From: Escherichia coli
GTDB lineage: Bacteria > Pseudomonadota > Gammaproteobacteria > Enterobacterales > Enterobacteriaceae
Reading direction: 5' to 3' (one strand)
Assembly (NCBI RefSeq): GCF_003018255.1
Contig: NZ_CP027440.1
Length of the DNA stretch: 64,000 nt
The notes under the pieces were generated by a model. It saw only the letters and a list, made by a program, of their open reading frames with translations, ran no database searches and was not told the origin of the DNA. How positions within the stretch are numbered: position 1 is the first letter of the stretch; the number at the start of each line of letters is the position of its first letter. Below, one piece after another: positions 1 to 64,000 of this stretch. The position numbers and the translations under genes were made by a program.

Positions 1-1111
<1,111 letters not shown>

Positions 1112-1189
1112 TTTTTTCATCGCTCAAGGCGGGCCGTGTAACGTATAATGCGGCCTTGTTTAATCATCATCTACCACAGAGGAACATGT

Positions 1190-1459
1190 ATGGGTGGTAT
1201 CAGTATTTGGCAGTTATTGATTATTGCCGTCATCGTTGTACTGCTTTTTGGCACCAAAAAGCTCGGCTCCATCGGTTCCGATCTTGGTGCGTCGATCAAA
1301 GGCTTTAAAAAAGCAATGAGCGATGATGAACCAAAGCAGGATAAAACCAGTCAGGATGCTGATTTTACTGCGAAAACTATCGCCGATAAGCAGGCGGATA
1401 CGAATCAGGAACAGGCTAAAACAGAAGACGCGAAGCGCCACGATAAAGAGCAGGTGTAA
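1190..1459 (+). CDS. tatA: Twin-arginine translocase subunit TatA (89 aa)
   Basis: ORF-track frame 1148..1459; start placed at internal ATG 1190 giving [28 protein letters not shown]-terminal TM helix plus amphipathic helix typical of TatA. Confidence 0.9.
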
Positions 1460-1462
1460 TCC

Positions 1463-1978
1463 GTGTTTGATATCGGTTTTAGCGAACTGCTATTGGTATT
1501 CATCATCGGCCTCGTCGTTCTGGGGCCGCAACGACTGCCTGTGGCGGTAAAAACGGTCGCGGGCTGGATTCGCGCGTTGCGTTCACTGGCGACAACGGTG
1601 CAGAACGAACTGACCCAGGAGTTAAAACTCCAGGAGTTTCAGGACAGTCTGAAAAAGGTTGAAAAGGCGAGCCTCACTAACCTGACGCCCGAACTGAAAG
1701 CGTCGATGGATGAACTACGCCAGGCCGCGGAGTCGATGAAGCGTTCCTACGTTGCAAACGATCCTGAAAAGGCGAGCGATGAAGCGCACACCATCCACAA
1801 CCCGGTGGTGAAAGACAATGAAGCTGCGCATGAAGGCGTAACGCCTGCTGCTGCACAAACGCAAGCCAGTTCGCCGGAACAGAAGCCAGAAACCACGCCA
1901 GAGCCGGTGGTAAAACCTGCTGCGGACGCTGAACCGAAAACCGCTGCACCTTCCCCTTCGTCGAGTGATAAACCGTAA
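1463..1978 (+). CDS. tatB: Twin-arginine translocase subunit TatB (171 aa)
   Basis: ORF 1463..1978, GTG start, [26 protein letters not shown]; directly follows tatA. Confidence 0.9.
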
Positions 1979-1980
1979 AC

Positions 1981-2757
1981 ATGTCTGTAGAAGATACTCA
2001 ACCGCTTATCACGCATCTGATTGAGCTGCGTAAGCGTCTGCTGAACTGCATTATCGCGGTGATCGTGATATTCCTGTGTCTGGTCTATTTCGCCAATGAC
2101 ATCTATCACCTGGTATCCGCGCCATTGATCAAGCAGTTGCCGCAAGGTTCAACGATGATCGCCACCGACGTGGCCTCGCCGTTCTTTACGCCGATCAAGC
2201 TGACCTTTATGGTGTCGCTGATTCTGTCAGCGCCGGTGATTCTCTATCAGGTGTGGGCGTTTATCGCCCCAGCGCTGTATAAGCATGAACGTCGCCTGGT
2301 GGTGCCGCTGCTGGTTTCCAGCTCTCTGTTGTTTTATATCGGCATGGCGTTCGCCTACTTTGTGGTCTTTCCGCTGGCATTTGGCTTCCTTGCCAATACC
2401 GCGCCGGAAGGGGTACAGGTATCCACCGACATCGCCAGCTATTTAAGCTTCGTTATGGCGCTGTTTATGGCGTTTGGTGTCTCCTTTGAAGTGCCGGTGG
2501 CAATAGTGCTGCTGTGCTGGATGGGAATTACCTCGCCAGAAGACTTACGCAAAAAACGTCCGTATGTGCTGGTTGGCGCATTTGTTGTCGGGATGCTGCT
2601 GACGCCGCCGGATGTCTTCTCGCAAACGCTGCTGGCGATCCCGATGTATTGCCTGTTTGAAATCGGTGTCTTCTTCTCACGCTTTTACGTTGGTAAAGGG
2701 CGAAATCGGGAAGAGGAAAACGACGCTGAAGCAGAAAGCGAAAAAACTGAAGAATAA
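1981..2757 (+). CDS. tatC: Twin-arginine translocase subunit TatC (258 aa, polytopic membrane protein)
   Basis: ORF 1981..2757; multiple TM segments; tatABC operon order. Confidence 0.93.
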
Positions 2758-2798
2758 ATTCAACCGCCCGTCAGGGCGGTTGTCATATGGAGTACAGG

Positions 2799-4111
<1,313 letters not shown>

Positions 4112-4232
4112 TTACGCTAAGTTAATTATATTCCCCGGTTTGCGTTATACCGTCAGAGTTCACGCTAATTTAACAAATTTACAGCATCGCAAAGATGAAC
4201 GCCGTATAATGGGCGCAGATTAAGAGGCTACA

Positions 4233-5726
4233 ATGGACGCCATGAAATATAACGATTTACGCGACTTCTTGACGCTGCTTGAACAGCAGGGTGAGCTAAA
4301 ACGTATCACGCTCCCGGTGGATCCGCACCTGGAAATCACTGAAATTGCTGACCGCACTTTGCGTGCCGGTGGGCCTGCGCTGTTGTTCGAAAACCCTAAA
4401 GGCTACTCAATGCCGGTGCTGTGCAACCTGTTCGGTACGCCAAAGCGCGTGGCGATGGGCATGGGGCAGGAAGATGTTTCGGCGCTGCGTGAAGTTGGTA
4501 AATTATTGGCGTTTCTGAAAGAGCCGGAGCCGCCAAAAGGTTTCCGCGACCTGTTTGATAAACTGCCGCAGTTTAAGCAAGTATTGAACATGCCGACAAA
4601 GCGGCTGCGTGGTGCGCCTTGCCAACAAAAAATCGTCTCTGGCGATGACGTCGATCTCAATCGTATTCCCATTATGACCTGCTGGCCGGAAGATGCCGCG
4701 CCGCTGATTACCTGGGGGCTCACCGTAACGCGCGGCCCGCATAAAGAGCGGCAGAATCTGGGCATTTATCGCCAGCAGCTAATTGGTAAAAACAAACTGA
4801 TTATGCGCTGGCTGTCGCATCGCGGCGGCGCGTTGGATTATCAGGAGTGGTGTGCGGCGCATCCGGGCGAACGTTTCCCGGTTTCTGTGGCGCTGGGTGC
4901 CGATCCCGCCACGATTCTCGGTGCAGTCACCCCCGTTCCGGATACGCTTTCAGAGTATGCGTTTGCCGGATTGCTGCGCGGCACCAAGACCGAAGTGGTG
5001 AAGTGTATCTCCAATGACCTTGAAGTGCCCGCCAGTGCGGAGATTGTGCTGGAAGGGTATATCGAACAAGGCGAAACTGCGCCGGAAGGGCCGTATGGCG
5101 ACCACACCGGTTACTATAACGAAGTCGATAGTTTTCCGGTATTTACCGTGACGCATATTACCCAGCGTGAAGATGCGATTTATCATTCCACCTATACCGG
5201 GCGTCCGCCAGATGAACCTGCGGTACTGGGTGTAGCACTGAACGAAGTGTTCGTGCCGATTCTGCAAAAACAGTTCCCGGAAATTGTCGATTTTTATCTG
5301 CCGCCGGAAGGCTGTTCTTATCGTCTGGCGGTAGTGACGATCAAAAAACAGTATGCCGGACACGCGAAGCGCGTCATGATGGGCGTCTGGTCGTTCTTAC
5401 GCCAGTTTATGTACACTAAATTTGTGATCGTTTGCGATGATGACGTCAACGCCCGCGACTGGAACGATGTGATTTGGGCGATTACCACCCGTATGGACCC
5501 GGCGCGGGATACCGTTCTGGTAGAAAATACGCCTATTGATTATCTGGATTTTGCCTCCCCTGTCTCCGGGCTGGGTTCAAAAATGGGGCTGGATGCCACG
5601 AATAAATGGCCGGGGGAAACCCAGCGTGAATGGGGACGTCCCATCAAAAAAGATCCAGATGTTGTCGCGCATATTGACGCCATTTGGGATGAACTGGCTA
5701 TTTTTAACAACGGTAAAAGCGCCTGA
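4233..5726 (+). CDS. ubiD: 3-octaprenyl-4-hydroxybenzoate decarboxylase UbiD (497 aa)
   Basis: ORF 4233..5726; UbiD-family length and motifs; synteny rfaH-ubiD-fre. Confidence 0.93.
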
Positions 5727-5771
5727 TGCGCGTTTGTTTTGCCCTATTTATCGATCCGACAGAGAAAGCGC

Positions 5772-6473
5772 ATGACAACCTTAAGCTGTAAAGTGACCTC
5801 GGTAGAAGCTATCACGGATACCGTATATCGTGTCCGCATCGTGCCAGACGCGGCCTTTTCTTTTCGTGCTGGTCAGTATTTGATGGTAGTGATGGATGAG
5901 CGCGACAAACGTCCGTTCTCAATGGCTTCGACGCCAGATGAAAAAGGGTTTATCGAGCTGCATATTGGCGCTTCTGAAATCAACCTTTACGCGAAAGCAG
6001 TCATGGACCGCATCCTCAAAGATCATCAAATCGTGGTCGATATTCCCCACGGAGAAGCGTGGCTGCGCGATGATGAAGAGCGTCCGATGATTTTGATTGC
6101 GGGCGGCACCGGGTTCTCTTATGCCCGCTCGATTTTGCTGACAGCGTTGGCGCGTAACCCAAACCGTGATATCACCATTTACTGGGGCGGGCGTGAAGAG
6201 CAGCATCTGTATGATCTCTGCGAGCTTGAGGCGCTTTCGTTGAAGCATCCTGGTCTACAAGTGGTGCCGGTGGTTGAACAACCGGAAGCGGGCTGGCGTG
6301 GGCGTACTGGCACCGTGTTAACGGCGGTATTGCAGGATCATGGTACGCTGGCAGAGCATGATATCTATATTGCCGGACGTTTTGAGATGGCGAAAATTGC
6401 CCGTGACCTGTTTTGCAGCGAGCGTAATGCGCGGGAAGATCGCCTGTTTGGCGATGCGTTTGCATTTATCTGA
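5772..6473 (+). CDS. fre: NAD(P)H-flavin reductase Fre (233 aa)
   Basis: ORF-track frame 5739..6473; start placed at [14 protein letters not shown]; ferredoxin-NADP reductase-like fold motifs (RPFSMAS, GGTGFS). Confidence 0.9.
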
Positions 6474-6480
6474 GATATAA

Positions 6481-6512
6481 AAAACCCGCCCCTGACAGGC
6501 GGGAAGAACGGC
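6481..6512. terminator. GC-rich hairpin (cccgcccctgacaggcggg) flanked by an A-run on the plus strand, which is a T-run on the minus strand; likely terminator for the convergent fadBA transcript and/or fre
   Basis: Inverted repeat read directly; U-tract is on the minus-strand side. Confidence 0.4.
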
Positions 6513-6540
6513 AACTAAAACTTTATACAGTGGCATTTAG

Positions 6541-6660
6541 ATCTATGTCGCATCCGGCATTCGGCACACGCTGCCTGATGCGACGCTGGCGCGTCTTATC
6601 AGGCCTACAATTGGTGCAGGATCGGTAGACCGGATAAGGCGTTCACGCCGCATCTGGCAA
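6541..6660. repeat. REP/BIME-type repetitive extragenic palindromes
   Basis: Motifs gatgcgacgctggcgcgtcttatcaggcctac and ccggataaggcgttcacgccgcatc in inverted orientation between fre and fadA. Confidence 0.6.
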
Positions 6661-6664
6661 GTGG

Positions 6665-7837
<1,173 letters not shown>

Positions 7838-10027
7838 TTAAGCCGTTTTCAGGTCGCCAACCGGACGGGCTGGCTCAACCGGGGGATAGTACGGTTCGTT
7901 ATGACGCGCTTTATTACGCAGACCTTCCGGCACTTCATACAGCGGGCCGAGGTGCTGATATTGTTGTGCCATATCGAGGTATTTTGCGCTACCGAGGGTG
8001 TCCAGCCAGCGGAACGCACCACCGTGGAACGGAGGGAAGCCCAGGCCGTAGACCAGCGCCATATCCGCTTCTGCTGGAGTGGCGATAATGCCTTCTTCCA
8101 GACAGCGCACCACTTCGTTGACCATCGGGATCATCATGCGGGCGATAATCTCTTCTTCGCGGAAATCGCGCTTCGGCTGGCTCACTTCTGCCAGCAGGTC
8201 GTCAACAGCGGCGTCTTCTTCTTTCTTCGGCTTACCTTTGCTGTCTTCTTTATAACGCCAGAAACCGAGGCCGTTCTTCTGACCAAAGCGGTTGGCATCA
8301 AACAGCGCGTCGATGGCATCGCGATAATCTTTCTGCATCCGCTGCGGGAAGCCTGCTGCCATGACAGCCTGGGCATGATGCGCGGTGTCAATGCCCACAA
8401 CGTCCAGCAGATATGCCGGACCCATAGGCCAGCCAAACTGTTTTTCCATCACTTTGTCGATCTTGCGGAAATCCGCGCCGTCGCGCAGCAGCTGGCTGAA
8501 ACCGGCGAAATACGGGAACAGCACGCGGTTAACAAAGAAGCCGGGGCAGTCGTTAACCACAATCGGCGTCTTGCCCATCTTGCTCGCCCAGGCGACAACT
8601 TTCGCGATGGTTTCGTCGGAGCTTTTCTCGCCGCGAATAATTTCCACCAACGGCATTCGGTGGACCGGGTTAAAGAAGTGCATCCCGCAGAAGTTTTCCG
8701 GACGCTCCAGCGCGTTGGCCAGTTCGCTGATAGGAATGGTTGAAGTGTTAGACGCCAGCACGGTATCCGGGCGTACTTTTTGTTCGGTTTCTGCCAGTAC
8801 GGCTTTTTTCACTTTCGGGTTTTCAACAACCGCTTCTACCACAATATCCACGCGGTCAAACCCGGCGTAGTCGAGCGTTGGGTGGATTGTAGAGATCACG
8901 CCAGCCAGTTTCAGACCATCGATCTTGCCGCGCTCAAGCTGCTTGTTCAGCAGTTTCGCTGCTTCGGTCATGCCGAGGGTTAACGACTTGTCGTTAATAT
9001 CTTTCATGACAACCGGCACGCCTTTCCACGCAGACTGGTAAGCGATGCCGCCGCCCATAATGCCTGCGCCCAGCACAGCGGCCTGTTTCGGCGTTTCAAC
9101 GTCTTTGGTGAGTTTCTTCGCTTTGCCTTTTACATATTGATCGTTAAGGAATATGCCGACCAGTGCGCGAGCTTCGTTGGTATGCGCCAGCGGGACAAAA
9201 CTTTTGTTTTCCAGGTTTAGGGCTTCTTCACGACCAAAACGGGCCGCAGCTTCAATGGTTTTTACTGCGGTGATGGGGGCCGGATAATGTTTCCCCGCCG
9301 TTTGTGCGACCATCCCTTTAGCGATGGTGAAGCTCATGGTGGCTTCAATCTTGCTCAGTTTTAGCGGTTCCAGCTTCGGCTGACGTTTCGCTTTCCAGTC
9401 GAGGTCGCCGTTAATGGCCTGGCGTAAAATCGCCATCGCCCCTTCAATCAGTTTTTCTGCTTTGACTACGCCATCCACCAGACCGATTTTCAGCGCTTGA
9501 TCCGCGCCGACATCTTTACCGGCGGCAATGATTTCCAGCGCACTGTCAGCGCCCAGCATACGTGGCATACGTACAGAACCGCCAAAGCCCGGCATGATGC
9601 CCAGTTTGGTTTCCGGCAGACCGATGCGCAGATCCGGCGTCGCCAGACGATAATCGGTCGCCAGCACGCATTCGCAGCCACCGCCCAGCGCATAGCCGTT
9701 GACGGCAGCAATGGTCGGCACCGGCAGATCTTCCAGGCGATTAAACACGCTATTGGCAAAATGTAGCCACTGGCTTAACTGTTCTTCAGGAACGAGGAAC
9801 AGGGACAAAAATTCGGTGATATCAGCACCGACGATAAAGGCTGCTTTGTTCGAACGCAGCAGCAGCCCTTTTAGATCTGATTGCTGTTCCAGCACGCCGA
9901 TGGCCTCGCCGAGGCTGGCGACGGTGGCAGTGTCGAGTTTATTAACTGAACCTGGGGCATCAAATACCAGTTCGGCAATGCCATCTTCCAGCCAGTCAAG
10001 GTACAGGGTGTCGCCTTTGTAAAGCAT
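7838..10027 (-). CDS. fadB: Fatty-acid oxidation complex alpha subunit FadB (enoyl-CoA hydratase / 3-hydroxyacyl-CoA dehydrogenase, 729 aa)
   Basis: ORF-track frame 7838..10153 minus; start placed at internal Met ([16 protein letters not shown]) at 10027; crotonase and NAD-binding domains. Confidence 0.93.
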
Positions 10028-10052
10028 GTCAGTCTCCTGAATCCGCAAGGTG

Positions 10053-10069
10053 ATCTGGTCGTACCAGAT
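10053..10069. promoter_or_regulatory. Candidate FadR operator in the fadBA promoter (palindrome atctggtcgtaccagat)
   Basis: Perfect 17-bp palindrome about 25 bp upstream of the fadB start; resembles the FadR consensus AACTGGTC-N-GACCAGTT. Confidence 0.55.
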
Positions 10070-10216
10070 GCATCGAAGTGTGTATTTTGTGTTAAAAATA
10101 TGCAAATAAAAGATTAAAGAAATGCCGATCTGATCACGCTCGGCAGAAATCACGCTCTGGATGAACGATGTGCTAAGATGCGGAGACTTAAGGTCAAAAA
10201 AACAGAAGGGTAAAAA

Positions 10217-11548
10217 ATGGAATCACTGGCCTCGCTCTATAAAAATCATATAGCTACCTTACAGGAACGGACTCGCGATGCGCTGGCGCGCTTCAAGCTG
10301 GATGCGTTACTTATTCACTCCGGCGAACTGTTCAACGTTTTTCTCGACGATCATCCCTATCCGTTTAAAGTGAATCCGCAATTCAAAGCGTGGGTGCCGG
10401 TAACTCAGGTGCCAAACTGCTGGCTGCTGGTGGATGGCGTGAACAAGCCGAAACTGTGGTTTTATCTGCCGGTTGATTACTGGCACAACGTCGAACCGCT
10501 GCCGACCTCCTTCTGGACTGAAGATGTAGAAGTGATCGCGCTGCCGAAAGCCGATGGCATTGGTAGCCTGCTGCCTGCTGCGCGCGGGAATATCGGTTAT
10601 ATCGGTCCGGTGCCGGAGCGTGCGCTGCAACTGGGTATTGAGGCCAGCAATATCAACCCGAAAGGGGTGATCGACTACCTGCATTACTACCGCTCCTTCA
10701 AAACCGAGTACGAACTGGCCTGTATGCGTGAAGCGCAGAAAATGGCGGTCAACGGTCATCGCGCGGCAGAAGAAGCGTTCCGTTCTGGCATGAGCGAGTT
10801 CGATATCAATATTGCCTATCTGACCGCGACCGGTCATCGTGATACCGACGTACCTTACAGCAACATTGTGGCGCTTAACGAACACGCTGCGGTGTTGCAT
10901 TACACCAAACTGGACCACCAGGCACCGGAAGAGATGCGCAGCTTCCTGCTGGATGCCGGGGCCGAATATAACGGCTATGCGGCTGACCTGACCCGTACCT
11001 GGTCGGCAAAAAGCGACAACGACTACGCACAGCTGGTGAAAGACGTAAATGATGAGCAACTGGCGCTGATCGCCACCATGAAAGCAGGCGTCAGCTATGT
11101 GGATTACCATATCCAGTTCCATCAGCGCATCGCCAAACTGCTGCGTAAACATCAAATCATCACCGATATGAGTGAAGAAGCGATGGTCGAAAACGATCTC
11201 ACCGGACCGTTTATGCCGCACGGTATCGGCCATCCGCTGGGCCTGCAGGTGCATGACGTAGCCGGTTTCATGCAGGATGATAGCGGTACGCACCTCGCGG
11301 CACCGGCAAAATATCCGTACCTGCGCTGCACCCGTATTCTCCAGCCGGGCATGGTGTTAACCATCGAGCCGGGTATCTACTTCATCGAATCGCTACTGGC
11401 ACCGTGGCGTGAAGGGCAGTTCAGTAAACACTTTAACTGGCAGAAAATTGAAGTACTGAAACCGTTCGGCGGCATTCGTATCGAAGACAACGTGGTGATC
11501 CACGAAAACAACGTGGAGAACATGACCCGGGATCTGAAACTGGCGTGA
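10217..11548 (+). CDS. pepQ: Xaa-Pro dipeptidase PepQ (prolidase, 443 aa)
   Basis: ORF 10217..11548; M24 metallopeptidase motifs; divergent from fadBA. Confidence 0.93.
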
Positions 11549-12162
11549 TGGAAAGCTGGTTAATTCCTGCGGCACCGGTCACGGTCGTTGAAGAGATTAA
11601 AAAGAGCCGCTTCATTACGCTGTTGGCGCATACCGATGGCGTTGAGGCGGCGAAAGCGTTTGTTGAATCGGTGCGAGCAGAACACCCCGATGCCCGCCAC
11701 CATTGCGTGGCGTGGGTGGCGGGTGCGCCTGACGATTCACAACAGCTGGGTTTCTCTGACGACGGGGAGCCGACGGGAACGGCAGGTAAACCGATGCTCG
11801 CCCAACTAATGGGCAGCGGCGTCGGGGAAATTACCGCTGTGGTGGTGCGCTACTACGGCGGCATATTGCTTGGCACCGGTGGGTTAGTGAAAGCGTATGG
11901 CGGCGGCGTGAATCAGGCGCTGCGCCAGCTAACGACCCAACGCAAGACACCATTAACCGAATATACTTTGCAATGTGAATATAGTCAGTTAACCGGCATT
12001 GAAGCGTTGCTGGGGCAGTGTGACGGCAAAATTATCAACAGTGATTATCAGGCATTCGTTCTGCTGCGGGTGGCGCTTCCGGCGGCGAAAGTGGCTGAAT
12101 TTTCCGCAAAGCTGGCGGATTTTAGCCGTGGTTCATTGCAATTGTTAGCGATTGAAGAATAA
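11545..12162 (+). CDS. yigZ: IMPACT-family protein YigZ
   Basis: ORF 11545..12162, start overlaps the pepQ stop (ATGATGG); conserved position between pepQ and trkH. Confidence 0.8.
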
Positions 12163-12200
12163 TCCCCACTTCGTTTTGCAGAACTAAGGAAGCGGCAGAG

Positions 12201-13652
12201 ATGCATTTTCGCGCCATTACCCGAATCGTTGGACTACTGGTCATCTTATTTTCAGGGACCATGATTATCCCTGGGCTGGTAGCACTCATCTACCGGGATG
12301 GAGCGGGCCGCGCTTTTACCCAGACCTTTTTTGTCGCCCTCGCCATTGGCTCTATGCTGTGGTGGCCGAACCGCAAAGAGAAGGGCGAACTGAAATCCCG
12401 TGAGGGGTTTCTGATAGTGGTGCTGTTCTGGACCGTGCTGGGTAGCGTCGGTGCGCTCCCTTTTATCTTCTCGGAAAGCCCGAACCTCACGATTACCGAT
12501 GCGTTTTTTGAATCTTTCTCTGGCCTGACCACCACGGGGGCCACTACGCTAGTGGGGCTGGATTCGCTCCCTCACGCCATCCTCTTTTATCGCCAGATGC
12601 TGCAATGGTTTGGCGGGATGGGGATCATCGTGTTAGCGGTTGCGATACTGCCTATCCTCGGCGTGGGTGGGATGCAGCTCTATCGCGCAGAAATGCCCGG
12701 CCCGCTGAAAGATAACAAAATGCGCCCGCGAATTGCGGAAACGGCGAAAACCCTGTGGTTGATTTATGTCTTGCTGACCGTCGCCTGTGCGCTGGCGTTG
12801 TGGTTTGCCGGAATGGATGCCTTTGATGCCATCGGCCATAGCTTTGCGACTATCGCTATTGGCGGCTTCTCGACACATGATGCCAGTATCGGTTATTTCG
12901 ACAGCCCGACTATTAACACTATCATTGCTATCTTCCTGCTGATCTCCGGCTGTAACTACGGTCTGCACTTTTCACTGTTAAGTGGGCGTAGTCTGAAGGT
13001 TTATTGGCGCGATCCGGAATTTCGCATGTTTATCGGCGTACAGTTTACGCTGGTGGTTATTTGTACACTCGTACTGTGGTTTCATAATGTCTACAGTTCG
13101 GCGCTGATGACAATTAACCAGGCGTTTTTCCAGGTGGTATCGATGGCGACAACCGCCGGGTTTACGACTGACAGCATTGCCCGCTGGCCGCTCTTTTTGC
13201 CGGTACTGCTCTTATGTTCAGCTTTTATCGGCGGTTGCGCCGGGTCAACGGGCGGTGGCCTGAAAGTGATCCGCATCCTGCTGCTGTTTAAGCAGGGGAA
13301 CCGTGAGCTGAAACGACTGGTGCATCCGAACGCCGTCTATAGCATTAAGCTGGGGAATCGCGCACTGCCGGAACGTATCCTCGAAGCCGTGTGGGGATTT
13401 TTCTCCGCCTATGCATTGGTGTTTATTGTCAGTATGCTGGCGATTATCGCCACGGGCGTGGATGACTTTTCTGCCTTTGCCTCGGTTGTTGCGACATTGA
13501 ATAACCTGGGGCCAGGGCTTGGTGTGGTTGCTGATAACTTTACCAGTATGAACCCGGTGGCTAAATGGATCCTGATTGCCAACATGCTGTTTGGTCGTCT
13601 CGAGGTCTTTACATTGCTGGTGCTCTTTACCCCGACTTTCTGGCGTGAATGA
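12201..13652 (+). CDS. trkH: Potassium uptake protein TrkH (483 aa, polytopic)
   Basis: ORF 12201..13652; many TM helices; synteny. Confidence 0.93.
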   Translation: MHFRAITRIVGLLVILFSGTMIIPGLVALIYRDGAGRAFTQTFFVALAIGSMLWWPNRKEKGELKSREGFLIVVLFWTVLGSVGALPFIFSESPNLTITDAFFESFSGLTTTGATTLVGLDSLPHAILFYRQMLQWFGGMGIIVLAVAILPILGVGGMQLYRAEMPGPLKDNKMRPRIAETAKTLWLIYVLLTVACALALWFAGMDAFDAIGHSFATIAIGGFSTHDASIGYFDSPTINTIIAIFLLISGCNYGLHFSLLSGRSLKVYWRDPEFRMFIGVQFTLVVICTLVLWFHNVYSSALMTINQAFFQVVSMATTAGFTTDSIARWPLFLPVLLLCSAFIGGCAGSTGGGLKVIRILLLFKQGNRELKRLVHPNAVYSIKLGNRALPERILEAVWGFFSAYALVFIVSMLAIIATGVDDFSAFASVVATLNNLGPGLGVVADNFTSMNPVAKWILIANMLFGRLEVFTLLVLFTPTFWRE

Positions 13653-13663
13653 TGGAGTAATAC

Positions 13664-14209
13664 GTGAAAACATTAATTCTTTTCTCAACAAGGGACGGAC
13701 AAACGCGCGAGATTGCCTCCTACCTGGCTTCGGAACTGAAAGAACTGGGGATCCAGGCGGATGTCGCCAATGTGCACCGCATTGAAGAACCACAGTGGGA
13801 AAACTACGACCGTGTGGTCATTGGTGCTTCTATTCGCTATGGTCACTACCACTCTGCGTTCCAGGAGTTTGTCAAAAAGCATGCGACGCGACTGAATTCG
13901 ATGCCGAGCGCCTTTTACTCCGTAAACCTGGTGGCGCGTAAACCGGAGAAGCGTACTCCACAGACCAACAGCTACGCGCGGAAGTTTCTGATGAGTTCAC
14001 AATGGCGTCCCGATCGCTGTGCCGTCATTGCCGGGGCGCTGCGTTACCCACGTTATCGCTGGTACGACCGTTTTATGATCAAGCTGATTATGAAGATGTC
14101 AGGCGGTGAAACGGATACGCGCAAAGAAGTTGTCTATACCGATTGGGAGCAGGTGGCGAATTTCGCCCGAGAAATCGCCCATTTAACCGACAAACCGACG
14201 CTGAAATAA
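13664..14209 (+). CDS. hemG: Protoporphyrinogen IX dehydrogenase (menaquinone-dependent) HemG, flavodoxin-like (181 aa)
   Basis: ORF 13664..14209, GTG start; [22 protein letters not shown] flavodoxin motif; immediately upstream of an rRNA operon as for rrnA. Confidence 0.9.
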
Positions 14210-14220
14210 GCATAAAGAAT

Positions 14221-14460
14221 AAAAAATGTGCGGTCAGAAAATTATTTTAAATTTCCTCTTGTCAGGCCGGAATAACTCCCTATAATGCGCCACCACTGAC
14301 ACGGAACAACGGCAAACACGCCGCCGGGTCAGCGGGGTTCTCCTGAGAATCTCAACAGAGAAAAGCAAAAAAATGCTTGACTCTGTAGCGGGAAGGCGTA
14401 TTATGCACACCCCGCGCCGCTGAGAAAAAGTGAAGCGGCACTGCTCTTTAACAATTTATC
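14221..14460 (+). promoter_or_regulatory. rRNA operon tandem promoters P1 and P2 with upstream AT-rich UP/Fis region and boxA antiterminator
   Basis: P1 -35 ttgtca (14259-14264) and -10 tataat (14281-14286) with GC-rich discriminator; P2 -35 ttgact (14377-14382) and -10 tattat; boxA tgctctttaacaa at 14443-14455. Confidence 0.75.
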
Positions 14461-14585
14461 AGACAATCTGTGTGGGCACTCGAAGATACGGATTCTTAAC
14501 GTCGCAAGACGAAAAATGAATACCAAGTCTCAAGAGTGAACACGTAATTCATTACGAAGTTTAATTCTTTGAGCATCAAACTTTT

Positions 14586-16127
<1,542 letters not shown>

Positions 16128-16195
16128 CCTTAAAGAAGCGTACTTTGCAGTGCTCACACAGATTGTCTGATGAAAATGAGCAGTAAAACCTCTAC

Positions 16196-16272
<77 letters not shown>

Positions 16273-16314
16273 AATTTGCACGGCAAATTTGAAGAGGTTT
16301 TAACTACATGTTAT

Positions 16315-16390
16315 GGGGCTATAGCTCAGCTGGGAGAGCGCCTGCTTTGCACGCAGGAGGTCTGCGGTTCGATCCCGCATAGCTCCACCA
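16315..16390 (+). tRNA. alaT: tRNA-Ala (anticodon TGC) in the 16S-23S spacer
   Basis: ggggctatagctcagctgggagagcgcctgctttgcacgcaggaggtctgcggttcgatcccgcatagctccacca. Confidence 0.97.
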
Positions 16391-16564
16391 TCTCTGTAGT
16401 GATTAAATAAAAAATACTTCAGAGTGTACCTGCAAAGGTTCACTGCGAAGTTTTGCTCTTTAAAAATCTGGATCAAGCTGAAAATTGAAACACTGAACAA
16501 CGAAAGTTGTTCGTGAGTCTCTCAAATTTTCGCAACTCTGAAGTGAAACATCTTCGGGTTGTGA

Positions 16565-19470
<2,906 letters not shown>

Positions 19471-19567
19471 ACAACGCCGAAGATGTTTTGGCGGATGAGA
19501 GAAGATTTTCAGCCTGATACAGATTAAATCGACATGTCATAACGAGACGTGTTGATAAAACAGAATT

Positions 19568-19687
19568 TGCCTGGCGGCCTTAGCGCGGTGGTCCCACCTG
19601 ACCCCATGCCGAACTCAGAAGTGAAACGCCGTAGCGCCGATGGTAGTGTGGGGTCTCCCCATGCGAGAGTAGGGAACTGCCAGGCAT
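19568..19687 (+). rRNA. rrfA: 5S ribosomal RNA
   Basis: tgcctggcggccttagcgcggtggtcccacctgacccc ... gggaactgccaggcat; 120 nt. Confidence 0.97.
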
Positions 19688-19747
19688 CAAATTAAGCAGA
19701 AGGCTATCCGTCAGGATGGCCTTTTTGCGCTGGAGCAGAATAAATAC

Positions 19748-19782
19748 CGGATGCGACGCTGGCGCGTCTTATCCAGCCTACT
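19748..19782. repeat. REP-like palindromic element downstream of the rRNA operon
   Basis: ccggatgcgacgctggcgcgtcttatccagcctac, same family as the elements at 6541-6660. Confidence 0.4.
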
Positions 19783-19787
19783 TTTGC

Positions 19788-20315
19788 TTATCCGTCCTGC
19801 TTTTGCATCCACTCCACCACAAAATCAGCCAGCCCCTCAACATCATTAATATCCATTAACGCGACATCAAGATTAAGCGGCACATCACTGGCTACAGCAA
19901 TAACATGTCTGTCTATCACTAATTCTTCCGGTCGATGTCCGGCTCCATCGCGAAACAGCACAATCTTTGCGATCTCTTCATGCTTAAACCCTTCGACCAG
20001 AATCAAATCCAGCTTTGAGGTATCCATTCGACTTGCGAGAAAATGTAGATCCAGCTCTTCTTCGTCTGGTGTTTCCGTCATCAAGGCCCATCGTTGCTGG
20101 CTGGCAACGATGGTTTGTGCCGCGCCAGCCTTGCGCAACTCATAGCTATCTTTGCCCGGTTTATCAACATCCATATCATGGTGCGTATGCTTAATCAGTC
20201 CCGGACGGATCCCTCTGGCGCATAATACCGGGATCAGTTTTTTCAGCAGTGTAGTTTTTCCAGTACCACTCCACGCGGCAAAGGCGAGTAACGGTATCAT
20301 CGTTTTTCCTGCCAT
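19788..20315 (-). CDS. mobB: Molybdopterin-guanine dinucleotide biosynthesis adapter protein MobB (P-loop GTPase)
   Basis: ORF 19788..20315 minus; Walker [10 protein letters not shown]; overlaps the mobA 3' end. Confidence 0.9.
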
Positions 20316-20881
20316 CGGGCAAGCTCCTCTGGCGTATTCACGTTTATAAATGCCTCTTTACGATCGCTGAAATCAACCGCATGACCGCCAGCCAGACGCA
20401 TAAATGCCATAACCCGGCGTTCTCCTGCTTGCAGATATTCCAGTAATAAAGGCTCAATTGCGCGGTTTACCAGAGCAATAGTCGGGTGATCGCGTTCACC
20501 GTCGTGGATCCACACGACAGGCGCATCTTTGCGCTGATGATTAAGCCGGGCGGCTAAATCATGGGGAATGTAAGGCGTATCGCACGGACAAAACAAAAAC
20601 CACTCACCCGCTTCCTGCTGCATTACTGAAAGCATTCCTGCCAGAGGGCCTGGGTAATCCGCCAGTGAATCTTCAATCACTTTCAGACCGCTTGCCTGAT
20701 AGATTTCCTGATGACGATTAGCATTAACCACGACGTGAGAGAGCTGCGTCATAAGCGCGTCAGCGACATGTTGCCATAATGGTTTGCCGTTTAATTCAAG
20801 CAATCCTTTATCTACGCCGCCCATTCGTCTGGCTTTACCGCCTGCCAGCACAACGCCTGTTATCGTCGTCATCAGATTCAC
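20297..20881 (-). CDS. mobA: Molybdenum cofactor guanylyltransferase MobA (194 aa)
   Basis: ORF 20297..20881 minus; [11 protein letters not shown] nucleotide-binding motif; 19-nt overlap with mobB. Confidence 0.93.
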
Positions 20882-20950
20882 CGATATCGCCTCTTTTATT
20901 GTGGGATTGACCCTGCTAACGTGTCTGTCTCAAGAGTAAGGAGCATTACT

Positions 20951-21220
20951 ATGAAATGTAAACGTCTGAATGAAGTTATTGAACTCCTCCAGCCAGCCTG
21001 GCAAAAAGAGCCAGACCTTAACCTGCTGCAATTTTTGCAGAAACTGGCGAAAGAGTCAGGTTTTGACGGCGAACTGGCGGATTTGACGGATGACATTCTG
21101 ATCTATCACCTGAAAATGCGTGATTCCGCGAAAGATGCGGTGATCCCGGGTTTGCAGAAAGATTATGAAGAAGACTTCAAAACGGCGCTGTTACGCGCTC
21201 GCGGCGTAATTAAAGAGTAA
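20951..21220 (+). CDS. yihD: Small conserved protein YihD (89 aa)
   Basis: ORF-track frame 20921..21220; start placed at internal Met [17 protein letters not shown]; conserved position between mobA and srkA. Confidence 0.8.
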
Positions 21221-21296
21221 AAGCTTGTAAGCGGTGCCACCAAAATCATCGTGAAATGATATCCTTCATCATTCGTAATGTTTTCCGGATGATGGG

Positions 21297-22283
21297 ATGA
21301 ACAACAGCGCTTTTACTTTCCAGACACTACACCCGGATACCATCATGGATGCTCTGTTTGAGCAAGGGATCCGGGTGGATTCCGGTCTTACCCCGCTTAA
21401 CAGCTATGAAAACCGTGTCTATCAATTTCAGGACGAAGATCGTCGACGTTTTGTCGTCAAATTTTATCGTCCTGAACGTTGGACACCCGATCAAATCCTC
21501 GAAGAACATCAATTTGCGTTGCAGTTGGTAAATGATGAAGTTCCGGTCGCAGCACCTGTGGCCTTTAACGGTCAGACTTTATTGAATCATCAGGGATTTT
21601 ATTTCGCTGTTTTTCCAAGCGTCGGTGGTCGCCAGTTCGAAGCTGATAATATCGATCAGATGGAAGCGGTTGGGCGTTATTTAGGGCGTATGCACCAGAC
21701 GGGGCGCAAACAGCTTTTTATCCATCGCCCGACCATCGGTCTGAATGAATATCTCATTGAGCCTCGCAAGCTGTTTGAGGACGCTACACTGATACCTTCC
21801 GGGTTGAAAGCGGCATTTCTGAAAGCGACAGATGAGCTGATCGCCGCCGTTACAGCACACTGGCGGGAAGATTTCACCGTTCTGCGGCTACATGGAGACT
21901 GCCACGCCGGGAATATTCTCTGGCGCGATGGTCCAATGTTTGTTGATCTGGATGATGCACGTAATGGTCCGGCTATTCAGGATTTGTGGATGTTGCTCAA
22001 TGGCGATAAAGCCGAGCAGCGGATGCAACTGGAAACTATTATTGAAGCTTATGAAGAATTTAGCGAGTTCGACACCGCTGAAATCGGACTGATTGAACCT
22101 TTACGCGCCATGCGTTTGGTTTATTATCTTGCCTGGCTAATGCGGCGTTGGGCTGATCCCGCGTTCCCGAAAAATTTCCCGTGGTTAACCGGGGAAGATT
22201 ACTGGCTGCGACAGACGGCGACTTTTATAGAACAGGCAAAAGTTCTACAAGAACCCCCTTTGCAATTAACACCTATGTATTAA
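21297..22283 (+). CDS. srkA: Stress response Ser/Thr kinase SrkA (YihE/RdoA, 328 aa)
   Basis: ORF 21297..22283; aminoglycoside-phosphotransferase-like kinase motifs (HGDCHAGNILW, VDLDD); upstream of dsbA. Confidence 0.9.
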   Translation: MNNSAFTFQTLHPDTIMDALFEQGIRVDSGLTPLNSYENRVYQFQDEDRRRFVVKFYRPERWTPDQILEEHQFALQLVNDEVPVAAPVAFNGQTLLNHQGFYFAVFPSVGGRQFEADNIDQMEAVGRYLGRMHQTGRKQLFIHRPTIGLNEYLIEPRKLFEDATLIPSGLKAAFLKATDELIAAVTAHWREDFTVLRLHGDCHAGNILWRDGPMFVDLDDARNGPAIQDLWMLLNGDKAEQRMQLETIIEAYEEFSEFDTAEIGLIEPLRAMRLVYYLAWLMRRWADPAFPKNFPWLTGEDYWLRQTATFIEQAKVLQEPPLQLTPMY

Positions 22284-22299
22284 TCGGAGAGAGTAGATC

Positions 22300-22926
22300 A
22301 TGAAAAAGATTTGGCTGGCGCTGGCTGGTTTAGTTTTAGCGTTTAGCGCATCGGCGGCGCAGTATGAAGATGGTAAACAGTACACTACCCTGGAAAAACC
22401 AGTTGCTGGCGCGCCGCAAGTGCTGGAGTTTTTCTCTTTCTTCTGCCCGCACTGCTATCAGTTTGAAGAAGTTCTGCATATTTCTGATAACGTGAAGAAA
22501 AAACTGCCGGAAGGCGTGAAGATGACTAAATACCACGTCAACTTCATGGGGGGTGACCTGGGCAAAGATCTGACTCAGGCATGGGCAGTGGCGATGGCAC
22601 TGGGCGTGGAAGACAAAGTCACTGTTCCGCTGTTTGAAGGCGTACAGAAAACCCAGACCATTCGTTCAGCATCTGATATCCGCGATGTATTTATCAACGC
22701 AGGTATTAAAGGTGAAGAGTACGACGCAGCGTGGAACAGCTTCGTGGTGAAATCCCTGGTCGCTCAGCAGGAAAAAGCTGCAGCTGACGTGCAATTGCGT
22801 GGCGTTCCGGCGATGTTTGTTAACGGTAAATATCAGCTGAATCCGCAGGGTATGGATACCAGCAATATGGATGTTTTTGTTCAGCAGTATGCTGATACTG
22901 TGAAATATCTGTCCGAGAAAAAATAA
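22300..22926 (+). CDS. dsbA: Periplasmic thiol:disulfide oxidoreductase DsbA (208 aa)
   Basis: ORF 22300..22926; signal peptide [19 protein letters not shown]; active site FCPHCYQF. Confidence 0.97.
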
Positions 22927-22943
22927 TTCAATGTAAATTACAT

Positions 22944-22975
22944 AAAGCCCGTGAATATTCACGGGCTTTTTTTAT
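22944..22975 (+). terminator. Rho-independent terminator after dsbA
   Basis: Hairpin aaagcccgtgaatattcacgggcttt followed by a T-run. Confidence 0.75.
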
Positions 22976-23080
22976 TATTTAATAAATATAAATACATTCT
23001 GATAATGCGTCCTGCCGCTGGACATTATTTCAGCATAAGTGGATATTCAAAGTTTTGCTGTTTTATCAGGGAATATTTAT

Positions 23081-24511
23081 ATGATACGTAAGTCAGCTAC
23101 AGGTGTTATTGTTGCGTTAGCCGTAATCTGGGGTGGTGGCACATGGTACACAGGTACGCAAATTCAGCCTGGTATCGAAAAGTTTATTAAAGATTTTAAC
23201 GATGCTAAAAAGAAAGGTGAACATGCCTACGATATGACGTTAAGTTATAAAAATTTTGACAAAGGCTTTTTTAATTCTCGTTTTCAAATGCAAATGACAT
23301 TTGATAACGGTGCACCTGATCTCAATATCAAACCTGGCCAGAAAGTTGCGTTTGATGTGGATGTTGAGCACGGTCCGTTACCCATCACAATGTTAATGCG
23401 TGGTAATGTCATCCCCGCACTGGCAGCGGCAAAAGTGAAATTAGTGGATAATGAACTGACACAACCGCTATTTATCGCCGCAAAAAATAAATCTCCTATG
23501 GAAGCGACATTGCGATTCGCGTTTGGTGGCTCATTCTCCACGACATTAGATGTTGCCCCTGCAAAATATGGAAAGTTTTCTTTTGGTGAGGGCCAGTTTA
23601 CTTTTAATGGTGATGGTAGTTCATTGTCTAATCTGGATATTGAAGGCAAAGTCGAAGATCTTGTTCTGGAATTATCGCCATTGAATAAAGTAACGGCGAA
23701 AAGTTTTACCATTGATTCTCTAACGCGATTAGAAGAAAAGAAATTTCCGGTTGGCGAAAGCGAGTCGAAATTCAATCAGATTAACATTATCAATCAGGGA
23801 GAAGACGTTGCCCAAATCGATGCTTTCGTTGCAAAAACCAGGCTGGATCGCGTTAAAGACAAAGATTATATCAATGTCAATCTGACCTACGAACTTGATA
23901 AGTTAACAAAAGGGAATCAGCAACTCGGTAGTGGTGAGTGGTCATTGATTGCTGAATCTATTGATCCCTCAGCGGTGCGCCAATTTGTCATCCAGTATAA
24001 CATTGCGATGCAGAAGCAGCTTGCTGCACACCCTGAGTTAGCAAACGATGAAGTTGCTCTGCAAGAAGTGAATGCTGCATTGTTCAAAGAGTATTTACCG
24101 TTATTACAAAAAAGTGAGCCGACCATTAAACAACCGGTAAGATGGAAGAATGCACTCGGCGAACTAAATGCCAATCTGGATATCAGTATTGCCGACCCAG
24201 CCAAATCCTCATCATCCACAAACAAAGATATTAAATCGCTCATTTTTGATGTGAAGTTACCGCTTAATGTTGTCACAGAAACCGCAAAACAGCTTAATTT
24301 ATCTGAAGGAATGGATGCTGAAAAAGCGCAAAAGCGGGCTGATAAACAAATCAGCGGGATGATGACATTAGGTCAGATGTTTCAGTTAATCACGATTGAC
24401 AACAATACCGCCTCGCTGCAACTGCGTTATACACCGGGTAAAGTTGTTTTTAACGGACAGGAGATGAGCGAAGAAGAATTTATGTCTCGTGCCGGACGTT
24501 TTGTTCATTAA
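23081..24511 (+). CDS. yihF: DUF945-family protein YihF (about 476 aa), N-terminal signal/anchor
   Basis: ORF-track frame 23039..24511; start placed at MIRKSATGVIVALAVIWGGG; conserved position between dsbA and yihG. Confidence 0.8.
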   Translation: MIRKSATGVIVALAVIWGGGTWYTGTQIQPGIEKFIKDFNDAKKKGEHAYDMTLSYKNFDKGFFNSRFQMQMTFDNGAPDLNIKPGQKVAFDVDVEHGPLPITMLMRGNVIPALAAAKVKLVDNELTQPLFIAAKNKSPMEATLRFAFGGSFSTTLDVAPAKYGKFSFGEGQFTFNGDGSSLSNLDIEGKVEDLVLELSPLNKVTAKSFTIDSLTRLEEKKFPVGESESKFNQINIINQGEDVAQIDAFVAKTRLDRVKDKDYINVNLTYELDKLTKGNQQLGSGEWSLIAESIDPSAVRQFVIQYNIAMQKQLAAHPELANDEVALQEVNAALFKEYLPLLQKSEPTIKQPVRWKNALGELNANLDISIADPAKSSSSTNKDIKSLIFDVKLPLNVVTETAKQLNLSEGMDAEKAQKRADKQISGMMTLGQMFQLITIDNNTASLQLRYTPGKVVFNGQEMSEEEFMSRAGRFVH

Positions 24512-24516
24512 AATAC

Positions 24517-24550
24517 TCACTCGCCTCTGCTCATTCAGAGGCGAGCAAAA
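24517..24550. terminator. Bidirectional terminator hairpin between convergent yihF and yihG
   Basis: tcgcctctgctcattcagaggcga stem-loop with flanking A/T runs. Confidence 0.6.
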
Positions 24551-24551
24551 T

Positions 24552-25484
24552 TTACTTGTCCTGCCGCTGTGATGACATCAACGACATCAGAAGCCGGTCT
24601 TTTTCCTGCCACAGTGAGTTCAGCCATTGCTGAAAATGGCGCTTAAAGCTTTTGTCATTGATGTAGTCGCCATGTAACTCATCGGAAATAGGCTGCAAAT
24701 CCACATGTACGACAATTCGCGTCAGTTTACCGCTTAACATATCGAAGAACGGCTGACGGTTATTGTCCGGATAACACAGCGTAACATTAAGCAGTTTATC
24801 GAATTGTTTACCCAGTACATTTAGCGCCATCGCAATGCCTGCCGCCTTTGGTGGCAACAAGTTTTGAAAAGTGGAGTGCGTTTGCTGATGTTTTTCTTGC
24901 GTGAAACGGGAGCCTTCAACGAAATTGACAATGGTGGTGGGGTGCAGGCGAAACTTTTCACAAGAACGCCGGGTGGTTTCAACATCTTTACCACGTCGTT
25001 CCGGATGACGTAATAAATAAGCGCGGGAATAACGCTTCATAAACGGCATATCCAGCGCCCAGCATGCCAGGCCAAGAAATGGCACCCAGGCAAGCTGCTG
25101 CTTGAGGAAATATTTATTCATCGGAATGTGCTTACGAAACAGCACGCACAGTACGACAATATCTGCCCAACTACGGTGGTTACAAATAAGCAGATACCAG
25201 TTCTTCTTACTTAACCCTTCCAGCCCGTGAACTTCCCATTGCAGGTGTGGGTTCAGATGCAGTAATACCGCCAGACTTTCACACCAGCAATACATCATAA
25301 AATCACAAAAACGCGAAACCTTTCGCCAAATGACTGGCACAGGTAGCAATAGTTTTACAATCCCGGCAATGATGATCGGGACGGAGCAAAAAATAGTGAC
25401 CAAAATGGTCAATACGATACTCAGCAAAAGGGTTATCGCAGCGAGTATTCTCGTCATAATGAATTTATTCAAAAGGTTAGCCAT
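24552..25484 (-). CDS. yihG: PlsC-family acyltransferase YihG (about 310 aa)
   Basis: ORF-track frame 24552..25508 minus; start placed at MANLLNKF; acyltransferase HxxxxD-like motif (NHRSWAD). Confidence 0.8.
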
Positions 25485-25715
25485 AGACAGTGCGCTAAAG
25501 AAGCGCAAGGCGCCGATTTTAGCAGAAAACGCCCCAAATAACGGATGATCCTTAAGGAGAAAAATAATTCATATATATCCACATTAGAAAAAATCCCATT
25601 ATCACAATTATTAGGGATGGCTTTATATTTAACTGTATGAAAAGCAAAGACAAATATCATGCTGTAAAAAGCATGATAATAAATTAAAAGCGATGTAAAT
25701 AATTTATGCACAAAG

Positions 25716-25724
25716 TTATCCACA
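25716..25724. promoter_or_regulatory. DnaA box (ttatccaca) in the polA upstream region
   Basis: Exact 9-mer consensus about 125 bp upstream of the polA start within AT-rich promoter DNA. Confidence 0.45.
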
Positions 25725-25847
25725 TGACGATTTGCGAGCGATCCAGAAGATCTACAAAAGATTTTCACGAAAAGCGGTGAAAAACTCATGTTTTCATCCT
25801 GTCTGTGGCATCCTTTACCCATAATCTGATAAACAGGCACGGACATT

Positions 25848-28634
25848 ATGGTTCAGATCCCCCAAAATCCACTTATCCTTGTAGATGGTTCATCTTATCT
25901 TTATCGCGCATATCACGCGTTTCCCCCGCTGACTAACAGCGCAGGCGAGCCGACCGGTGCGATGTATGGTGTCCTCAACATGCTGCGCAGTCTAATCATG
26001 CAATATAAACCGACGCATGCAGCGGTGGTCTTTGACGCCAAGGGAAAAACCTTTCGTGATGAACTGTTTGAACATTACAAATCACATCGCCCGCCAATGC
26101 CGGACGATCTGCGTGCACAAATCGAACCCTTGCACGCGATGGTTAAAGCGATGGGACTGCCGCTGCTGGCGGTTTCTGGCGTAGAAGCGGACGACGTTAT
26201 CGGTACTCTGGCGCGGGAAGCCGAAAAAGCCGGGCGTCCGGTGCTGATAAGCACAGGCGATAAAGATATGGCGCAGCTGGTGACGCCAAATATTACGCTT
26301 ATCAATACCATGACGAATACCATCCTCGGCCCGGAAGAGGTGGTGAATAAGTACGGCGTGCCGCCAGAACTGATCATCGACTTCCTGGCGCTGATGGGTG
26401 ACTCCTCTGATAACATCCCTGGCGTACCGGGCGTTGGTGAAAAAACCGCGCAAGCATTGCTACAAGGTCTTGGCGGACTGGATACGCTGTATGCCGAGCC
26501 AGAAAAAATTGCTGGGTTGAGCTTCCGTGGCGCGAAAACAATGGCGGCGAAGCTCGAGCAAAACAAAGAAGTGGCTTATCTCTCTTACCAGCTGGCGACG
26601 ATTAAAACCGACGTTGAACTGGAGCTGACCTGTGAACAACTGGAAGTGCAGCCACCGGTGGCAGAAGAGTTGTTAGGGCTGTTCAAAAAGTATGAGTTCA
26701 AACGCTGGACTGCTGATGTCGAAGCGGGCAAATGGTTACAGGCCAAAGGGGCAAAACCAGCCGCGAAGCCGCAGGAAACCAGTGTTGTAGACGAAGCGCC
26801 AGAAGTGACGGCAACGGTGATTTCTTATGACAACTACGTCACCATCCTTGATGAAGAAACACTGAAAGCGTGGATTGCGAAGCTGGAAAAAGCGCCGGTA
26901 TTTGCATTTGATACCGAAACCGACAGCCTTGATAACATCTCTGCTAACCTGGTCGGGCTTTCTTTTGCTATCGAGCCAGGCGTAGCGGCATATATTCCGG
27001 TTGCTCATGATTATCTTGATGCGCCCGATCAAATCTCTCGCGAGCGTGCACTCGAGTTGCTAAAACCGCTGCTGGAAGATGAAAAGGCGCTGAAGGTTGG
27101 GCAAAACCTGAAATACGATCGCGGTATTCTGGCGAATTACGGCATTGAGCTGCGTGGGATTGCGTTTGATACCATGCTGGAGTCCTACATTCTCAATAGC
27201 GTTGCCGGGCGTCACGATATGGACAGCCTCGCGGAACGTTGGTTGAAGCACAAAACCATCACTTTTGAAGAGATTGCGGGTAAAGGCAAAAATCAACTGA
27301 CCTTTAACCAGATTGCCCTCGAAGAGGCCGGACGTTACGCCGCCGAAGATGCAGATGTCACCTTGCAGTTGCATCTGAAAATGTGGCCGGATCTGCAAAA
27401 ACACAAAGGGCCGTTGAACGTCTTCGAGAATATCGAAATGCCGCTAGTGCCGGTGCTTTCACGCATTGAACGTAACGGTGTGAAGATCGATCCGAAAGTG
27501 CTGCACAATCATTCTGAAGAGCTCACTCTTCGTCTGGCTGAGCTGGAAAAGAAAGCGCATGAAATTGCAGGTGAAGAATTTAACCTTTCCTCCACCAAGC
27601 AGTTGCAAACCATTCTGTTTGAAAAACAGGGAATTAAACCGCTGAAGAAAACGCCGGGTGGCGCGCCGTCAACGTCGGAAGAGGTACTGGAAGAACTGGC
27701 GCTGGACTATCCGTTGCCAAAAGTGATTCTGGAGTATCGTGGTCTGGCGAAGCTGAAATCGACTTACACCGACAAGCTGCCGCTGATGATCAACCCGAAA
27801 ACCGGGCGTGTGCATACCTCTTATCACCAGGCAGTAACTGCAACGGGACGTTTATCGTCAACCGATCCTAACCTGCAAAACATTCCGGTGCGTAACGAAG
27901 AAGGTCGTCGTATCCGCCAGGCGTTTATTGCGCCAGAGGATTATGTGATTGTCTCGGCGGACTACTCGCAGATTGAACTGCGCATTATGGCGCATCTCTC
28001 GCGTGACAAAGGCTTGCTGACCGCATTCGCGGAAGGAAAAGATATCCACCGGGCTACGGCGGCAGAAGTGTTTGGTTTGCCACTGGAAACCGTAACCAGC
28101 GAGCAACGCCGTAGCGCGAAAGCGATCAACTTTGGTCTGATTTATGGCATGAGTGCTTTCGGTCTGGCGCGGCAATTGAACATTCCACGTAAAGAAGCGC
28201 AGAAGTACATGGACCTTTACTTCGAACGCTACCCTGGCGTGCTGGAGTATATGGAACGCACCCGTGCTCAGGCGAAAGAGCAGGGCTACGTTGAAACGCT
28301 GGACGGACGCCGTCTGTATCTGCCGGATATCAAATCCAGCAATGGGGCTCGTCGTGCAGCGGCTGAACGTGCAGCCATTAACGCGCCAATGCAGGGAACC
28401 GCCGCCGACATTATCAAACGGGCGATGATTGCCGTTGATGCGTGGCTACAGGCTGAGCAACCGCGTGTGCGTATGATCATGCAGGTACACGATGAACTGG
28501 TATTTGAAGTTCATAAAGATGATGTCGATGCCGTCGCGAAGCAGATTCATCAACTGATGGAAAACTGTACCCGTCTGGATGTGCCGCTGCTGGTGGAAGT
28601 GGGGAGTGGCGAAAACTGGGATCAGGCGCACTAA
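25848..28634 (+). CDS. polA: DNA polymerase I (928 aa)
   Basis: ORF 25848..28634; 5' nuclease, 3'-5' exonuclease and polymerase motifs (e.g. [12 protein letters not shown]). Confidence 0.97.
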
Positions 28635-28782
28635 GATTCGCCTGAACATGCCCTTTTTTCGTAAGTAAGCAACATAAGCTGTCACGTTTTGTGATGGCTA
28701 TTAGAAATTCCTATGCAACAACTGAAAAAAAATTACAAAAAATGCTTTCTGAACTGAACAAAAAAGAGTAAAGTTAGTCGCG

Positions 28783-28891
28783 TAGGGTACAGAGGTAAGA
28801 TGTTCTATCTTTCAGACCTTTTACTTCACGTAATCGGATTTGGCTGAATATTTTAGCCGCCCCAGTCAGTAATGACTGGGGCGTTTTTTAT
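28783..28891 (+). ncRNA. spf: Spot 42 small regulatory RNA
   Basis: gtagggtacagaggtaagatgttctatctttcagacc ... cccagtcagtaatgactggggcgtttttta; intrinsic terminator; location just 3' of polA. Confidence 0.9.
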
Positions 28892-28957
28892 TGGGCGAAA
28901 GAAAAGATCCGTAATGCCTGATACGCCACATCCGGCACAAGCATTAAGGCAAGAAAA

Positions 28958-29605
28958 TTATTCGCCGTCCTGCGTTTCTTCTACAGGCTGCATCTCGCTA
29001 AACCAGGTATCCAGTTTCTGCCGCAGCTTGTCCACGCCTTGTTTCTTCAGCGAAGAAAACGTTTCAACCTGCACATCACCGTTAAACGCCAGCACCGCTT
29101 CACGCACCATATTCAATTGCGCTTTACGTGCGCCGCTTGCCAGTTTGTCCGCTTTGGTCAGCAGTACCAGCACGGCGATATTGCTGTCTACCGCCCACTC
29201 AATCATCTGCTGATCCAAATCTTTCAGCGGATGGCGAATATCCATTAGCACCACCAGACCTTGCAGGCTCTGACGTTTTTCGAGGTACTCGCCGAGCGCG
29301 CGCTGCCATTTGCGCTTCATCTCTTCCGGGACTTCCGCATAACCGTACCCAGGCAAGTCAACCAGACGCTTGCCGTCAGCCACTTCAAACAGGTTGATAA
29401 GCTGGGTGCGCCCCGGGGTTTTTGAGGTACGAGCCAGGCTTTTCTGGTTAGTCAGCGTGTTCAGCGCGCTGGATTTACCTGCGTTGGAACGGCCTGCAAA
29501 AGCCACTTCAATTCCGGTATCGGAAGGTAGGTGGCGAATATCAGGCGCACTCATCACAAAATGCGTCTGTTGATAATTCAAATTAGTCAAAGCGGTCGTC
29601 TCCAT
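28958..29605 (-). CDS. engB: Ribosome biogenesis GTPase EngB/YihA
   Basis: ORF 28958..29605 minus; G1 motif GRSNAGKSS; exact start uncertain (possibly a non-ATG start a few codons downstream of the ORF-track Met). Confidence 0.88.
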
Positions 29606-29860
29606 CAGTCAAAGCTTTGCGGCGATTATACCTGAACCATAATAAAAGGCGGATTTTTCGGCGTGAGCGTTGTAAGTAAAAGCCATATGCTTTGTGAGAC
29701 ATTGCCGATAGTCTTTATGCGAAATAGCAGAGAAAATTCTGCGACGTATGTCAAATAAGCTATATAAATCAGTGAATTGCTTTTATATAAAACTCTGAAA
29801 ATGTGCAAATACTGATGGCGGTTGATTGTTTATTTAAAGCAAAGGCGTAAAGTAGCACCC

Positions 29861-30104
29861 ATAGAGCGAGGACGCTAACAGGAACAATGACTCAGGATGA
29901 GGGTCAGGAGCGCCAGGAGGCGAAGACAGAGGATTGTCAGGAAGATAAACGTCCGGAGACGTAATTAAACGGAAATGGAATCAACACGGATTGTTCCGGC
30001 TAATGGAAAAACAGGGTGTGTTGGCGGCCTGCAAGGATTGTAAGACCCGTTAAGGGTTATGAGTCAGGAAAAAAGGCGACAGAGTAATCTGTCGCCTTTT
30101 TTCT
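29861..30104 (+). ncRNA. csrC: CsrC small RNA (CsrA-sequestering)
   Basis: About 245 nt with many GGA motifs in predicted loops (caggaa, caggatga, caggag, caggagg, caggaag, acggattg, caaggattg, tcaggaa), ending in terminator gcgacagagtaatctgtcgccttttttc; position between engB and yihI. Confidence 0.85.
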
Positions 30105-30171
30105 TTGCTTGCTTTCTGTTAGATTCCGCCGCAAATCTATACTGAATAAAACGGCTAAAAGACGAACCATT

Positions 30172-30681
30172 ATGAAACCATCATCTTCAAACTCACGCAG
30201 CAAAGGTCATGCAAAAGCGCGTCGAAAAACACGCGAGGAGCTGGATCAGGAAGCTCGTGACCGTAAGCGTCAGAAAAAACGTCGTGGTCATGCGCCGGGC
30301 AGCCGCGCAGCGGGCGGTAACACCACGTCAGGCAGCAAAGGCCAGAACGCACCGAAAGATCCACGTATTGGCAGTAAAACCCCTATTCCATTGGGCGTGA
30401 CTGAAAAAGTCACCAAACAGCACAAACCGAAGAGTGAGAAACCTATGCTTTCACCGCAGGCGGAGTTGGAGTTACTGGAAACGGATGAGCGTCTGGATGC
30501 GCTGCTGGAACGTCTGGAAGCAGGCGAAACCCTGAGCGCCGAAGAGCAATCCTGGGTGGATGCCAAACTGGATCGTATTGATGAGTTGATGCAGAAACTC
30601 GGCCTCTCTTATGACGATGACGAAGAAGAGGAAGAAGACGAGAAGCAAGAAGACATGATGCGTCTGCTGCGGGGCAACTAA
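30172..30681 (+). CDS. yihI: Der GTPase-activating protein YihI (169 aa), basic N-terminus and acidic C-terminus
   Basis: ORF-track frame 30109..30681; start placed at [19 protein letters not shown]. Confidence 0.88.
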
Positions 30682-30869
30682 CGGATTGCCGCCGTGGGCC
30701 TTCCCGTTCTGCTGATAACCCTTCCGGTTATATGTTATCTGGTGTGGTTATTCGTTAAACTACAGCGGTTGTCGCGGCGACAAAAGTGGCTGCGCAACCG
30801 GCTGATGACTCGAAACGGGCATCCGCCGGTACGCCGTAGCCGCCAGAGACGCCATCGGAAGGAGTGAGC

Positions 30870-32243
30870 ATGTCTGTACAGCAAATCGACTGGGATCTGG
30901 CCCTGATCCAGAAATATAACTATTCCGGGCCACGATACACCTCGTACCCGACCGCGCTGGAGTTTTCAGAAGACTTCGGCGAACAGGCGTTTTTACAAGC
31001 CGTGGCGCGCTATCCTGAGCGTCCATTATCTCTCTACGTACATATTCCGTTCTGCCATAAGCTTTGTTACTTCTGCGGTTGCAATAAGATAGTTACTCGC
31101 CAGCAGCACAAGGCCGATCAGTATCTGGACGCGCTGGAGCAAGAAATCGTCCATCGTGCACCGCTGTTCGCCGGGCGTCACGTCAGCCAATTGCACTGGG
31201 GCGGCGGAACGCCGACGTATCTGAATAAAGCGCAAATCAGCCGTCTGATGAAGCTGCTGCGCGAAAACTTCCAGTTCAATGCCGATGCGGAGATCTCGAT
31301 CGAAGTCGATCCGCGGGAAATCGAACTGGATGTACTCGATCATTTACGCGCCGAAGGCTTTAATCGCCTGAGCATGGGCGTGCAGGACTTCAACAAAGAA
31401 GTGCAACGTCTGGTTAACCGCGAGCAGGATGAAGAGTTCATCTTTGCACTGCTTAACCATGCGCGTGAGATTGGCTTTACCTCCACCAACATCGACCTGA
31501 TTTACGGCCTGCCGAAACAGACGCCGGAGAGTTTCGCCTTTACCCTGAAACGTGTGGCGGAGCTGAACCCCGATCGTCTGAGTGTCTTTAACTACGCGCA
31601 TCTGCCGACCATTTTTGCTGCTCAGCGCAAAATCAAAGATGCTGACCTGCCGAGTCCGCAGCAAAAACTCGATATCCTGCAGGAAACCATCGCCTTCCTG
31701 ACACAATCGGGCTATCAGTTTATCGGTATGGATCACTTTGCCCGTCCGGATGACGAGCTGGCGGTGGCCCAGCGTGAAGGCGTGCTGCATCGTAACTTCC
31801 AGGGCTACACCACTCAGGGCGATACCGATCTGCTGGGGATGGGCGTTTCCGCCATCAGCATGATTGGCGACTGCTACGCGCAGAACCAGAAAGAGTTGAA
31901 GCAGTACTATCAGCAAGTGGATGAACAAGGCAATGCGCTGTGGCGTGGTATTGCGCTAACGCGTGATGACTGTATTCGCCGCGATGTGATTAAGTCGCTC
32001 ATCTGCAACTTCCGTCTGGATTACGCTCCCATTGAGCAACAGTGGGATTTGCTCTTCGCTGATTACTTTGCCGAAGATCTCAAGCTGCTCGCCCCGTTAG
32101 CAAAAGATGGGCTGGTGGATGTGGATGAGAAGGGAATACAGGTGACGGCGAAAGGTCGCTTGCTGATCCGCAACATTTGCATGTGCTTTGATACCTATCT
32201 GCGCCAGAAAGCGCGGATGCAGCAGTTCTCTCGGGTGATTTAA
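30870..32243 (+). CDS. hemN: Oxygen-independent coproporphyrinogen III oxidase HemN (radical SAM, 457 aa)
   Basis: ORF-track frame 30864..32243; radical-SAM cysteine cluster CHKLCYFCGC. Confidence 0.93.
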   Translation: MSVQQIDWDLALIQKYNYSGPRYTSYPTALEFSEDFGEQAFLQAVARYPERPLSLYVHIPFCHKLCYFCGCNKIVTRQQHKADQYLDALEQEIVHRAPLFAGRHVSQLHWGGGTPTYLNKAQISRLMKLLRENFQFNADAEISIEVDPREIELDVLDHLRAEGFNRLSMGVQDFNKEVQRLVNREQDEEFIFALLNHAREIGFTSTNIDLIYGLPKQTPESFAFTLKRVAELNPDRLSVFNYAHLPTIFAAQRKIKDADLPSPQQKLDILQETIAFLTQSGYQFIGMDHFARPDDELAVAQREGVLHRNFQGYTTQGDTDLLGMGVSAISMIGDCYAQNQKELKQYYQQVDEQGNALWRGIALTRDDCIRRDVIKSLICNFRLDYAPIEQQWDLLFADYFAEDLKLLAPLAKDGLVDVDEKGIQVTAKGRLLIRNICMCFDTYLRQKARMQQFSRVI

Positions 32244-32289
32244 ATTGTGAATGGCGCTTCGTTTACAAAGTAGAAAACGAAAGCGCCAT

Positions 32290-32400
32290 CAATGTGCTGA
32301 GAACAAGATTGCCTGATGCGCTACGCTTATCAGGCCTGCAAAATCTGTTGAAAATATTGCTTTTGTAGGCCGGATAAGGCGTTCACGCCGCATCCGGCAT
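32290..32400. repeat. REP/BIME palindromic elements
   Basis: gcctgatgcgctacgcttatcaggcctgc ... gtaggccggataaggcgttcacgccgcatccggca. Confidence 0.6.
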
Positions 32401-32432
32401 GAACAAAGAGCACTTCATCAGCAATCTGAAAC

Positions 32433-32543
32433 TCAACTAAACAGCCCAATCATCGCGGCACACAGCACGGCAGCAACAGCAGTTTGCGGTGTGTGGCTGT
32501 CAACTGCGCCACTCGATACCAGATTAATTATTGATTCCAGCAT
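32433..32543 (-). CDS. yshB: Small hydrophobic protein YshB (36 aa)
   Basis: Minus-strand ORF (below the ORF-track size cutoff) encoding MLESIINLVSSGAVDSHTPQTAVAAVLCAAMIGLFS between hemN and glnG. Confidence 0.6.
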   Translation of the reverse strand: MLESIINLVSSGAVDSHTPQTAVAAVLCAAMIGLFS

Positions 32544-32654
32544 AATGACTCTCCCCGTTTTCCGGGCAAGATCATACTGAACTTATCGGAACAGTAAAGC
32601 GCAAAACACCAGCAATTTGCGCTCAATAATCAATCTTTACACACAAGCCGTGAA

Positions 32655-34064
32655 TCACTCCATCCCCAGCTCTTTTAACTTCCGCGTCAGAGTGTTACGC
32701 CCCCAGCCGAGTAGCCGCGCCGCTTCCTGTTTATGCCCTTGCGTATGTCGCAACGCGGTCGTCAGTAACGTCCGCTCCAGCTCAGGCTGCGCTTCGGAAA
32801 GCAGATTTTGATGACCGGAACGCAGCGCTCTGTCTGCCCACTGCGCTAAAAGTGTCGCCCAACTGTCCGGTTGCATTTGAGAAGTACTCTCCGCAACCGT
32901 TGATTCAAACAGTTCACCGGGCAAATCCTGAATCAACACTTCCTGCCCGGCGGCCATCACCGTTAGCCAGCGACAGGTGTTTTCCAGCTGGCGCACGTTC
33001 CCCGGCCACGCCAGGCGCGTCAGCGCGGCTTCGGTTTCCGGATGCAGCAACTTCGCTTCTACGCCCAGTTCGCGCGCGGCAACCTGTAAAAAATGGCGTG
33101 CCAGACGGGGAATATCTTCCCGACGCTCACGCAGTGGCGGCAGATGAACGCGGATGACGTTCAGGCGGTGGAACAGATCCTCACGGAACTTACCTTCCTG
33201 CACCCGCTGTTCAAGATTCTGGTGAGTGGCAGCGATAATCCGCACATCTACTTTCACCGGCGCATAGCCGCCAACGCGATAAAACTGACCATCTGCCAGT
33301 ACGCGCAGCAAACGCGTCTGCACATCCAGCGGCATATCGCCAATTTCATCGAGGAATAATGTGCCACCATCAGCCTGTTCAAAACGCCCCTGACGAATGG
33401 TATTCGCGCCGGTAAATGCGCCTTTCTCGTGACCAAACAGTTCGGATTCGATCAAATCCTTCGGGATAGCCGCCATATTGAGCGCGATAAACGGCGCTTT
33501 GGCTCGCGGACTGTGGCGATGCAGGGCATGAGCGACCAGTTCTTTACCGGTGCCGGACTCGCCGTTAATCAGCACGCTAATAGAAGAACGCGAAAGCCGA
33601 CCGATAATCCGGAACACGTCCTGCATGGCTGGCGCTTCACCGATGATATCGGTCGTTGGGCCGTTAAGCTGAACATTACGCGGCTGCTGCTGTTCCTGGT
33701 AATGACTGATGGCGCGCTCAACCAGCGCCACGGCTTCGTCGATATCAAACGGTTTGGGCAGATAATCAAATGCCCCTTGTTGATAGGCGCTGACGGCAGC
33801 ATCCAGATCGGAATGTGCGGTCATAATGATGACCGGAAGCATCGGATGGCGCTGTTTAATCTGCTTGAGCAGCGCCAGCCCGTCCATTCCCGGCATACGG
33901 ATATCTGAAAGCAGCACATCCGGCGTTTTGCTCGCCAGCGCCTCCAGTACCTCCGCGCCGTTCTCAAATGTTGTACAGGTTAAACCCGCTCCAGCGAGCG
34001 CACGTTCAAGCACCCAACGGATGGAACTATCGTCATCGACTACCCAGACTATCCCTCGTTGCAT
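32655..34064 (-). CDS. glnG: Nitrogen regulation response regulator NtrC (sigma-54 enhancer-binding protein, 469 aa)
   Basis: ORF-track frame 32655..34124 minus; start placed at [18 protein letters not shown]; receiver domain, AAA+ GAFTGA motif, C-terminal HTH. Confidence 0.95.
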
Positions 34065-34075
34065 AAACGTCACCT

Positions 34076-35125
34076 TTATTTCCTGATAGGCAGGTAAACC
34101 GAGAACTCGGTATGACCTGGCCAACTGGTAAATTCAATTTTGCCTGAATGCTGATCAATCAAATTACGGGCGATGGATAAGCCAAGCCCGGTGCCACCTT
34201 CGCGGCCGCTGACCATCGGGTAAAACAGCGTATCCTGCAAATGAGGCGGAATACCTGGCCCGTTATCTTCCACATCAATTCGCGCCGCCAGCCGATAGCG
34301 CTCGCCGTGTAAGGTCAGTTGAAACGCTGTGCGGGTACGCAGAATGATTTCACCACCCTCCGGCCCCAGCGCCTGTAGCGCATTGCGCACAATATTCAGC
34401 AAGACCTGTTCAATTTGATCCGGGTCGTGCGCCAGTTCCGGCAGGCTGGGGTCGTAATCCCGAATCAACCGCACGTTGTCCGGCAGTTCCATCGACACCA
34501 GCGTCACCACGCGTTCAGCTACTTTATGAATACTTTCGGTAACGCGCGTACCGGGCAGTTGCGGTCCCAACAGACGGTCGACCAGATTTCGCAGCCGGTC
34601 CGCCTGTTCGATAATCACTTTGGTATATTCGAGTAGTGACGGGTCAGGTAATGCTTTGCTGAGCAGCTGCGCCGCGCCACGTAAACCGCCAAGCGGATTT
34701 TTAATCTCATGTGCCAGGCCGCGCACTAAATCACGGGCAGCAACCTGCTGGGCGTGCTGTAGCTGTTCCTGACTTAAGCGGCGCTGGTTATCCATCGGTG
34801 CCATCTCCAGCAGGATCATGCCGTCCGGCATACGCTGGGCCGTCACAGAAAGGATATGCGAGCGCCCGTCGATGACCAGCGTCACTTCGTTATCAGTAAA
34901 ACCTTGCCCCGCCTCCAGACTTTCTTGCATCAGCTCGATATTTAATGAGAAGTAGCTCAACAGTTCCGGTAACGGTGTACCAAACAATTTGCGGGAGCTT
35001 TGGGCGAGCAGTTGTTGCGCGGCGGGGTTGGCGTAATGGATCGCCAGGTTGTCATCGATTAACAAAATACTGTTAATCAGCGAGTTGAGGATCTGCCCAG
35101 CATCGGGCTGCGTGCCTGTTGCCAT
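34076..35125 (-). CDS. glnL: Nitrogen regulation sensor histidine kinase NtrB (349 aa)
   Basis: ORF 34076..35125 minus; H-box LAHEIKNPL; HATPase motifs. Confidence 0.95.
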
Positions 35126-35211
35126 AAAGCAGTCTCCTGAACAGGTTGCACCATTTTAGTGCATTATAGCTTTTTACGGATAAAAAGCGCGAAGCATCAG
35201 AGAATTGACGG

Positions 35212-35238
35212 AGAAAAAAGCCCATGCAGAGATGGGCT
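35212..35238 (-). terminator. Terminator after glnA
   Basis: Minus-strand hairpin cccatctctgcatggg followed by a T-run. Confidence 0.55.
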
Positions 35239-35298
35239 GAAAGTTTCCACGGCAACTAAATCCCGGCGTTGTTGCGCCGGGTAGTACAACTTCAACTA

Positions 35299-36708
35299 TT
35301 AGACGCTGTAGTACAGCTCAAACTCTACCGGGTGCGGAGTCATACGCACGCGGTCATCTTCTTCGCGACGCAGAGCGATGTACGCATCGATCGCTTCATC
35401 AGTGAACACGCCACCGGCTTTCAGGAACTCACGGTCCAGATCCAGTTCGTTCAGTGCTTCTTCCAGAGAACCAGCAACCTGTGGGATCTCTTTCGCTTCT
35501 TCCGGCGGCAGGTCATACAGGTTTTTGTCCATCGCTTCGCCCGGATGGATCTTGTTCTTGATACCGTCAAGACCGGCCATCAGCAGGGCAGCAAAGCACA
35601 GGTACGGGTTAGCCGCCGGGTCCGGGAAACGTACTTCGATACGACGTGCTTTCGGAGAAGAAACCACTGGAATACGGATAGACGCAGAACGGTTACGCGC
35701 AGAGTAAGCCAGCATTACCGGTGCTTCGTAGCCCGGGACCAGACGCTTGTAAGAGTTGGTGGTCGGGTTTGCCAGGGCGTTAATCGCTTTCGCGTGTTTG
35801 ATGACGCCGCCAATGTAGTACAGCGCCTGTTCAGACAGACCTGCATATTTGTCGCCCGCGAACAGGTTAACGCCATTTTTAGCCAGCGACATATGGCAGT
35901 GCATACCGGAGCCGTTATCACCGAACATCGGTTTTGGCATAAAGGTCGCGGTTTTACCGAAGCGGTGCGCTACGTTGTGCACAACATATTTGTAGATCTG
36001 AATTTCGTCAGCTTTTTTGGTCATGGTATTGAAGCGGGTAGCCACTTCGTTCTGACCAGCAGTCGCTACTTCGTGGTGATGGGCTTCAACCACCAGACCC
36101 ATCTGTTCCATCACCAGACACATTTCAGAACGAATATCCTGAGCAGAGTCTACCGGCGGAACCGGGAAGTAACCGCCTTTCACTGCCGGACGGTGACCTT
36201 TGTTACCACCTTCGTATTGGGTGGAGGAGTTCCATGCGCCTTCGATATCGTCGATAGCAACGTGAGAACCGGAGATAGATGATCCGAAACGGATGTCATC
36301 GAACAGGAAGAATTCAGGTTCTGGCCCGAACAGTACGGTGTCGGCAATGCCAGTGGAACGCAGGTAATCTTCGGCGCGCTTCGCAATAGAGCGCGGGTCA
36401 CGGTCATAGCCTTGCAGGGTGCCAGGTTCAAGGATGTCGCAACGGATAATCAGGGTAGAATCGGCGAAGAACGGGTCAATCACTGCGGTGGATGCGTCTG
36501 GCATCAGCACCATGTCGGATTCGTTAATGCCTTTCCAGCCGCCAATCGAGGAGCCGTCAAACATTTTGCCTTCTTCGAAGAATTCAGCATTCACCTGATG
36601 AGCAGGGATAGTGACGTGCTGTTCTTTACCTTTGGTATCGGTGAAGCGCAAATCAACAAACTTCACTTCGTGCTCGTTCAGCATCGTCAGTACGTGTTCA
36701 GCGGACAT
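35299..36708 (-). CDS. glnA: Glutamine synthetase (469 aa)
   Basis: ORF 35299..36708 minus; [31 protein letters not shown]; adenylylation-site region; glnALG operon. Confidence 0.97.
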
Positions 36709-36790
36709 ACTTTAACTCTCCTGGATTGGTCATGGTCGTCGTGGTAACGAAATCTGCAATTATTTTGGCCGTGTCGCCGTAAAAAAGATA

Positions 36791-36930
36791 AAGCGAAAAC
36801 TGTGCCAACTTTTAAATTGCCCCTAAAAGGCGTTATCATGCTTAACATCGTGCAAAAGGGCTGCACCATGATGTGAATGTTGCACCAATATAGTGCTTCA
36901 ATGGAAACATTAAGCACCATATTGGTGCAA
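36791..36930 (-). promoter_or_regulatory. glnA control region: sigma-54 promoter glnAp2 (TGGCAC-N5-TCGCT) and upstream NtrC enhancer sites
   Basis: Minus-strand ttggcacagttttcgct at 36791-36808; NtrC-like palindromes tgcaccaatatagtgct (36881-36897) and gcaccatattggtgca (36914-36929). Confidence 0.75.
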
Positions 36931-37080
36931 TGACCTTTGGATAACCCTTTTTATGCTCCGTGAAAGCGATCACAAAGGGACTCTGCAATACTTGTTTGCG
37001 GAGGATGTTTGTGATCCTGTTTTGTAGTGCGATTAATCCGTGTACAATAACGCGCTATTTCTAATGCCTGAGGCAAAGTT

Positions 37081-38904
37081 GTGATCGAAAAATTGCGTAA
37101 TATCGCCATCATCGCGCACGTAGACCATGGTAAAACCACCCTGGTAGACAAGCTGCTCCAACAATCCGGTACGTTCGACTCTCGTGCCGAAACCCAAGAG
37201 CGCGTGATGGACTCCAACGATTTGGAGAAAGAGCGTGGGATTACCATCCTCGCGAAAAACACCGCTATCAAATGGAATGATTACCGTATCAACATCGTTG
37301 ATACCCCGGGGCACGCCGACTTCGGTGGTGAAGTTGAACGTGTAATGTCCATGGTAGACTCAGTGCTGCTGGTGGTTGACGCATTTGACGGCCCGATGCC
37401 GCAAACGCGCTTCGTAACCAAAAAAGCGTTTGCTTACGGCCTGAAGCCGATTGTTGTTATCAACAAAGTTGACCGCCCTGGCGCGCGTCCTGATTGGGTT
37501 GTGGATCAGGTATTCGATCTGTTCGTTAACCTCGACGCGACCGACGAGCAGCTGGACTTCCCGATCGTTTACGCTTCTGCGCTGAACGGTATCGCGGGTC
37601 TGGACCACGAAGATATGGCGGAAGACATGACCCCGCTGTATCAGGCGATTGTTGACCACGTTCCTGCGCCGGACGTTGACCTTGACGGTCCGTTCCAGAT
37701 GCAGATTTCTCAGCTCGATTACAACAGCTATGTTGGCGTTATCGGCATTGGCCGCATCAAGCGCGGTAAAGTGAAGCCGAACCAGCAGGTTACTATCATC
37801 GATAGCGAAGGCAAAACCCGCAACGCGAAAGTCGGTAAAGTGCTGGGCCACCTCGGTCTGGAACGTATCGAAACCGATCTGGCGGAAGCTGGCGATATCG
37901 TGGCGATCACGGGCCTGGGCGAACTGAACATTTCTGACACCGTTTGCGACACGCAAAACGTTGAAGCGCTGCCGGCACTCTCCGTTGATGAGCCGACCGT
38001 TTCTATGTTCTTCTGCGTTAACACCTCGCCGTTCTGCGGTAAAGAAGGTAAGTTCGTAACGTCTCGTCAGATCCTGGATCGTCTGAACAAAGAACTGGTA
38101 CACAACGTTGCGCTGCGCGTAGAAGAAACCGAAGACGCCGATGCGTTCCGCGTTTCTGGTCGTGGCGAACTGCACCTGTCTGTTCTTATCGAAAACATGC
38201 GTCGTGAAGGTTTCGAACTGGCGGTATCCCGTCCGAAAGTAATCTTCCGTGAAATCGACGGTCGTAAACAAGAGCCGTATGAAAACGTGACGCTGGACGT
38301 TGAAGAACAGCATCAGGGTTCTGTGATGCAGGCGCTGGGCGAACGTAAAGGCGACCTGAAAAACATGAATCCAGACGGTAAAGGCCGCGTACGTCTCGAC
38401 TACGTGATCCCAAGCCGTGGTCTGATTGGCTTCCGTTCTGAGTTCATGACCATGACTTCCGGTACTGGTCTGCTGTACTCCACCTTCAGCCACTACGACG
38501 ACGTACGTCCGGGCGAAGTGGGTCAGCGTCAGAACGGTGTACTGATCTCTAACGGTCAGGGTAAAGCGGTCGCGTTCGCGCTGTTCGGTCTGCAGGATCG
38601 CGGTAAGCTGTTCCTCGGTCACGGTGCAGAAGTTTACGAAGGTCAGATTATCGGTATTCATAGCCGCTCTAACGACCTGACTGTAAACTGCCTGACCGGT
38701 AAGAAACTGACCAACATGCGTGCTTCCGGTACTGACGAAGCCGTTGTTCTGGTTCCGCCTATCCGCATGACTCTGGAACAAGCTCTGGAGTTCATCGATG
38801 ATGACGAACTGGTAGAAGTGACTCCGACCTCTATCCGTATTCGTAAACGTCACCTGACGGAAAACGATCGTCGTCGCGCCAACCGCGCACCGAAAGACGA
38901 TTAA
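37081..38904 (+). CDS. typA: Ribosome-associated translational GTPase TypA/BipA (607 aa)
   Basis: ORF 37081..38904, GTG start; G-domain motifs AHVDHGKTT and DTPGH. Confidence 0.95.
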
Positions 38905-38921
38905 TTTCGCTTTTCAGTCAT

Positions 38922-38953
38922 AAAAAACCTGCCATCGCTGGCAGGTTTTTTTT
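38922..38953 (+). terminator. Rho-independent terminator after typA
   Basis: aaaaaacctgccatcgctggcaggttttttttt. Confidence 0.8.
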
Positions 38954-39120
38954 TACCTGTCGTGAGCGCACACCAATGCGAGTATCTCCCTTATAAGTCT
39001 GTGATTACGTCAATAGAGAGCTTTGTCACAATTATCTGCAAAGTCATACGCCGTTAATTGCTTTCTTTTTTGGCGTAAGCGTAAGATGCCTCATCTGGTT
39101 TAAACCAAAAGGATTAAACA

Positions 39121-39831
39121 ATGGCGGAGAATCAATCCACCGTAGAAAATGCAAAAGAGAAACTGGATCGGTGGTTGAAAGATGGCATCACCACGCCGGG
39201 TGGAAAACTCCCTTCAGAAAGAGAGCTGGGAGAACTGCTGGGCATTAAACGTATGACGCTGCGCCAGGCGTTGTTGAACCTCGAGGCAGAATCCAAAATC
39301 TTCCGTAAGGATCGTAAAGGGTGGTTCGTGACCCAGCCGCGATTTAATTACAGTCCAGAGCTGTCGGCGAGCTTTCAGCGGGCTGCAATTGAGCAAGGGC
39401 GGGAGCCTTCCTGGGGGTTTACCGAGAAAAGCCGTACCAGAGATATTCCCGAGACGCTCGTGCCACTGATTACAGTGACACCATCAACTGAACTCTATCG
39501 CATCACCGGCTGGGGAGCGCTGGAAGGACATAAAGTTTTCTATCACGAAACATATATTAATCCTGAAGTTGCCCCGGGTTTTATTGAACAACTTGAAAAC
39601 CACTCATTTTCTGCAGTCTGGGAAAAGTGCTACCAAAAAGAGACGGTAGTAAAAAAATTGATTTTCAAACCCGTCAGAATGCCGGGCGATATCAGCAAGT
39701 ATCTTGGCGGTTCTGCGGGTATGCCAGCGATCTTAATTGAAAAGCATCGCGCCGACCAGCAAGGCAATATTGTCCAGATAGATATTGAATATTGGCGATT
39801 TGAGGCCGTAGACCTCATCATTAATCTGTAG
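39121..39831 (+). CDS. yihL: GntR/HutC-family transcriptional regulator with UTRA effector domain (236 aa)
   Basis: ORF 39121..39831; N-terminal winged-HTH (LPSERELGELLGIKRMTLRQAL); conserved position after typA. Confidence 0.8.
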   Translation: MAENQSTVENAKEKLDRWLKDGITTPGGKLPSERELGELLGIKRMTLRQALLNLEAESKIFRKDRKGWFVTQPRFNYSPELSASFQRAAIEQGREPSWGFTEKSRTRDIPETLVPLITVTPSTELYRITGWGALEGHKVFYHETYINPEVAPGFIEQLENHSFSAVWEKCYQKETVVKKLIFKPVRMPGDISKYLGGSAGMPAILIEKHRADQQGNIVQIDIEYWRFEAVDLIINL

Positions 39832-39838
39832 GTGTTTT

Positions 39839-40819
39839 ATGGTGACAATAAATAACGCAAGAAAGATTCTACAACGTGTCGACACTCTTCCTCTTTATTT
39901 ACATGCTTATGCCTTTCATTTAAATATGCGGCTGGAAAGAGTGTTGCCTGCTGATTTACTTGATATCGCAAGTGAAAATAATCTACGTGGCGTCAAAATC
40001 CATGTTCTGGATGGCGAGCGTTTTTCTCTTGGTAATATGGACGATAAAGAACTCTCTGCCTTTGGGGATAAAGCCCGCCGTCTGAACCTTGATATTCATA
40101 TTGAAACCAGCGCTTCAGATAAGGCATCTATTGACGAAGCCGTCGCCATTGCGTTGAAAACTGGGGCATCGTCCGTACGTTTTTATCCACGTTATGAAGG
40201 TAATTTGCGCGACGTATTATCGATCATCGCTAACGACATTGCCTATGTACGGGAAACGTATCAGGACAGCGGCCTGACTTTTACGATCGAACAGCATGAA
40301 GATTTAAAAAGCCATGAGCTGGTGTCGCTGGTCAAAGAAAGTGAGATGGAATCTCTTTCCTTACTGTTTGATTTTGCGAACATGATCAATGCAAATGAGC
40401 ATCCCATCGACGCTTTAAAAACGATGGCACCGCATATTACCCAGGTCCATATCAAAGATGCCTTGATCGTTAAAGAAGAGGGTGGCCTGGGTCATAAAGC
40501 CTGTATTTCAGGTCAGGGTGATATGCCGTTCAAAGCGTTATTAACGCACCTTATCTGCCTGGGTGATGATGAGCCGCAGGTGACGGCATATGGCCTGGAA
40601 GAAGAGGTTGATTACTATGCGCCGGCGTTCCGCTTTGAAGACGAAGATGATAATCCGTGGATCCCTTATCGCCAGATGAGTGAAACACCATTGCCAGAAA
40701 ATCATTTACTGGATGCGCGGTTACGTAAAGAAAAAGAAGATGCAATTAATCAGATAAATCATGTGCGTAATGTACTACAACAAATCAAACAAGAGGCAAA
40801 CCATCTTCTGAACAACTAA
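39839..40819 (+). CDS. yihM: Sugar-phosphate isomerase/epimerase-like (xylose-isomerase-type TIM barrel) protein (326 aa)
   Basis: ORF 39839..40819; family assignment by composition and position; function unknown. Confidence 0.7.
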   Translation: MVTINNARKILQRVDTLPLYLHAYAFHLNMRLERVLPADLLDIASENNLRGVKIHVLDGERFSLGNMDDKELSAFGDKARRLNLDIHIETSASDKASIDEAVAIALKTGASSVRFYPRYEGNLRDVLSIIANDIAYVRETYQDSGLTFTIEQHEDLKSHELVSLVKESEMESLSLLFDFANMINANEHPIDALKTMAPHITQVHIKDALIVKEEGGLGHKACISGQGDMPFKALLTHLICLGDDEPQVTAYGLEEEVDYYAPAFRFEDEDDNPWIPYRQMSETPLPENHLLDARLRKEKEDAINQINHVRNVLQQIKQEANHLLNN

Positions 40820-40920
40820 TAAGTTTTAACTCATACGCTGTTAATAAAACCATTCCATATGAATGGTCGGTATCTTATTGCCTTTAAAACAGTGATTTTA
40901 AAAATCGCTTAGGGGATGTT

Positions 40921-42186
40921 ATGCTCACGAAAAAGAAATGGGCGTTATTTAGTCTATTAACATTGTGTGGCGGTACAATTTATAAATTACCGTCTCTGAA
41001 AGATGCGTTTTATATCCCGATGCAGGAATATTTCCATTTGACCAATGGTCAAATTGGTAATGCTATGTCGGTAAACTCATTTGTCACCACAGTGGGCTTT
41101 TTTCTGTCTATTTATTTTGCCGATAAACTACCGCGCAGATACACCATGTCATTCTCACTCATTGCGACAGGATTACTGGGTGTTTATTTGACGACAATGC
41201 CGGGGTATTGGGGCATCCTCTTTGTCTGGGCGCTATTTGGCGTTACTTGCGACATGATGAACTGGCCGGTCTTGCTCAAGTCGGTAAGTCGATTGGGCAA
41301 TAGCGAACAACAAGGTCGGTTGTTTGGCTTCTTCGAAACAGGGCGTGGCATTGTCGATACCGTGGTGGCATTTTCTGCGTTGGCAGTATTTACCTGGTTT
41401 GGCAGTGGCTTATTGGGTTTTAAAGCAGGCATCTGGTTCTATTCCCTTATTGTGATTGCCGTAGGCATTATCATTTTCTTTGTCCTGAATGACAAAGAAG
41501 AGGCACCGTCCGTTGAGGTGAAAAAAGAAGACGGAGCATCGCAAAACACCAGTATGACCTCGGTGCTGAGAGATAAAACCATCTGGCTTATCGCTTTCAA
41601 CGTCTTCTTCGTTTACGCGGTTTACTGTGGCCTAACATTCTTCATTCCATTCCTGAAAAACATCTATCTATTGCCCGTTGCTCTGGTGGGGGCTTACGGC
41701 ATCATTAACCAATACTGTCTGAAAATGATTGGAGGACCGATTGGTGGCATGATTTCAGATAAGATCCTGAAATCGCCGAGTAAATATCTATGCTACACCT
41801 TTATCATAAGTACCGCTGCGCTCGTACTGTTGATTATGCTGCCGCACGAAAGTATGCCGGTCTATTTAGGGATGGCATGTACGCTGGGCTTTGGCGCTAT
41901 AGTCTTCACACAGCGAGCCGTATTTTTTGCACCTATCGGCGAAGCAAAAATTGCTGAAAATAAAACAGGCGCGGCGATGGCGTTGGGTAGCTTTATTGGT
42001 TACGCCCCGGCGATGTTCTGCTTCAGTCTGTATGGCTACATTCTGGATTTAAATCCGGGGATTATTGGCTACAAAATCGTGTTTGGCATTATGGCCTGCT
42101 TCGCATTCTGTGGTGCGGTGGTTTCCGTAATGCTGGTTAAGCGTATTAGCCAACGTAAGAAAGAGATGCTGGCGGCTGAAGCTTAA
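40921..42186 (+). CDS. yihN: MFS-type transporter (421 aa)
   Basis: ORF 40921..42186; about 12 hydrophobic segments; follows yihLM. Confidence 0.75.
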   Translation: MLTKKKWALFSLLTLCGGTIYKLPSLKDAFYIPMQEYFHLTNGQIGNAMSVNSFVTTVGFFLSIYFADKLPRRYTMSFSLIATGLLGVYLTTMPGYWGILFVWALFGVTCDMMNWPVLLKSVSRLGNSEQQGRLFGFFETGRGIVDTVVAFSALAVFTWFGSGLLGFKAGIWFYSLIVIAVGIIIFFVLNDKEEAPSVEVKKEDGASQNTSMTSVLRDKTIWLIAFNVFFVYAVYCGLTFFIPFLKNIYLLPVALVGAYGIINQYCLKMIGGPIGGMISDKILKSPSKYLCYTFIISTAALVLLIMLPHESMPVYLGMACTLGFGAIVFTQRAVFFAPIGEAKIAENKTGAAMALGSFIGYAPAMFCFSLYGYILDLNPGIIGYKIVFGIMACFAFCGAVVSVMLVKRISQRKKEMLAAEA

Positions 42187-42245
42187 TTAGTGGCCGGATG
42201 TGCTTAATCCGGCCAACGAAAACCGTATCAACCGAAGTTTCAATT

Positions 42246-43034
42246 TCAGGATACTTCTTGCTCGGCAACCACCAGTTCAACATTCTCTTCACTTAACAAC
42301 TGGCAGAAAGAATTGGGAGGCGGGGCATCAGTAAAAAAAGCCCTGACATTCCGTGCATTGCCAATTGAAACGGCAGCAGACGCGGTAAACTTCGTATGAT
42401 CGGCCACTAACAATGTATTCCGCGCATGTTTAATCATCGTTCTCGCGACTAACGCTTCATTGACATCAAATTCCAGTAGGGTGCCGTCATGTTCAATGGC
42501 ACCTATACTGGTGATTAAATAATCTGCGCGGAAGCCTTCAATAAAATCCACGGCTCCTGGGCCGATAATCCCACCGTTATGAGCGCGTAAAGTGCCTCCC
42601 GGCACCATCACTTCAATATCCTGATTCTTATAAAGAATCTGTGCCACACGCAGGCTATTAGTGATAATGCGTAAATCACGCCGGTTGAGTAATGCCCTGG
42701 CAACGGCTTCTACGGTTGTACCGATGGTGATAAAGACGGTACAGCGTTCGGGAAGGTAATCGGCGACTGCCTCAGCGATCGCCCGTTTCTCGGCGGTGAG
42801 CGAAAGTTCCCGTTGCTCAAAAGCGGTATTCATGACGCTGGAGACGCGCCCGGCCCCTCCATGATGACGGGTGATCAAGCCCTGCTCACTGAGTTTTCGG
42901 ATATCCCGGCGCACGGTTTGCGTTGAAACATCCAGCAGTTGTGCCAGTTCTTCAATATTCATATAACCGCGTTCTGCGATTAGATGAACGAGTTGGTCAT
43001 GGCGTGGATTACCTGTCACTTCGATGATACTCAT
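42246..43034 (-). CDS. DeoR-family transcriptional regulator, YihW/CsqR-like (262 aa)
   Basis: ORF 42246..43034 minus; N-terminal HTH (MNIEELAQLLDVSTQTVRRDIRKL) plus sugar-phosphate-binding domain; adjacent to kinase/aldolase genes. Confidence 0.8.
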   Translation of the reverse strand: MSIIEVTGNPRHDQLVHLIAERGYMNIEELAQLLDVSTQTVRRDIRKLSEQGLITRHHGGAGRVSSVMNTAFEQRELSLTAEKRAIAEAVADYLPERCTVFITIGTTVEAVARALLNRRDLRIITNSLRVAQILYKNQDIEVMVPGGTLRAHNGGIIGPGAVDFIEGFRADYLITSIGAIEHDGTLLEFDVNEALVARTMIKHARNTLLVADHTKFTASAAVSIGNARNVRAFFTDAPPPNSFCQLLSEENVELVVAEQEVS

Positions 43035-43073
43035 GAATACTCCCTTGCCCCTCCTCGGTAGATGTTTACCATT

Positions 43074-43970
43074 TTACGCATAAAGTGACAAAAATGATTC
43101 GGTTTGCTCACGATTAGGAATGCCGGCCCGACCGCCAGGCTGGGTACATTTCATCGCGGCAACCGCACTGGCAAAACGAATAGCCTCTTTTGTTGGCATT
43201 TTTTCTGCCAACGCTACCGCGAGTGCGCCGTGAAAAACATCGCCTGCTCCAGTGGTATCAACCACATTGACAGAAAATGCCTCCTGTTGACACAAATGAC
43301 CATCTTCAATCCACAACGATCCTTCAGAACCCAGCGTAACATACACTTTACCTGCTGTTTGTGTCGTTGCCTGGAACAAACCTTCTTCAGGTGACTGCAG
43401 GCCAGTCATGCGTTTCAGCCCAGGTGTTGAGAACACGGCGTGATCGGCAAGCGCGACAAGTGGAGAAATATCCTGCGGTGTCATATCGGCGTCTAAAAGC
43501 GTTGTCACACCCGCAAGGCGCGCTAGCGAGAATGCTTTTTCAGTACCGCTATGCCAGCGAACATCGGCCAGAATCAGATCATAACGAGAGAAATCGATCG
43601 CTTCTAACCATTCGGCATCAGTACCGAGATCAGGACTTGGATAATTAACGATAATCCGTTCGCCATGCTGATCAACGAGGATCGCTGATTGCGACGAACG
43701 GGCGTTAGGATATCGGCGGCAAAATGCGGTATTGACGCCCCAACCCTCAAGTTCTGCAAGTAAGGTATTTCCACAACTGTCATCGCCGACGCGACCGATG
43801 AAATCAACCTCCACGCCAAGCTTTGCGATTGCAACAGCGGCTGTTGCTGCCGGGCCGCCACCAATCTCAAGATAATGATTTGCCTGATATTTCCCGCCGC
43901 CCTCCGGCAGAGTGGGCAAAGAATAAATCCTGTCCTGAACTGTGATACCCACGCATGCAATTCTGGTCAT
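43074..43970 (-). CDS. PfkB-family sugar kinase, YihV (sulfofructose kinase)-like
   Basis: ORF-track frame 43074..44021 minus; start probably at [13 protein letters not shown] (43970); PfkB signature [14 protein letters not shown]. Confidence 0.8.
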
Positions 43971-44142
43971 ATTTGTCTTGTCCTGTTTAATTTTGTCGTC
44001 TTTGGTCAATTTAAATGACACAAATGATCAAATTAGTGATGCGTGTCGTGTTTTTGAACATAAATTACAAATATGCTCAAAAACAGACGAAAACGAATTT
44101 TCAATTGTCATTATTTTGTCAATGTCAGACAGGAGAGTATTC
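43971..44142. promoter_or_regulatory. Divergent promoter/operator region between the kinase gene and the reductase-aldolase operon
   Basis: AT-rich intergenic DNA with reiterated tttgtc-containing motifs (ttttgtcgtcttt, ttttgtcaatgtc, atttgtcttgtcc), a pattern expected for DeoR-type operators; RBS aggagag before 44143. Confidence 0.4.
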
Positions 44143-45021
44143 ATGGCAACCATTGCATTTCTCGGGCTGGGGCAGATGGGTAGCCCAATGGCTAACAATC
44201 TATTGCAAAAAGGGCATTCATTGCAGGTATTTGATGTCAATGCACAGGCCGTCGATGTGCTAGTTACGCAGGGGGCCACTGCGGCACAAACCCCAGCGGA
44301 AGCAGCAGCAGGCGCTGAATTTATCATCACTATGCTTCCCAATGGTGACATTGTTCGACAGGTTCTGTTGGGGGAAAAAGGCGTCTGTGAGGCTGTTTCA
44401 TCTGACGCGTTATTGATTGATATGTCGACTATTCATCCCTTACAGACCGATGCATTAATACGGGAGTTACAAGAAAAAGGCATCAGTATGATGGACGCTC
44501 CCGTGGGCAGAACGTCCGTGAATGCGATTGATGGCACATTGCTGATTTTAGCGGGTGGCACTGATGAGCAGATTGCACGTGCACGCCCGATTCTCATGTG
44601 CATGGGTAATGAACTGGTCGAGGCTGGCGGCCCAGGAATGGGGATCCGCGTGAAGCTAATTAACAACTATATGAGCATTGCGCTTAATGCGCTGTCCTCC
44701 GAGGCCGCTGTGTTATGTGAGTCACTGGGATTAAATCTTGATGTCGCAATTAAGGTGATGAGTGGTACGGCAGCAGGGAAAGGACATTTTACGACCACCT
44801 GGCCTGGCAAAGTGCTGAAAGGCGATCTTTCACCCGCCTTCATGGTGGATCTGGCGTTGAAAGATCTGCGTATTGCAGTTGACGTCGCTCGGGAGACGGG
44901 GGCACCGCTCAATATGGGGATTGCAGCAGAAAGTTATTACGCCGCAGCAAGTCAAGACGGCAAAGGGCGGCAGGATTGGAGTGCCCTGCTAAATCAGGTT
45001 CGCCAGCAGGCTGGTCTTTAA
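44143..45021 (+). CDS. NAD(P)-dependent beta-hydroxyacid dehydrogenase family reductase, YihU (sulfolactaldehyde reductase)-like (292 aa)
   Basis: ORF-track frame 43942..45021; start placed at ATG 44143 after RBS; Rossmann motif [13 protein letters not shown]. Confidence 0.8.
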
Positions 45022-45045
45022 TTTTATCTATTAACAGGAGTTTCT

Positions 45046-45933
45046 ATGTCATCCCACTTCACCCCATTTACGCTGAAAGATATCTCCCGCCCAGGTGGTG
45101 GATTCGCCATGTTAGCTGTCGATCAGCGTGAGGCCATGCGCCTGATGTTTGCGGCAGCAGGGCAGCCAAAACCCATCGCCGACAGTGTACTCACCGATTT
45201 TAAAGTTGCCGCGACCCGAATCCTTTCTCCTTATGCTTCTGCCGTTCTGGCGGATAAACAATTTTGTCTTGAACAAATAGTCGAGCAGGGCGCTGTGGCT
45301 AATTCTTGCGGCCTGATTGTCGCTGCCGATCTTTTTATCCCAGGTAATGGCATCCCGGTTGATAGCGTTGAAATAGATATGTCCGTCGACCCGCATAAAG
45401 CCCGTGAAATGGGGGCTAAGGCAATGAAATTACTTGTACTCTGGCGTGAAGATGAACCCGCAGAGGAACGTCTGGCAATGGTTGATAAATTTGTTCGTCG
45501 CTGCCGTAGTGCCGGGCTGGTTAGCATTATTGAACCTGTGGTGCGTCCACCTCGTCGCGGTTGGGACTTTGATCGTGAAAGCGCCATTGTTGCCGCCGCC
45601 GCAGAGCTTGGTGGAACAGAGGCTGATCTTTACAAAGCCGAGATGCCATTAGGGGGCAAAGGCGATGAAAAAACCTTACTTGCCGCCTGTCAGCAACTTA
45701 ACGATCAGATGAAGATGCCGTGGGTAATTCTTTCTTCTGGCGTTGATGCCGATATTTTTGGCCGTGCAGTAAGTATTGCCATGAAAGGTGGTGCGTCGGG
45801 CTTCCTGGCTGGACGAGCGGTATGGGCGTCGGTTGTTGGTGCACAAGATCCACAAACCATGCTGCGCGATGTCTCCGTTCCACGCTTGCAACGGCTGGCT
45901 GAAATTGTCGATGAAGGTATCGCGCAACGCTAA
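45046..45933 (+). CDS. Class I aldolase of the LacD/YihT (sulfofructose-phosphate aldolase) family (295 aa)
   Basis: ORF 45046..45933; [13 protein letters not shown] motif region characteristic of YihT/LacD-like aldolases. Confidence 0.8.
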
Positions 45934-45965
45934 TCCCCTATGGATATCGATTCTGGAGAATAACA

Positions 45966-46976
45966 ATGGATAAAATTACCCAGGTTTTATTTTCAGATAT
46001 TGGGAAAGTCACCACTCAATATGTTGAAGTACCACACCAGCAACTTAAACCGCACGAAGTACGGATTGCGCCCGTGTTCTACGGGATATGCGGTTCGGAT
46101 CTGCATGTTCTGAAAGGCGGTCATCCGTTTGCCAAGCCGCCTGTCGTCCCCGGTCATGAAATTGCAGCGCGCGTTACGGAAGTGGGCAGCGACGTTAAAA
46201 ATGTACAGCCGGGCGATCATGTTGTGGTCGATCCCATCATGGCTTGCATGGAATGCCGAGCCTGCAAAGCAGGACGTTTTAATCTTTGTGAACCACCGCA
46301 GGTTGCTGGTTTTCGCGCACCGGGCTTTGCTCGCTCACAACACATTGTTCCTGCGCGTAATTGCCATGTCGCACCAGCCTCTTTACCGCTAAAAGTGTTG
46401 GCCTTTGCCGAACCGGCGGCTTGTGCTCGTCACTGCGTTAACCGAATGCCGAAAGCTTCTCTGGAAAGCGTACTGGTGATTGGTGCCGGAACGATAGGCT
46501 TATCCATCGTGCAGGCACTGCGCATTATGGGGGCAGGTAAGATTACCGTGATTGAACCTGACGCTGCCAAACGCGCGCTGGCGTTAAAGCTGGGCGCAGC
46601 AGAAGTTTGGGCACCAGGTGAGCTGGCCGCAGATGTGAGATTTACGGGGGCGATTGATGTCGTTGCAGCGCAGGCCACGCTTAACGATGCATGTACCCGT
46701 GTATATGCCGGAGGCACCGTCGTGTGCATGGGCGTACCAAGTGGGCCGCGTGAAATACCATTACCGATGATGCAACGTTTCGAGCGTGACTTGCTCAACT
46801 CTGGCATGTACATCCCTGAAGATTTCGATGCTGTTATCGAATGGCTGGCGGATGGGCGGTTTGATACCAGTGAACTGGTTACCGATTTATTTGCCATTGA
46901 GGATGCAGCGGCGGCATTCGAACGCGCGCAGCAAAATGACTCCATAAAGGTCATGCTGCAATTTGCGCCGGAATGA
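45966..46976 (+). CDS. Zinc-dependent medium-chain alcohol/polyol dehydrogenase (sorbitol/threonine dehydrogenase-like, 336 aa)
   Basis: ORF 45966..46976; catalytic Zn ligands (GICGSDLH, GHE) and structural Zn cysteines (CMECRACKAGRFNLC); Rossmann motif GAGTIG. Confidence 0.8.
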   Translation: MDKITQVLFSDIGKVTTQYVEVPHQQLKPHEVRIAPVFYGICGSDLHVLKGGHPFAKPPVVPGHEIAARVTEVGSDVKNVQPGDHVVVDPIMACMECRACKAGRFNLCEPPQVAGFRAPGFARSQHIVPARNCHVAPASLPLKVLAFAEPAACARHCVNRMPKASLESVLVIGAGTIGLSIVQALRIMGAGKITVIEPDAAKRALALKLGAAEVWAPGELAADVRFTGAIDVVAAQATLNDACTRVYAGGTVVCMGVPSGPREIPLPMMQRFERDLLNSGMYIPEDFDAVIEWLADGRFDTSELVTDLFAIEDAAAAFERAQQNDSIKVMLQFAPE

Positions 46977-47045
46977 TTTTCTAAATCTCTGTCTGGCGCT
47001 GCGTCACGTCAGCGCCACCCTACAACAATTAAAAAGGACACTGCG

Positions 47046-48479
47046 ATGAGTCAAATCACCAGTCCTGCAACTTATTCAATTAGTCGGCCACAGGACGTAA
47101 TTGATATTGTTAATAAGAACTCTGCAATCAACACCAGTATCGGCGTTATTTTTATTGCTTTGGGCGGCATATTGATTGATGCCTACCAGGTGGCGATGGT
47201 GGGGTTTGGTAATAAATACATTGCCGCTCAATTCGGCATTTCTCCGGGTCTTGCTGCGACCGTCAATGCGTCAGTATTAATCGCCGCGTTAATTGGCGGT
47301 TTATTAGCGAACCGAGTAATAAACCGCTTTGGGCAAAAGCGGGCATTTATTATTGGCATGGGGCTGTGCACCATCGGTGCTGCAGCGGTAGCTATTGCTC
47401 CCAGTATCTGGTGGGTGCTGGTGTGCCGCGTCATCATGGGCTTTGGTTTAGGCATCGACTTCCCTTTGGCAACTAATGCCGTGGCAGAGCTTCGTGGTTC
47501 AACGTCGAAGAAAACCGGAACGTCGGTCAACCTCTGGCAAATGGCCTGGTATGTTTCGACAACCGTTGTTTATTTGGTGCTTTTGCCGCTGCTTCTGTCG
47601 GGTATCGCTGAAGAACAATTGTGGCGTTACGGAATATTCATCGGAGCTATTTTTGCAGTCATCTTCATGATTTTGCGTTACTTCTTTATTGGTGAATCCG
47701 CAATGTGGGCCGCACGCGTTGGGCGTTACCAGGAAGCGTGCGACATTCTGGGAAAACGTTATGGTGTTCAGGCTCGCGTTGCGGCATCGGGTACAACAGA
47801 AGCGAAATTCTCGGAAAAAGCAGAGAATAAATACAGTGGTGGATATGGCATCTTATTTAATGATCGTTACCGCAAACGCACCATTCTTGGCTGTGTCGTG
47901 GCAACCATGCAGGCGTGGCAATATAACGCCGTAGGTGTTTATCTTCCTCTTACGTTGGCGGGAATAATAAGTGGCGGGCTTACTGGCGCGTTGACCGGTT
48001 CTGCCGTCGTGAATGCCCTTTGTGGGGTGACAGGTGGGATGATCGGCTCGTTTATTCTCCAACGACTGGGTACTCGCCGACAGTCGATGTATGGATTTGC
48101 TGTTGTGACCTTAGCATTGCTGTCGTTAGGCGCACTGGCAACGACTAATCCTTGGCTGTCTTTAGGGTTATTGGGATCAATTATTTTCTTCCATTCAGCG
48201 GGTCCTGGTGGGCTGGGCATGACCATTGCCACACTCTCTTATCCTCCCGCTATTCGCCCTACTGGGGTCGGATTTGCCCGCGCTATTATGCGCACAGGGG
48301 CAATTGCAGGACTCATTTTCTGGCCGATGCTGTGGGGTGCGTTGAAAACTGAAGCGTTTTACTGGTTGGCAATCGTGCCATTCCTGGGATTCCTAACCTG
48401 TGTATTGATTAATTGGGAACCACTGGGTGCAAATGTTGATGCTGAGGACGCAGAGGTTCTGGCTGAATTGAAGAAATAA
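47046..48479 (+). CDS. MFS transporter (477 aa)
   Basis: ORF 47046..48479; about 12 TM helices; RBS aaggac. Confidence 0.75.
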   Translation: MSQITSPATYSISRPQDVIDIVNKNSAINTSIGVIFIALGGILIDAYQVAMVGFGNKYIAAQFGISPGLAATVNASVLIAALIGGLLANRVINRFGQKRAFIIGMGLCTIGAAAVAIAPSIWWVLVCRVIMGFGLGIDFPLATNAVAELRGSTSKKTGTSVNLWQMAWYVSTTVVYLVLLPLLLSGIAEEQLWRYGIFIGAIFAVIFMILRYFFIGESAMWAARVGRYQEACDILGKRYGVQARVAASGTTEAKFSEKAENKYSGGYGILFNDRYRKRTILGCVVATMQAWQYNAVGVYLPLTLAGIISGGLTGALTGSAVVNALCGVTGGMIGSFILQRLGTRRQSMYGFAVVTLALLSLGALATTNPWLSLGLLGSIIFFHSAGPGGLGMTIATLSYPPAIRPTGVGFARAIMRTGAIAGLIFWPMLWGALKTEAFYWLAIVPFLGFLTCVLINWEPLGANVDAEDAEVLAELKK

Positions 48480-48480
48480 T

Positions 48481-48514
48481 TTAATGCGCATCGGCTTAAG
48501 CCGATGCGCATTAA
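48481..48514. repeat. Perfect 34-bp palindrome between the two transporter genes
   Basis: ttaatgcgcatcggcttaagccgatgcgcattaa read directly; no downstream T-tract. Confidence 0.6.
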
Positions 48515-48577
48515 TTCAAACTGCCCACGTTTAGTGGTTCGTATCCCAGATTTCTCGCCTACCAGGAGAGGAAAATT

Positions 48578-49927
48578 ATGTCTGAAAAGTTACCCGCACC
48601 GCGTGAAGGGCTTTCCGGTAAAGCCATGAGACGTGTCGTTATGGGCAGTTTCGCAGGCGCGTTAATGGAATGGTATGACTTCTTTATTTTTGGCACGGCA
48701 GCAGGACTGGTATTTGCACCGCTGTTTTATCCAGACAGCGATCCTTTTATAGGTCTTATAGCTTCCTTTGCGACCTTTGGTGTCGGTTTTCTGACTCGTC
48801 CTTTAGGGGGCATCGTCTTTGGTCATTTTGGCGATAAAATCGGGCGAAAAATAACACTTATCTGGACGCTGGCTATTGTCGGTTGCTCCACATTTTTGAT
48901 TGGTTTTATTCCGACGTATCAGGAAATTGGCATTTGGGCACCGCTTGTATTAATGGTGCTGCGTTTGATTCAGGGCTTTGGTCTTGGTGGCGAGTACGGT
49001 GGAGCGGCATTGATGACCATAGAATCAGCGCCCGAATCCCGACGCGGATTTTTAGGTTCACTCCCGCAAACGGCTGCGTCTGTGGGTATTATGCTGGCAA
49101 CCGGTATTTTTGCTCTCTGTAACCATTTTCTTACTTCGGAGCAGTTTCTCTCCTGGGGATGGCGCATTCCGTTTTGGCTTTCTGCGGTGATGTTGATCGT
49201 TGGGCTGTTTATCCGCCTACATACCGAAGAAACGCTGGATTTTCAAAAGCAAAAAACGACGAATAATAAAGAAAAGTCCGTTCCTCCGTTGATTGAATTA
49301 TTCAAAAAACATCCACGAAATATTTTATTGGCACTGGGTGCGAGGCTGGCGGAAAGTGTCTCCTCTAATATTATTAATGCCTTTGGTATTGTCTATATTT
49401 CCAGCCAATTAGCATTGTCGCGAGATATTCCCCTGACGGGTATGTTGATTGCCTCGGCGATCGGTATTTTCAGTTGTCCATTGGTTGGATGGTTATCAGA
49501 TCGTATAGGTCAAAAAAGTCTGTATTTGTCGGGAGCAGGATTTTGTGTCCTGTTCGCGTTTCCTTTCTTCTTATTATTGGATAGCAAAAGTACGCTCATC
49601 ATCTGGTGCAGTATGATCCTCGGCTACAACTTAGGTCCGACGATGATGTTTGCCGTGCAGCCAACACTTTTCACCCGCATGTTCGGTACCAAAGTACGAT
49701 ATACCGGCCTTTCTTTTGCTTATCAATTTTCCGCGATTCTTGGCGGACTAAGCCCCCTTATCGCCTCAAGTTTGCTGGCGCTAGGGGGAGGAAAACCGTG
49801 GTATGTCGCTCTGTTTTTATTTGCTGTCTCAGTTCTTTCCTTTGTTTGCGTCTGGCTGATTGAGCCGACCGATGAACAAGAAACCGCTTCTTACCGCTAC
49901 ATCAGGGAACAATCTCATGAAAACTGA
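48578..49927 (+). CDS. MFS transporter of the metabolite:H+ symporter (MHS, ProP/KgtP-like) type (449 aa)
   Basis: ORF 48578..49927; MHS-like N-terminal motifs (GALMEWYDFFIFG, GHFGDKIGRK). Confidence 0.75.
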   Translation: MSEKLPAPREGLSGKAMRRVVMGSFAGALMEWYDFFIFGTAAGLVFAPLFYPDSDPFIGLIASFATFGVGFLTRPLGGIVFGHFGDKIGRKITLIWTLAIVGCSTFLIGFIPTYQEIGIWAPLVLMVLRLIQGFGLGGEYGGAALMTIESAPESRRGFLGSLPQTAASVGIMLATGIFALCNHFLTSEQFLSWGWRIPFWLSAVMLIVGLFIRLHTEETLDFQKQKTTNNKEKSVPPLIELFKKHPRNILLALGARLAESVSSNIINAFGIVYISSQLALSRDIPLTGMLIASAIGIFSCPLVGWLSDRIGQKSLYLSGAGFCVLFAFPFFLLLDSKSTLIIWCSMILGYNLGPTMMFAVQPTLFTRMFGTKVRYTGLSFAYQFSAILGGLSPLIASSLLALGGGKPWYVALFLFAVSVLSFVCVWLIEPTDEQETASYRYIREQSHEN

Positions 49928-50804
49928 ACGAAAAAACGAGCATTACCTGGCGCTACAACAGGCGTTTGACGCGCCATGGCCTGGGCCTGTAGGAGAGTTA
50001 GTGATGCTGGAAAAAGGCAATATTCACCTGCAGATTTATCCGCATGATGGTGCCAGGATAACCTCGTTAAAGGCATTTGGTTCTGAAGTATTACGCCAAT
50101 GGCAGCCGCAGCGCAGAGCTTTTCAGTATGGCTGTTTCCCAATGGTGCCGTGGGCAGGGCGACTGGGGAATGCGACGCTGAATGCTGGTGGGCAATGTTA
50201 TTCTTTACCCGCCAATAAACCACCACATGCGTTGCATGGTATGGCTTGTTACTCAACGTGGGAAATCATCGACAAAACAGCAGATTCCCTGACTTTACGT
50301 ATGCCCCTGGCTTCACCGTGGCCCTGGCAAGGGGAAGTGATTCAGACTTTTTTGCTGGAGAACGATGCGCTGGTTTTGCAACTGGAAGTCCATTCATATG
50401 CCGATACATTCCCGGCCTCCGCAGGCTGGCATCCGTGGTTTGCGAAAAAGCTGACTCCGCAAAATACAGAATCGTTGCAGGTGCTTTTTGATGCGGACTG
50501 GCAAGAAGAAGCGGGTAGTGATGAACTGCCAACTGGAAATCGTATCTCTCCTCAAGTCGGTCCCTGGGATGACTGTTTTGGTTTTTATGACGGGGTGAAG
50601 GTTAAGTTACTGTGGCCTGGTAAACTCGCGATGACCATGACCTCTTCTGCAAACAGTCTGGTGGTATTTGATAAACAGCCCGATGCCACCTGTATTAACC
50701 CGCTGACTCAGGCACCTAACGCAATAAATCTAACGCCGGAATTTGTGACACCAGATAAGCCGCTGGTCATCGAAACTCGTTGGCAATTTACACCTGAATC
50801 TTAA
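49917..50804 (+). CDS. Aldose 1-epimerase (mutarotase)-family protein, YihR-like
   Basis: ORF-track frame 49860..50804; start placed at ATG 49917 (MKTERKNE) after an RBS, overlapping the upstream stop by 11 nt. Confidence 0.7.
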   Translation: MKTERKNEHYLALQQAFDAPWPGPVGELVMLEKGNIHLQIYPHDGARITSLKAFGSEVLRQWQPQRRAFQYGCFPMVPWAGRLGNATLNAGGQCYSLPANKPPHALHGMACYSTWEIIDKTADSLTLRMPLASPWPWQGEVIQTFLLENDALVLQLEVHSYADTFPASAGWHPWFAKKLTPQNTESLQVLFDADWQEEAGSDELPTGNRISPQVGPWDDCFGFYDGVKVKLLWPGKLAMTMTSSANSLVVFDKQPDATCINPLTQAPNAINLTPEFVTPDKPLVIETRWQFTPES

Positions 50805-50811
50805 CCATTCA

Positions 50812-50850
50812 TCTATTGCGAAAAAGACAGTGAAATTACTCTGCTTTTTC
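50812..50850 (+). terminator. Terminator hairpin after the cassette operon
   Basis: ttgcgaaaaagacagtgaaattactctgctttttcgcaa inverted repeat. Confidence 0.6.
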
Positions 50851-50944
50851 GCAATCAGCATCACAAGATTACCCTTATTGCCACATAGCCAAACCCATCC
50901 TTTCCCGCTACAGTTAATTTCTTGTGGCGCGAAAGGAGGCAAAA

Positions 50945-51544
50945 ATGCTCTATATCTTTGATTTAGGTAATGTGATTGTCGATATCGACTTTAACCGTGT
51001 GCTGGGGGCCTGGAGCGATTTAACGCGTGTTCCACTGGCTACGCTTAAGAAGAGTTTCCACATGGGCGAGGCGTTTCATCAGCATGAGCGTGGGGAAATT
51101 AGCGACGAAGCGTTCGCAGAGGCGCTGTGTCATGAGATGGCCCTGCCGCTAAGCTACGAGCAGTTCTCTCACGGCTGGCAGGCGGTGTTTGTCGCGCTGC
51201 GCCCGGAAGTGATCGCCATCATGCATAAACTGCGTGAGCAGGGGCATCGCGTGGTGGTGCTTTCCAATACCAACCGCCTGCATACCACCTTCTGGCCGGA
51301 AGAATATCCGGAAATTCGTGATGCTGCTGACCATATCTATCTGTCGCAAGATCTGGGGATGCGCAAACCCGAAGCACGAATTTACCAGCATGTTTTGCAG
51401 GCGGAAGGTTTTTCACCAGACGATACGGTCTTTTTCGACGATAACGCCGATAATATAGAAGGAGCTAATCGGCTAGGCATTACTAGTATTCTGGTGAAAG
51501 ATAAAACCACCATCCCGGACTATTTCGCGAAGGTGTTATGCTAA
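50945..51544 (+). CDS. yihX: HAD-family alpha-D-glucose-1-phosphate phosphatase YihX (199 aa)
   Basis: ORF-track frame 50924..51544; start placed at [16 protein letters not shown] (HAD motif I). Confidence 0.88.
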
Positions 51545-52410
51545 AAACCATTCAGGACAAAGCCAGGCATCGTACCCGTCCACTATGGGCCTGGCTAAAA
51601 CTACTCTGGCAACGCATTGATGAGGACAACATGACAACCCTGGCAGGTAACCTTGCCTATGTGTCGTTGCTCTCATTAGTGCCGCTGGTTGCCGTTGTTT
51701 TTGCGCTTTTCGCCGCTTTTCCCATGTTTTCCGACGTCAGCATTCAGTTGCGTCACTTTATTTTTGCCAACTTTCTGCCTGCTACTGGCGATGTTATTCA
51801 GCGGTATATCGAACAATTTGTTGCCAATTCCAACAAGATGACCGCCGTTGGGGCGTGTGGGCTGATCGTCACAGCATTATTGCTGATGTACTCCATCGAT
51901 AGCGCGTTGAATACCATCTGGCGCAGCAAACGAGCGCGACCAAAAATTTACTCGTTTGCCGTGTACTGGATGATTTTAACGCTGGGGCCGCTGCTGGCAG
52001 GGGCCAGTCTGGCGATCAGTTCCTATCTGCTCTCCCTGCGCTGGGCGAGCGATCTCAATACTGTCATCGACAACGTGCTGCGTATTTTTCCGCTGCTGTT
52101 GTCGTGGATCTCCTTCTGGTTGCTGTACAGCATTGTTCCTACCATCCGCGTACCTAACCGCGACGCGATTGTCGGCGCGTTTGTCGCCGCACTCCTGTTC
52201 GAAGCAGGAAAGAAAGGTTTCGCGCTTTATATCACCATGTTCCCGTCATATCAGCTCATTTACGGCGTGCTGGCGGTGATCCCCATTCTCTTTGTCTGGG
52301 TCTACTGGACATGGTGTATCGTCTTGCTTGGCGCGGAAATTACTGTCACTCTCGGGGAATACCGCAAATTAAAACAAGCTGCTGAACAAGAAGAAGACGA
52401 CGAACCATGA
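51538..52410 (+). CDS. yihY: YihY/virulence-factor BrkB-family inner membrane protein (290 aa)
   Basis: ORF 51538..52410; multiple TM helices; overlaps the yihX stop. Confidence 0.88.
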
Positions 52411-52844
52411 TTGCATTAATTCAACGCGTAACCCGTGCCAGCGTCACCGTGGAGGGAGAAGTGACGGGCGAAATTGGCGCGGGACTTTTGGTGTTATTGG
52501 GTGTCGAAAAGGATGACGACGAACAGAAAGCAAACCGTCTGTGCGAGCGTGTGCTCGGCTACCGCATCTTTAGCGATGCCGAAGGCAAGATGAATCTCAA
52601 CGTGCAACAGGCGGGCGGCAGTGTACTGGTGGTTTCCCAGTTTACCCTTGCCGCAGATACCGAACGGGGGATGCGTCCAAGTTTCTCCAAAGGTGCATCA
52701 CCGGATCGCGCAGAGGCGTTATATGACTATTTCGTCGAACGCTGCCGTCAGCAAGAGATGAACACGCAAACAGGACGCTTCGCTGCGGATATGCAGGTAT
52801 CGCTGGTCAATGATGGCCCCGTGACATTCTGGTTGCAGGTATGA
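52407..52844 (+). CDS. dtd: D-aminoacyl-tRNA deacylase (145 aa)
   Basis: ORF 52407..52844; [17 protein letters not shown] and SQFTL motifs; 4-nt overlap with yihY. Confidence 0.95.
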
Positions 52845-53830
52845 GCCAGCTTCCAGGGTTGTCACGGGAAACAAGAGAGAGTATCGCTATGTATCACCTT
52901 CGGGTTCCACAAACAGAAGAAGAATTAGAGCGTTACTATCAGTTTCGCTGGGAAATGTTGCGTAAGCCCCTGCATCAACCGAAAGGTTCGGAACGCGACG
53001 CGTGGGATGCGATGGCGCATCACCAGATGGTCGTCGACGAGCAGGGTAATCTGGTGGCGGTAGGCCGACTGTATATTAATGCCGACAATGAAGCGTCCAT
53101 TCGCTTTATGGCCGTTCATCCCGACGTGCAGGACAAAGGGTTAGGAACGCTGATGGCGATGACCCTCGAATCTGTGGCGCGTCAGGAAGGTGTTAAGCGC
53201 GTGACCTGTAGCGCCCGCGAAGACGCGGTGGAGTTTTTCGCCAAGCTGGGGTTTGTTAATCAGGGAGAAATCACCACGCCAACCACCACGCCGATTCGCC
53301 ATTTTTTGATGATTAAACCCGTTGCCACTCTGGATGATATTTTGCATCGCGGCGACTGGTGCGCGCAGCTGCAACAGGCGTGGTATGAACACATCCCGCT
53401 GAGTGAAAAAATGGGCGTGCGCATTCAGCAATATACCGGGCAAAAATTTATCACCACCATGCCGGAAACAGGCAATCAGAATCCGCATCACACGCTGTTT
53501 GCCGGGAGTTTATTCTCGCTGGCAACGCTCACCGGTTGGGGGCTTATCTGGCTGATGCTGCGCGAACGCCACCTCGGCGGAACGATTATTCTGGCGGATG
53601 CGCATATCCGCTACAGCAAGCCGATTAGCGGCAAACCTCATGCGGTAGCCGACCTTGGTGCCTTAAGCGGCGATCTCGACCGTCTGGCGCGCGGACGAAA
53701 AGCACGGGTGCAGATGCAAGTAGAAATCTTTGGCGACGAGACGCCGGGTGCAGTGTTTGAAGGCACGTATATCGTTCTGCCCGCGAAGCCATTTGGCCCG
53801 TATGAAGAGGGCGGGAACGAAGAAGAGTAG
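52841..53830 (+). CDS. yiiD: GNAT acetyltransferase / thioesterase-fold fusion protein YiiD (FabY, 329 aa)
   Basis: ORF 52841..53830; 4-nt overlap with dtd. Confidence 0.85.
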
Positions 53831-53893
53831 GGGCGTTTTACTTGACTGAAAAGGTTTTCAATCTGAAAACCTTTTCTGGGCCCTGGTCCGGAG

Positions 53894-64000: not shown

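What the first reader, a model, noticed from the sequence alone, without database searches (positions are those of the whole stretch)
45966..46976. Zn-dependent polyol dehydrogenase occupies the operon slot where an aldose-ketose isomerase would be expected
The protein has full catalytic and structural zinc ligand sets of sorbitol/threonine dehydrogenase-type MDR enzymes and is embedded between the aldolase and the transporters. A polyol dehydrogenase that oxidises a hexitol to the 2-ketose would functionally replace the missing YihS-type isomerase and feed the PfkB kinase and aldolase. This is a hypothesis from gene context only.
Basis: inference. Interest (0 to 1): 0.55.

Follow-up and report, generated by a model that had tools for sequence, protein, structure and literature searches.

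The report
Dehydrogenase replaces isomerase in sulfosugar operon
About a quarter of E. coli strains carry, in place of the known sulfoquinovose operon, a separate, widely conserved eight-gene cassette in which a zinc dehydrogenase of untested function sits where the sugar isomerase should be, which suggests an undescribed entry route, and perhaps an undescribed sulfonated substrate, for sulfosugar breakdown.

Summary
Window 45966-46976 (+) encodes an intact 336-aa zinc MDR dehydrogenase with both zinc ligand sets. It lies between a YihT-type aldolase and two MFS transporters, exactly where K-12 has yihS.

The locus is not a decayed sulfo-EMP operon. It is a xenologous 8.6-kb cassette: DeoR regulator, SF kinase, SLA reductase, SFP aldolase, MDR, MFS1, MFS2 and an epimerase-like gene. 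Its shared proteins are only 67-73% identical to K-12's. It is present in 1327 of 5426 complete E. coli genomes.

Orthologous cassettes occur in many Enterobacterales, Vibrio, Alphaproteobacteria and Streptomyces. The MDR, the MHS-type MFS2, a PfkB kinase and an SFP-type aldolase are always present. The kinase, aldolase class, reductase and regulator are swapped for distant analogues. No YihS or YihQ is found at any locus.

The sulfonate and sulfofructose contact residues of the E. coli kinase, aldolase and reductase are all retained. The MDR is the most constrained protein of the cassette.

Best reading, from genomic inference only: an NAD+-dependent 6-deoxy-6-sulfohexitol 2-dehydrogenase that makes sulfofructose. 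The substrate is untested. The only paper on this locus calls it a "short yihTUVW cassette" and does not mention the MDR.

The parts
45966..46976 (+). Zn-dependent MDR dehydrogenase (336 aa). It is the candidate sulfofructose-forming sulfohexitol 2-dehydrogenase and sits in the position of yihS.
   Evidence: It has the lowest dN of the cassette.
45046..45933 (+). Class I aldolase, YihT-type (sulfofructose-1-phosphate aldolase).
   Evidence: It is 67% identical to K-12 YihT. K193, S226, S227, R253 and A26 are all retained, here and in all 19 other class I copies in the fetched loci.
44143..45021 (+). Sulfolactaldehyde 3-reductase (YihU).
   Evidence: NCBIfam NF012005 scores 578 bits against a cutoff of 348. 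It is 73% identical to K-12 YihU. R123, K171, N174 and S178 are retained.
43074..43970 (-). PfkB sugar kinase, YihV-type (sulfofructose kinase).
   Evidence: It is 67% identical to K-12 YihV. D13, K27, S95, N109, R138 and D244 are retained. Residue roles are from PMC8006165.
42246..43034 (-). DeoR-family regulator (YihW-like, 71% identical to CsqR).
   Evidence: EMSA data for the Nissle orthologue are in PMC12608037.
43971..44142 (.). Divergent kinase/yihU control region. It contains a motif shared with K-12: ATAAATTACAAATA(T/C)G(C/A)TCAAAAACAGAC.
   Evidence: by direct comparison. The region is bound by YihW in vitro according to PMC12608037.
47046..48479 (+). MFS1 transporter (sugar-porter/AAHS-like, 477 aa), the probable DHPS exporter.
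   Evidence: It is absent from the two 43-45%-identity actinobacterial clusters L029 and L031; L031 has TauE and an aldehyde dehydrogenase instead.
48481..48514 (.). Perfect 34-nt palindrome in the MFS1-MFS2 spacer.
   Evidence: It is conserved with one compensatory pair change in Escherichia sp. L007 and is absent from other genera.
48578..49927 (+). MFS2 transporter (MHS/ShiA-like organic-anion:H+ symporter family, 449 aa), the probable importer of the substrate.
   Evidence: TIGR00883 scores 407 bits and the ShiA model 410 bits, both below cutoff. It is found with the MDR in every locus, including the minimal actinobacterial ones.
49917..50804 (+). Aldose-1-epimerase-fold protein (295 aa). 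It overlaps MFS2 by 11 nt and is 27% identical to YihR. The predicted catalytic Glu is Asn in the E. coli clade.
42236..50880 (.). Extent of the replaced segment relative to K-12. Flanks are identical up to these points.
   Evidence: Junction alignments.

Best explanation
The gene encodes an NAD+-dependent zinc dehydrogenase of the polyol/aldonate branch of the MDR superfamily. It is the committed first enzyme of a variant sulfo-EMP cassette.

Proposed scheme:
- An anionic 6-deoxy-6-sulfohexitol (sulfo-glucitol or sulfo-mannitol) is imported by the MHS-type MFS2, or is made in the cell from a sulfo-aldose by an unlinked reductase.
- The MDR oxidises it at C2 to 6-deoxy-6-sulfofructose.
- The YihV-type kinase makes sulfofructose-1-phosphate.
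- The YihT-type aldolase, or a class II SqiA-type aldolase in some genera, gives DHAP plus sulfolactaldehyde.
- YihU reduces sulfolactaldehyde to DHPS, which leaves through MFS1.

Shown here: the domain structure, zinc ligands and fold of the MDR; cassette conservation; absence of YihS and YihQ; retention of the sulfofructose and sulfonate contact residues in the downstream enzymes. Inferred: the MDR substrate, the direction of the reaction, the transporter roles and co-transcription.
For: (1) The MDR has full zinc ligand sets, the CGSD.H motif of polyol dehydrogenases and E197 for NAD+. The model has pLDDT 96. Its nearest folds are S. meliloti 4EJ6, IdnD, sorbitol dehydrogenases, L-arabinitol dehydrogenase, RspB and YdjJ. 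Its best sequence models are YdjJ, IolM, TDH and IdnD, all far below cutoff, so it is a distinct subfamily.

(2) In 24 orthologous loci the MDR always co-occurs with MFS1 and MFS2, and in 23 of them with the epimerase. In all 27 loci, including the actinobacterial clusters at 43-45% identity, it co-occurs with a PfkB kinase, an SFP-type aldolase and MFS2.

(3) Non-orthologous displacement surrounds a constant MDR. Class I aldolase alternates with class II. The class II copies best match the characterised SFP aldolase HpSqiA 8Q58 at 365 bits, against 246 bits for AgaY. Kinases fall to 28-45% identity, and the YihU-type reductase is replaced by a distant HIBADH. One locus has a GabD-type aldehyde dehydrogenase plus a TauE-family permease (Pfam PF01925; I recall this family as sulfite/organosulfonate exporters).

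(4) The E. coli kinase, aldolase and reductase keep all published sulfofructose and sulfonate contacts. YihU passes its NCBIfam equivalog cutoff.

(5) No YihS or YihQ is found in the window or in any locus within 10 kb either side. PMC12608037 reports none elsewhere in the genomes that carry this cassette.

(6) The MDR has the lowest dN of the eight genes: 0.037 against Citrobacter, versus 0.05-0.17 for the others. It is single-copy and at least 99% identical in 1249 of 1327 E. coli genomes.

(7) There is a precedent. The L-gulonate dehydrogenase HiGulD (HI0053; I recall it as a zinc-type MDR, not checked here) oxidises an anionic hexonate to D-fructuronate, the carboxylate analogue of sulfofructose (PMC5788505).

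(8) Gaps of 24, 32, 69, 98 and -11 nt on one strand, with no canonical terminator between yihU and MFS1, fit an operon.
Against: No biochemical or genetic data exist for this protein. No 6-sulfohexitol is known as a natural product. An epimerase-fold gene is conserved in 23 of 24 orthologous cassettes, which would normally point to a cyclic reducing sugar rather than an acyclic polyol. However, its catalytic Glu is Asn in E. coli, and the gene is absent from the actinobacterial versions. Nissle 1917 is reported to grow on sulfoquinovose like K-12 although it has no YihS. If real, this favours sulfoquinovose itself as the input (PMC12608037). The KRN sulfonate triad is not retained in the distant kinases of the alphaproteobacterial and actinobacterial cassettes. 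I could not inspect the model's coordinates, so the invariant R117 and R271 are only candidate sulfonate ligands.
Confidence: 0.5

Rival explanations
1. The cassette degrades an aldose sulfosugar: sulfoquinovose, sulforhamnose or an epimer. The MDR alone performs the aldose-to-ketose conversion as a redox isomerase. Bound NAD+ takes the hydride from C2-OH and returns it to C1, giving sulfofructose with no net cofactor turnover. The epimerase-fold protein supplies the right anomer or the open chain.
For: The replacement is one for one relative to K-12: isomerase to MDR, mutarotase to epimerase-like protein, two GPH transporters to two MFS transporters. The epimerase is conserved in 23 of 24 orthologous cassettes. 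Nissle 1917 grows on sulfoquinovose as K-12 does, without YihS, and sulfoquinovose partly releases its YihW from DNA (PMC12608037). 'No induction' does not mean 'not expressed', because YihW binds weakly at 37 C.
Against: I know of no precedent for an MDR aldose-ketose isomerase. The cassette genes tested (yihV, yihT, yihW, yihU) are not induced by sulfoquinovose. The epimerase is dispensable in actinobacterial versions and lacks the catalytic Glu in E. coli. The importer belongs to the MHS organic-anion family rather than a sugar or GPH type.
Confidence: 0.12
2. The MDR acts on a C3 sulfonate at the end of the pathway, not at its start. It would be a DHPS or sulfolactaldehyde dehydrogenase like HpsP. 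The source of sulfofructose for the kinase would then lie elsewhere, for example import of sulfofructose itself.
For: An MDR-family (S)-DHPS dehydrogenase exists: HpsP, PDB 8WWD, which is among the fold and sequence matches. MFS2 could import sulfofructose, and an epimerase-fold protein could act on its anomers.
Against: HpsP is no closer than any other MDR, at 25-26% identity and rank 14. No HpsN or HpsO, desulfonating enzyme or other DHPS-pathway gene was seen among the genes listed for any locus. YihU already handles sulfolactaldehyde. The MDR is kept in L031, where a GabD-type aldehyde dehydrogenase replaces the reductase and DHPS would not be formed.
Confidence: 0.08
3. The cassette is not sulfonate-specific. 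The MDR is a dehydrogenase for a carboxylated or neutral polyol, hexonate or 6-deoxyhexitol, and the kinase and aldolase act on the corresponding 2-ketose. This would resemble the E. coli ydj cluster.
For: The best NCBIfam model is YdjJ. From my own recollection of the Raushel laboratory's papers, which are not in the searchable library, the ydj cluster has the same logic: zinc dehydrogenases, a PfkB kinase, a class II aldolase, a reductase, MFS transporters and a DeoR regulator. The distant kinases and HIBADH reductases of the alphaproteobacterial and actinobacterial cassettes lack the YihV and YihU sulfonate residues. The cassette is not induced by sulfoquinovose.
Against: The E. coli kinase, aldolase and reductase keep every sulfonate contact. 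YihU exceeds the equivalog cutoff. Class I aldolase contacts are invariant in all 21 copies. The class II replacements are SqiA-like. A TauE permease is present in L031. Sulfoquinovose affects YihW-DNA binding in vitro.
Confidence: 0.12
4. The cassette is an evolutionary remnant in E. coli, a 'short yih cassette' that no longer takes part in catabolism, and the MDR has no current role there.
For: PMC12608037 found no transcriptional response to sulfoquinovose and weak YihW binding. The E. coli-clade epimerase has lost the predicted catalytic Glu.
Against: All eight genes are intact. The MDR is at least 99% identical in 1249 genomes. It has the lowest dN of the cassette between genera, 0.037-0.057 across saturated dS. 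The same cassette is maintained across phyla.
Confidence: 0.05

Closest known systems
E. coli K-12 sulfo-EMP cassette (ompL-yihOPQRSTUVW; Denger et al. 2014, as cited in the review PMC12890257; enzyme structures in PMC8006165)
   Same: It occupies the same chromosomal site between yihN and yihX. It has homologous SF kinase, SFP aldolase, SLA reductase and DeoR regulator (67-73% identity) with identical substrate-contact residues. It has a homologous operator-like motif in the yihU/yihV spacer. It also has two transporters and an epimerase-fold protein.
   Different: The variant has no YihS isomerase, YihQ sulfoquinovosidase, OmpL porin or GPH transporters. It has an MDR dehydrogenase and two unrelated MFS transporters instead, lies in inverted orientation, and is reported not to be induced by sulfoquinovose.
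'Short yih cassette (yihTUVW)' of E. coli Nissle 1917 and many pathogenic strains (Kaznadzey et al. 2025, PMC12608037)
   Same: This is the same locus. That paper reports its distribution, its inverted orientation, the lack of induction by sulfoquinovose and the YihW EMSA results.
   Different: The paper treats it as a truncated four-gene form. Its main text never mentions the MDR or the epimerase-like gene of this cassette, and mentions MFS only for K-12 YihO and YihP. Its supplement has no entry for the MDR. Here the locus is shown to be an eight-gene xenologous cassette conserved across phyla.
L-gulonate dehydrogenase HiGulD (HI0053) and RspB-type enzymes; L-idonate 5-dehydrogenase IdnD
   Same: RspB and IdnD are zinc MDRs of the same branch; HiGulD I recall as one too. 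HiGulD oxidises L-gulonate, an anionic hexonate, to D-fructuronate, a fructo-configured ketose with an anionic C6 (PMC5788505). I recall the oxidised carbon as the penultimate one.
   Different: Identity is only about 25-28%, with RspB the top PDB sequence hit at E=2e-37. The acid group would be a sulfonate one carbon further out. The product goes to a kinase and aldolase rather than to UxuB and UxuA.
E. coli ydj cluster (YdjJ and YdjL zinc dehydrogenases, YdjH PfkB kinase, YdjI class II aldolase, YdjG reductase, MFS transporters, DeoR regulator YdjF); from my own knowledge of the Raushel laboratory's work
   Same: The pathway logic is the same: dehydrogenase, then 1-kinase, then aldolase, then aldehyde reductase, for an anionic-terminus sugar. 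YdjJ is the best NCBIfam model. YdjJ (5VM2; assignment of ECK1772 to ydjJ is from memory) and YdjI (6OFU) appear among the structural or sequence matches.
   Different: The YdjJ model scores 165 bits against a cutoff of 376, so the MDR is not an equivalog. The ydj substrates are long-chain uronates, not sulfonates.
Sorbitol dehydrogenase / L-iditol 2-dehydrogenase (EC 1.1.1.14)
   Same: The fold matches (TM 0.91 to human SDH 1PL6). The CGSD.H motif is shared. The proposed chemistry, oxidation of C2-OH of a hexitol to a 2-ketose, is the same.
   Different: Identity is 26-27%. This protein keeps the structural-zinc lobe. By my hand alignment to a remembered human SDH sequence, SDH's R298 position is Met here. 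The family has its own invariant R117, R160 and R271.

Membership tests
Medium-chain dehydrogenase/reductase (zinc ADH) superfamily, polyol/threonine-dehydrogenase branch | ADH_N (GroES-like) domain plus ADH_zinc_N Rossmann domain | tested here: met
   PF08240 E=2.9e-26 and PF00107 E=2.9e-17.
Medium-chain dehydrogenase/reductase (zinc ADH) superfamily, polyol/threonine-dehydrogenase branch | Catalytic zinc ligands Cys, His, Glu (plus a second Glu) and the CGSD.H motif | tested here: met
   C42, H64, E65, E149, S44 and H47 are invariant in 86 orthologues.
Medium-chain dehydrogenase/reductase (zinc ADH) superfamily, polyol/threonine-dehydrogenase branch | Structural-zinc lobe with four Cys | tested here: met
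   C94, C97, C100 and C108 are invariant in the orthologues.
Medium-chain dehydrogenase/reductase (zinc ADH) superfamily, polyol/threonine-dehydrogenase branch | GxGxxG motif and an acidic residue at the end of beta-2 (NAD+ preference) | tested here: met
   G173, G175, G178 and E197 (99% conserved). Actual cofactor preference was not measured.
Medium-chain dehydrogenase/reductase (zinc ADH) superfamily, polyol/threonine-dehydrogenase branch | MDR fold | tested here: met
   AF2 pLDDT 96.2 and pTM 0.94. TM 0.89-0.92 to 4EJ6, IdnD, SDH, LAD and RspB.
L-threonine 3-dehydrogenase | Score above the NCBIfam equivalog cutoff | tested here: not met
   NF003808 scores 139 bits against 380. TIGR00692 scores 120 against 458.
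YdjJ-type Zn-dependent oxidoreductase / L-idonate 5-DH / galactitol-1-P 5-DH / IolM | Score above the NCBIfam equivalog cutoff | tested here: not met
   YdjJ 165 against 376, IolM 149 against 450, IdnD 125 against 469, GatD 113 against 550.
Sorbitol (L-iditol) 2-dehydrogenase | Oxidises the C2-OH of a neutral hexitol with NAD+ | not testable with these tools
   Only fold and motif similarity is available (26-27% identity). An enzyme assay is needed.
HpsP-type (S)-DHPS dehydrogenase | Close sequence relationship and a DHPS-pathway gene context (HpsN, HpsO or desulfonation genes) | tested here: not met
   25-26% identity, rank 14 of the fold matches. No such neighbours were seen among the genes listed for any locus.
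Sulfo-EMP pathway (cassette level) | SF kinase with the K27-N109-R138 sulfonate triad and catalytic D244 | tested here: met
   All are retained in the window kinase and in orthologues of at least 59% identity. They are not retained in the 28-45% kinases of other cassettes.
Sulfo-EMP pathway (cassette level) | SFP aldolase: class I with K193, S226, S227 and R253, or class II SqiA-type | tested here: met
   The residues are invariant in all 21 class I copies. Class II copies best match HpSqiA 8Q58 at E=1.7e-108.
Sulfo-EMP pathway (cassette level) | SLA reductase or SLA dehydrogenase | tested here: met
   NF012005 scores 578 bits against a cutoff of 348. N174 and S178 are retained.
Sulfo-EMP pathway (cassette level) | SQ-SF isomerase (YihS PF07221 or SqvD PF02952) | tested here: not met
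   YihS has no tblastn hit in the window at E<=1 or in any of the 24 related loci scanned within 10 kb either side at E<=1e-10. SqvD was not used as a query, but no such Pfam family appears in the gene lists.
Sulfo-EMP pathway (cassette level) | Sulfoquinovosidase, and induction by or growth on sulfoquinovose | tested here: not met
   No significant YihQ hit in the window (best E=0.49, 21% identity) or the loci. No induction by sulfoquinovose is reported for Nissle 1917, although growth on it is reported (PMC12608037).
Aldose 1-epimerase (the neighbouring gene, relevant to substrate inference) | Two catalytic His plus the catalytic Glu in the 'EP' motif | tested here: inconclusive
   The His motifs HALHGM and GWHPWF are invariant. 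The Glu position is Asn in the E. coli clade and in Vibrio, but Glu in other cassettes. The catalytic role of that Glu is recalled from work on GalM.

The most novel reading that the evidence does not exclude
The MDR is a cofactor-recycling redox isomerase. It converts a sulfo-aldose (sulfoquinovose or an epimer) directly into sulfofructose by moving a hydride from C2 to C1 through bound NAD. This would be an aldose-ketose isomerisation mechanism not known in the MDR superfamily. It would explain both the one-for-one replacement of YihS and the reported growth of Nissle 1917 on sulfoquinovose.
Probability: 0.08. Interest if true: 0.9.

Novelty: new variant of a known kind. Interest (0 to 1): 0.6.

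Why it matters
Sulfoquinovose breakdown is a major part of the sulfur cycle and of diet-microbiota interaction (reviewed in PMC12890257). Every described sulfo-EMP route begins with an isomerase.

This cassette is present in about 24% of complete E. coli genomes. It is reported in Nissle 1917 and is enriched among pathogenic strains (PMC12608037). It also occurs in soil, marine and phototrophic bacteria. It keeps the sulfofructose-to-DHPS trunk but begins with a dehydrogenase.

If the best reading is right, one of two things follows. Either there is a natural sulfonated polyol that nobody has looked for, or there is a 'polyol-pathway' bypass for sulfoquinovose. Either would reassign a locus currently described as a non-functional truncated cassette. 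It would also change how sulfoglycolytic potential is scored in genomes and metagenomes.

The hypothesis can be tested directly with one purified enzyme and substrates made by borohydride reduction of sulfoquinovose or sulfofructose.

Tried and rejected
- **Literature.** I searched for any described sulfo-EMP variant with an MDR, for sulfohexitol names, for 'SQ reductase' and for the RefSeq accessions. Nothing relevant was found. The 2026 review lists no such route.
- **ydj papers.** The Raushel laboratory's ydj papers are not in the searchable library, so that analogy rests on memory.
- **Nissle RNA-seq supplement.** It has no entry for the MDR, so expression could not be read.
- **Pocket mapping.** I tried to map pocket residues by adding a remembered human SDH sequence to the alignment. 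The --keeplength option distorted the numbering, and I discarded the mapping. R117, R160 and R271 are only family-specific invariant basic residues.
- **Redox coupling.** I considered that the MDR is always paired with an NADH-consuming SLA reductase. I rejected this as a rule because L031 pairs it with an aldehyde dehydrogenase.
- **Universal sulfonate triad.** I considered that the KRN triad would be present in all cassette kinases. This was not met in the distant kinases.
- **dN/dS.** dS is saturated, above 1.5 or undefined, so only relative dN values are used.
- **Promoters and composition.** The promoter scan found fewer sites than the shuffled controls and is uninformative. GC composition of the cassette is unremarkable.
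Full report
**Observation.** Window 45966-46976 (+) is an uninterrupted ATG-to-stop ORF of 336 aa, and the opposite strand is full of stops. A GGAG ribosome-binding site lies 10 nt upstream. Pfam finds ADH_N and ADH_zinc_N. The catalytic zinc ligands C42, H64, E65 and E149, the structural-zinc ligands C94, C97, C100 and C108, the GxGxxG motif at 173-178 and the NAD+-type acidic residue E197 are all present. The eight zinc ligands and the three motif glycines are invariant, and E197 is 99% conserved, in 86 full-length orthologues. An AlphaFold2 model built on a 43-sequence alignment has mean pLDDT 96.2. Its nearest solved structures are polyol and aldonate dehydrogenases: S. meliloti 4EJ6, L-idonate 5-dehydrogenase, whitefly, human and sheep sorbitol dehydrogenases, L-arabinitol 4-dehydrogenase, RspB and YdjJ. 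TM scores are 0.89-0.92, but identity is only 25-28%. No NCBIfam equivalog model comes near its cutoff; the best is YdjJ at 165 bits against 376. In detail: this is a bona fide zinc MDR of the polyol-dehydrogenase branch that belongs to no characterised equivalog.

**Where it sits.** The window is ordinary E. coli chromosome running from ubiB to fdhD. Between yihN and yihX, K-12 carries ompL-yihOPQRSTU on one strand and yihVW on the other. This window carries instead the following genes:
- a DeoR regulator (42246-43034, -)
- a PfkB kinase (43074-43970, -)
- yihU (44143-45021, +)
- a YihT-type aldolase (45046-45933, +)
- the MDR (45966-46976, +)
- MFS1 (47046-48479, +)
- MFS2 (48578-49927, +)
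- an aldose-1-epimerase-fold protein (49917-50804, +)

Sequence identity with K-12 stops at about 42235 on the left and resumes at about 50881 on the right. The order yihU-yihT-MDR mirrors K-12 yihU-yihT-yihS, so the MDR literally occupies the isomerase slot. The four shared proteins are only 67% (aldolase), 73% (reductase), 67% (kinase) and 71% (regulator) identical to K-12's. The epimerase is 27% identical to YihR. This is a xenologous replacement cassette, not a truncation.

The MDR gene is present once in each of 1327 of 5426 complete E. coli genomes, and is at least 99% identical in 1249 of them. The K-12 yihQ-yihS segment is present at 80% coverage or more in 3886 genomes. The two forms therefore behave as alternative alleles of one locus.

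**What is published.** Kaznadzey et al. 2025 (PMC12608037) describe this locus as a 'short yih cassette (yihTUVW)' found in Nissle 1917 and many pathogenic strains. They report several things:
- It is inverted relative to the long form.
- No yihO, P, Q, R or S homologues exist elsewhere in those genomes.
- Its genes are not induced by sulfoquinovose.
- Nissle nevertheless grows on sulfoquinovose about as K-12 does.
- Nissle YihW binds the yihU/V region more weakly, and sulfoquinovose releases it only partly.

The main text never mentions the dehydrogenase or the epimerase-like gene of this cassette, and mentions MFS only for K-12 YihO and YihP. The supplement has no entry for the dehydrogenase. 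The 2026 review of sulfoquinovose catabolism lists only isomerase-initiated sulfo-EMP variants. Searches for sulfohexitol names, for 'SQ reductase' and for the RefSeq accessions found nothing.

**Comparative genomics.** The MDR has a tight orthologue family at 55-95% identity in Citrobacter, Phytobacter, Mixta, Erwinia, Enterobacter, Trabulsiella, Edaphovirga, Leminorella, Budvicia, Tenebrionibacter, Pantoea, Vibrio, Rhodopseudomonas, Roseospira, Pleomorphomonas, Telmatospirillum and Streptomyces. I scanned 24 orthologous loci with the window's proteins, the K-12 Yih proteins and a class II aldolase. The results were:
- The MDR, MFS1 and MFS2 are always together, each at 56-99% identity.
- The epimerase is present in 23 of 24 loci and missing only in Streptomyces marincola.
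- The kinase ranges from 97% down to 27% identity.
- The reductase is either YihU-type (56-99%) or a distant HIBADH (28-30%).
- The aldolase is either class I (68-99%) or class II.
- The regulator drops to 23% identity.
- No YihS, YihQ, YihO, YihP or OmpL homologue lies within 10 kb either side of any locus.

More distant MDR homologues (43-45% identity) in actinobacteria still sit in PfkB - class I aldolase - MDR - MFS clusters. One of these (L031) adds a TauE-family permease and an SSADH/GabD-type aldehyde dehydrogenase, as expected for a sulfolactate-forming version. In these minimal clusters the only transporter kept is the MFS2 orthologue at 56-58% identity. MFS2 is therefore the likely importer. 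MFS1 is the likely DHPS exporter of the reductive versions. MFS2 belongs to the MHS organic-anion:H+ symporter family. An MDR that stays constant while its partner enzymes are replaced by analogues of the same function is strong evidence that it is an integral step of this pathway.

**Is the trunk really sulfoglycolytic?** Sharma et al. (PMC8006165) defined the contact residues:
- SF kinase: K27-N109-R138, plus D13, S95 and D244
- SFP aldolase: K193, S226, S227, R253 and A26
- SLA reductase: R123, N174 and S178

All of these are retained in the window proteins. The aldolase set is invariant in all 21 class I copies, including those at 51-56% identity. The class II aldolases that replace it best match the characterised SFP aldolases HpSqiA and YaSqiA (8Q58 and 8Q57, 365 and 352 bits) rather than AgaY (246 bits). 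YihU passes its equivalog cutoff at 578 bits against 348. One caveat applies: the 28-45% kinases and 28-30% reductases of the Pantoea-like, alphaproteobacterial and actinobacterial cassettes do not keep the YihV and YihU sulfonate residues. Even so, the R. palustris kinase's best PDB match is still sulfofructose kinase. I rate a sulfonated substrate at about 0.8.

**What the MDR most likely does.** The kinase binds sulfofructose, and nothing else in the cassette or, as reported, in the genome can make it. The simplest role for a polyol-branch, NAD+-type MDR placed first in the pathway is oxidation of the C2 hydroxyl of a 6-deoxy-6-sulfohexitol to give sulfofructose. A direct precedent is the L-gulonate dehydrogenase HiGulD, which I recall as a zinc-type MDR. 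It oxidises L-gulonate to D-fructuronate, the carboxylate analogue of sulfofructose (PMC5788505). RspB, the top PDB sequence match, is of that type. From my own knowledge, the E. coli ydj cluster shows the same logic of dehydrogenase, 1-kinase, aldolase and reductase for sugars with an anionic terminus.

The MDR is the most constrained protein of the cassette. Its dN against Citrobacter is 0.037, versus 0.05-0.17 for the other genes. The family has its own invariant basic residues, R117, R160 and R271, that near outgroups lack. R117 lies in the loop after the structural-zinc lobe, and R271 lies in the 266-272 helix. From memory of horse-liver ADH, both segments line the substrate cleft. I could not inspect coordinates, so these residues remain candidates only.

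Gene spacing of 24, 32, 69, 98 and -11 nt on one strand, with no canonical terminator between yihU and MFS1, fits co-transcription. No transcript data were available to me.

**What does not fit.** There are three difficulties.
- An epimerase-fold gene normally signals a cyclic reducing sugar, not an acyclic polyol.
- Nissle 1917 reportedly grows on sulfoquinovose.
- No natural sulfohexitol is known.

Against the first point, the position of the mutarotase catalytic Glu (YihR 'AVEPM') is Asn in the E. coli/Citrobacter/Enterobacter clade, in Vibrio and in one alphaproteobacterial MAG, but Glu in the other cassettes. The epimerase is also the fastest-evolving gene and is absent from the actinobacterial versions. 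This is unexplained. It weakens the inference from the epimerase in either direction.

The rival readings are listed here with rough weights:
- A redox-isomerase acting on a sulfo-aldose (about 0.1).
- A non-sulfonate polyol or hexonate pathway (about 0.1).
- An HpsP-like role on C3 sulfonates; the MDR-family DHPS dehydrogenase 8WWD is among the fold matches but is no closer than the others (under 0.1).
- A decaying remnant (0.05).

If a housekeeping aldose reductase supplied the sulfohexitol from sulfoquinovose, the MDR's molecular function would be the same as in the best explanation.

**Verdict.** The closest known systems are the K-12 sulfo-EMP cassette (same trunk, different entry step) and the GulD/RspB/IdnD-type anionic-polyol dehydrogenases (same proposed chemistry, about 27% identity). 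I class this as a new variant of a known kind, with interest 0.6. It is a widespread, intact cassette, ignored in the one paper on the locus, that makes a specific hypothesis about a new sulfosugar entry reaction testable with one enzyme.

Noticed in passing
window 49917-50804 (the epimerase-like gene); loci L003-L030: The position of the mutarotase catalytic Glu (YihR 'AVEPM') is Asn in the E. coli/Citrobacter/Enterobacter/Mixta/Erwinia/Trabulsiella clade, in Vibrio and in one alphaproteobacterial MAG. It is Glu in Leminorella, Budvicia, Edaphovirga, Pantoea and most Alphaproteobacteria. Both His motifs are invariant. The E. coli protein may not be a canonical mutarotase.
   Followed up: partly
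window 48481-48514: A perfect 34-nt palindrome, TTAATGCGCATCGGCTTAAGCCGATGCGCATTAA, lies in the MFS1-MFS2 spacer. On the + strand it is not followed by a T-run. In Escherichia sp. MOD1-EC7003 (L007) it carries a compensatory A/T to C/G pair change. It is absent from the other genera. It may be an mRNA-processing or stabilising hairpin or a partial attenuator.
   Followed up: partly
window 43971-44142 versus L002 15573-15739: The divergent kinase/yihU spacer shares a roughly 30-nt motif with K-12, ATAAATTACAAATA(T/C)G(C/A)TCAAAAACAGAC, although the flanking genes are only about 70% identical. It is a likely YihW/CsqR operator or core promoter.
   Followed up: partly
window 53894-55633: A second strain-variable patch lies after fabY: an alpha/beta hydrolase (53894-54877, -; RefSeq start 54802), a 103-aa hypothetical protein and a NadS-family protein (55031-55633, +). 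None of these is annotated in this region of K-12, which goes from fabY to yiiE.
   Followed up: no
L031 (Streptomyces, GCA_014205315.1) 2658-11486: A distant version of the cassette carries a TauE-family permease, a GabD/SSADH-type aldehyde dehydrogenase and an enolase-superfamily (MR_MLE) protein next to PfkB, aldolase, MDR and MFS2. IS elements lie just downstream. The role of the MR_MLE protein is unexplained.
   Followed up: partly
L020 (Citrobacter sp. NCU1) 6127-8495: An extra YihU-type SLA reductase (NF012005, 531 bits) and a second DeoR regulator lie directly upstream of a rearranged cassette (regulator-MDR-MFS1-MFS2-epimerase-kinase-class II aldolase). They suggest a remnant or fusion of two cassette types.
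   Followed up: partly
E. coli genome collection: Two of the 1327 MDR copies in complete E. coli genomes are on records labelled as plasmids.
   Followed up: no
window 43942-45021: The mechanical ORF list gives a 359-aa GTG-started ORF for yihU that overlaps the divergent kinase gene. The RefSeq start at 44143 (292 aa) matches K-12 YihU and should be used.
   Followed up: yes

What the first reader, a model, noticed from the sequence alone, without database searches (positions are those of the whole stretch)
47046..49927. Two tandem MFS transporters separated by a perfect 34-bp palindrome
The 477-aa MFS and the 449-aa MHS-type symporter are adjacent in the same operon. This is consistent with separate import of substrate and export of a C3 product such as dihydroxypropanesulfonate. 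Between them lies a perfect palindrome (48481-48514) with no T-tract: an internal attenuator, RNase processing site or protein-binding site rather than a canonical terminator. The downstream gene overlaps the second transporter by 11 nt, suggesting translational coupling.
Basis: seen in the sequence. Interest (0 to 1): 0.4.

Follow-up and report, generated by a model that had tools for sequence, protein, structure and literature searches.

The report
Conserved RNA hairpin between two transporter genes
The 34-bp palindrome is a rare, perfected E. coli allele of an RNA stem-loop that many bacteria keep between two unrelated transporter genes of a sulfosugar-type operon; it is an ordinary kind of operon punctuation, and neither a repeat element nor a protein-binding site.

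Summary
Two MFS genes (47046-48479 and 48578-49927) are separated by a perfect 17+17 palindrome (48481-48514), and the next gene overlaps by 11 nt.

The window is the E. coli yih locus of the Nissle/CFT073 'short cassette' type. The palindrome occurs once per genome, only at this junction, in all 1328 genomes that hold the stretch, so it is not a dispersed repeat.

Perfection is allele-specific:
- 19 of 1328 genomes carry the perfect form.
- 866 carry a U.G wobble at the apical pair.
- 441 carry a C.A mismatch there, offset by two extra basal pairs.
- All alleles fold at -24 to -26 kcal/mol.

Across Escherichia, Citrobacter, Mixta and Trabulsiella the stem keeps its pairing through double substitutions. 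More distant genera place unrelated GC-rich hairpins at the same junction, in front of MFS2, mostly without a U-tract. A second conserved hairpin precedes MFS1, and a conserved anti-Shine-Dalgarno hairpin precedes MFS2.

Best reading: a sense-strand intercistronic RNA stem-loop (decay barrier, processing site or weak attenuator) that lowers MFS2 and mutarotase expression relative to the upstream genes. A protein operator and a REP element are disfavoured.

The import/export split is plausible, because the sulfonate pockets of kinase, aldolase and reductase are conserved, but it is untested. Interest is modest. The under-described eight-gene cluster is the more interesting by-product.

The parts
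47046..48479 (+). MFS1, a 477-aa MFS transporter. It resembles sugar porters, aromatic-acid symporters and phosphate symporters, with no close characterised relative.
   Evidence: ORF. PGAP names it 'MFS transporter'. Pfam Sugar_tr E 6.5e-30. Orthologues are 60-92% identical in Proteobacteria and Actinobacteria. The nearest solved structure is the fungal phosphate:H+ symporter, E 3e-11.
48481..48514 (+). H1, the 34-bp perfect palindrome. As RNA it gives a 15-bp stem with a UUAA loop, starting 2 nt after the MFS1 stop codon.
   Evidence: -25.9 kcal/mol, z -7.4. Single copy in 1328 genomes. Nine of 15 pairs show changes on both sides across genera.
48525..48537 (+). H2, a weak 4-bp hairpin (CCAC GUUUA GUGG). 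In Phytobacter, Erwinia typographi and Enterobacter 10-1 the equivalent is a 10-11-bp stem followed by UUUUCUC.
   Evidence: helix 2: three of four pairs change on both sides.
48551..48573 (+). H3, an anti-Shine-Dalgarno hairpin (UUUCUC.CCU ACC AGG.GAGGAA) that pairs the MFS2 ribosome-binding site.
   Evidence: RNAalifold consensus. 97.8% of cells are paired, with one GC<->UA covarying pair. The upstream arm is invariant across genera while the rest of the spacer diverges.
48578..49927 (+). MFS2, a 449-aa MHS-like MFS transporter.
   Evidence: TIGR00883 406.8 bits; ShiA model 410 bits. 41% identical to the fosfomycin efflux pump AbaF. Relatives are named MHS family by NCBI.
49917..50804 (+). 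Aldose-1-epimerase family gene that overlaps MFS2 by 11 nt.
   Evidence: PGAP annotation mapped from L001. Pfam Aldose_epim E 2.9e-21. 27% identical to K-12 YihR.
46995..47016 (+). Second intercistronic hairpin (GGCGCUG...CAGCGCC), between the Zn-dependent alcohol dehydrogenase gene and MFS1.
   Evidence: Pairing is kept with different sequences in Citrobacter, Mixta, Erwinia, Trabulsiella and others. A stable hairpin sits at this junction in 20 of 28 loci.
44143..46976 (+). Upstream genes of the same string: YihU-like sulfolactaldehyde reductase (44143-45021), YihT-like aldolase (45046-45933) and Zn-dependent alcohol dehydrogenase (45966-46976).
42246..43970 (-). Divergent genes: DeoR-type regulator (42246-43034, 71.5% identical to CsqR) and YihV-like PfkB kinase (43074-43970).
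50815..50855 (+). Strong hairpin with A- and U-runs after the epimerase gene. It is the likely true end of the operon.
   Evidence: the 146-nt spacer folds at -42.4 kcal/mol, z -6.8.

Best explanation
The palindrome is the DNA image of an intercistronic RNA stem-loop. It sits in the sense transcript of a polycistronic operon: yihU-like reductase, aldolase, Zn-dependent alcohol dehydrogenase (ADH), MFS1, MFS2, mutarotase-like gene.

The stem-loop forms 2 nt after the MFS1 stop codon. It most likely acts as operon punctuation. One option is a barrier to 3'-to-5' exonucleases after endonucleolytic cleavage in the AU-rich spacer. The other is inefficient termination, which is listed as a separate rival. 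Either way the upstream segment (enzymes plus MFS1) would outlast or outnumber the downstream segment (MFS2 plus mutarotase).

A conserved anti-Shine-Dalgarno hairpin (48551-48573) further damps MFS2 translation. A sister hairpin (46995-47016) does the same kind of job in front of MFS1.

Shown here: the structure, its single-copy status, conservation of pairing rather than sequence, its fixed position in front of MFS2, and equal stability of all E. coli alleles.

Inferred, not shown: the effect on mRNA decay, processing or termination, and on protein ratios.

The perfect symmetry of this window's allele is incidental. It is one transition away from the common U.G allele.
For: 1. Stability: -25.9 kcal/mol, z -7.4. 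The other E. coli alleles and a cryptic Escherichia fold at -24.2, -24.7, -25.8 and -25.1 kcal/mol. The C.A allele regains stability through a T-to-A change at 48480 that adds two basal pairs.

2. Both rare alleles restore pairing from a major allele: U.G to C-G in this window, and C.A to U-A in strain 4114.

3. Covariation over 15 sequences from 6 genera. In helix 1, nine of 15 pairs change on both sides. For the whole structure 88% of cells are paired, against 41-53% when the partners are slid, and 0 of 500 shuffles reach the observed score. RNAalifold recovers the helix without being told it.

4. Position is conserved without sequence. A hairpin of -12 kcal/mol or better lies at MFS1>MFS2 in 19 of 22 loci. 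Where a reductase gene is inserted, it lies at reductase>MFS2 in 4 of 4 loci but at MFS1>reductase in only 1 of 5. The short junctions yihU>aldolase (0 of 13), aldolase>ADH (2 of 20) and MFS2>epimerase (1 of 26) have none.

5. Strand. G.U outnumbers A.C by 20 to 10 overall, and by 13 to 2 in Citrobacter, Mixta and Trabulsiella. This points to the sense RNA rather than duplex DNA.

6. No promoter-like site lies between the two genes. In my reading of the tails, a U-rich tail follows the hairpin in only 4 of the 24 junctions that have a stable hairpin.

7. The K-12 sulfo-EMP operon has the same layout. A GC-rich hairpin with no U-tract lies between the stop codon of yihP and the ribosome-binding site of yihO, and another lies between yihQ and yihP.
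Against: - No transcript data were available, so neither a 3' end, a cleavage site nor a drop in coverage at 48.5 kb has been seen.
- The covariation set is small and phylogenetically structured.
- MAFFT misaligns the degenerate H1 of the Phytobacter group.
- Three loci (L023, L024, L035) have short spacers and no hairpin, so the element is dispensable in some lineages.
- In Nissle 1917 the cassette was not induced by sulfoquinovose (PMC12608037), so the conditions under which the operon is transcribed are unknown.
- Decay barrier, RNase III site and weak attenuator cannot be told apart from sequence.
Confidence: 0.6

Rival explanations
1. The hairpin is a weak intrinsic terminator (attenuator). 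It stops a fraction of RNA polymerases after MFS1, so that MFS2 and the mutarotase gene are transcribed less.
For: - The GC-rich stem lies directly after a stop codon.
- If the basal A-U pairs melt, the tail is AUUAAUUC, with 4 U in 8 (read from the sequence).
- In Vibrio and in the Phytobacter/Erwinia/Enterobacter group the equivalent hairpin is followed by a real U-run, ACUUUUUC and UUUUCUCA.
- The hairpin is flagged as terminator-like on the - strand.
Against: - The + strand tail fails the 5-of-8 T criterion.
- In my reading of the tails, 20 of the 24 junctions with a stable hairpin lack a U-rich tail.
- No promoter-like site exists downstream to re-start transcription of MFS2.
- This rival overlaps the best explanation in its outcome and differs only in the step at which polarity is set.
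Confidence: 0.22
2. The palindrome is a DNA operator for a dimeric regulator, for example the DeoR-type YihW homologue encoded 5 kb upstream.
For: - Perfect two-fold symmetry, with an internal ATGCGCAT sub-palindrome in each arm.
- DeoR-family proteins can use distant auxiliary sites (general knowledge).
Against: - The arms change sequence between genera while keeping complementarity.
- G.U is tolerated far more often than A.C.
- The two major E. coli alleles break the DNA symmetry at the centre.
- The sequence does not resemble the inverted repeat in the divergent promoter region at 44049-44085.
Confidence: 0.05
3. It is a member or remnant of a dispersed palindromic repeat family (REP/BIME, MITE).
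For: The half-site GCCGATGCGC loosely resembles the REP core GCCGGATGCG (my reading of the sequence).
Against: - blastn with 11-base words finds the 45-nt stretch only at this locus. The two 'places' per genome are the two strands of the same palindrome. All 1328 genomes that hold the stretch show this pattern.
- The half-site is not enriched in the window: 13 matches against 8.9 expected.
- The REP consensus finds six real REPs elsewhere in the window but not this site.
- No Rfam family reaches its threshold.
Confidence: 0.02
4. It is a functionless leftover: the terminator of a once separate upstream operon, kept or perfected by quasi-palindrome template-switch mutation rather than by selection.
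For: - The alpha- and betaproteobacterial versions have a different gene order around this junction.
- Both rare E. coli alleles are 'corrections' towards a perfect palindrome, which template switching would also produce.
- Three loci do without any hairpin.
Against: - Hairpins of unrelated sequence occupy the same junction in many genera and several classes, and they move with MFS2 when the order changes.
- Stability is equalised across the alleles.
- An adjacent anti-SD hairpin is conserved.
Confidence: 0.1

Closest known systems
Intercistronic stem-loops that set differential expression inside operons, such as the REP hairpins between malE and malF in E. coli (Newbury and Higgins, 1987; cited from memory)
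   Same: A stable hairpin between two cistrons of one transcript, just after a stop codon, with no U-tract. The upstream message is expected to be protected from 3' exonucleases.
   Different: This one is unique in the genome, whereas the malE-malF element is a REP. The functional effect has not been measured here.
The yihP-yihO and yihQ-yihP junctions of the E. coli K-12 sulfo-EMP operon
   Same: Same chromosomal locus and the same kind of pathway. Two tandem transporter genes are separated by a GC-rich hairpin with no U-tract, followed by a ribosome-binding site.
   Different: - The K-12 transporters are both GPH-family paralogues, whereas MFS1 and MFS2 are unrelated beyond the superfamily.
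- The K-12 stems are 7-9 bp, against 15 bp here.
- The sequences are unrelated.
[quoted passage not shown] 2025, PMC12608037)
   Same: This is the same locus and orientation. The paper reports the cassette in all but one phylogroup and finds it not induced by sulfoquinovose.
   Different: The paper treats the cassette as a four-gene truncation. Its text does not mention the ADH, MFS1, MFS2 and epimerase genes that continue the operon. Those four genes are conserved together with the other four across several bacterial classes.
Rho-independent terminators
   Same: A GC-rich hairpin after a stop codon.
   Different: No U-tract on the sense strand, and a co-directional gene with no promoter follows 63 nt later.
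Quasi-palindrome 'correction' mutations by intramolecular template switching (Ripley; Lovett; cited from memory)
   Same: The two rare alleles each turn an imperfect palindrome into a perfect one through a single change at the apical pair.
   Different: Selection for RNA pairing predicts the same outcome. The mutational mechanism was not tested.

Membership tests
Rho-independent (intrinsic) terminator | GC-rich stem-loop | tested here: met
   15-bp stem with 8 G-C pairs, -25.9 kcal/mol.
Rho-independent (intrinsic) terminator | U-rich tract directly 3' of the stem on the transcribed strand | tested here: not met
   The + strand tail TTCAAACT has 3 T in 8. Only the - strand passes the scan.
Rho-independent (intrinsic) terminator | Lies at the end of a transcription unit | tested here: not met
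   MFS2 starts 63 nt downstream on the same strand, with no promoter-like site between. The strong hairpin after the epimerase gene at 50815-50855 is the better operon end.
REP / BIME repeats of E. coli | Many dispersed copies per genome | tested here: not met
   One site per genome in 1328 genomes.
REP / BIME repeats of E. coli | Match to the REP consensus GCCKGATGCGRCGY | tested here: not met
   The consensus search with one mismatch finds six REPs in the window and none at 48481-48514.
Intercistronic mRNA stem-loop (operon punctuation) | Stable hairpin between two co-transcribed cistrons | tested here: met
Intercistronic mRNA stem-loop (operon punctuation) | Pairing rather than sequence is conserved in orthologous operons | tested here: met
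Intercistronic mRNA stem-loop (operon punctuation) | Upstream message is more abundant or more stable than the downstream one; 3' ends or processed ends map at the hairpin | not testable with these tools
   No transcript-end or coverage data could be reached. The Nissle RNA-seq supplement does not list these genes.
Transcription-factor operator | Half-site sequence conserved across orthologous loci | tested here: not met
   The arms diverge between Escherichia, Citrobacter, Mixta and Trabulsiella and are unrelated in Leminorella, Budvicia, Vibrio and others.
Metabolite:H+ symporter (MHS) family, for MFS2 | Score above the curated cut-off of the MHS subfamily model | tested here: inconclusive
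   TIGR00883 scores 406.8 bits against a cut-off of 443.45, and the ShiA equivalog 409.7 against 538. MHS is the best-matching family. MFS2 is 41% identical to AbaF, and NCBI names relatives 'MHS family MFS transporter'.
Sulfo-EMP pathway gene set | Sulfofructose kinase with the K27/N109/R138 sulfonate triad | tested here: met
   Ungapped alignment to 7AG6 with all three residues kept, plus D13, D162 and the GAGD motif. Residues are taken from PMC8006165.
Sulfo-EMP pathway gene set | Sulfofructose-phosphate aldolase with the Schiff-base Lys and the S226/S227/R253 pocket | tested here: met
   The alignment to 7AG1 keeps K193, S226, S227 and R253 in chain numbering.
Sulfo-EMP pathway gene set | Sulfolactaldehyde reductase | tested here: met
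   NCBIfam equivalog NF012005 scores 580 bits against a cut-off of 348. R123, N174 and S178 are kept.
Sulfo-EMP pathway gene set | Sulfoquinovose isomerase YihS and sulfoquinovosidase YihQ | tested here: not met
   Neither is in the window cluster. Neither lies within 8 kb in any of the eight-gene loci. A Zn-dependent alcohol dehydrogenase takes their place.
Sulfo-EMP pathway gene set | Induction by sulfoquinovose | not tested
   From the literature only: no induction of the short cassette in Nissle 1917 (PMC12608037).

The most novel reading that the evidence does not exclude
The palindrome and its sister hairpins would punctuate a complete, uncharacterised sulfoglycolysis-like operon rather than a 'truncated' yih cassette. 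In this reading a Zn-dependent alcohol dehydrogenase and a mutarotase-like protein feed a sulfosugar other than sulfoquinovose glycosides into the conserved sulfofructose kinase, aldolase and reductase steps. Two unrelated MFS carriers would divide the work: MFS2 with the mutarotase for import, and MFS1 for DHPS export. The hairpins and the anti-SD element would set the ratio of the two carriers.
Probability: 0.3. Interest if true: 0.6.

Novelty: new member of a known kind. Interest (0 to 1): 0.33.

Why it matters
The hairpin itself is a routine piece of operon design. Its value is as a clean natural example. The E. coli population carries three alleles of equal folding energy. Two rare second-site changes restore pairing. 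Unrelated hairpins sit at the same junction in distant bacteria.

The larger point concerns the cassette. The 'short yih cassette', carried by about a quarter of complete E. coli genomes (1343 of 5426, including CFT073 and ST131), is not a truncation. It is an eight-gene cluster conserved from Enterobacterales to Alphaproteobacteria and Actinobacteria, with intact sulfonate pockets, a different entry enzyme and two dedicated carriers. Working out its substrate would add a route to sulfosugar metabolism in gut E. coli. It could also explain why the cassette does not respond to sulfoquinovose.

Tried and rejected
- **Rfam** (E-value mode, 42000-51500). The only hits were psRNA14 at 33 bits (gathering score 60) and a Brucella sRNA at 22 bits. 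Both are hairpin-driven and below threshold.
- **REP or dispersed repeat.** Rejected.
- **Internal promoter for MFS2.** No promoter-like site lies in 48480-48577.
- **Plasmid carriage.** PLSDB has no copy of the cluster. The only hits are distant MFS relatives, including abaF.
- **Recent duplication of the two transporters.** Rejected: they share only a 28% match over 134 residues.
- **Literature by protein accession.** No paper found.
- **Literature by hypothetical sulfo-alditol names or 'sulfo-EMP3'.** No paper found.
- **Literature by combined pathway terms.** Only irrelevant papers.
- **Nissle RNA-seq supplement.** It does not list the ADH, MFS or epimerase genes, so no expression ratio could be extracted.
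- **Riboswitch reading of the 98-nt spacer.** Rejected: apart from the arms of the anti-SD hairpin nothing unpaired is conserved between Escherichia and Citrobacter.
- **Recombination between the two major alleles as the origin of the perfect allele.** Unlikely, because it would need two crossovers within 20 bp.
Full report
**What is there**

The window is an E. coli chromosome. The 3.2 kb around the finding is 95-100% identical to 1343 of 5426 complete E. coli genomes. In the best match the neighbourhood reads as follows:
- typA, yihL, yihM and yihN;
- then, on the opposite strand, a DeoR-type regulator and a sugar kinase;
- then, co-directionally, a yihU-like reductase, an aldolase, a Zn-dependent alcohol dehydrogenase (ADH), an MFS transporter, a second MFS transporter and an aldose 1-epimerase;
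- then yihX and yihY.

This is the yih locus in the form that Kaznadzey et al. 2025 call the 'short cassette' (yihTUVW) of Nissle 1917 and other strains. They report that it is not induced by sulfoquinovose (PMC12608037).

**Is the palindrome more than chance, and is it a repeat?**

The palindrome has 17+17 perfectly complementary bases with no spacer. It is the longest perfect inverted repeat in the 64 kb. About 4e-6 such palindromes are expected by chance (my arithmetic). As RNA it gives a 15-bp stem with a UUAA loop, at -25.9 kcal/mol and z = -7.4.

A sensitive blastn of the 45-nt stretch against all complete E. coli genomes finds it in 1328 genomes, always at this junction. The two 'places' per genome are the two strands of one palindrome. 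The half-site is not enriched in the window. The REP consensus picks up six real REPs elsewhere in the window but not this site. No Rfam family reaches its threshold.

**Variation within E. coli**

Six strains differ in the spacer only at the apical pair (48495/48500) and at 48480. Using each allele as a query gives these counts:

| Allele | Apical pair | Genomes (of 1328) |
|---|---|---|
| CFT073 type | U.G wobble | 866 |
| AR0077 type | C.A mismatch, plus A at 48480 | 441 |
| This window | C-G, perfect palindrome | 19 |
| Strain 4114 | U-A | 1 |
| Not identified | - | 1 |

The 'perfect palindrome' is therefore a rare allele, one transition away from the CFT073 type. Both rare alleles restore pairing from a major allele.

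The C.A allele has a T-to-A change at 48480 that adds two basal A-U pairs. As a result all four alleles, and a cryptic Escherichia, fold at -24.2 to -25.9 kcal/mol. That pattern fits selection on hairpin stability. The two 'corrections' would also fit quasi-palindrome template switching.

**Comparison across genera**

A scan of one genome per species with an MFS1 alignment returned 30 loci. tblastn with the window proteins shows the same gene set (regulator, kinase, reductase, aldolase, ADH, MFS1, MFS2, epimerase) in all of the following:
- Enterobacterales and relatives: Escherichia, Citrobacter, Mixta, Erwinia typographi, Phytobacter, Trabulsiella, Edaphovirga, Leminorella, Budvicia and Pantoea;
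- other Gammaproteobacteria: Vibrio and Succinivibrionaceae;
- Betaproteobacteria: Sutterella and Propionivibrio;
- Alphaproteobacteria: Roseospira, Telmatospirillum and Pleomorphomonas.

A Propionibacteriaceae contig carries the regulator-to-MFS1 part and then ends. The tandem of two MFS genes is thus a conserved property of the cluster. It is not a recent duplication, because the two proteins share only superfamily-level similarity.

In the Escherichia/Citrobacter/Mixta/Trabulsiella group the hairpin after MFS1 is homologous and keeps its pairing through double substitutions. One example is UUAAUG/CAUUAA in E. coli against UUCAUG/CAUGAA in Escherichia sp. MOD1. Another is AU/AU against GC/GC in the middle of the stem.

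The counts on the 15-sequence alignment are as follows:
- RNAalifold recovers the helix without being given it.
- Nine of the 15 pairs of the helix show changes on both sides.
- For the whole structure, 88% of cells are paired, against 41-53% for slid controls, and 0 of 500 shuffles reach the observed score.
- G.U pairs outnumber A.C pairs by 20 to 10 overall, and by 13 to 2 in Citrobacter, Mixta and Trabulsiella. This points to the sense-strand RNA rather than duplex DNA.

More distant genera have unrelated GC-rich hairpins at the same place.

A survey of the best hairpin at every junction of all loci gives these counts of hairpins at -12 kcal/mol or better:

| Junction | Loci with a stable hairpin |
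|---|---|
| MFS1>MFS2 | 19 of 22 |
| reductase>MFS2 (where a reductase gene is inserted) | 4 of 4 |
| MFS1>reductase (same loci) | 1 of 5 |
| ADH>MFS1 | 20 of 28 |
| yihU>aldolase | 0 of 13 |
| aldolase>ADH | 2 of 20 |
| MFS2>epimerase | 1 of 26 |

The hairpins therefore mark the two junctions in front of the transporter genes. In my reading of the tails, only 4 of the 24 junctions with a stable hairpin in front of MFS2 have a U-rich tail. These are Vibrio and the Phytobacter/Erwinia/Enterobacter trio. Most of the hairpins are thus not canonical terminators.

**Two further elements**

- The ADH>MFS1 hairpin of the window (46995-47016) is also conserved through compensatory change.
- Just before the MFS2 start codon, UUUCUC.CCU...AGG.GAGGAA (48551-48573) pairs the Shine-Dalgarno sequence. 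Its upstream arm is invariant across genera in which the rest of the spacer diverges. One inner pair switches from G-C to U-A in Escherichia.

**Mechanism**

The most economical reading is an intercistronic RNA stem-loop that sets polarity within the operon. It would act as a barrier to 3' exonucleases after cleavage in the AU-rich spacer, as an RNase III-type processing site, or as a leaky terminator. The anti-SD hairpin would further lower MFS2 translation.

The structure, its conservation and its placement are shown. The effects on RNA and on protein ratios are inferred. The K-12 sulfo-EMP operon has the same design between its own tandem transporter genes, yihP and yihO, and between yihQ and yihP. 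This underlines that the feature is ordinary.

A DNA operator is unlikely, because the sequence is not conserved and the common E. coli alleles break the symmetry at the centre.

**The transporters and the pathway**

The window's proteins compare with their K-12 counterparts as follows:

| Window protein | K-12 counterpart | Identity |
|---|---|---|
| Regulator | CsqR | 71.5% |
| Kinase | YihV | 67% |
| Reductase | YihU | 72.6% |
| Aldolase | YihT | 66.7% |
| Epimerase | YihR | 27% |

All published sulfonate-pocket residues are retained, taken from PMC8006165:
- K27, N109 and R138 in the kinase;
- K193, S226, S227 and R253 in the aldolase;
- R123, N174 and S178 in the reductase.

The reductase also passes the NCBIfam sulfolactaldehyde-reductase equivalog cut-off. 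A sulfofructose to sulfolactaldehyde to DHPS lower pathway is therefore likely, and the idea of one importer plus one DHPS exporter is reasonable.

YihS, YihQ, YihO and YihP are absent from all the eight-gene loci, and a Zn-dependent ADH takes their place.

Which carrier does what is open.
- For MFS1 as the exporter and MFS2 as the importer:
  - MFS1 sits directly before the reductase gene in the alpha- and betaproteobacterial versions.
  - An MFS1 homologue (51% identical) also occurs in Gilliamella clusters of the K-12 type, beside YihS and a YihO/P-like carrier.
  - MFS2 is always next to the mutarotase-like gene.
- For the reverse assignment:
  - MFS1 looks like sugar and phosphate porters.
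  - MFS2 is 41% identical to AbaF, an efflux pump for the C3 phosphonate fosfomycin.

**Verdict**

The finding is a new member of a known kind, of modest interest. The more interesting by-product is that the 'short yih cassette' is an eight-gene, widely transferred cluster. The paper that describes the cassette does not mention its four extra genes.

Noticed in passing
window 42246-50804: The 'short yih cassette' is described in PMC12608037 as the four genes yihTUVW. It is in fact followed, on the same strand, by a Zn-dependent alcohol dehydrogenase, two MFS carriers and an aldose-1-epimerase-like gene. All eight genes stay together in genera from Enterobacterales to Alpha- and Betaproteobacteria, and a truncated Propionibacteriaceae contig carries the regulator-to-MFS1 part. 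No YihS, YihQ, YihO or YihP lies within 8 kb. The sulfonate-pocket residues of the kinase, aldolase and reductase are intact.
   Followed up: partly
window 46995-47016: A second intercistronic hairpin (GGCGCUG...CAGCGCC) lies between the alcohol dehydrogenase gene and MFS1. It is conserved through compensatory changes in other genera and has no U-tract.
   Followed up: partly
window 48551-48573: A conserved hairpin pairs the MFS2 Shine-Dalgarno sequence with an invariant upstream UUUCUC. One inner pair covaries, G-C to U-A. In the Phytobacter group the same UUUUCUC also serves as the U-run after a strong hairpin.
   Followed up: partly
window 48480, 48495, 48500: The only polymorphic spacer positions in six strains are the apical pair and one basal position of the hairpin. 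Both apical changes are C-to-T transitions at the symmetric position of the two strands. The two rare alleles both restore pairing, which fits either selection or quasi-palindrome template switching.
   Followed up: partly
L031 and L033 (Gilliamella), 1-10912: These are sulfo-EMP clusters of the K-12 type: yihT, yihU, yihV, a DeoR-type regulator, an Fe-dependent alcohol dehydrogenase, a Dak1-domain protein and yihS (75% identical). They contain an MFS1 homologue (51% identical) next to a YihO/P-like GPH carrier. The MFS1 family is therefore linked to sulfoglycolysis genes in two different architectures.
   Followed up: partly
window 48578-49927 against L037:1347-2633: MFS2 is 41% identical over 427 residues to AbaF, the Acinetobacter baumannii efflux pump for the C3 phosphonate fosfomycin.
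   Followed up: no
window 44049-44085: An inverted repeat, TGTTTTTGAACATA (9 nt) TATGCTCAAAAACA, lies in the divergent kinase/reductase promoter region. It is a candidate operator for the DeoR-type regulator.
   Followed up: no
L038 (K-12) 7768-7809 and 9196-9240, minus strand: The K-12 long cassette also has GC-rich hairpins with no U-tract between yihP and yihO and between yihQ and yihP. The yihS-yihR spacer folds very strongly (-54 kcal/mol, z -3.4).
   Followed up: no
window 6545-6658, 19746-19759, 28923-28936, 32385-32398: Real REP elements that match GCCKGATGCGRCGY. They served as a positive control for the repeat test.
   Followed up: no
window 50815-50855: A strong hairpin with internal A- and U-runs lies after the epimerase gene. 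It is the probable operon terminator, upstream of yihX.
   Followed up: no
window 55031-55633: A HigB-2 toxin / NadS-family antitoxin gene pair lies downstream of the yih region, according to the annotation of the near-identical genome.
   Followed up: no

Follow-up and report, generated by a model that had tools for sequence, protein, structure and literature searches.

The locus studied here lies within a 64,000-nucleotide window of the Escherichia coli chromosome, and positions 50945 to 53830 of this window are occupied by four genes, yihX, yihY, dtd and fabY (also called yiiD or madA):

50945-51544, plus strand: yihX, coding for a HAD-family alpha-D-glucose-1-phosphate phosphatase of 199 aa (NCBIfam NF006991, 406 bits for a cut-off of 295, aligned over residues 1-199 of 199)
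51538-52410, plus strand: yihY, coding for a BrkB-family inner-membrane protein of 290 aa (NCBIfam NF002457, 477 bits for a cut-off of 307, aligned over residues 2-289; Pfam PF03631)
52407-52844, plus strand: dtd, coding for a D-aminoacyl-tRNA deacylase of 145 aa (TIGR00256, 256 bits for a cut-off of 101.5, aligned over residues 1-145)
52889-53830, plus strand: fabY from its principal start, coding for a protein of 313 aa with a GNAT domain and a hot-dog malonyl-ACP decarboxylase domain

The original prediction of a phosphatase, a membrane protein, a deacylase and an acyltransferase is matched by the NCBIfam and Pfam profiles, the acyltransferase being the GNAT plus YiiD_C hot-dog protein FabY (PF09500, YiiD_C, 170.6 for a cut-off of 27; PF00583, GNAT, 59.3 for a cut-off of 20.7). 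All four orthologues give full-length matches above the curated NCBIfam or Pfam cut-off, and the four genes are present in 5,425 of 5,426 complete E. coli genomes. This is a well-known E. coli housekeeping operon, already listed as yihXY-dtd-yiiD (PMC4421995), and its layout is common in bacteria and unsurprising. Both dtd and yihY also figure in the list of genes induced by acid shock.

The window shares its four genes, their order and the 7-/4-/4-nt junction geometry with the E. coli K-12 MG1655 locus (b3885-b3888). The flanks, in contrast, are different: in K-12, yihV-csqR precedes the operon and a gap of 852 nt follows before yiiE; in the window, two MFS transporter genes and an aldose 1-epimerase gene come before it, and an alpha/beta hydrolase gene and a toxin-antitoxin-like pair after it. 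Window and K-12 are identical in sequence solely between a point 68 nt ahead of the yihX ATG and the stop codon of fabY. Three features near these limits might mark the boundaries of the unit:

50815-50855, plus strand: stable, terminator-like hairpin that follows the aldose 1-epimerase gene (stop at 50804) and precedes the yihX promoter block
50886-50914, plus strand: putative promoter element, with -35 TAGCCA (50886-50891), a 17-nt spacer and -10 TACAGT (50909-50914)
53848-53876, no strand assigned: 13-bp hairpin between the convergent fabY and alpha/beta hydrolase genes (z = -3.0), a likely bidirectional terminator

The putative promoter, with a predicted transcription start near 50921, emerged from comparative alignment only and falls under the threshold of a consensus scan because just 8 of the 12 consensus positions match. 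Of the 23 aligned Enterobacteriaceae, 22 carry the block with hardly any change, only the Klebsiella sp. locus L028 being divergent. Farther upstream the sequences of the relatives are unrelated and often contain terminator hairpins; hairpin and T-run sequences also precede the promoter block in relatives, as the 50815-50855 hairpin does in the window (MFE -19.1 kcal/mol, z = -4.5, none of 200 shuffles being as stable). The hairpin at 53848-53876 is only a presumptive terminator since it has no clean U-tract, and K-12 carries a different hairpin after fabY because homology stops at the fabY stop codon. An Rfam scan of 49000-56000 (E ≤ 1) gave no match.

With respect to the junctions, the two overlaps predicted at yihX/yihY and yihY/dtd are real and coincide with both the PGAP and the K-12 annotations, which also agree on the yihX coordinates:

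51538-51544, plus strand: 7-nt yihX/yihY overlap, ATGCTAA
52407-52410, plus strand: 4-nt yihY/dtd overlap, ATGA

The ATG at 51538 is the sole in-frame start codon available to yihY. Among relatives, yihX and yihY overlap by 7 nt in 22 loci, by a 4-nt ATGA in seven and by 1 nt in two, and are separated by 3-174 nt in Serratia, Yersinia, Hafnia, Budvicia and others. Of the 67 loci compared in which yihY adjoins dtd (the window included), 46 carry the yihY/dtd ATGA, among them those of Vibrio, Photobacterium and Aggregatibacter. The TGA arises within the codons for the conserved Met-Ile start of Dtd (ATGAT). The intergenic distances in the window are -7 (yihX/yihY), -4 (yihY/dtd) and +44 nt (or -4) for dtd/fabY. 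The first two junctions are co-directional and fall inside the range of -8 to +6 nt for termination-reinitiation in E. coli, whereas dtd/fabY does so only with a minor ATG at 52841, the main start being at +44.

To our knowledge no interaction among YihX, YihY, Dtd and FabY has been described, and the four products differ in fold and location according to their NCBIfam and Pfam matches. Calling them functionally unrelated is fair so far as is known, and it is also typical, as just some 30% of E. coli pairs with close spacing encode subunits of one complex, about 70% not being partners (PMC10666635). The overlaps themselves are routine, since 707 of 2,987 unidirectional E. coli gene pairs (24%) lie between -8 and +6 nt, -4 being the most frequent distance (PMC10666635). 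A count from the K-12 annotation table over the matching 50 kb gives 8 overlaps among 33 co-directional pairs, or 5 among 30 once the three considered here are set aside.

At the third junction, several elements around the dtd stop codon must be considered:

52818-52868, plus strand: hairpin enclosing the dtd stop and the ATGA, with its 5' arm in dtd and its 3' arm in the spacer (-32.4 kcal/mol, z = -4.5)
52841-52888, plus strand: ATGA overlap and 48-nt K-12 'N-terminal extension', a non-coding-like spacer that ribosomes re-initiating after dtd may read at a low level
52871-52881, plus strand: purine-rich block ACAAGAGAGAG, the Shine-Dalgarno-like site of the main fabY start, with near-zero divergence in an otherwise variable spacer

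The predicted 4-nt dtd/fabY overlap stands in part. The ATGA exists at 52841-52844 and its frame is open to 53830, giving the 329-aa protein of the curated K-12 annotation, which would make three overlap-coupled junctions. PGAP, in contrast, places the start 48 nt further on, at 52889, leaving a 44-nt spacer after the dtd stop, and comparative data and published initiation mapping put the principal start there, so that the overlap depends on the annotation chosen. The ATG at 52889 (beginning MYHLRVP) is the sole fabY start conserved across about 70 Gammaproteobacteria, and upstream of it many genera show stop codons or frame shifts. It is preceded in distant genera by an equivalent RE(N/S)/GGAG motif, and its Shine-Dalgarno pairing is -5.1 kcal/mol in the window, the same as the median over 70 loci. 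The 48-nt extension has no codon periodicity: its divergence at codon positions 1, 2 and 3 is 0.18, 0.26 and 0.27, against 0.06, 0.03 and 0.42 in fabY and dtd, and its amino-acid identity is 61% versus 93%. Different reports point in the same direction. TetRP places the signal mainly at the +48 ATG of fabY (class '1. new site'), INRI-seq gives a peak of 67.8 in four replicates at this start, where a Ribo-RET peak is also found, and the GNAT domain of FabY was modelled from residue 19 (PMC8666670). The TRAINSPOTTER N-terminomics supplements hold no yiiD or fabY entry. Against all this, the longer protein has in its favour the open frame, the curated annotation and an in-frame ATG in all 28 ATGA-bearing loci; we regard it as very improbable and already largely refuted. 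The principal fabY start is ATG 52889, and ATG 52841 can be no more than a minor, secondary one.

The original prediction also extended translational coupling to all four genes. Such coupling is plausible, judging from spacing and near-absent Shine-Dalgarno sequences, from yihX to yihY and from yihY to dtd, but the claim is mostly wrong from dtd to fabY, where 44 nt and a separate Shine-Dalgarno-like block intervene; reinitiation in E. coli is nearly abolished by a spacer of about 38 nt (PMC10666635). The strong site at the head of the unit is that of yihX:

50934-50939, plus strand: yihX Shine-Dalgarno AGGAGG, strong, 5 nt before the ATG (-11.6 kcal/mol)

The median pairing for yihX over 61 relatives is -8.7, while yihY and dtd in the window reach only -3.9 and -1.9 kcal/mol, for a background mean of -2.65. 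Among relatives, the yihY median is -1.1 in 30 overlapping loci versus -5.8 in 16 gapped loci, and the dtd median is -4.3 in overlapping species versus -6.1 in gapped ones, contrasts that are inflated by shared ancestry since most overlapping loci come from one clade.

These overlaps could also be the passive result of compact packing, each gene being initiated independently on a polycistronic mRNA. Such overlaps are indeed very common, the Met-Ile start of Dtd automatically puts a TGA into the yihY frame, YihX and YihY can drift freely at their tails, and the junctions are not conserved beyond the core clade. Moreover, the region around the dtd start is rich in A and has unusually little structure (MFE -4.9 kcal/mol, z = +1.5), so that a de novo, Shine-Dalgarno-independent start without coupling is possible there. 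However, the loss of Shine-Dalgarno sequences coincides precisely with overlap, gapped genes having them, and four of the five native E. coli ATGA pairs assayed are coupled, bioBF being the exception (PMC6728339). We therefore consider passive packing unlikely. The measured pairs hyfHI, astDB, ydbH-ynbE as well as menDH (Huber et al. 2019 and 2023) are co-directional on one transcript and share a 4-nt ATGA, as yihY/dtd does, while yihX/yihY has a 7-nt overlap of the same phase. Coupling was measured in those pairs and is proposed here from sequence; most of them carry an intragenic Shine-Dalgarno that adds to coupling, whereas here it is nearly absent, and the products of this operon are not known complex partners. 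Less likely still is that the four genes are not one expression unit, internal promoters (in yihY or dtd, for example) driving dtd and/or fabY separately. In E. coli, operons with complex variants are frequent, and the 44-nt spacer with the strong hairpin at the end of dtd could be a point of processing or partial termination that uncouples fabY. Nevertheless, a sigma-70 consensus scan of the plus strand inside the unit found no promoter-like site, the literature lists a single operon, and the order yihX-yihY-dtd-fabY has long been conserved. A terminator scan inside the unit gave one weak match (a 5-bp stem in fabY, 53215-53228), the total number of matches being about that of shuffled sequence. 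The genes lie on the same strand, so close together that a terminator and a promoter would not both fit between them, which points to a single polycistronic operon.

The overall reading that we favour, and consider likely, is a one-promoter operon in which yihY and dtd are largely coupled by re-initiation and fabY is initiated de novo at 52889. Transcription would probably start at the single promoter just upstream of yihX and end at the hairpin after fabY. Ribosomes would enter at the strong yihX Shine-Dalgarno; yihY and dtd, which have no useful Shine-Dalgarno in this clade, would most likely be translated mainly by ribosomes that terminate upstream and re-initiate on the spot. The separate initiation of fabY would depend on a conserved purine-rich ribosome-binding block of its own.

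The ATGA at the dtd stop might nevertheless have some function. In an analysis drawn from 80 of 583 genome-collection matches, it is in frame with the main fabY start in all 28 loci that carry it, which belong to about five lineages and have seven spacer lengths. Loci with [GT]TGA are in frame in five of the seven scored, plus a Providencia locus (L034) checked by hand, while those with CTGA or with TAA/TAG dtd stops are in frame at about the rate expected by chance. Selection thus seems to see a second fabY start, since the ATGA is kept in frame in 28 of 28 genomes. This would be compatible with a dual start, the main one being the Shine-Dalgarno-driven ATG 52889 and the minor one the ATGA, used only by ribosomes finishing dtd, a proposal that we make tentatively and would sooner doubt than accept. 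If it is true, the hairpin at 52818-52868, in which the ATGA is buried, would bar free ribosomes from the second start. In relatives this hairpin is weaker and in other registers (mean z -0.95), and its covariation score is reached by 16-17 of 500 shuffles, within the range expected of related sequences that are under no constraint.

The peptide that the extension would encode is itself unconstrained in sequence despite the in-frame ATGA. The stop-free state of the 48 nt was rejected as evidence of coding, the +1 frame being equally stop-free (25/28 vs 27/28). The published lists of re-mapped or dual-start E. coli genes (TetRP, Ribo-RET, INRI-seq), which include uidR, speA and arcB, contain fabY (yiiD) with an in-frame ATG at +48. 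While speA and arcB have two functional isoforms, the upstream fabY start appears mostly unused and its extension holds no conserved peptide.

The overall weight of these results is small, as they confirm a routine operon layout. However, the curated start of K-12 fabY (yiiD, b3888) probably lies 16 codons too far upstream, as published initiation mapping had already suggested, and its revision touches the residue numbering and the expression constructs of FabY/MadA. If the dual start is true, the operon would yield a little N-extended FabY, made in coupling with dtd, or the in-frame ATGA would be a mere guard against out-of-frame read-through over the main start. The conservation of the ATGA in frame is a small illustration of the limits that re-initiation past a stop codon may set on the spacer before a downstream gene.

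The original prediction of a four-gene run, yihX-yihY-dtd-yiiD, is borne out by the ORF listing, the raw sequence and the NCBIfam/Pfam identities of four co-directional genes:

50945-51544, + strand, yihX: glucose-1-phosphatase YihX
51538-52410, + strand, yihY: BrkB-family membrane protein YihY
52407-52844, + strand, dtd: D-aminoacyl-tRNA deacylase Dtd
52841-53830 (ORF), + strand, fabY: two-domain protein (YiiD/MadA), GNAT plus YiiD_C hot-dog

All four proteins far exceed the curated cut-offs, and YihX, YihY and Dtd are aligned over their full length. This is a known and ordinary operon, already entered in the literature as yihXY-dtd-yiiD (PMC4421995). The 3.3-kb stretch is missing from just one of the 5,426 complete genomes of E. 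coli (found in 5,425), so that the window is E. coli chromosome, and the neighbours (rrn operon, Spot 42, CsrC, glnALG, typA, fdo and rha) fit the 87-88 min region. Rfam matches in the wider window comprise an rrn operon whose spacer holds tRNA-Ile and tRNA-Ala (14586-19685), Spot 42 (28772-28890), CsrC (29861-30114), ES222 (36892-36999, 3' of glnA, at the site of GlnZ in the K-12 annotation) and a SECIS element in the formate dehydrogenase-O alpha subunit gene (61554-61612, - strand), all of them as expected in this E. coli region.

Identity between the window and K-12 is confined to the interval that begins 68 nt before the yihX ATG and ends exactly at the fabY stop codon (50877-53830, against 25486-28439 of the K-12 locus L082); the four-gene unit is conserved, and the sequence on either side is variable and unrelated. 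Upstream, where K-12 has yihV-csqR, this strain carries a rearranged yih-type sugar cluster, whose two MFS transporter genes and aldose 1-epimerase gene run in the same direction as yihX; the genes for the second transporter and the epimerase overlap by 11 nt (49917-49927, PGAP starts), which illustrates how frequent such overlaps are. Downstream (53894-55633) lie an alpha/beta hydrolase gene on the - strand and a pair encoding 103 and 96 aa (55031-55342 and 55343-55633), whose stop and start codons are immediately adjacent. PGAP calls this pair a hypothetical protein and a NadS-family protein, and it looks toxin-antitoxin-like. The hydrolase gene and the pair are absent from K-12, which has an 852-nt gap at that place. 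Three elements border the unit:

50815-50855: terminator-type hairpin 5' of the promoter block, z = -4.5
50886-50914, + strand: putative promoter TAGCCA-17-TACAGT, inside the 68 nt shared with K-12
53848-53876: 13-bp hairpin between fabY and the convergent hydrolase gene

The putative promoter is near-invariant in 22 of 23 aligned Enterobacteriaceae, the sole divergent one being a Klebsiella sp. locus (L028), and the sequence 5' of it differs genus by genus, often with a terminator hairpin. Its conserved -10 region, GCTACAGTTAATT (50907-50919), has a C before TACAGT and TTAA after it, and presumably resembles a sigma-S-dependent extended -10. A consensus scan of the + strand within the unit found no promoter-like site, and its one terminator-like match, a weak one inside fabY (53215-53228), is equalled in number by shuffled sequence. 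We infer that TAGCCA-17-TACAGT acts as the promoter and the hairpin after fabY as the terminator.

Two of the three reported stop/start overlaps are confirmed. The 7-nt overlap of yihX and yihY (ATGCTAA, 51538-51544) and the 4-nt overlap of yihY and dtd (ATGA, 52407-52410) both agree with PGAP, in a 99.4%-identical strain, and with the curated K-12 annotation; for yihY, ATG 51538 is the sole in-frame start codon to choose from. The former is limited to the Escherichia-Citrobacter-Enterobacter clade. The latter occurs in 46 of the 67 compared loci in which yihY adjoins dtd (the window counted), a wide spread favoured by the unvarying Met-Ile with which Dtd begins, since its ATGAT provides the TGA.

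Across relatives these overlaps change more readily than gene order, which is retained in most Enterobacterales. In Dickeya, Pectobacterium, Brenneria, Photorhabdus, Xenorhabdus, Providencia and Morganella yihY is missing here, dtd directly follows yihX (loci L030, L031, L034, L041, L044, L060, L062 and related ones), and dtd is preceded by an obvious ribosome-binding site, AGGAG or AAGGA. The order is yihY-dtd-fabY in Vibrionaceae and yihY-dtd in Pasteurellaceae and the Gilliamella/Schmidhempelia group.

The translational coupling originally proposed is plausible, on sequence grounds, for these first two junctions. The Shine-Dalgarno (SD) sequence of yihX, AGGAGG, is strong (-11.6 kcal/mol), and the pairing of yihY (-3.9) and dtd (-1.9, the same in the whole core clade) is at or close to background, random regional 20-mers having a mean of -2.65. 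Among relatives, the median for yihY is -1.1 with a 1-8 nt yihX overlap (n=30) versus -5.8 with a gap (n=16), and that for dtd is -4.3 when it overlaps the upstream gene (n=48) versus -6.1 when apart (n=29); plain AGGAG or AAGGA motifs occur in species with separated genes. This contrast, whose size is inflated by shared ancestry, points the same way as SD-independent termination-reinitiation would predict. In published work, 4 of 5 ATGA pairs native to E. coli showed strict coupling, and reinitiation fell by 40-80% with spacers of about 14 nt and was nearly abolished by one of about 38 nt (PMC6728339, PMC10666635). A point against coupling is the unusually low degree of structure around the dtd start (z = +1.5), where ribosomes could initiate independently.

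The dtd/yiiD overlap stands only in so far as the K-12 annotation starts fabY at the ATG within the dtd ATGA (329 aa). PGAP places the start 48 nt further downstream (52889; 313 aa), leaving a 44-nt spacer after dtd, and comparative and published initiation data also favour this site. All four genes were mapped on 80 loci around dtd, one genome per species. The FabY N-terminus MY(H/Q)LRVP, from residue 17 of the K-12 protein, is present in all compared relatives. Many Enterobacterales and Vibrionaceae have stop codons or another frame in the stretch that separates the dtd stop from the ATG of this motif, which leaves that ATG as the sole possible start there. In 18 Enterobacteriaceae with the E. 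coli spacing, the 48 nt before 52889 are without codon periodicity, with pairwise divergence at codon positions 1/2/3 of 0.18/0.26/0.27 versus 0.06/0.03/0.42 in the fabY core (dtd being alike) and amino-acid identity of 61% versus 93%. One part of this stretch stands out: the purine block ACAAGAGAGAG (52871-52881), 7 nt 5' of ATG 52889, hardly varies and has a counterpart before the fabY start in distant genera (…RE(N/S)… or GGAG). SD pairing at 52889 is -5.1 kcal/mol, equal to the median over 70 loci, and -3.4 at the ATGA start. In tetracycline ribosome profiling the yiiD ATG at +48 falls in the class '1. new site', with signal chiefly at the new start (PMC4909307); INRI-seq gives it a peak of 67.8 over 4 replicates (Table S3) and Ribo-RET a positive peak in vivo (PMC9825163). 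The GNAT domain has been modelled as starting at residue 19 (PMC8666670). On this comparative and published evidence, 52889 is the principal fabY start; the choice of the longest ORF largely accounts for the apparent overlap of dtd and fabY.

Nevertheless, the ATGA at the dtd stop does not look neutral in its sequence pattern. Each of the 28 loci that carry GTA-TGA (or ATA-TGA) has a spacer, in one of seven lengths (26, 32, 44, 47, 50, 56 and 59 nt), that places the ATG in frame with the main fabY start, and 27 of these loci lack an intervening stop; the remaining loci are in frame at exactly the chance rate (13/39). GTGA/TTGA loci are mostly in frame (five of seven scored, plus that of Providencia, L034, hand-checked), unlike the four CTGA loci. 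In a Dtd+FabY tree, loci with the ATGA fall into about five lineages (core Enterobacteriaceae, Pantoea/Tatumella, Brenneria, Xenorhabdus and Morganella). The rough probability of the in-frame pattern, 10^-3 to 10^-4, takes lineages and indel events as independent and makes the pattern look stronger than it is, as the events are possibly dependent. Neither the wobble A of the last dtd Val codon nor the TGA stop varies within the core clade, in which just 7 of 103 comparable four-fold sites show such invariance. The simplest reading would be that, because some ribosomes re-initiate at AUGA, selection keeps the frame productive or eliminates the ATG, a hint of low-level re-initiation. In E. coli the site also sits in a predicted structure:

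52818-52868: strong hairpin of the dtd end and spacer, whose tip carries the dtd stop codon and ATGA; -32.4 kcal/mol, z = -4.5

Its 5' arm is coding and its 3' arm lies in the spacer. Relatives fold more weakly and in other registers. One pair only, in the small inner stem, covaries (C-G / U-A), and the covariation score, equalled by 16-17 of 500 shuffles, is of a size that related sequences free of constraint would also give. At the ATGA the hairpin could limit de novo initiation; it could also be an RNA processing or stability element.

Overlaps like those of this operon are not unusual at all. Spacings of -8 to +6 nt occur in 24% of 2,987 unidirectional E. coli pairs, with -4 ahead of all other distances, and partners of one complex are encoded by no more than about 30% of these close pairs (PMC10666635). 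By annotation-table count, 8 of 33 co-directional pairs in the 50-kb K-12 region overlap, including fdhE/fdoI/fdoH, frvR/X/B and rhaA/B. For fabY itself, comparison among relatives and three published data sets agree on a start 48 nt further downstream.
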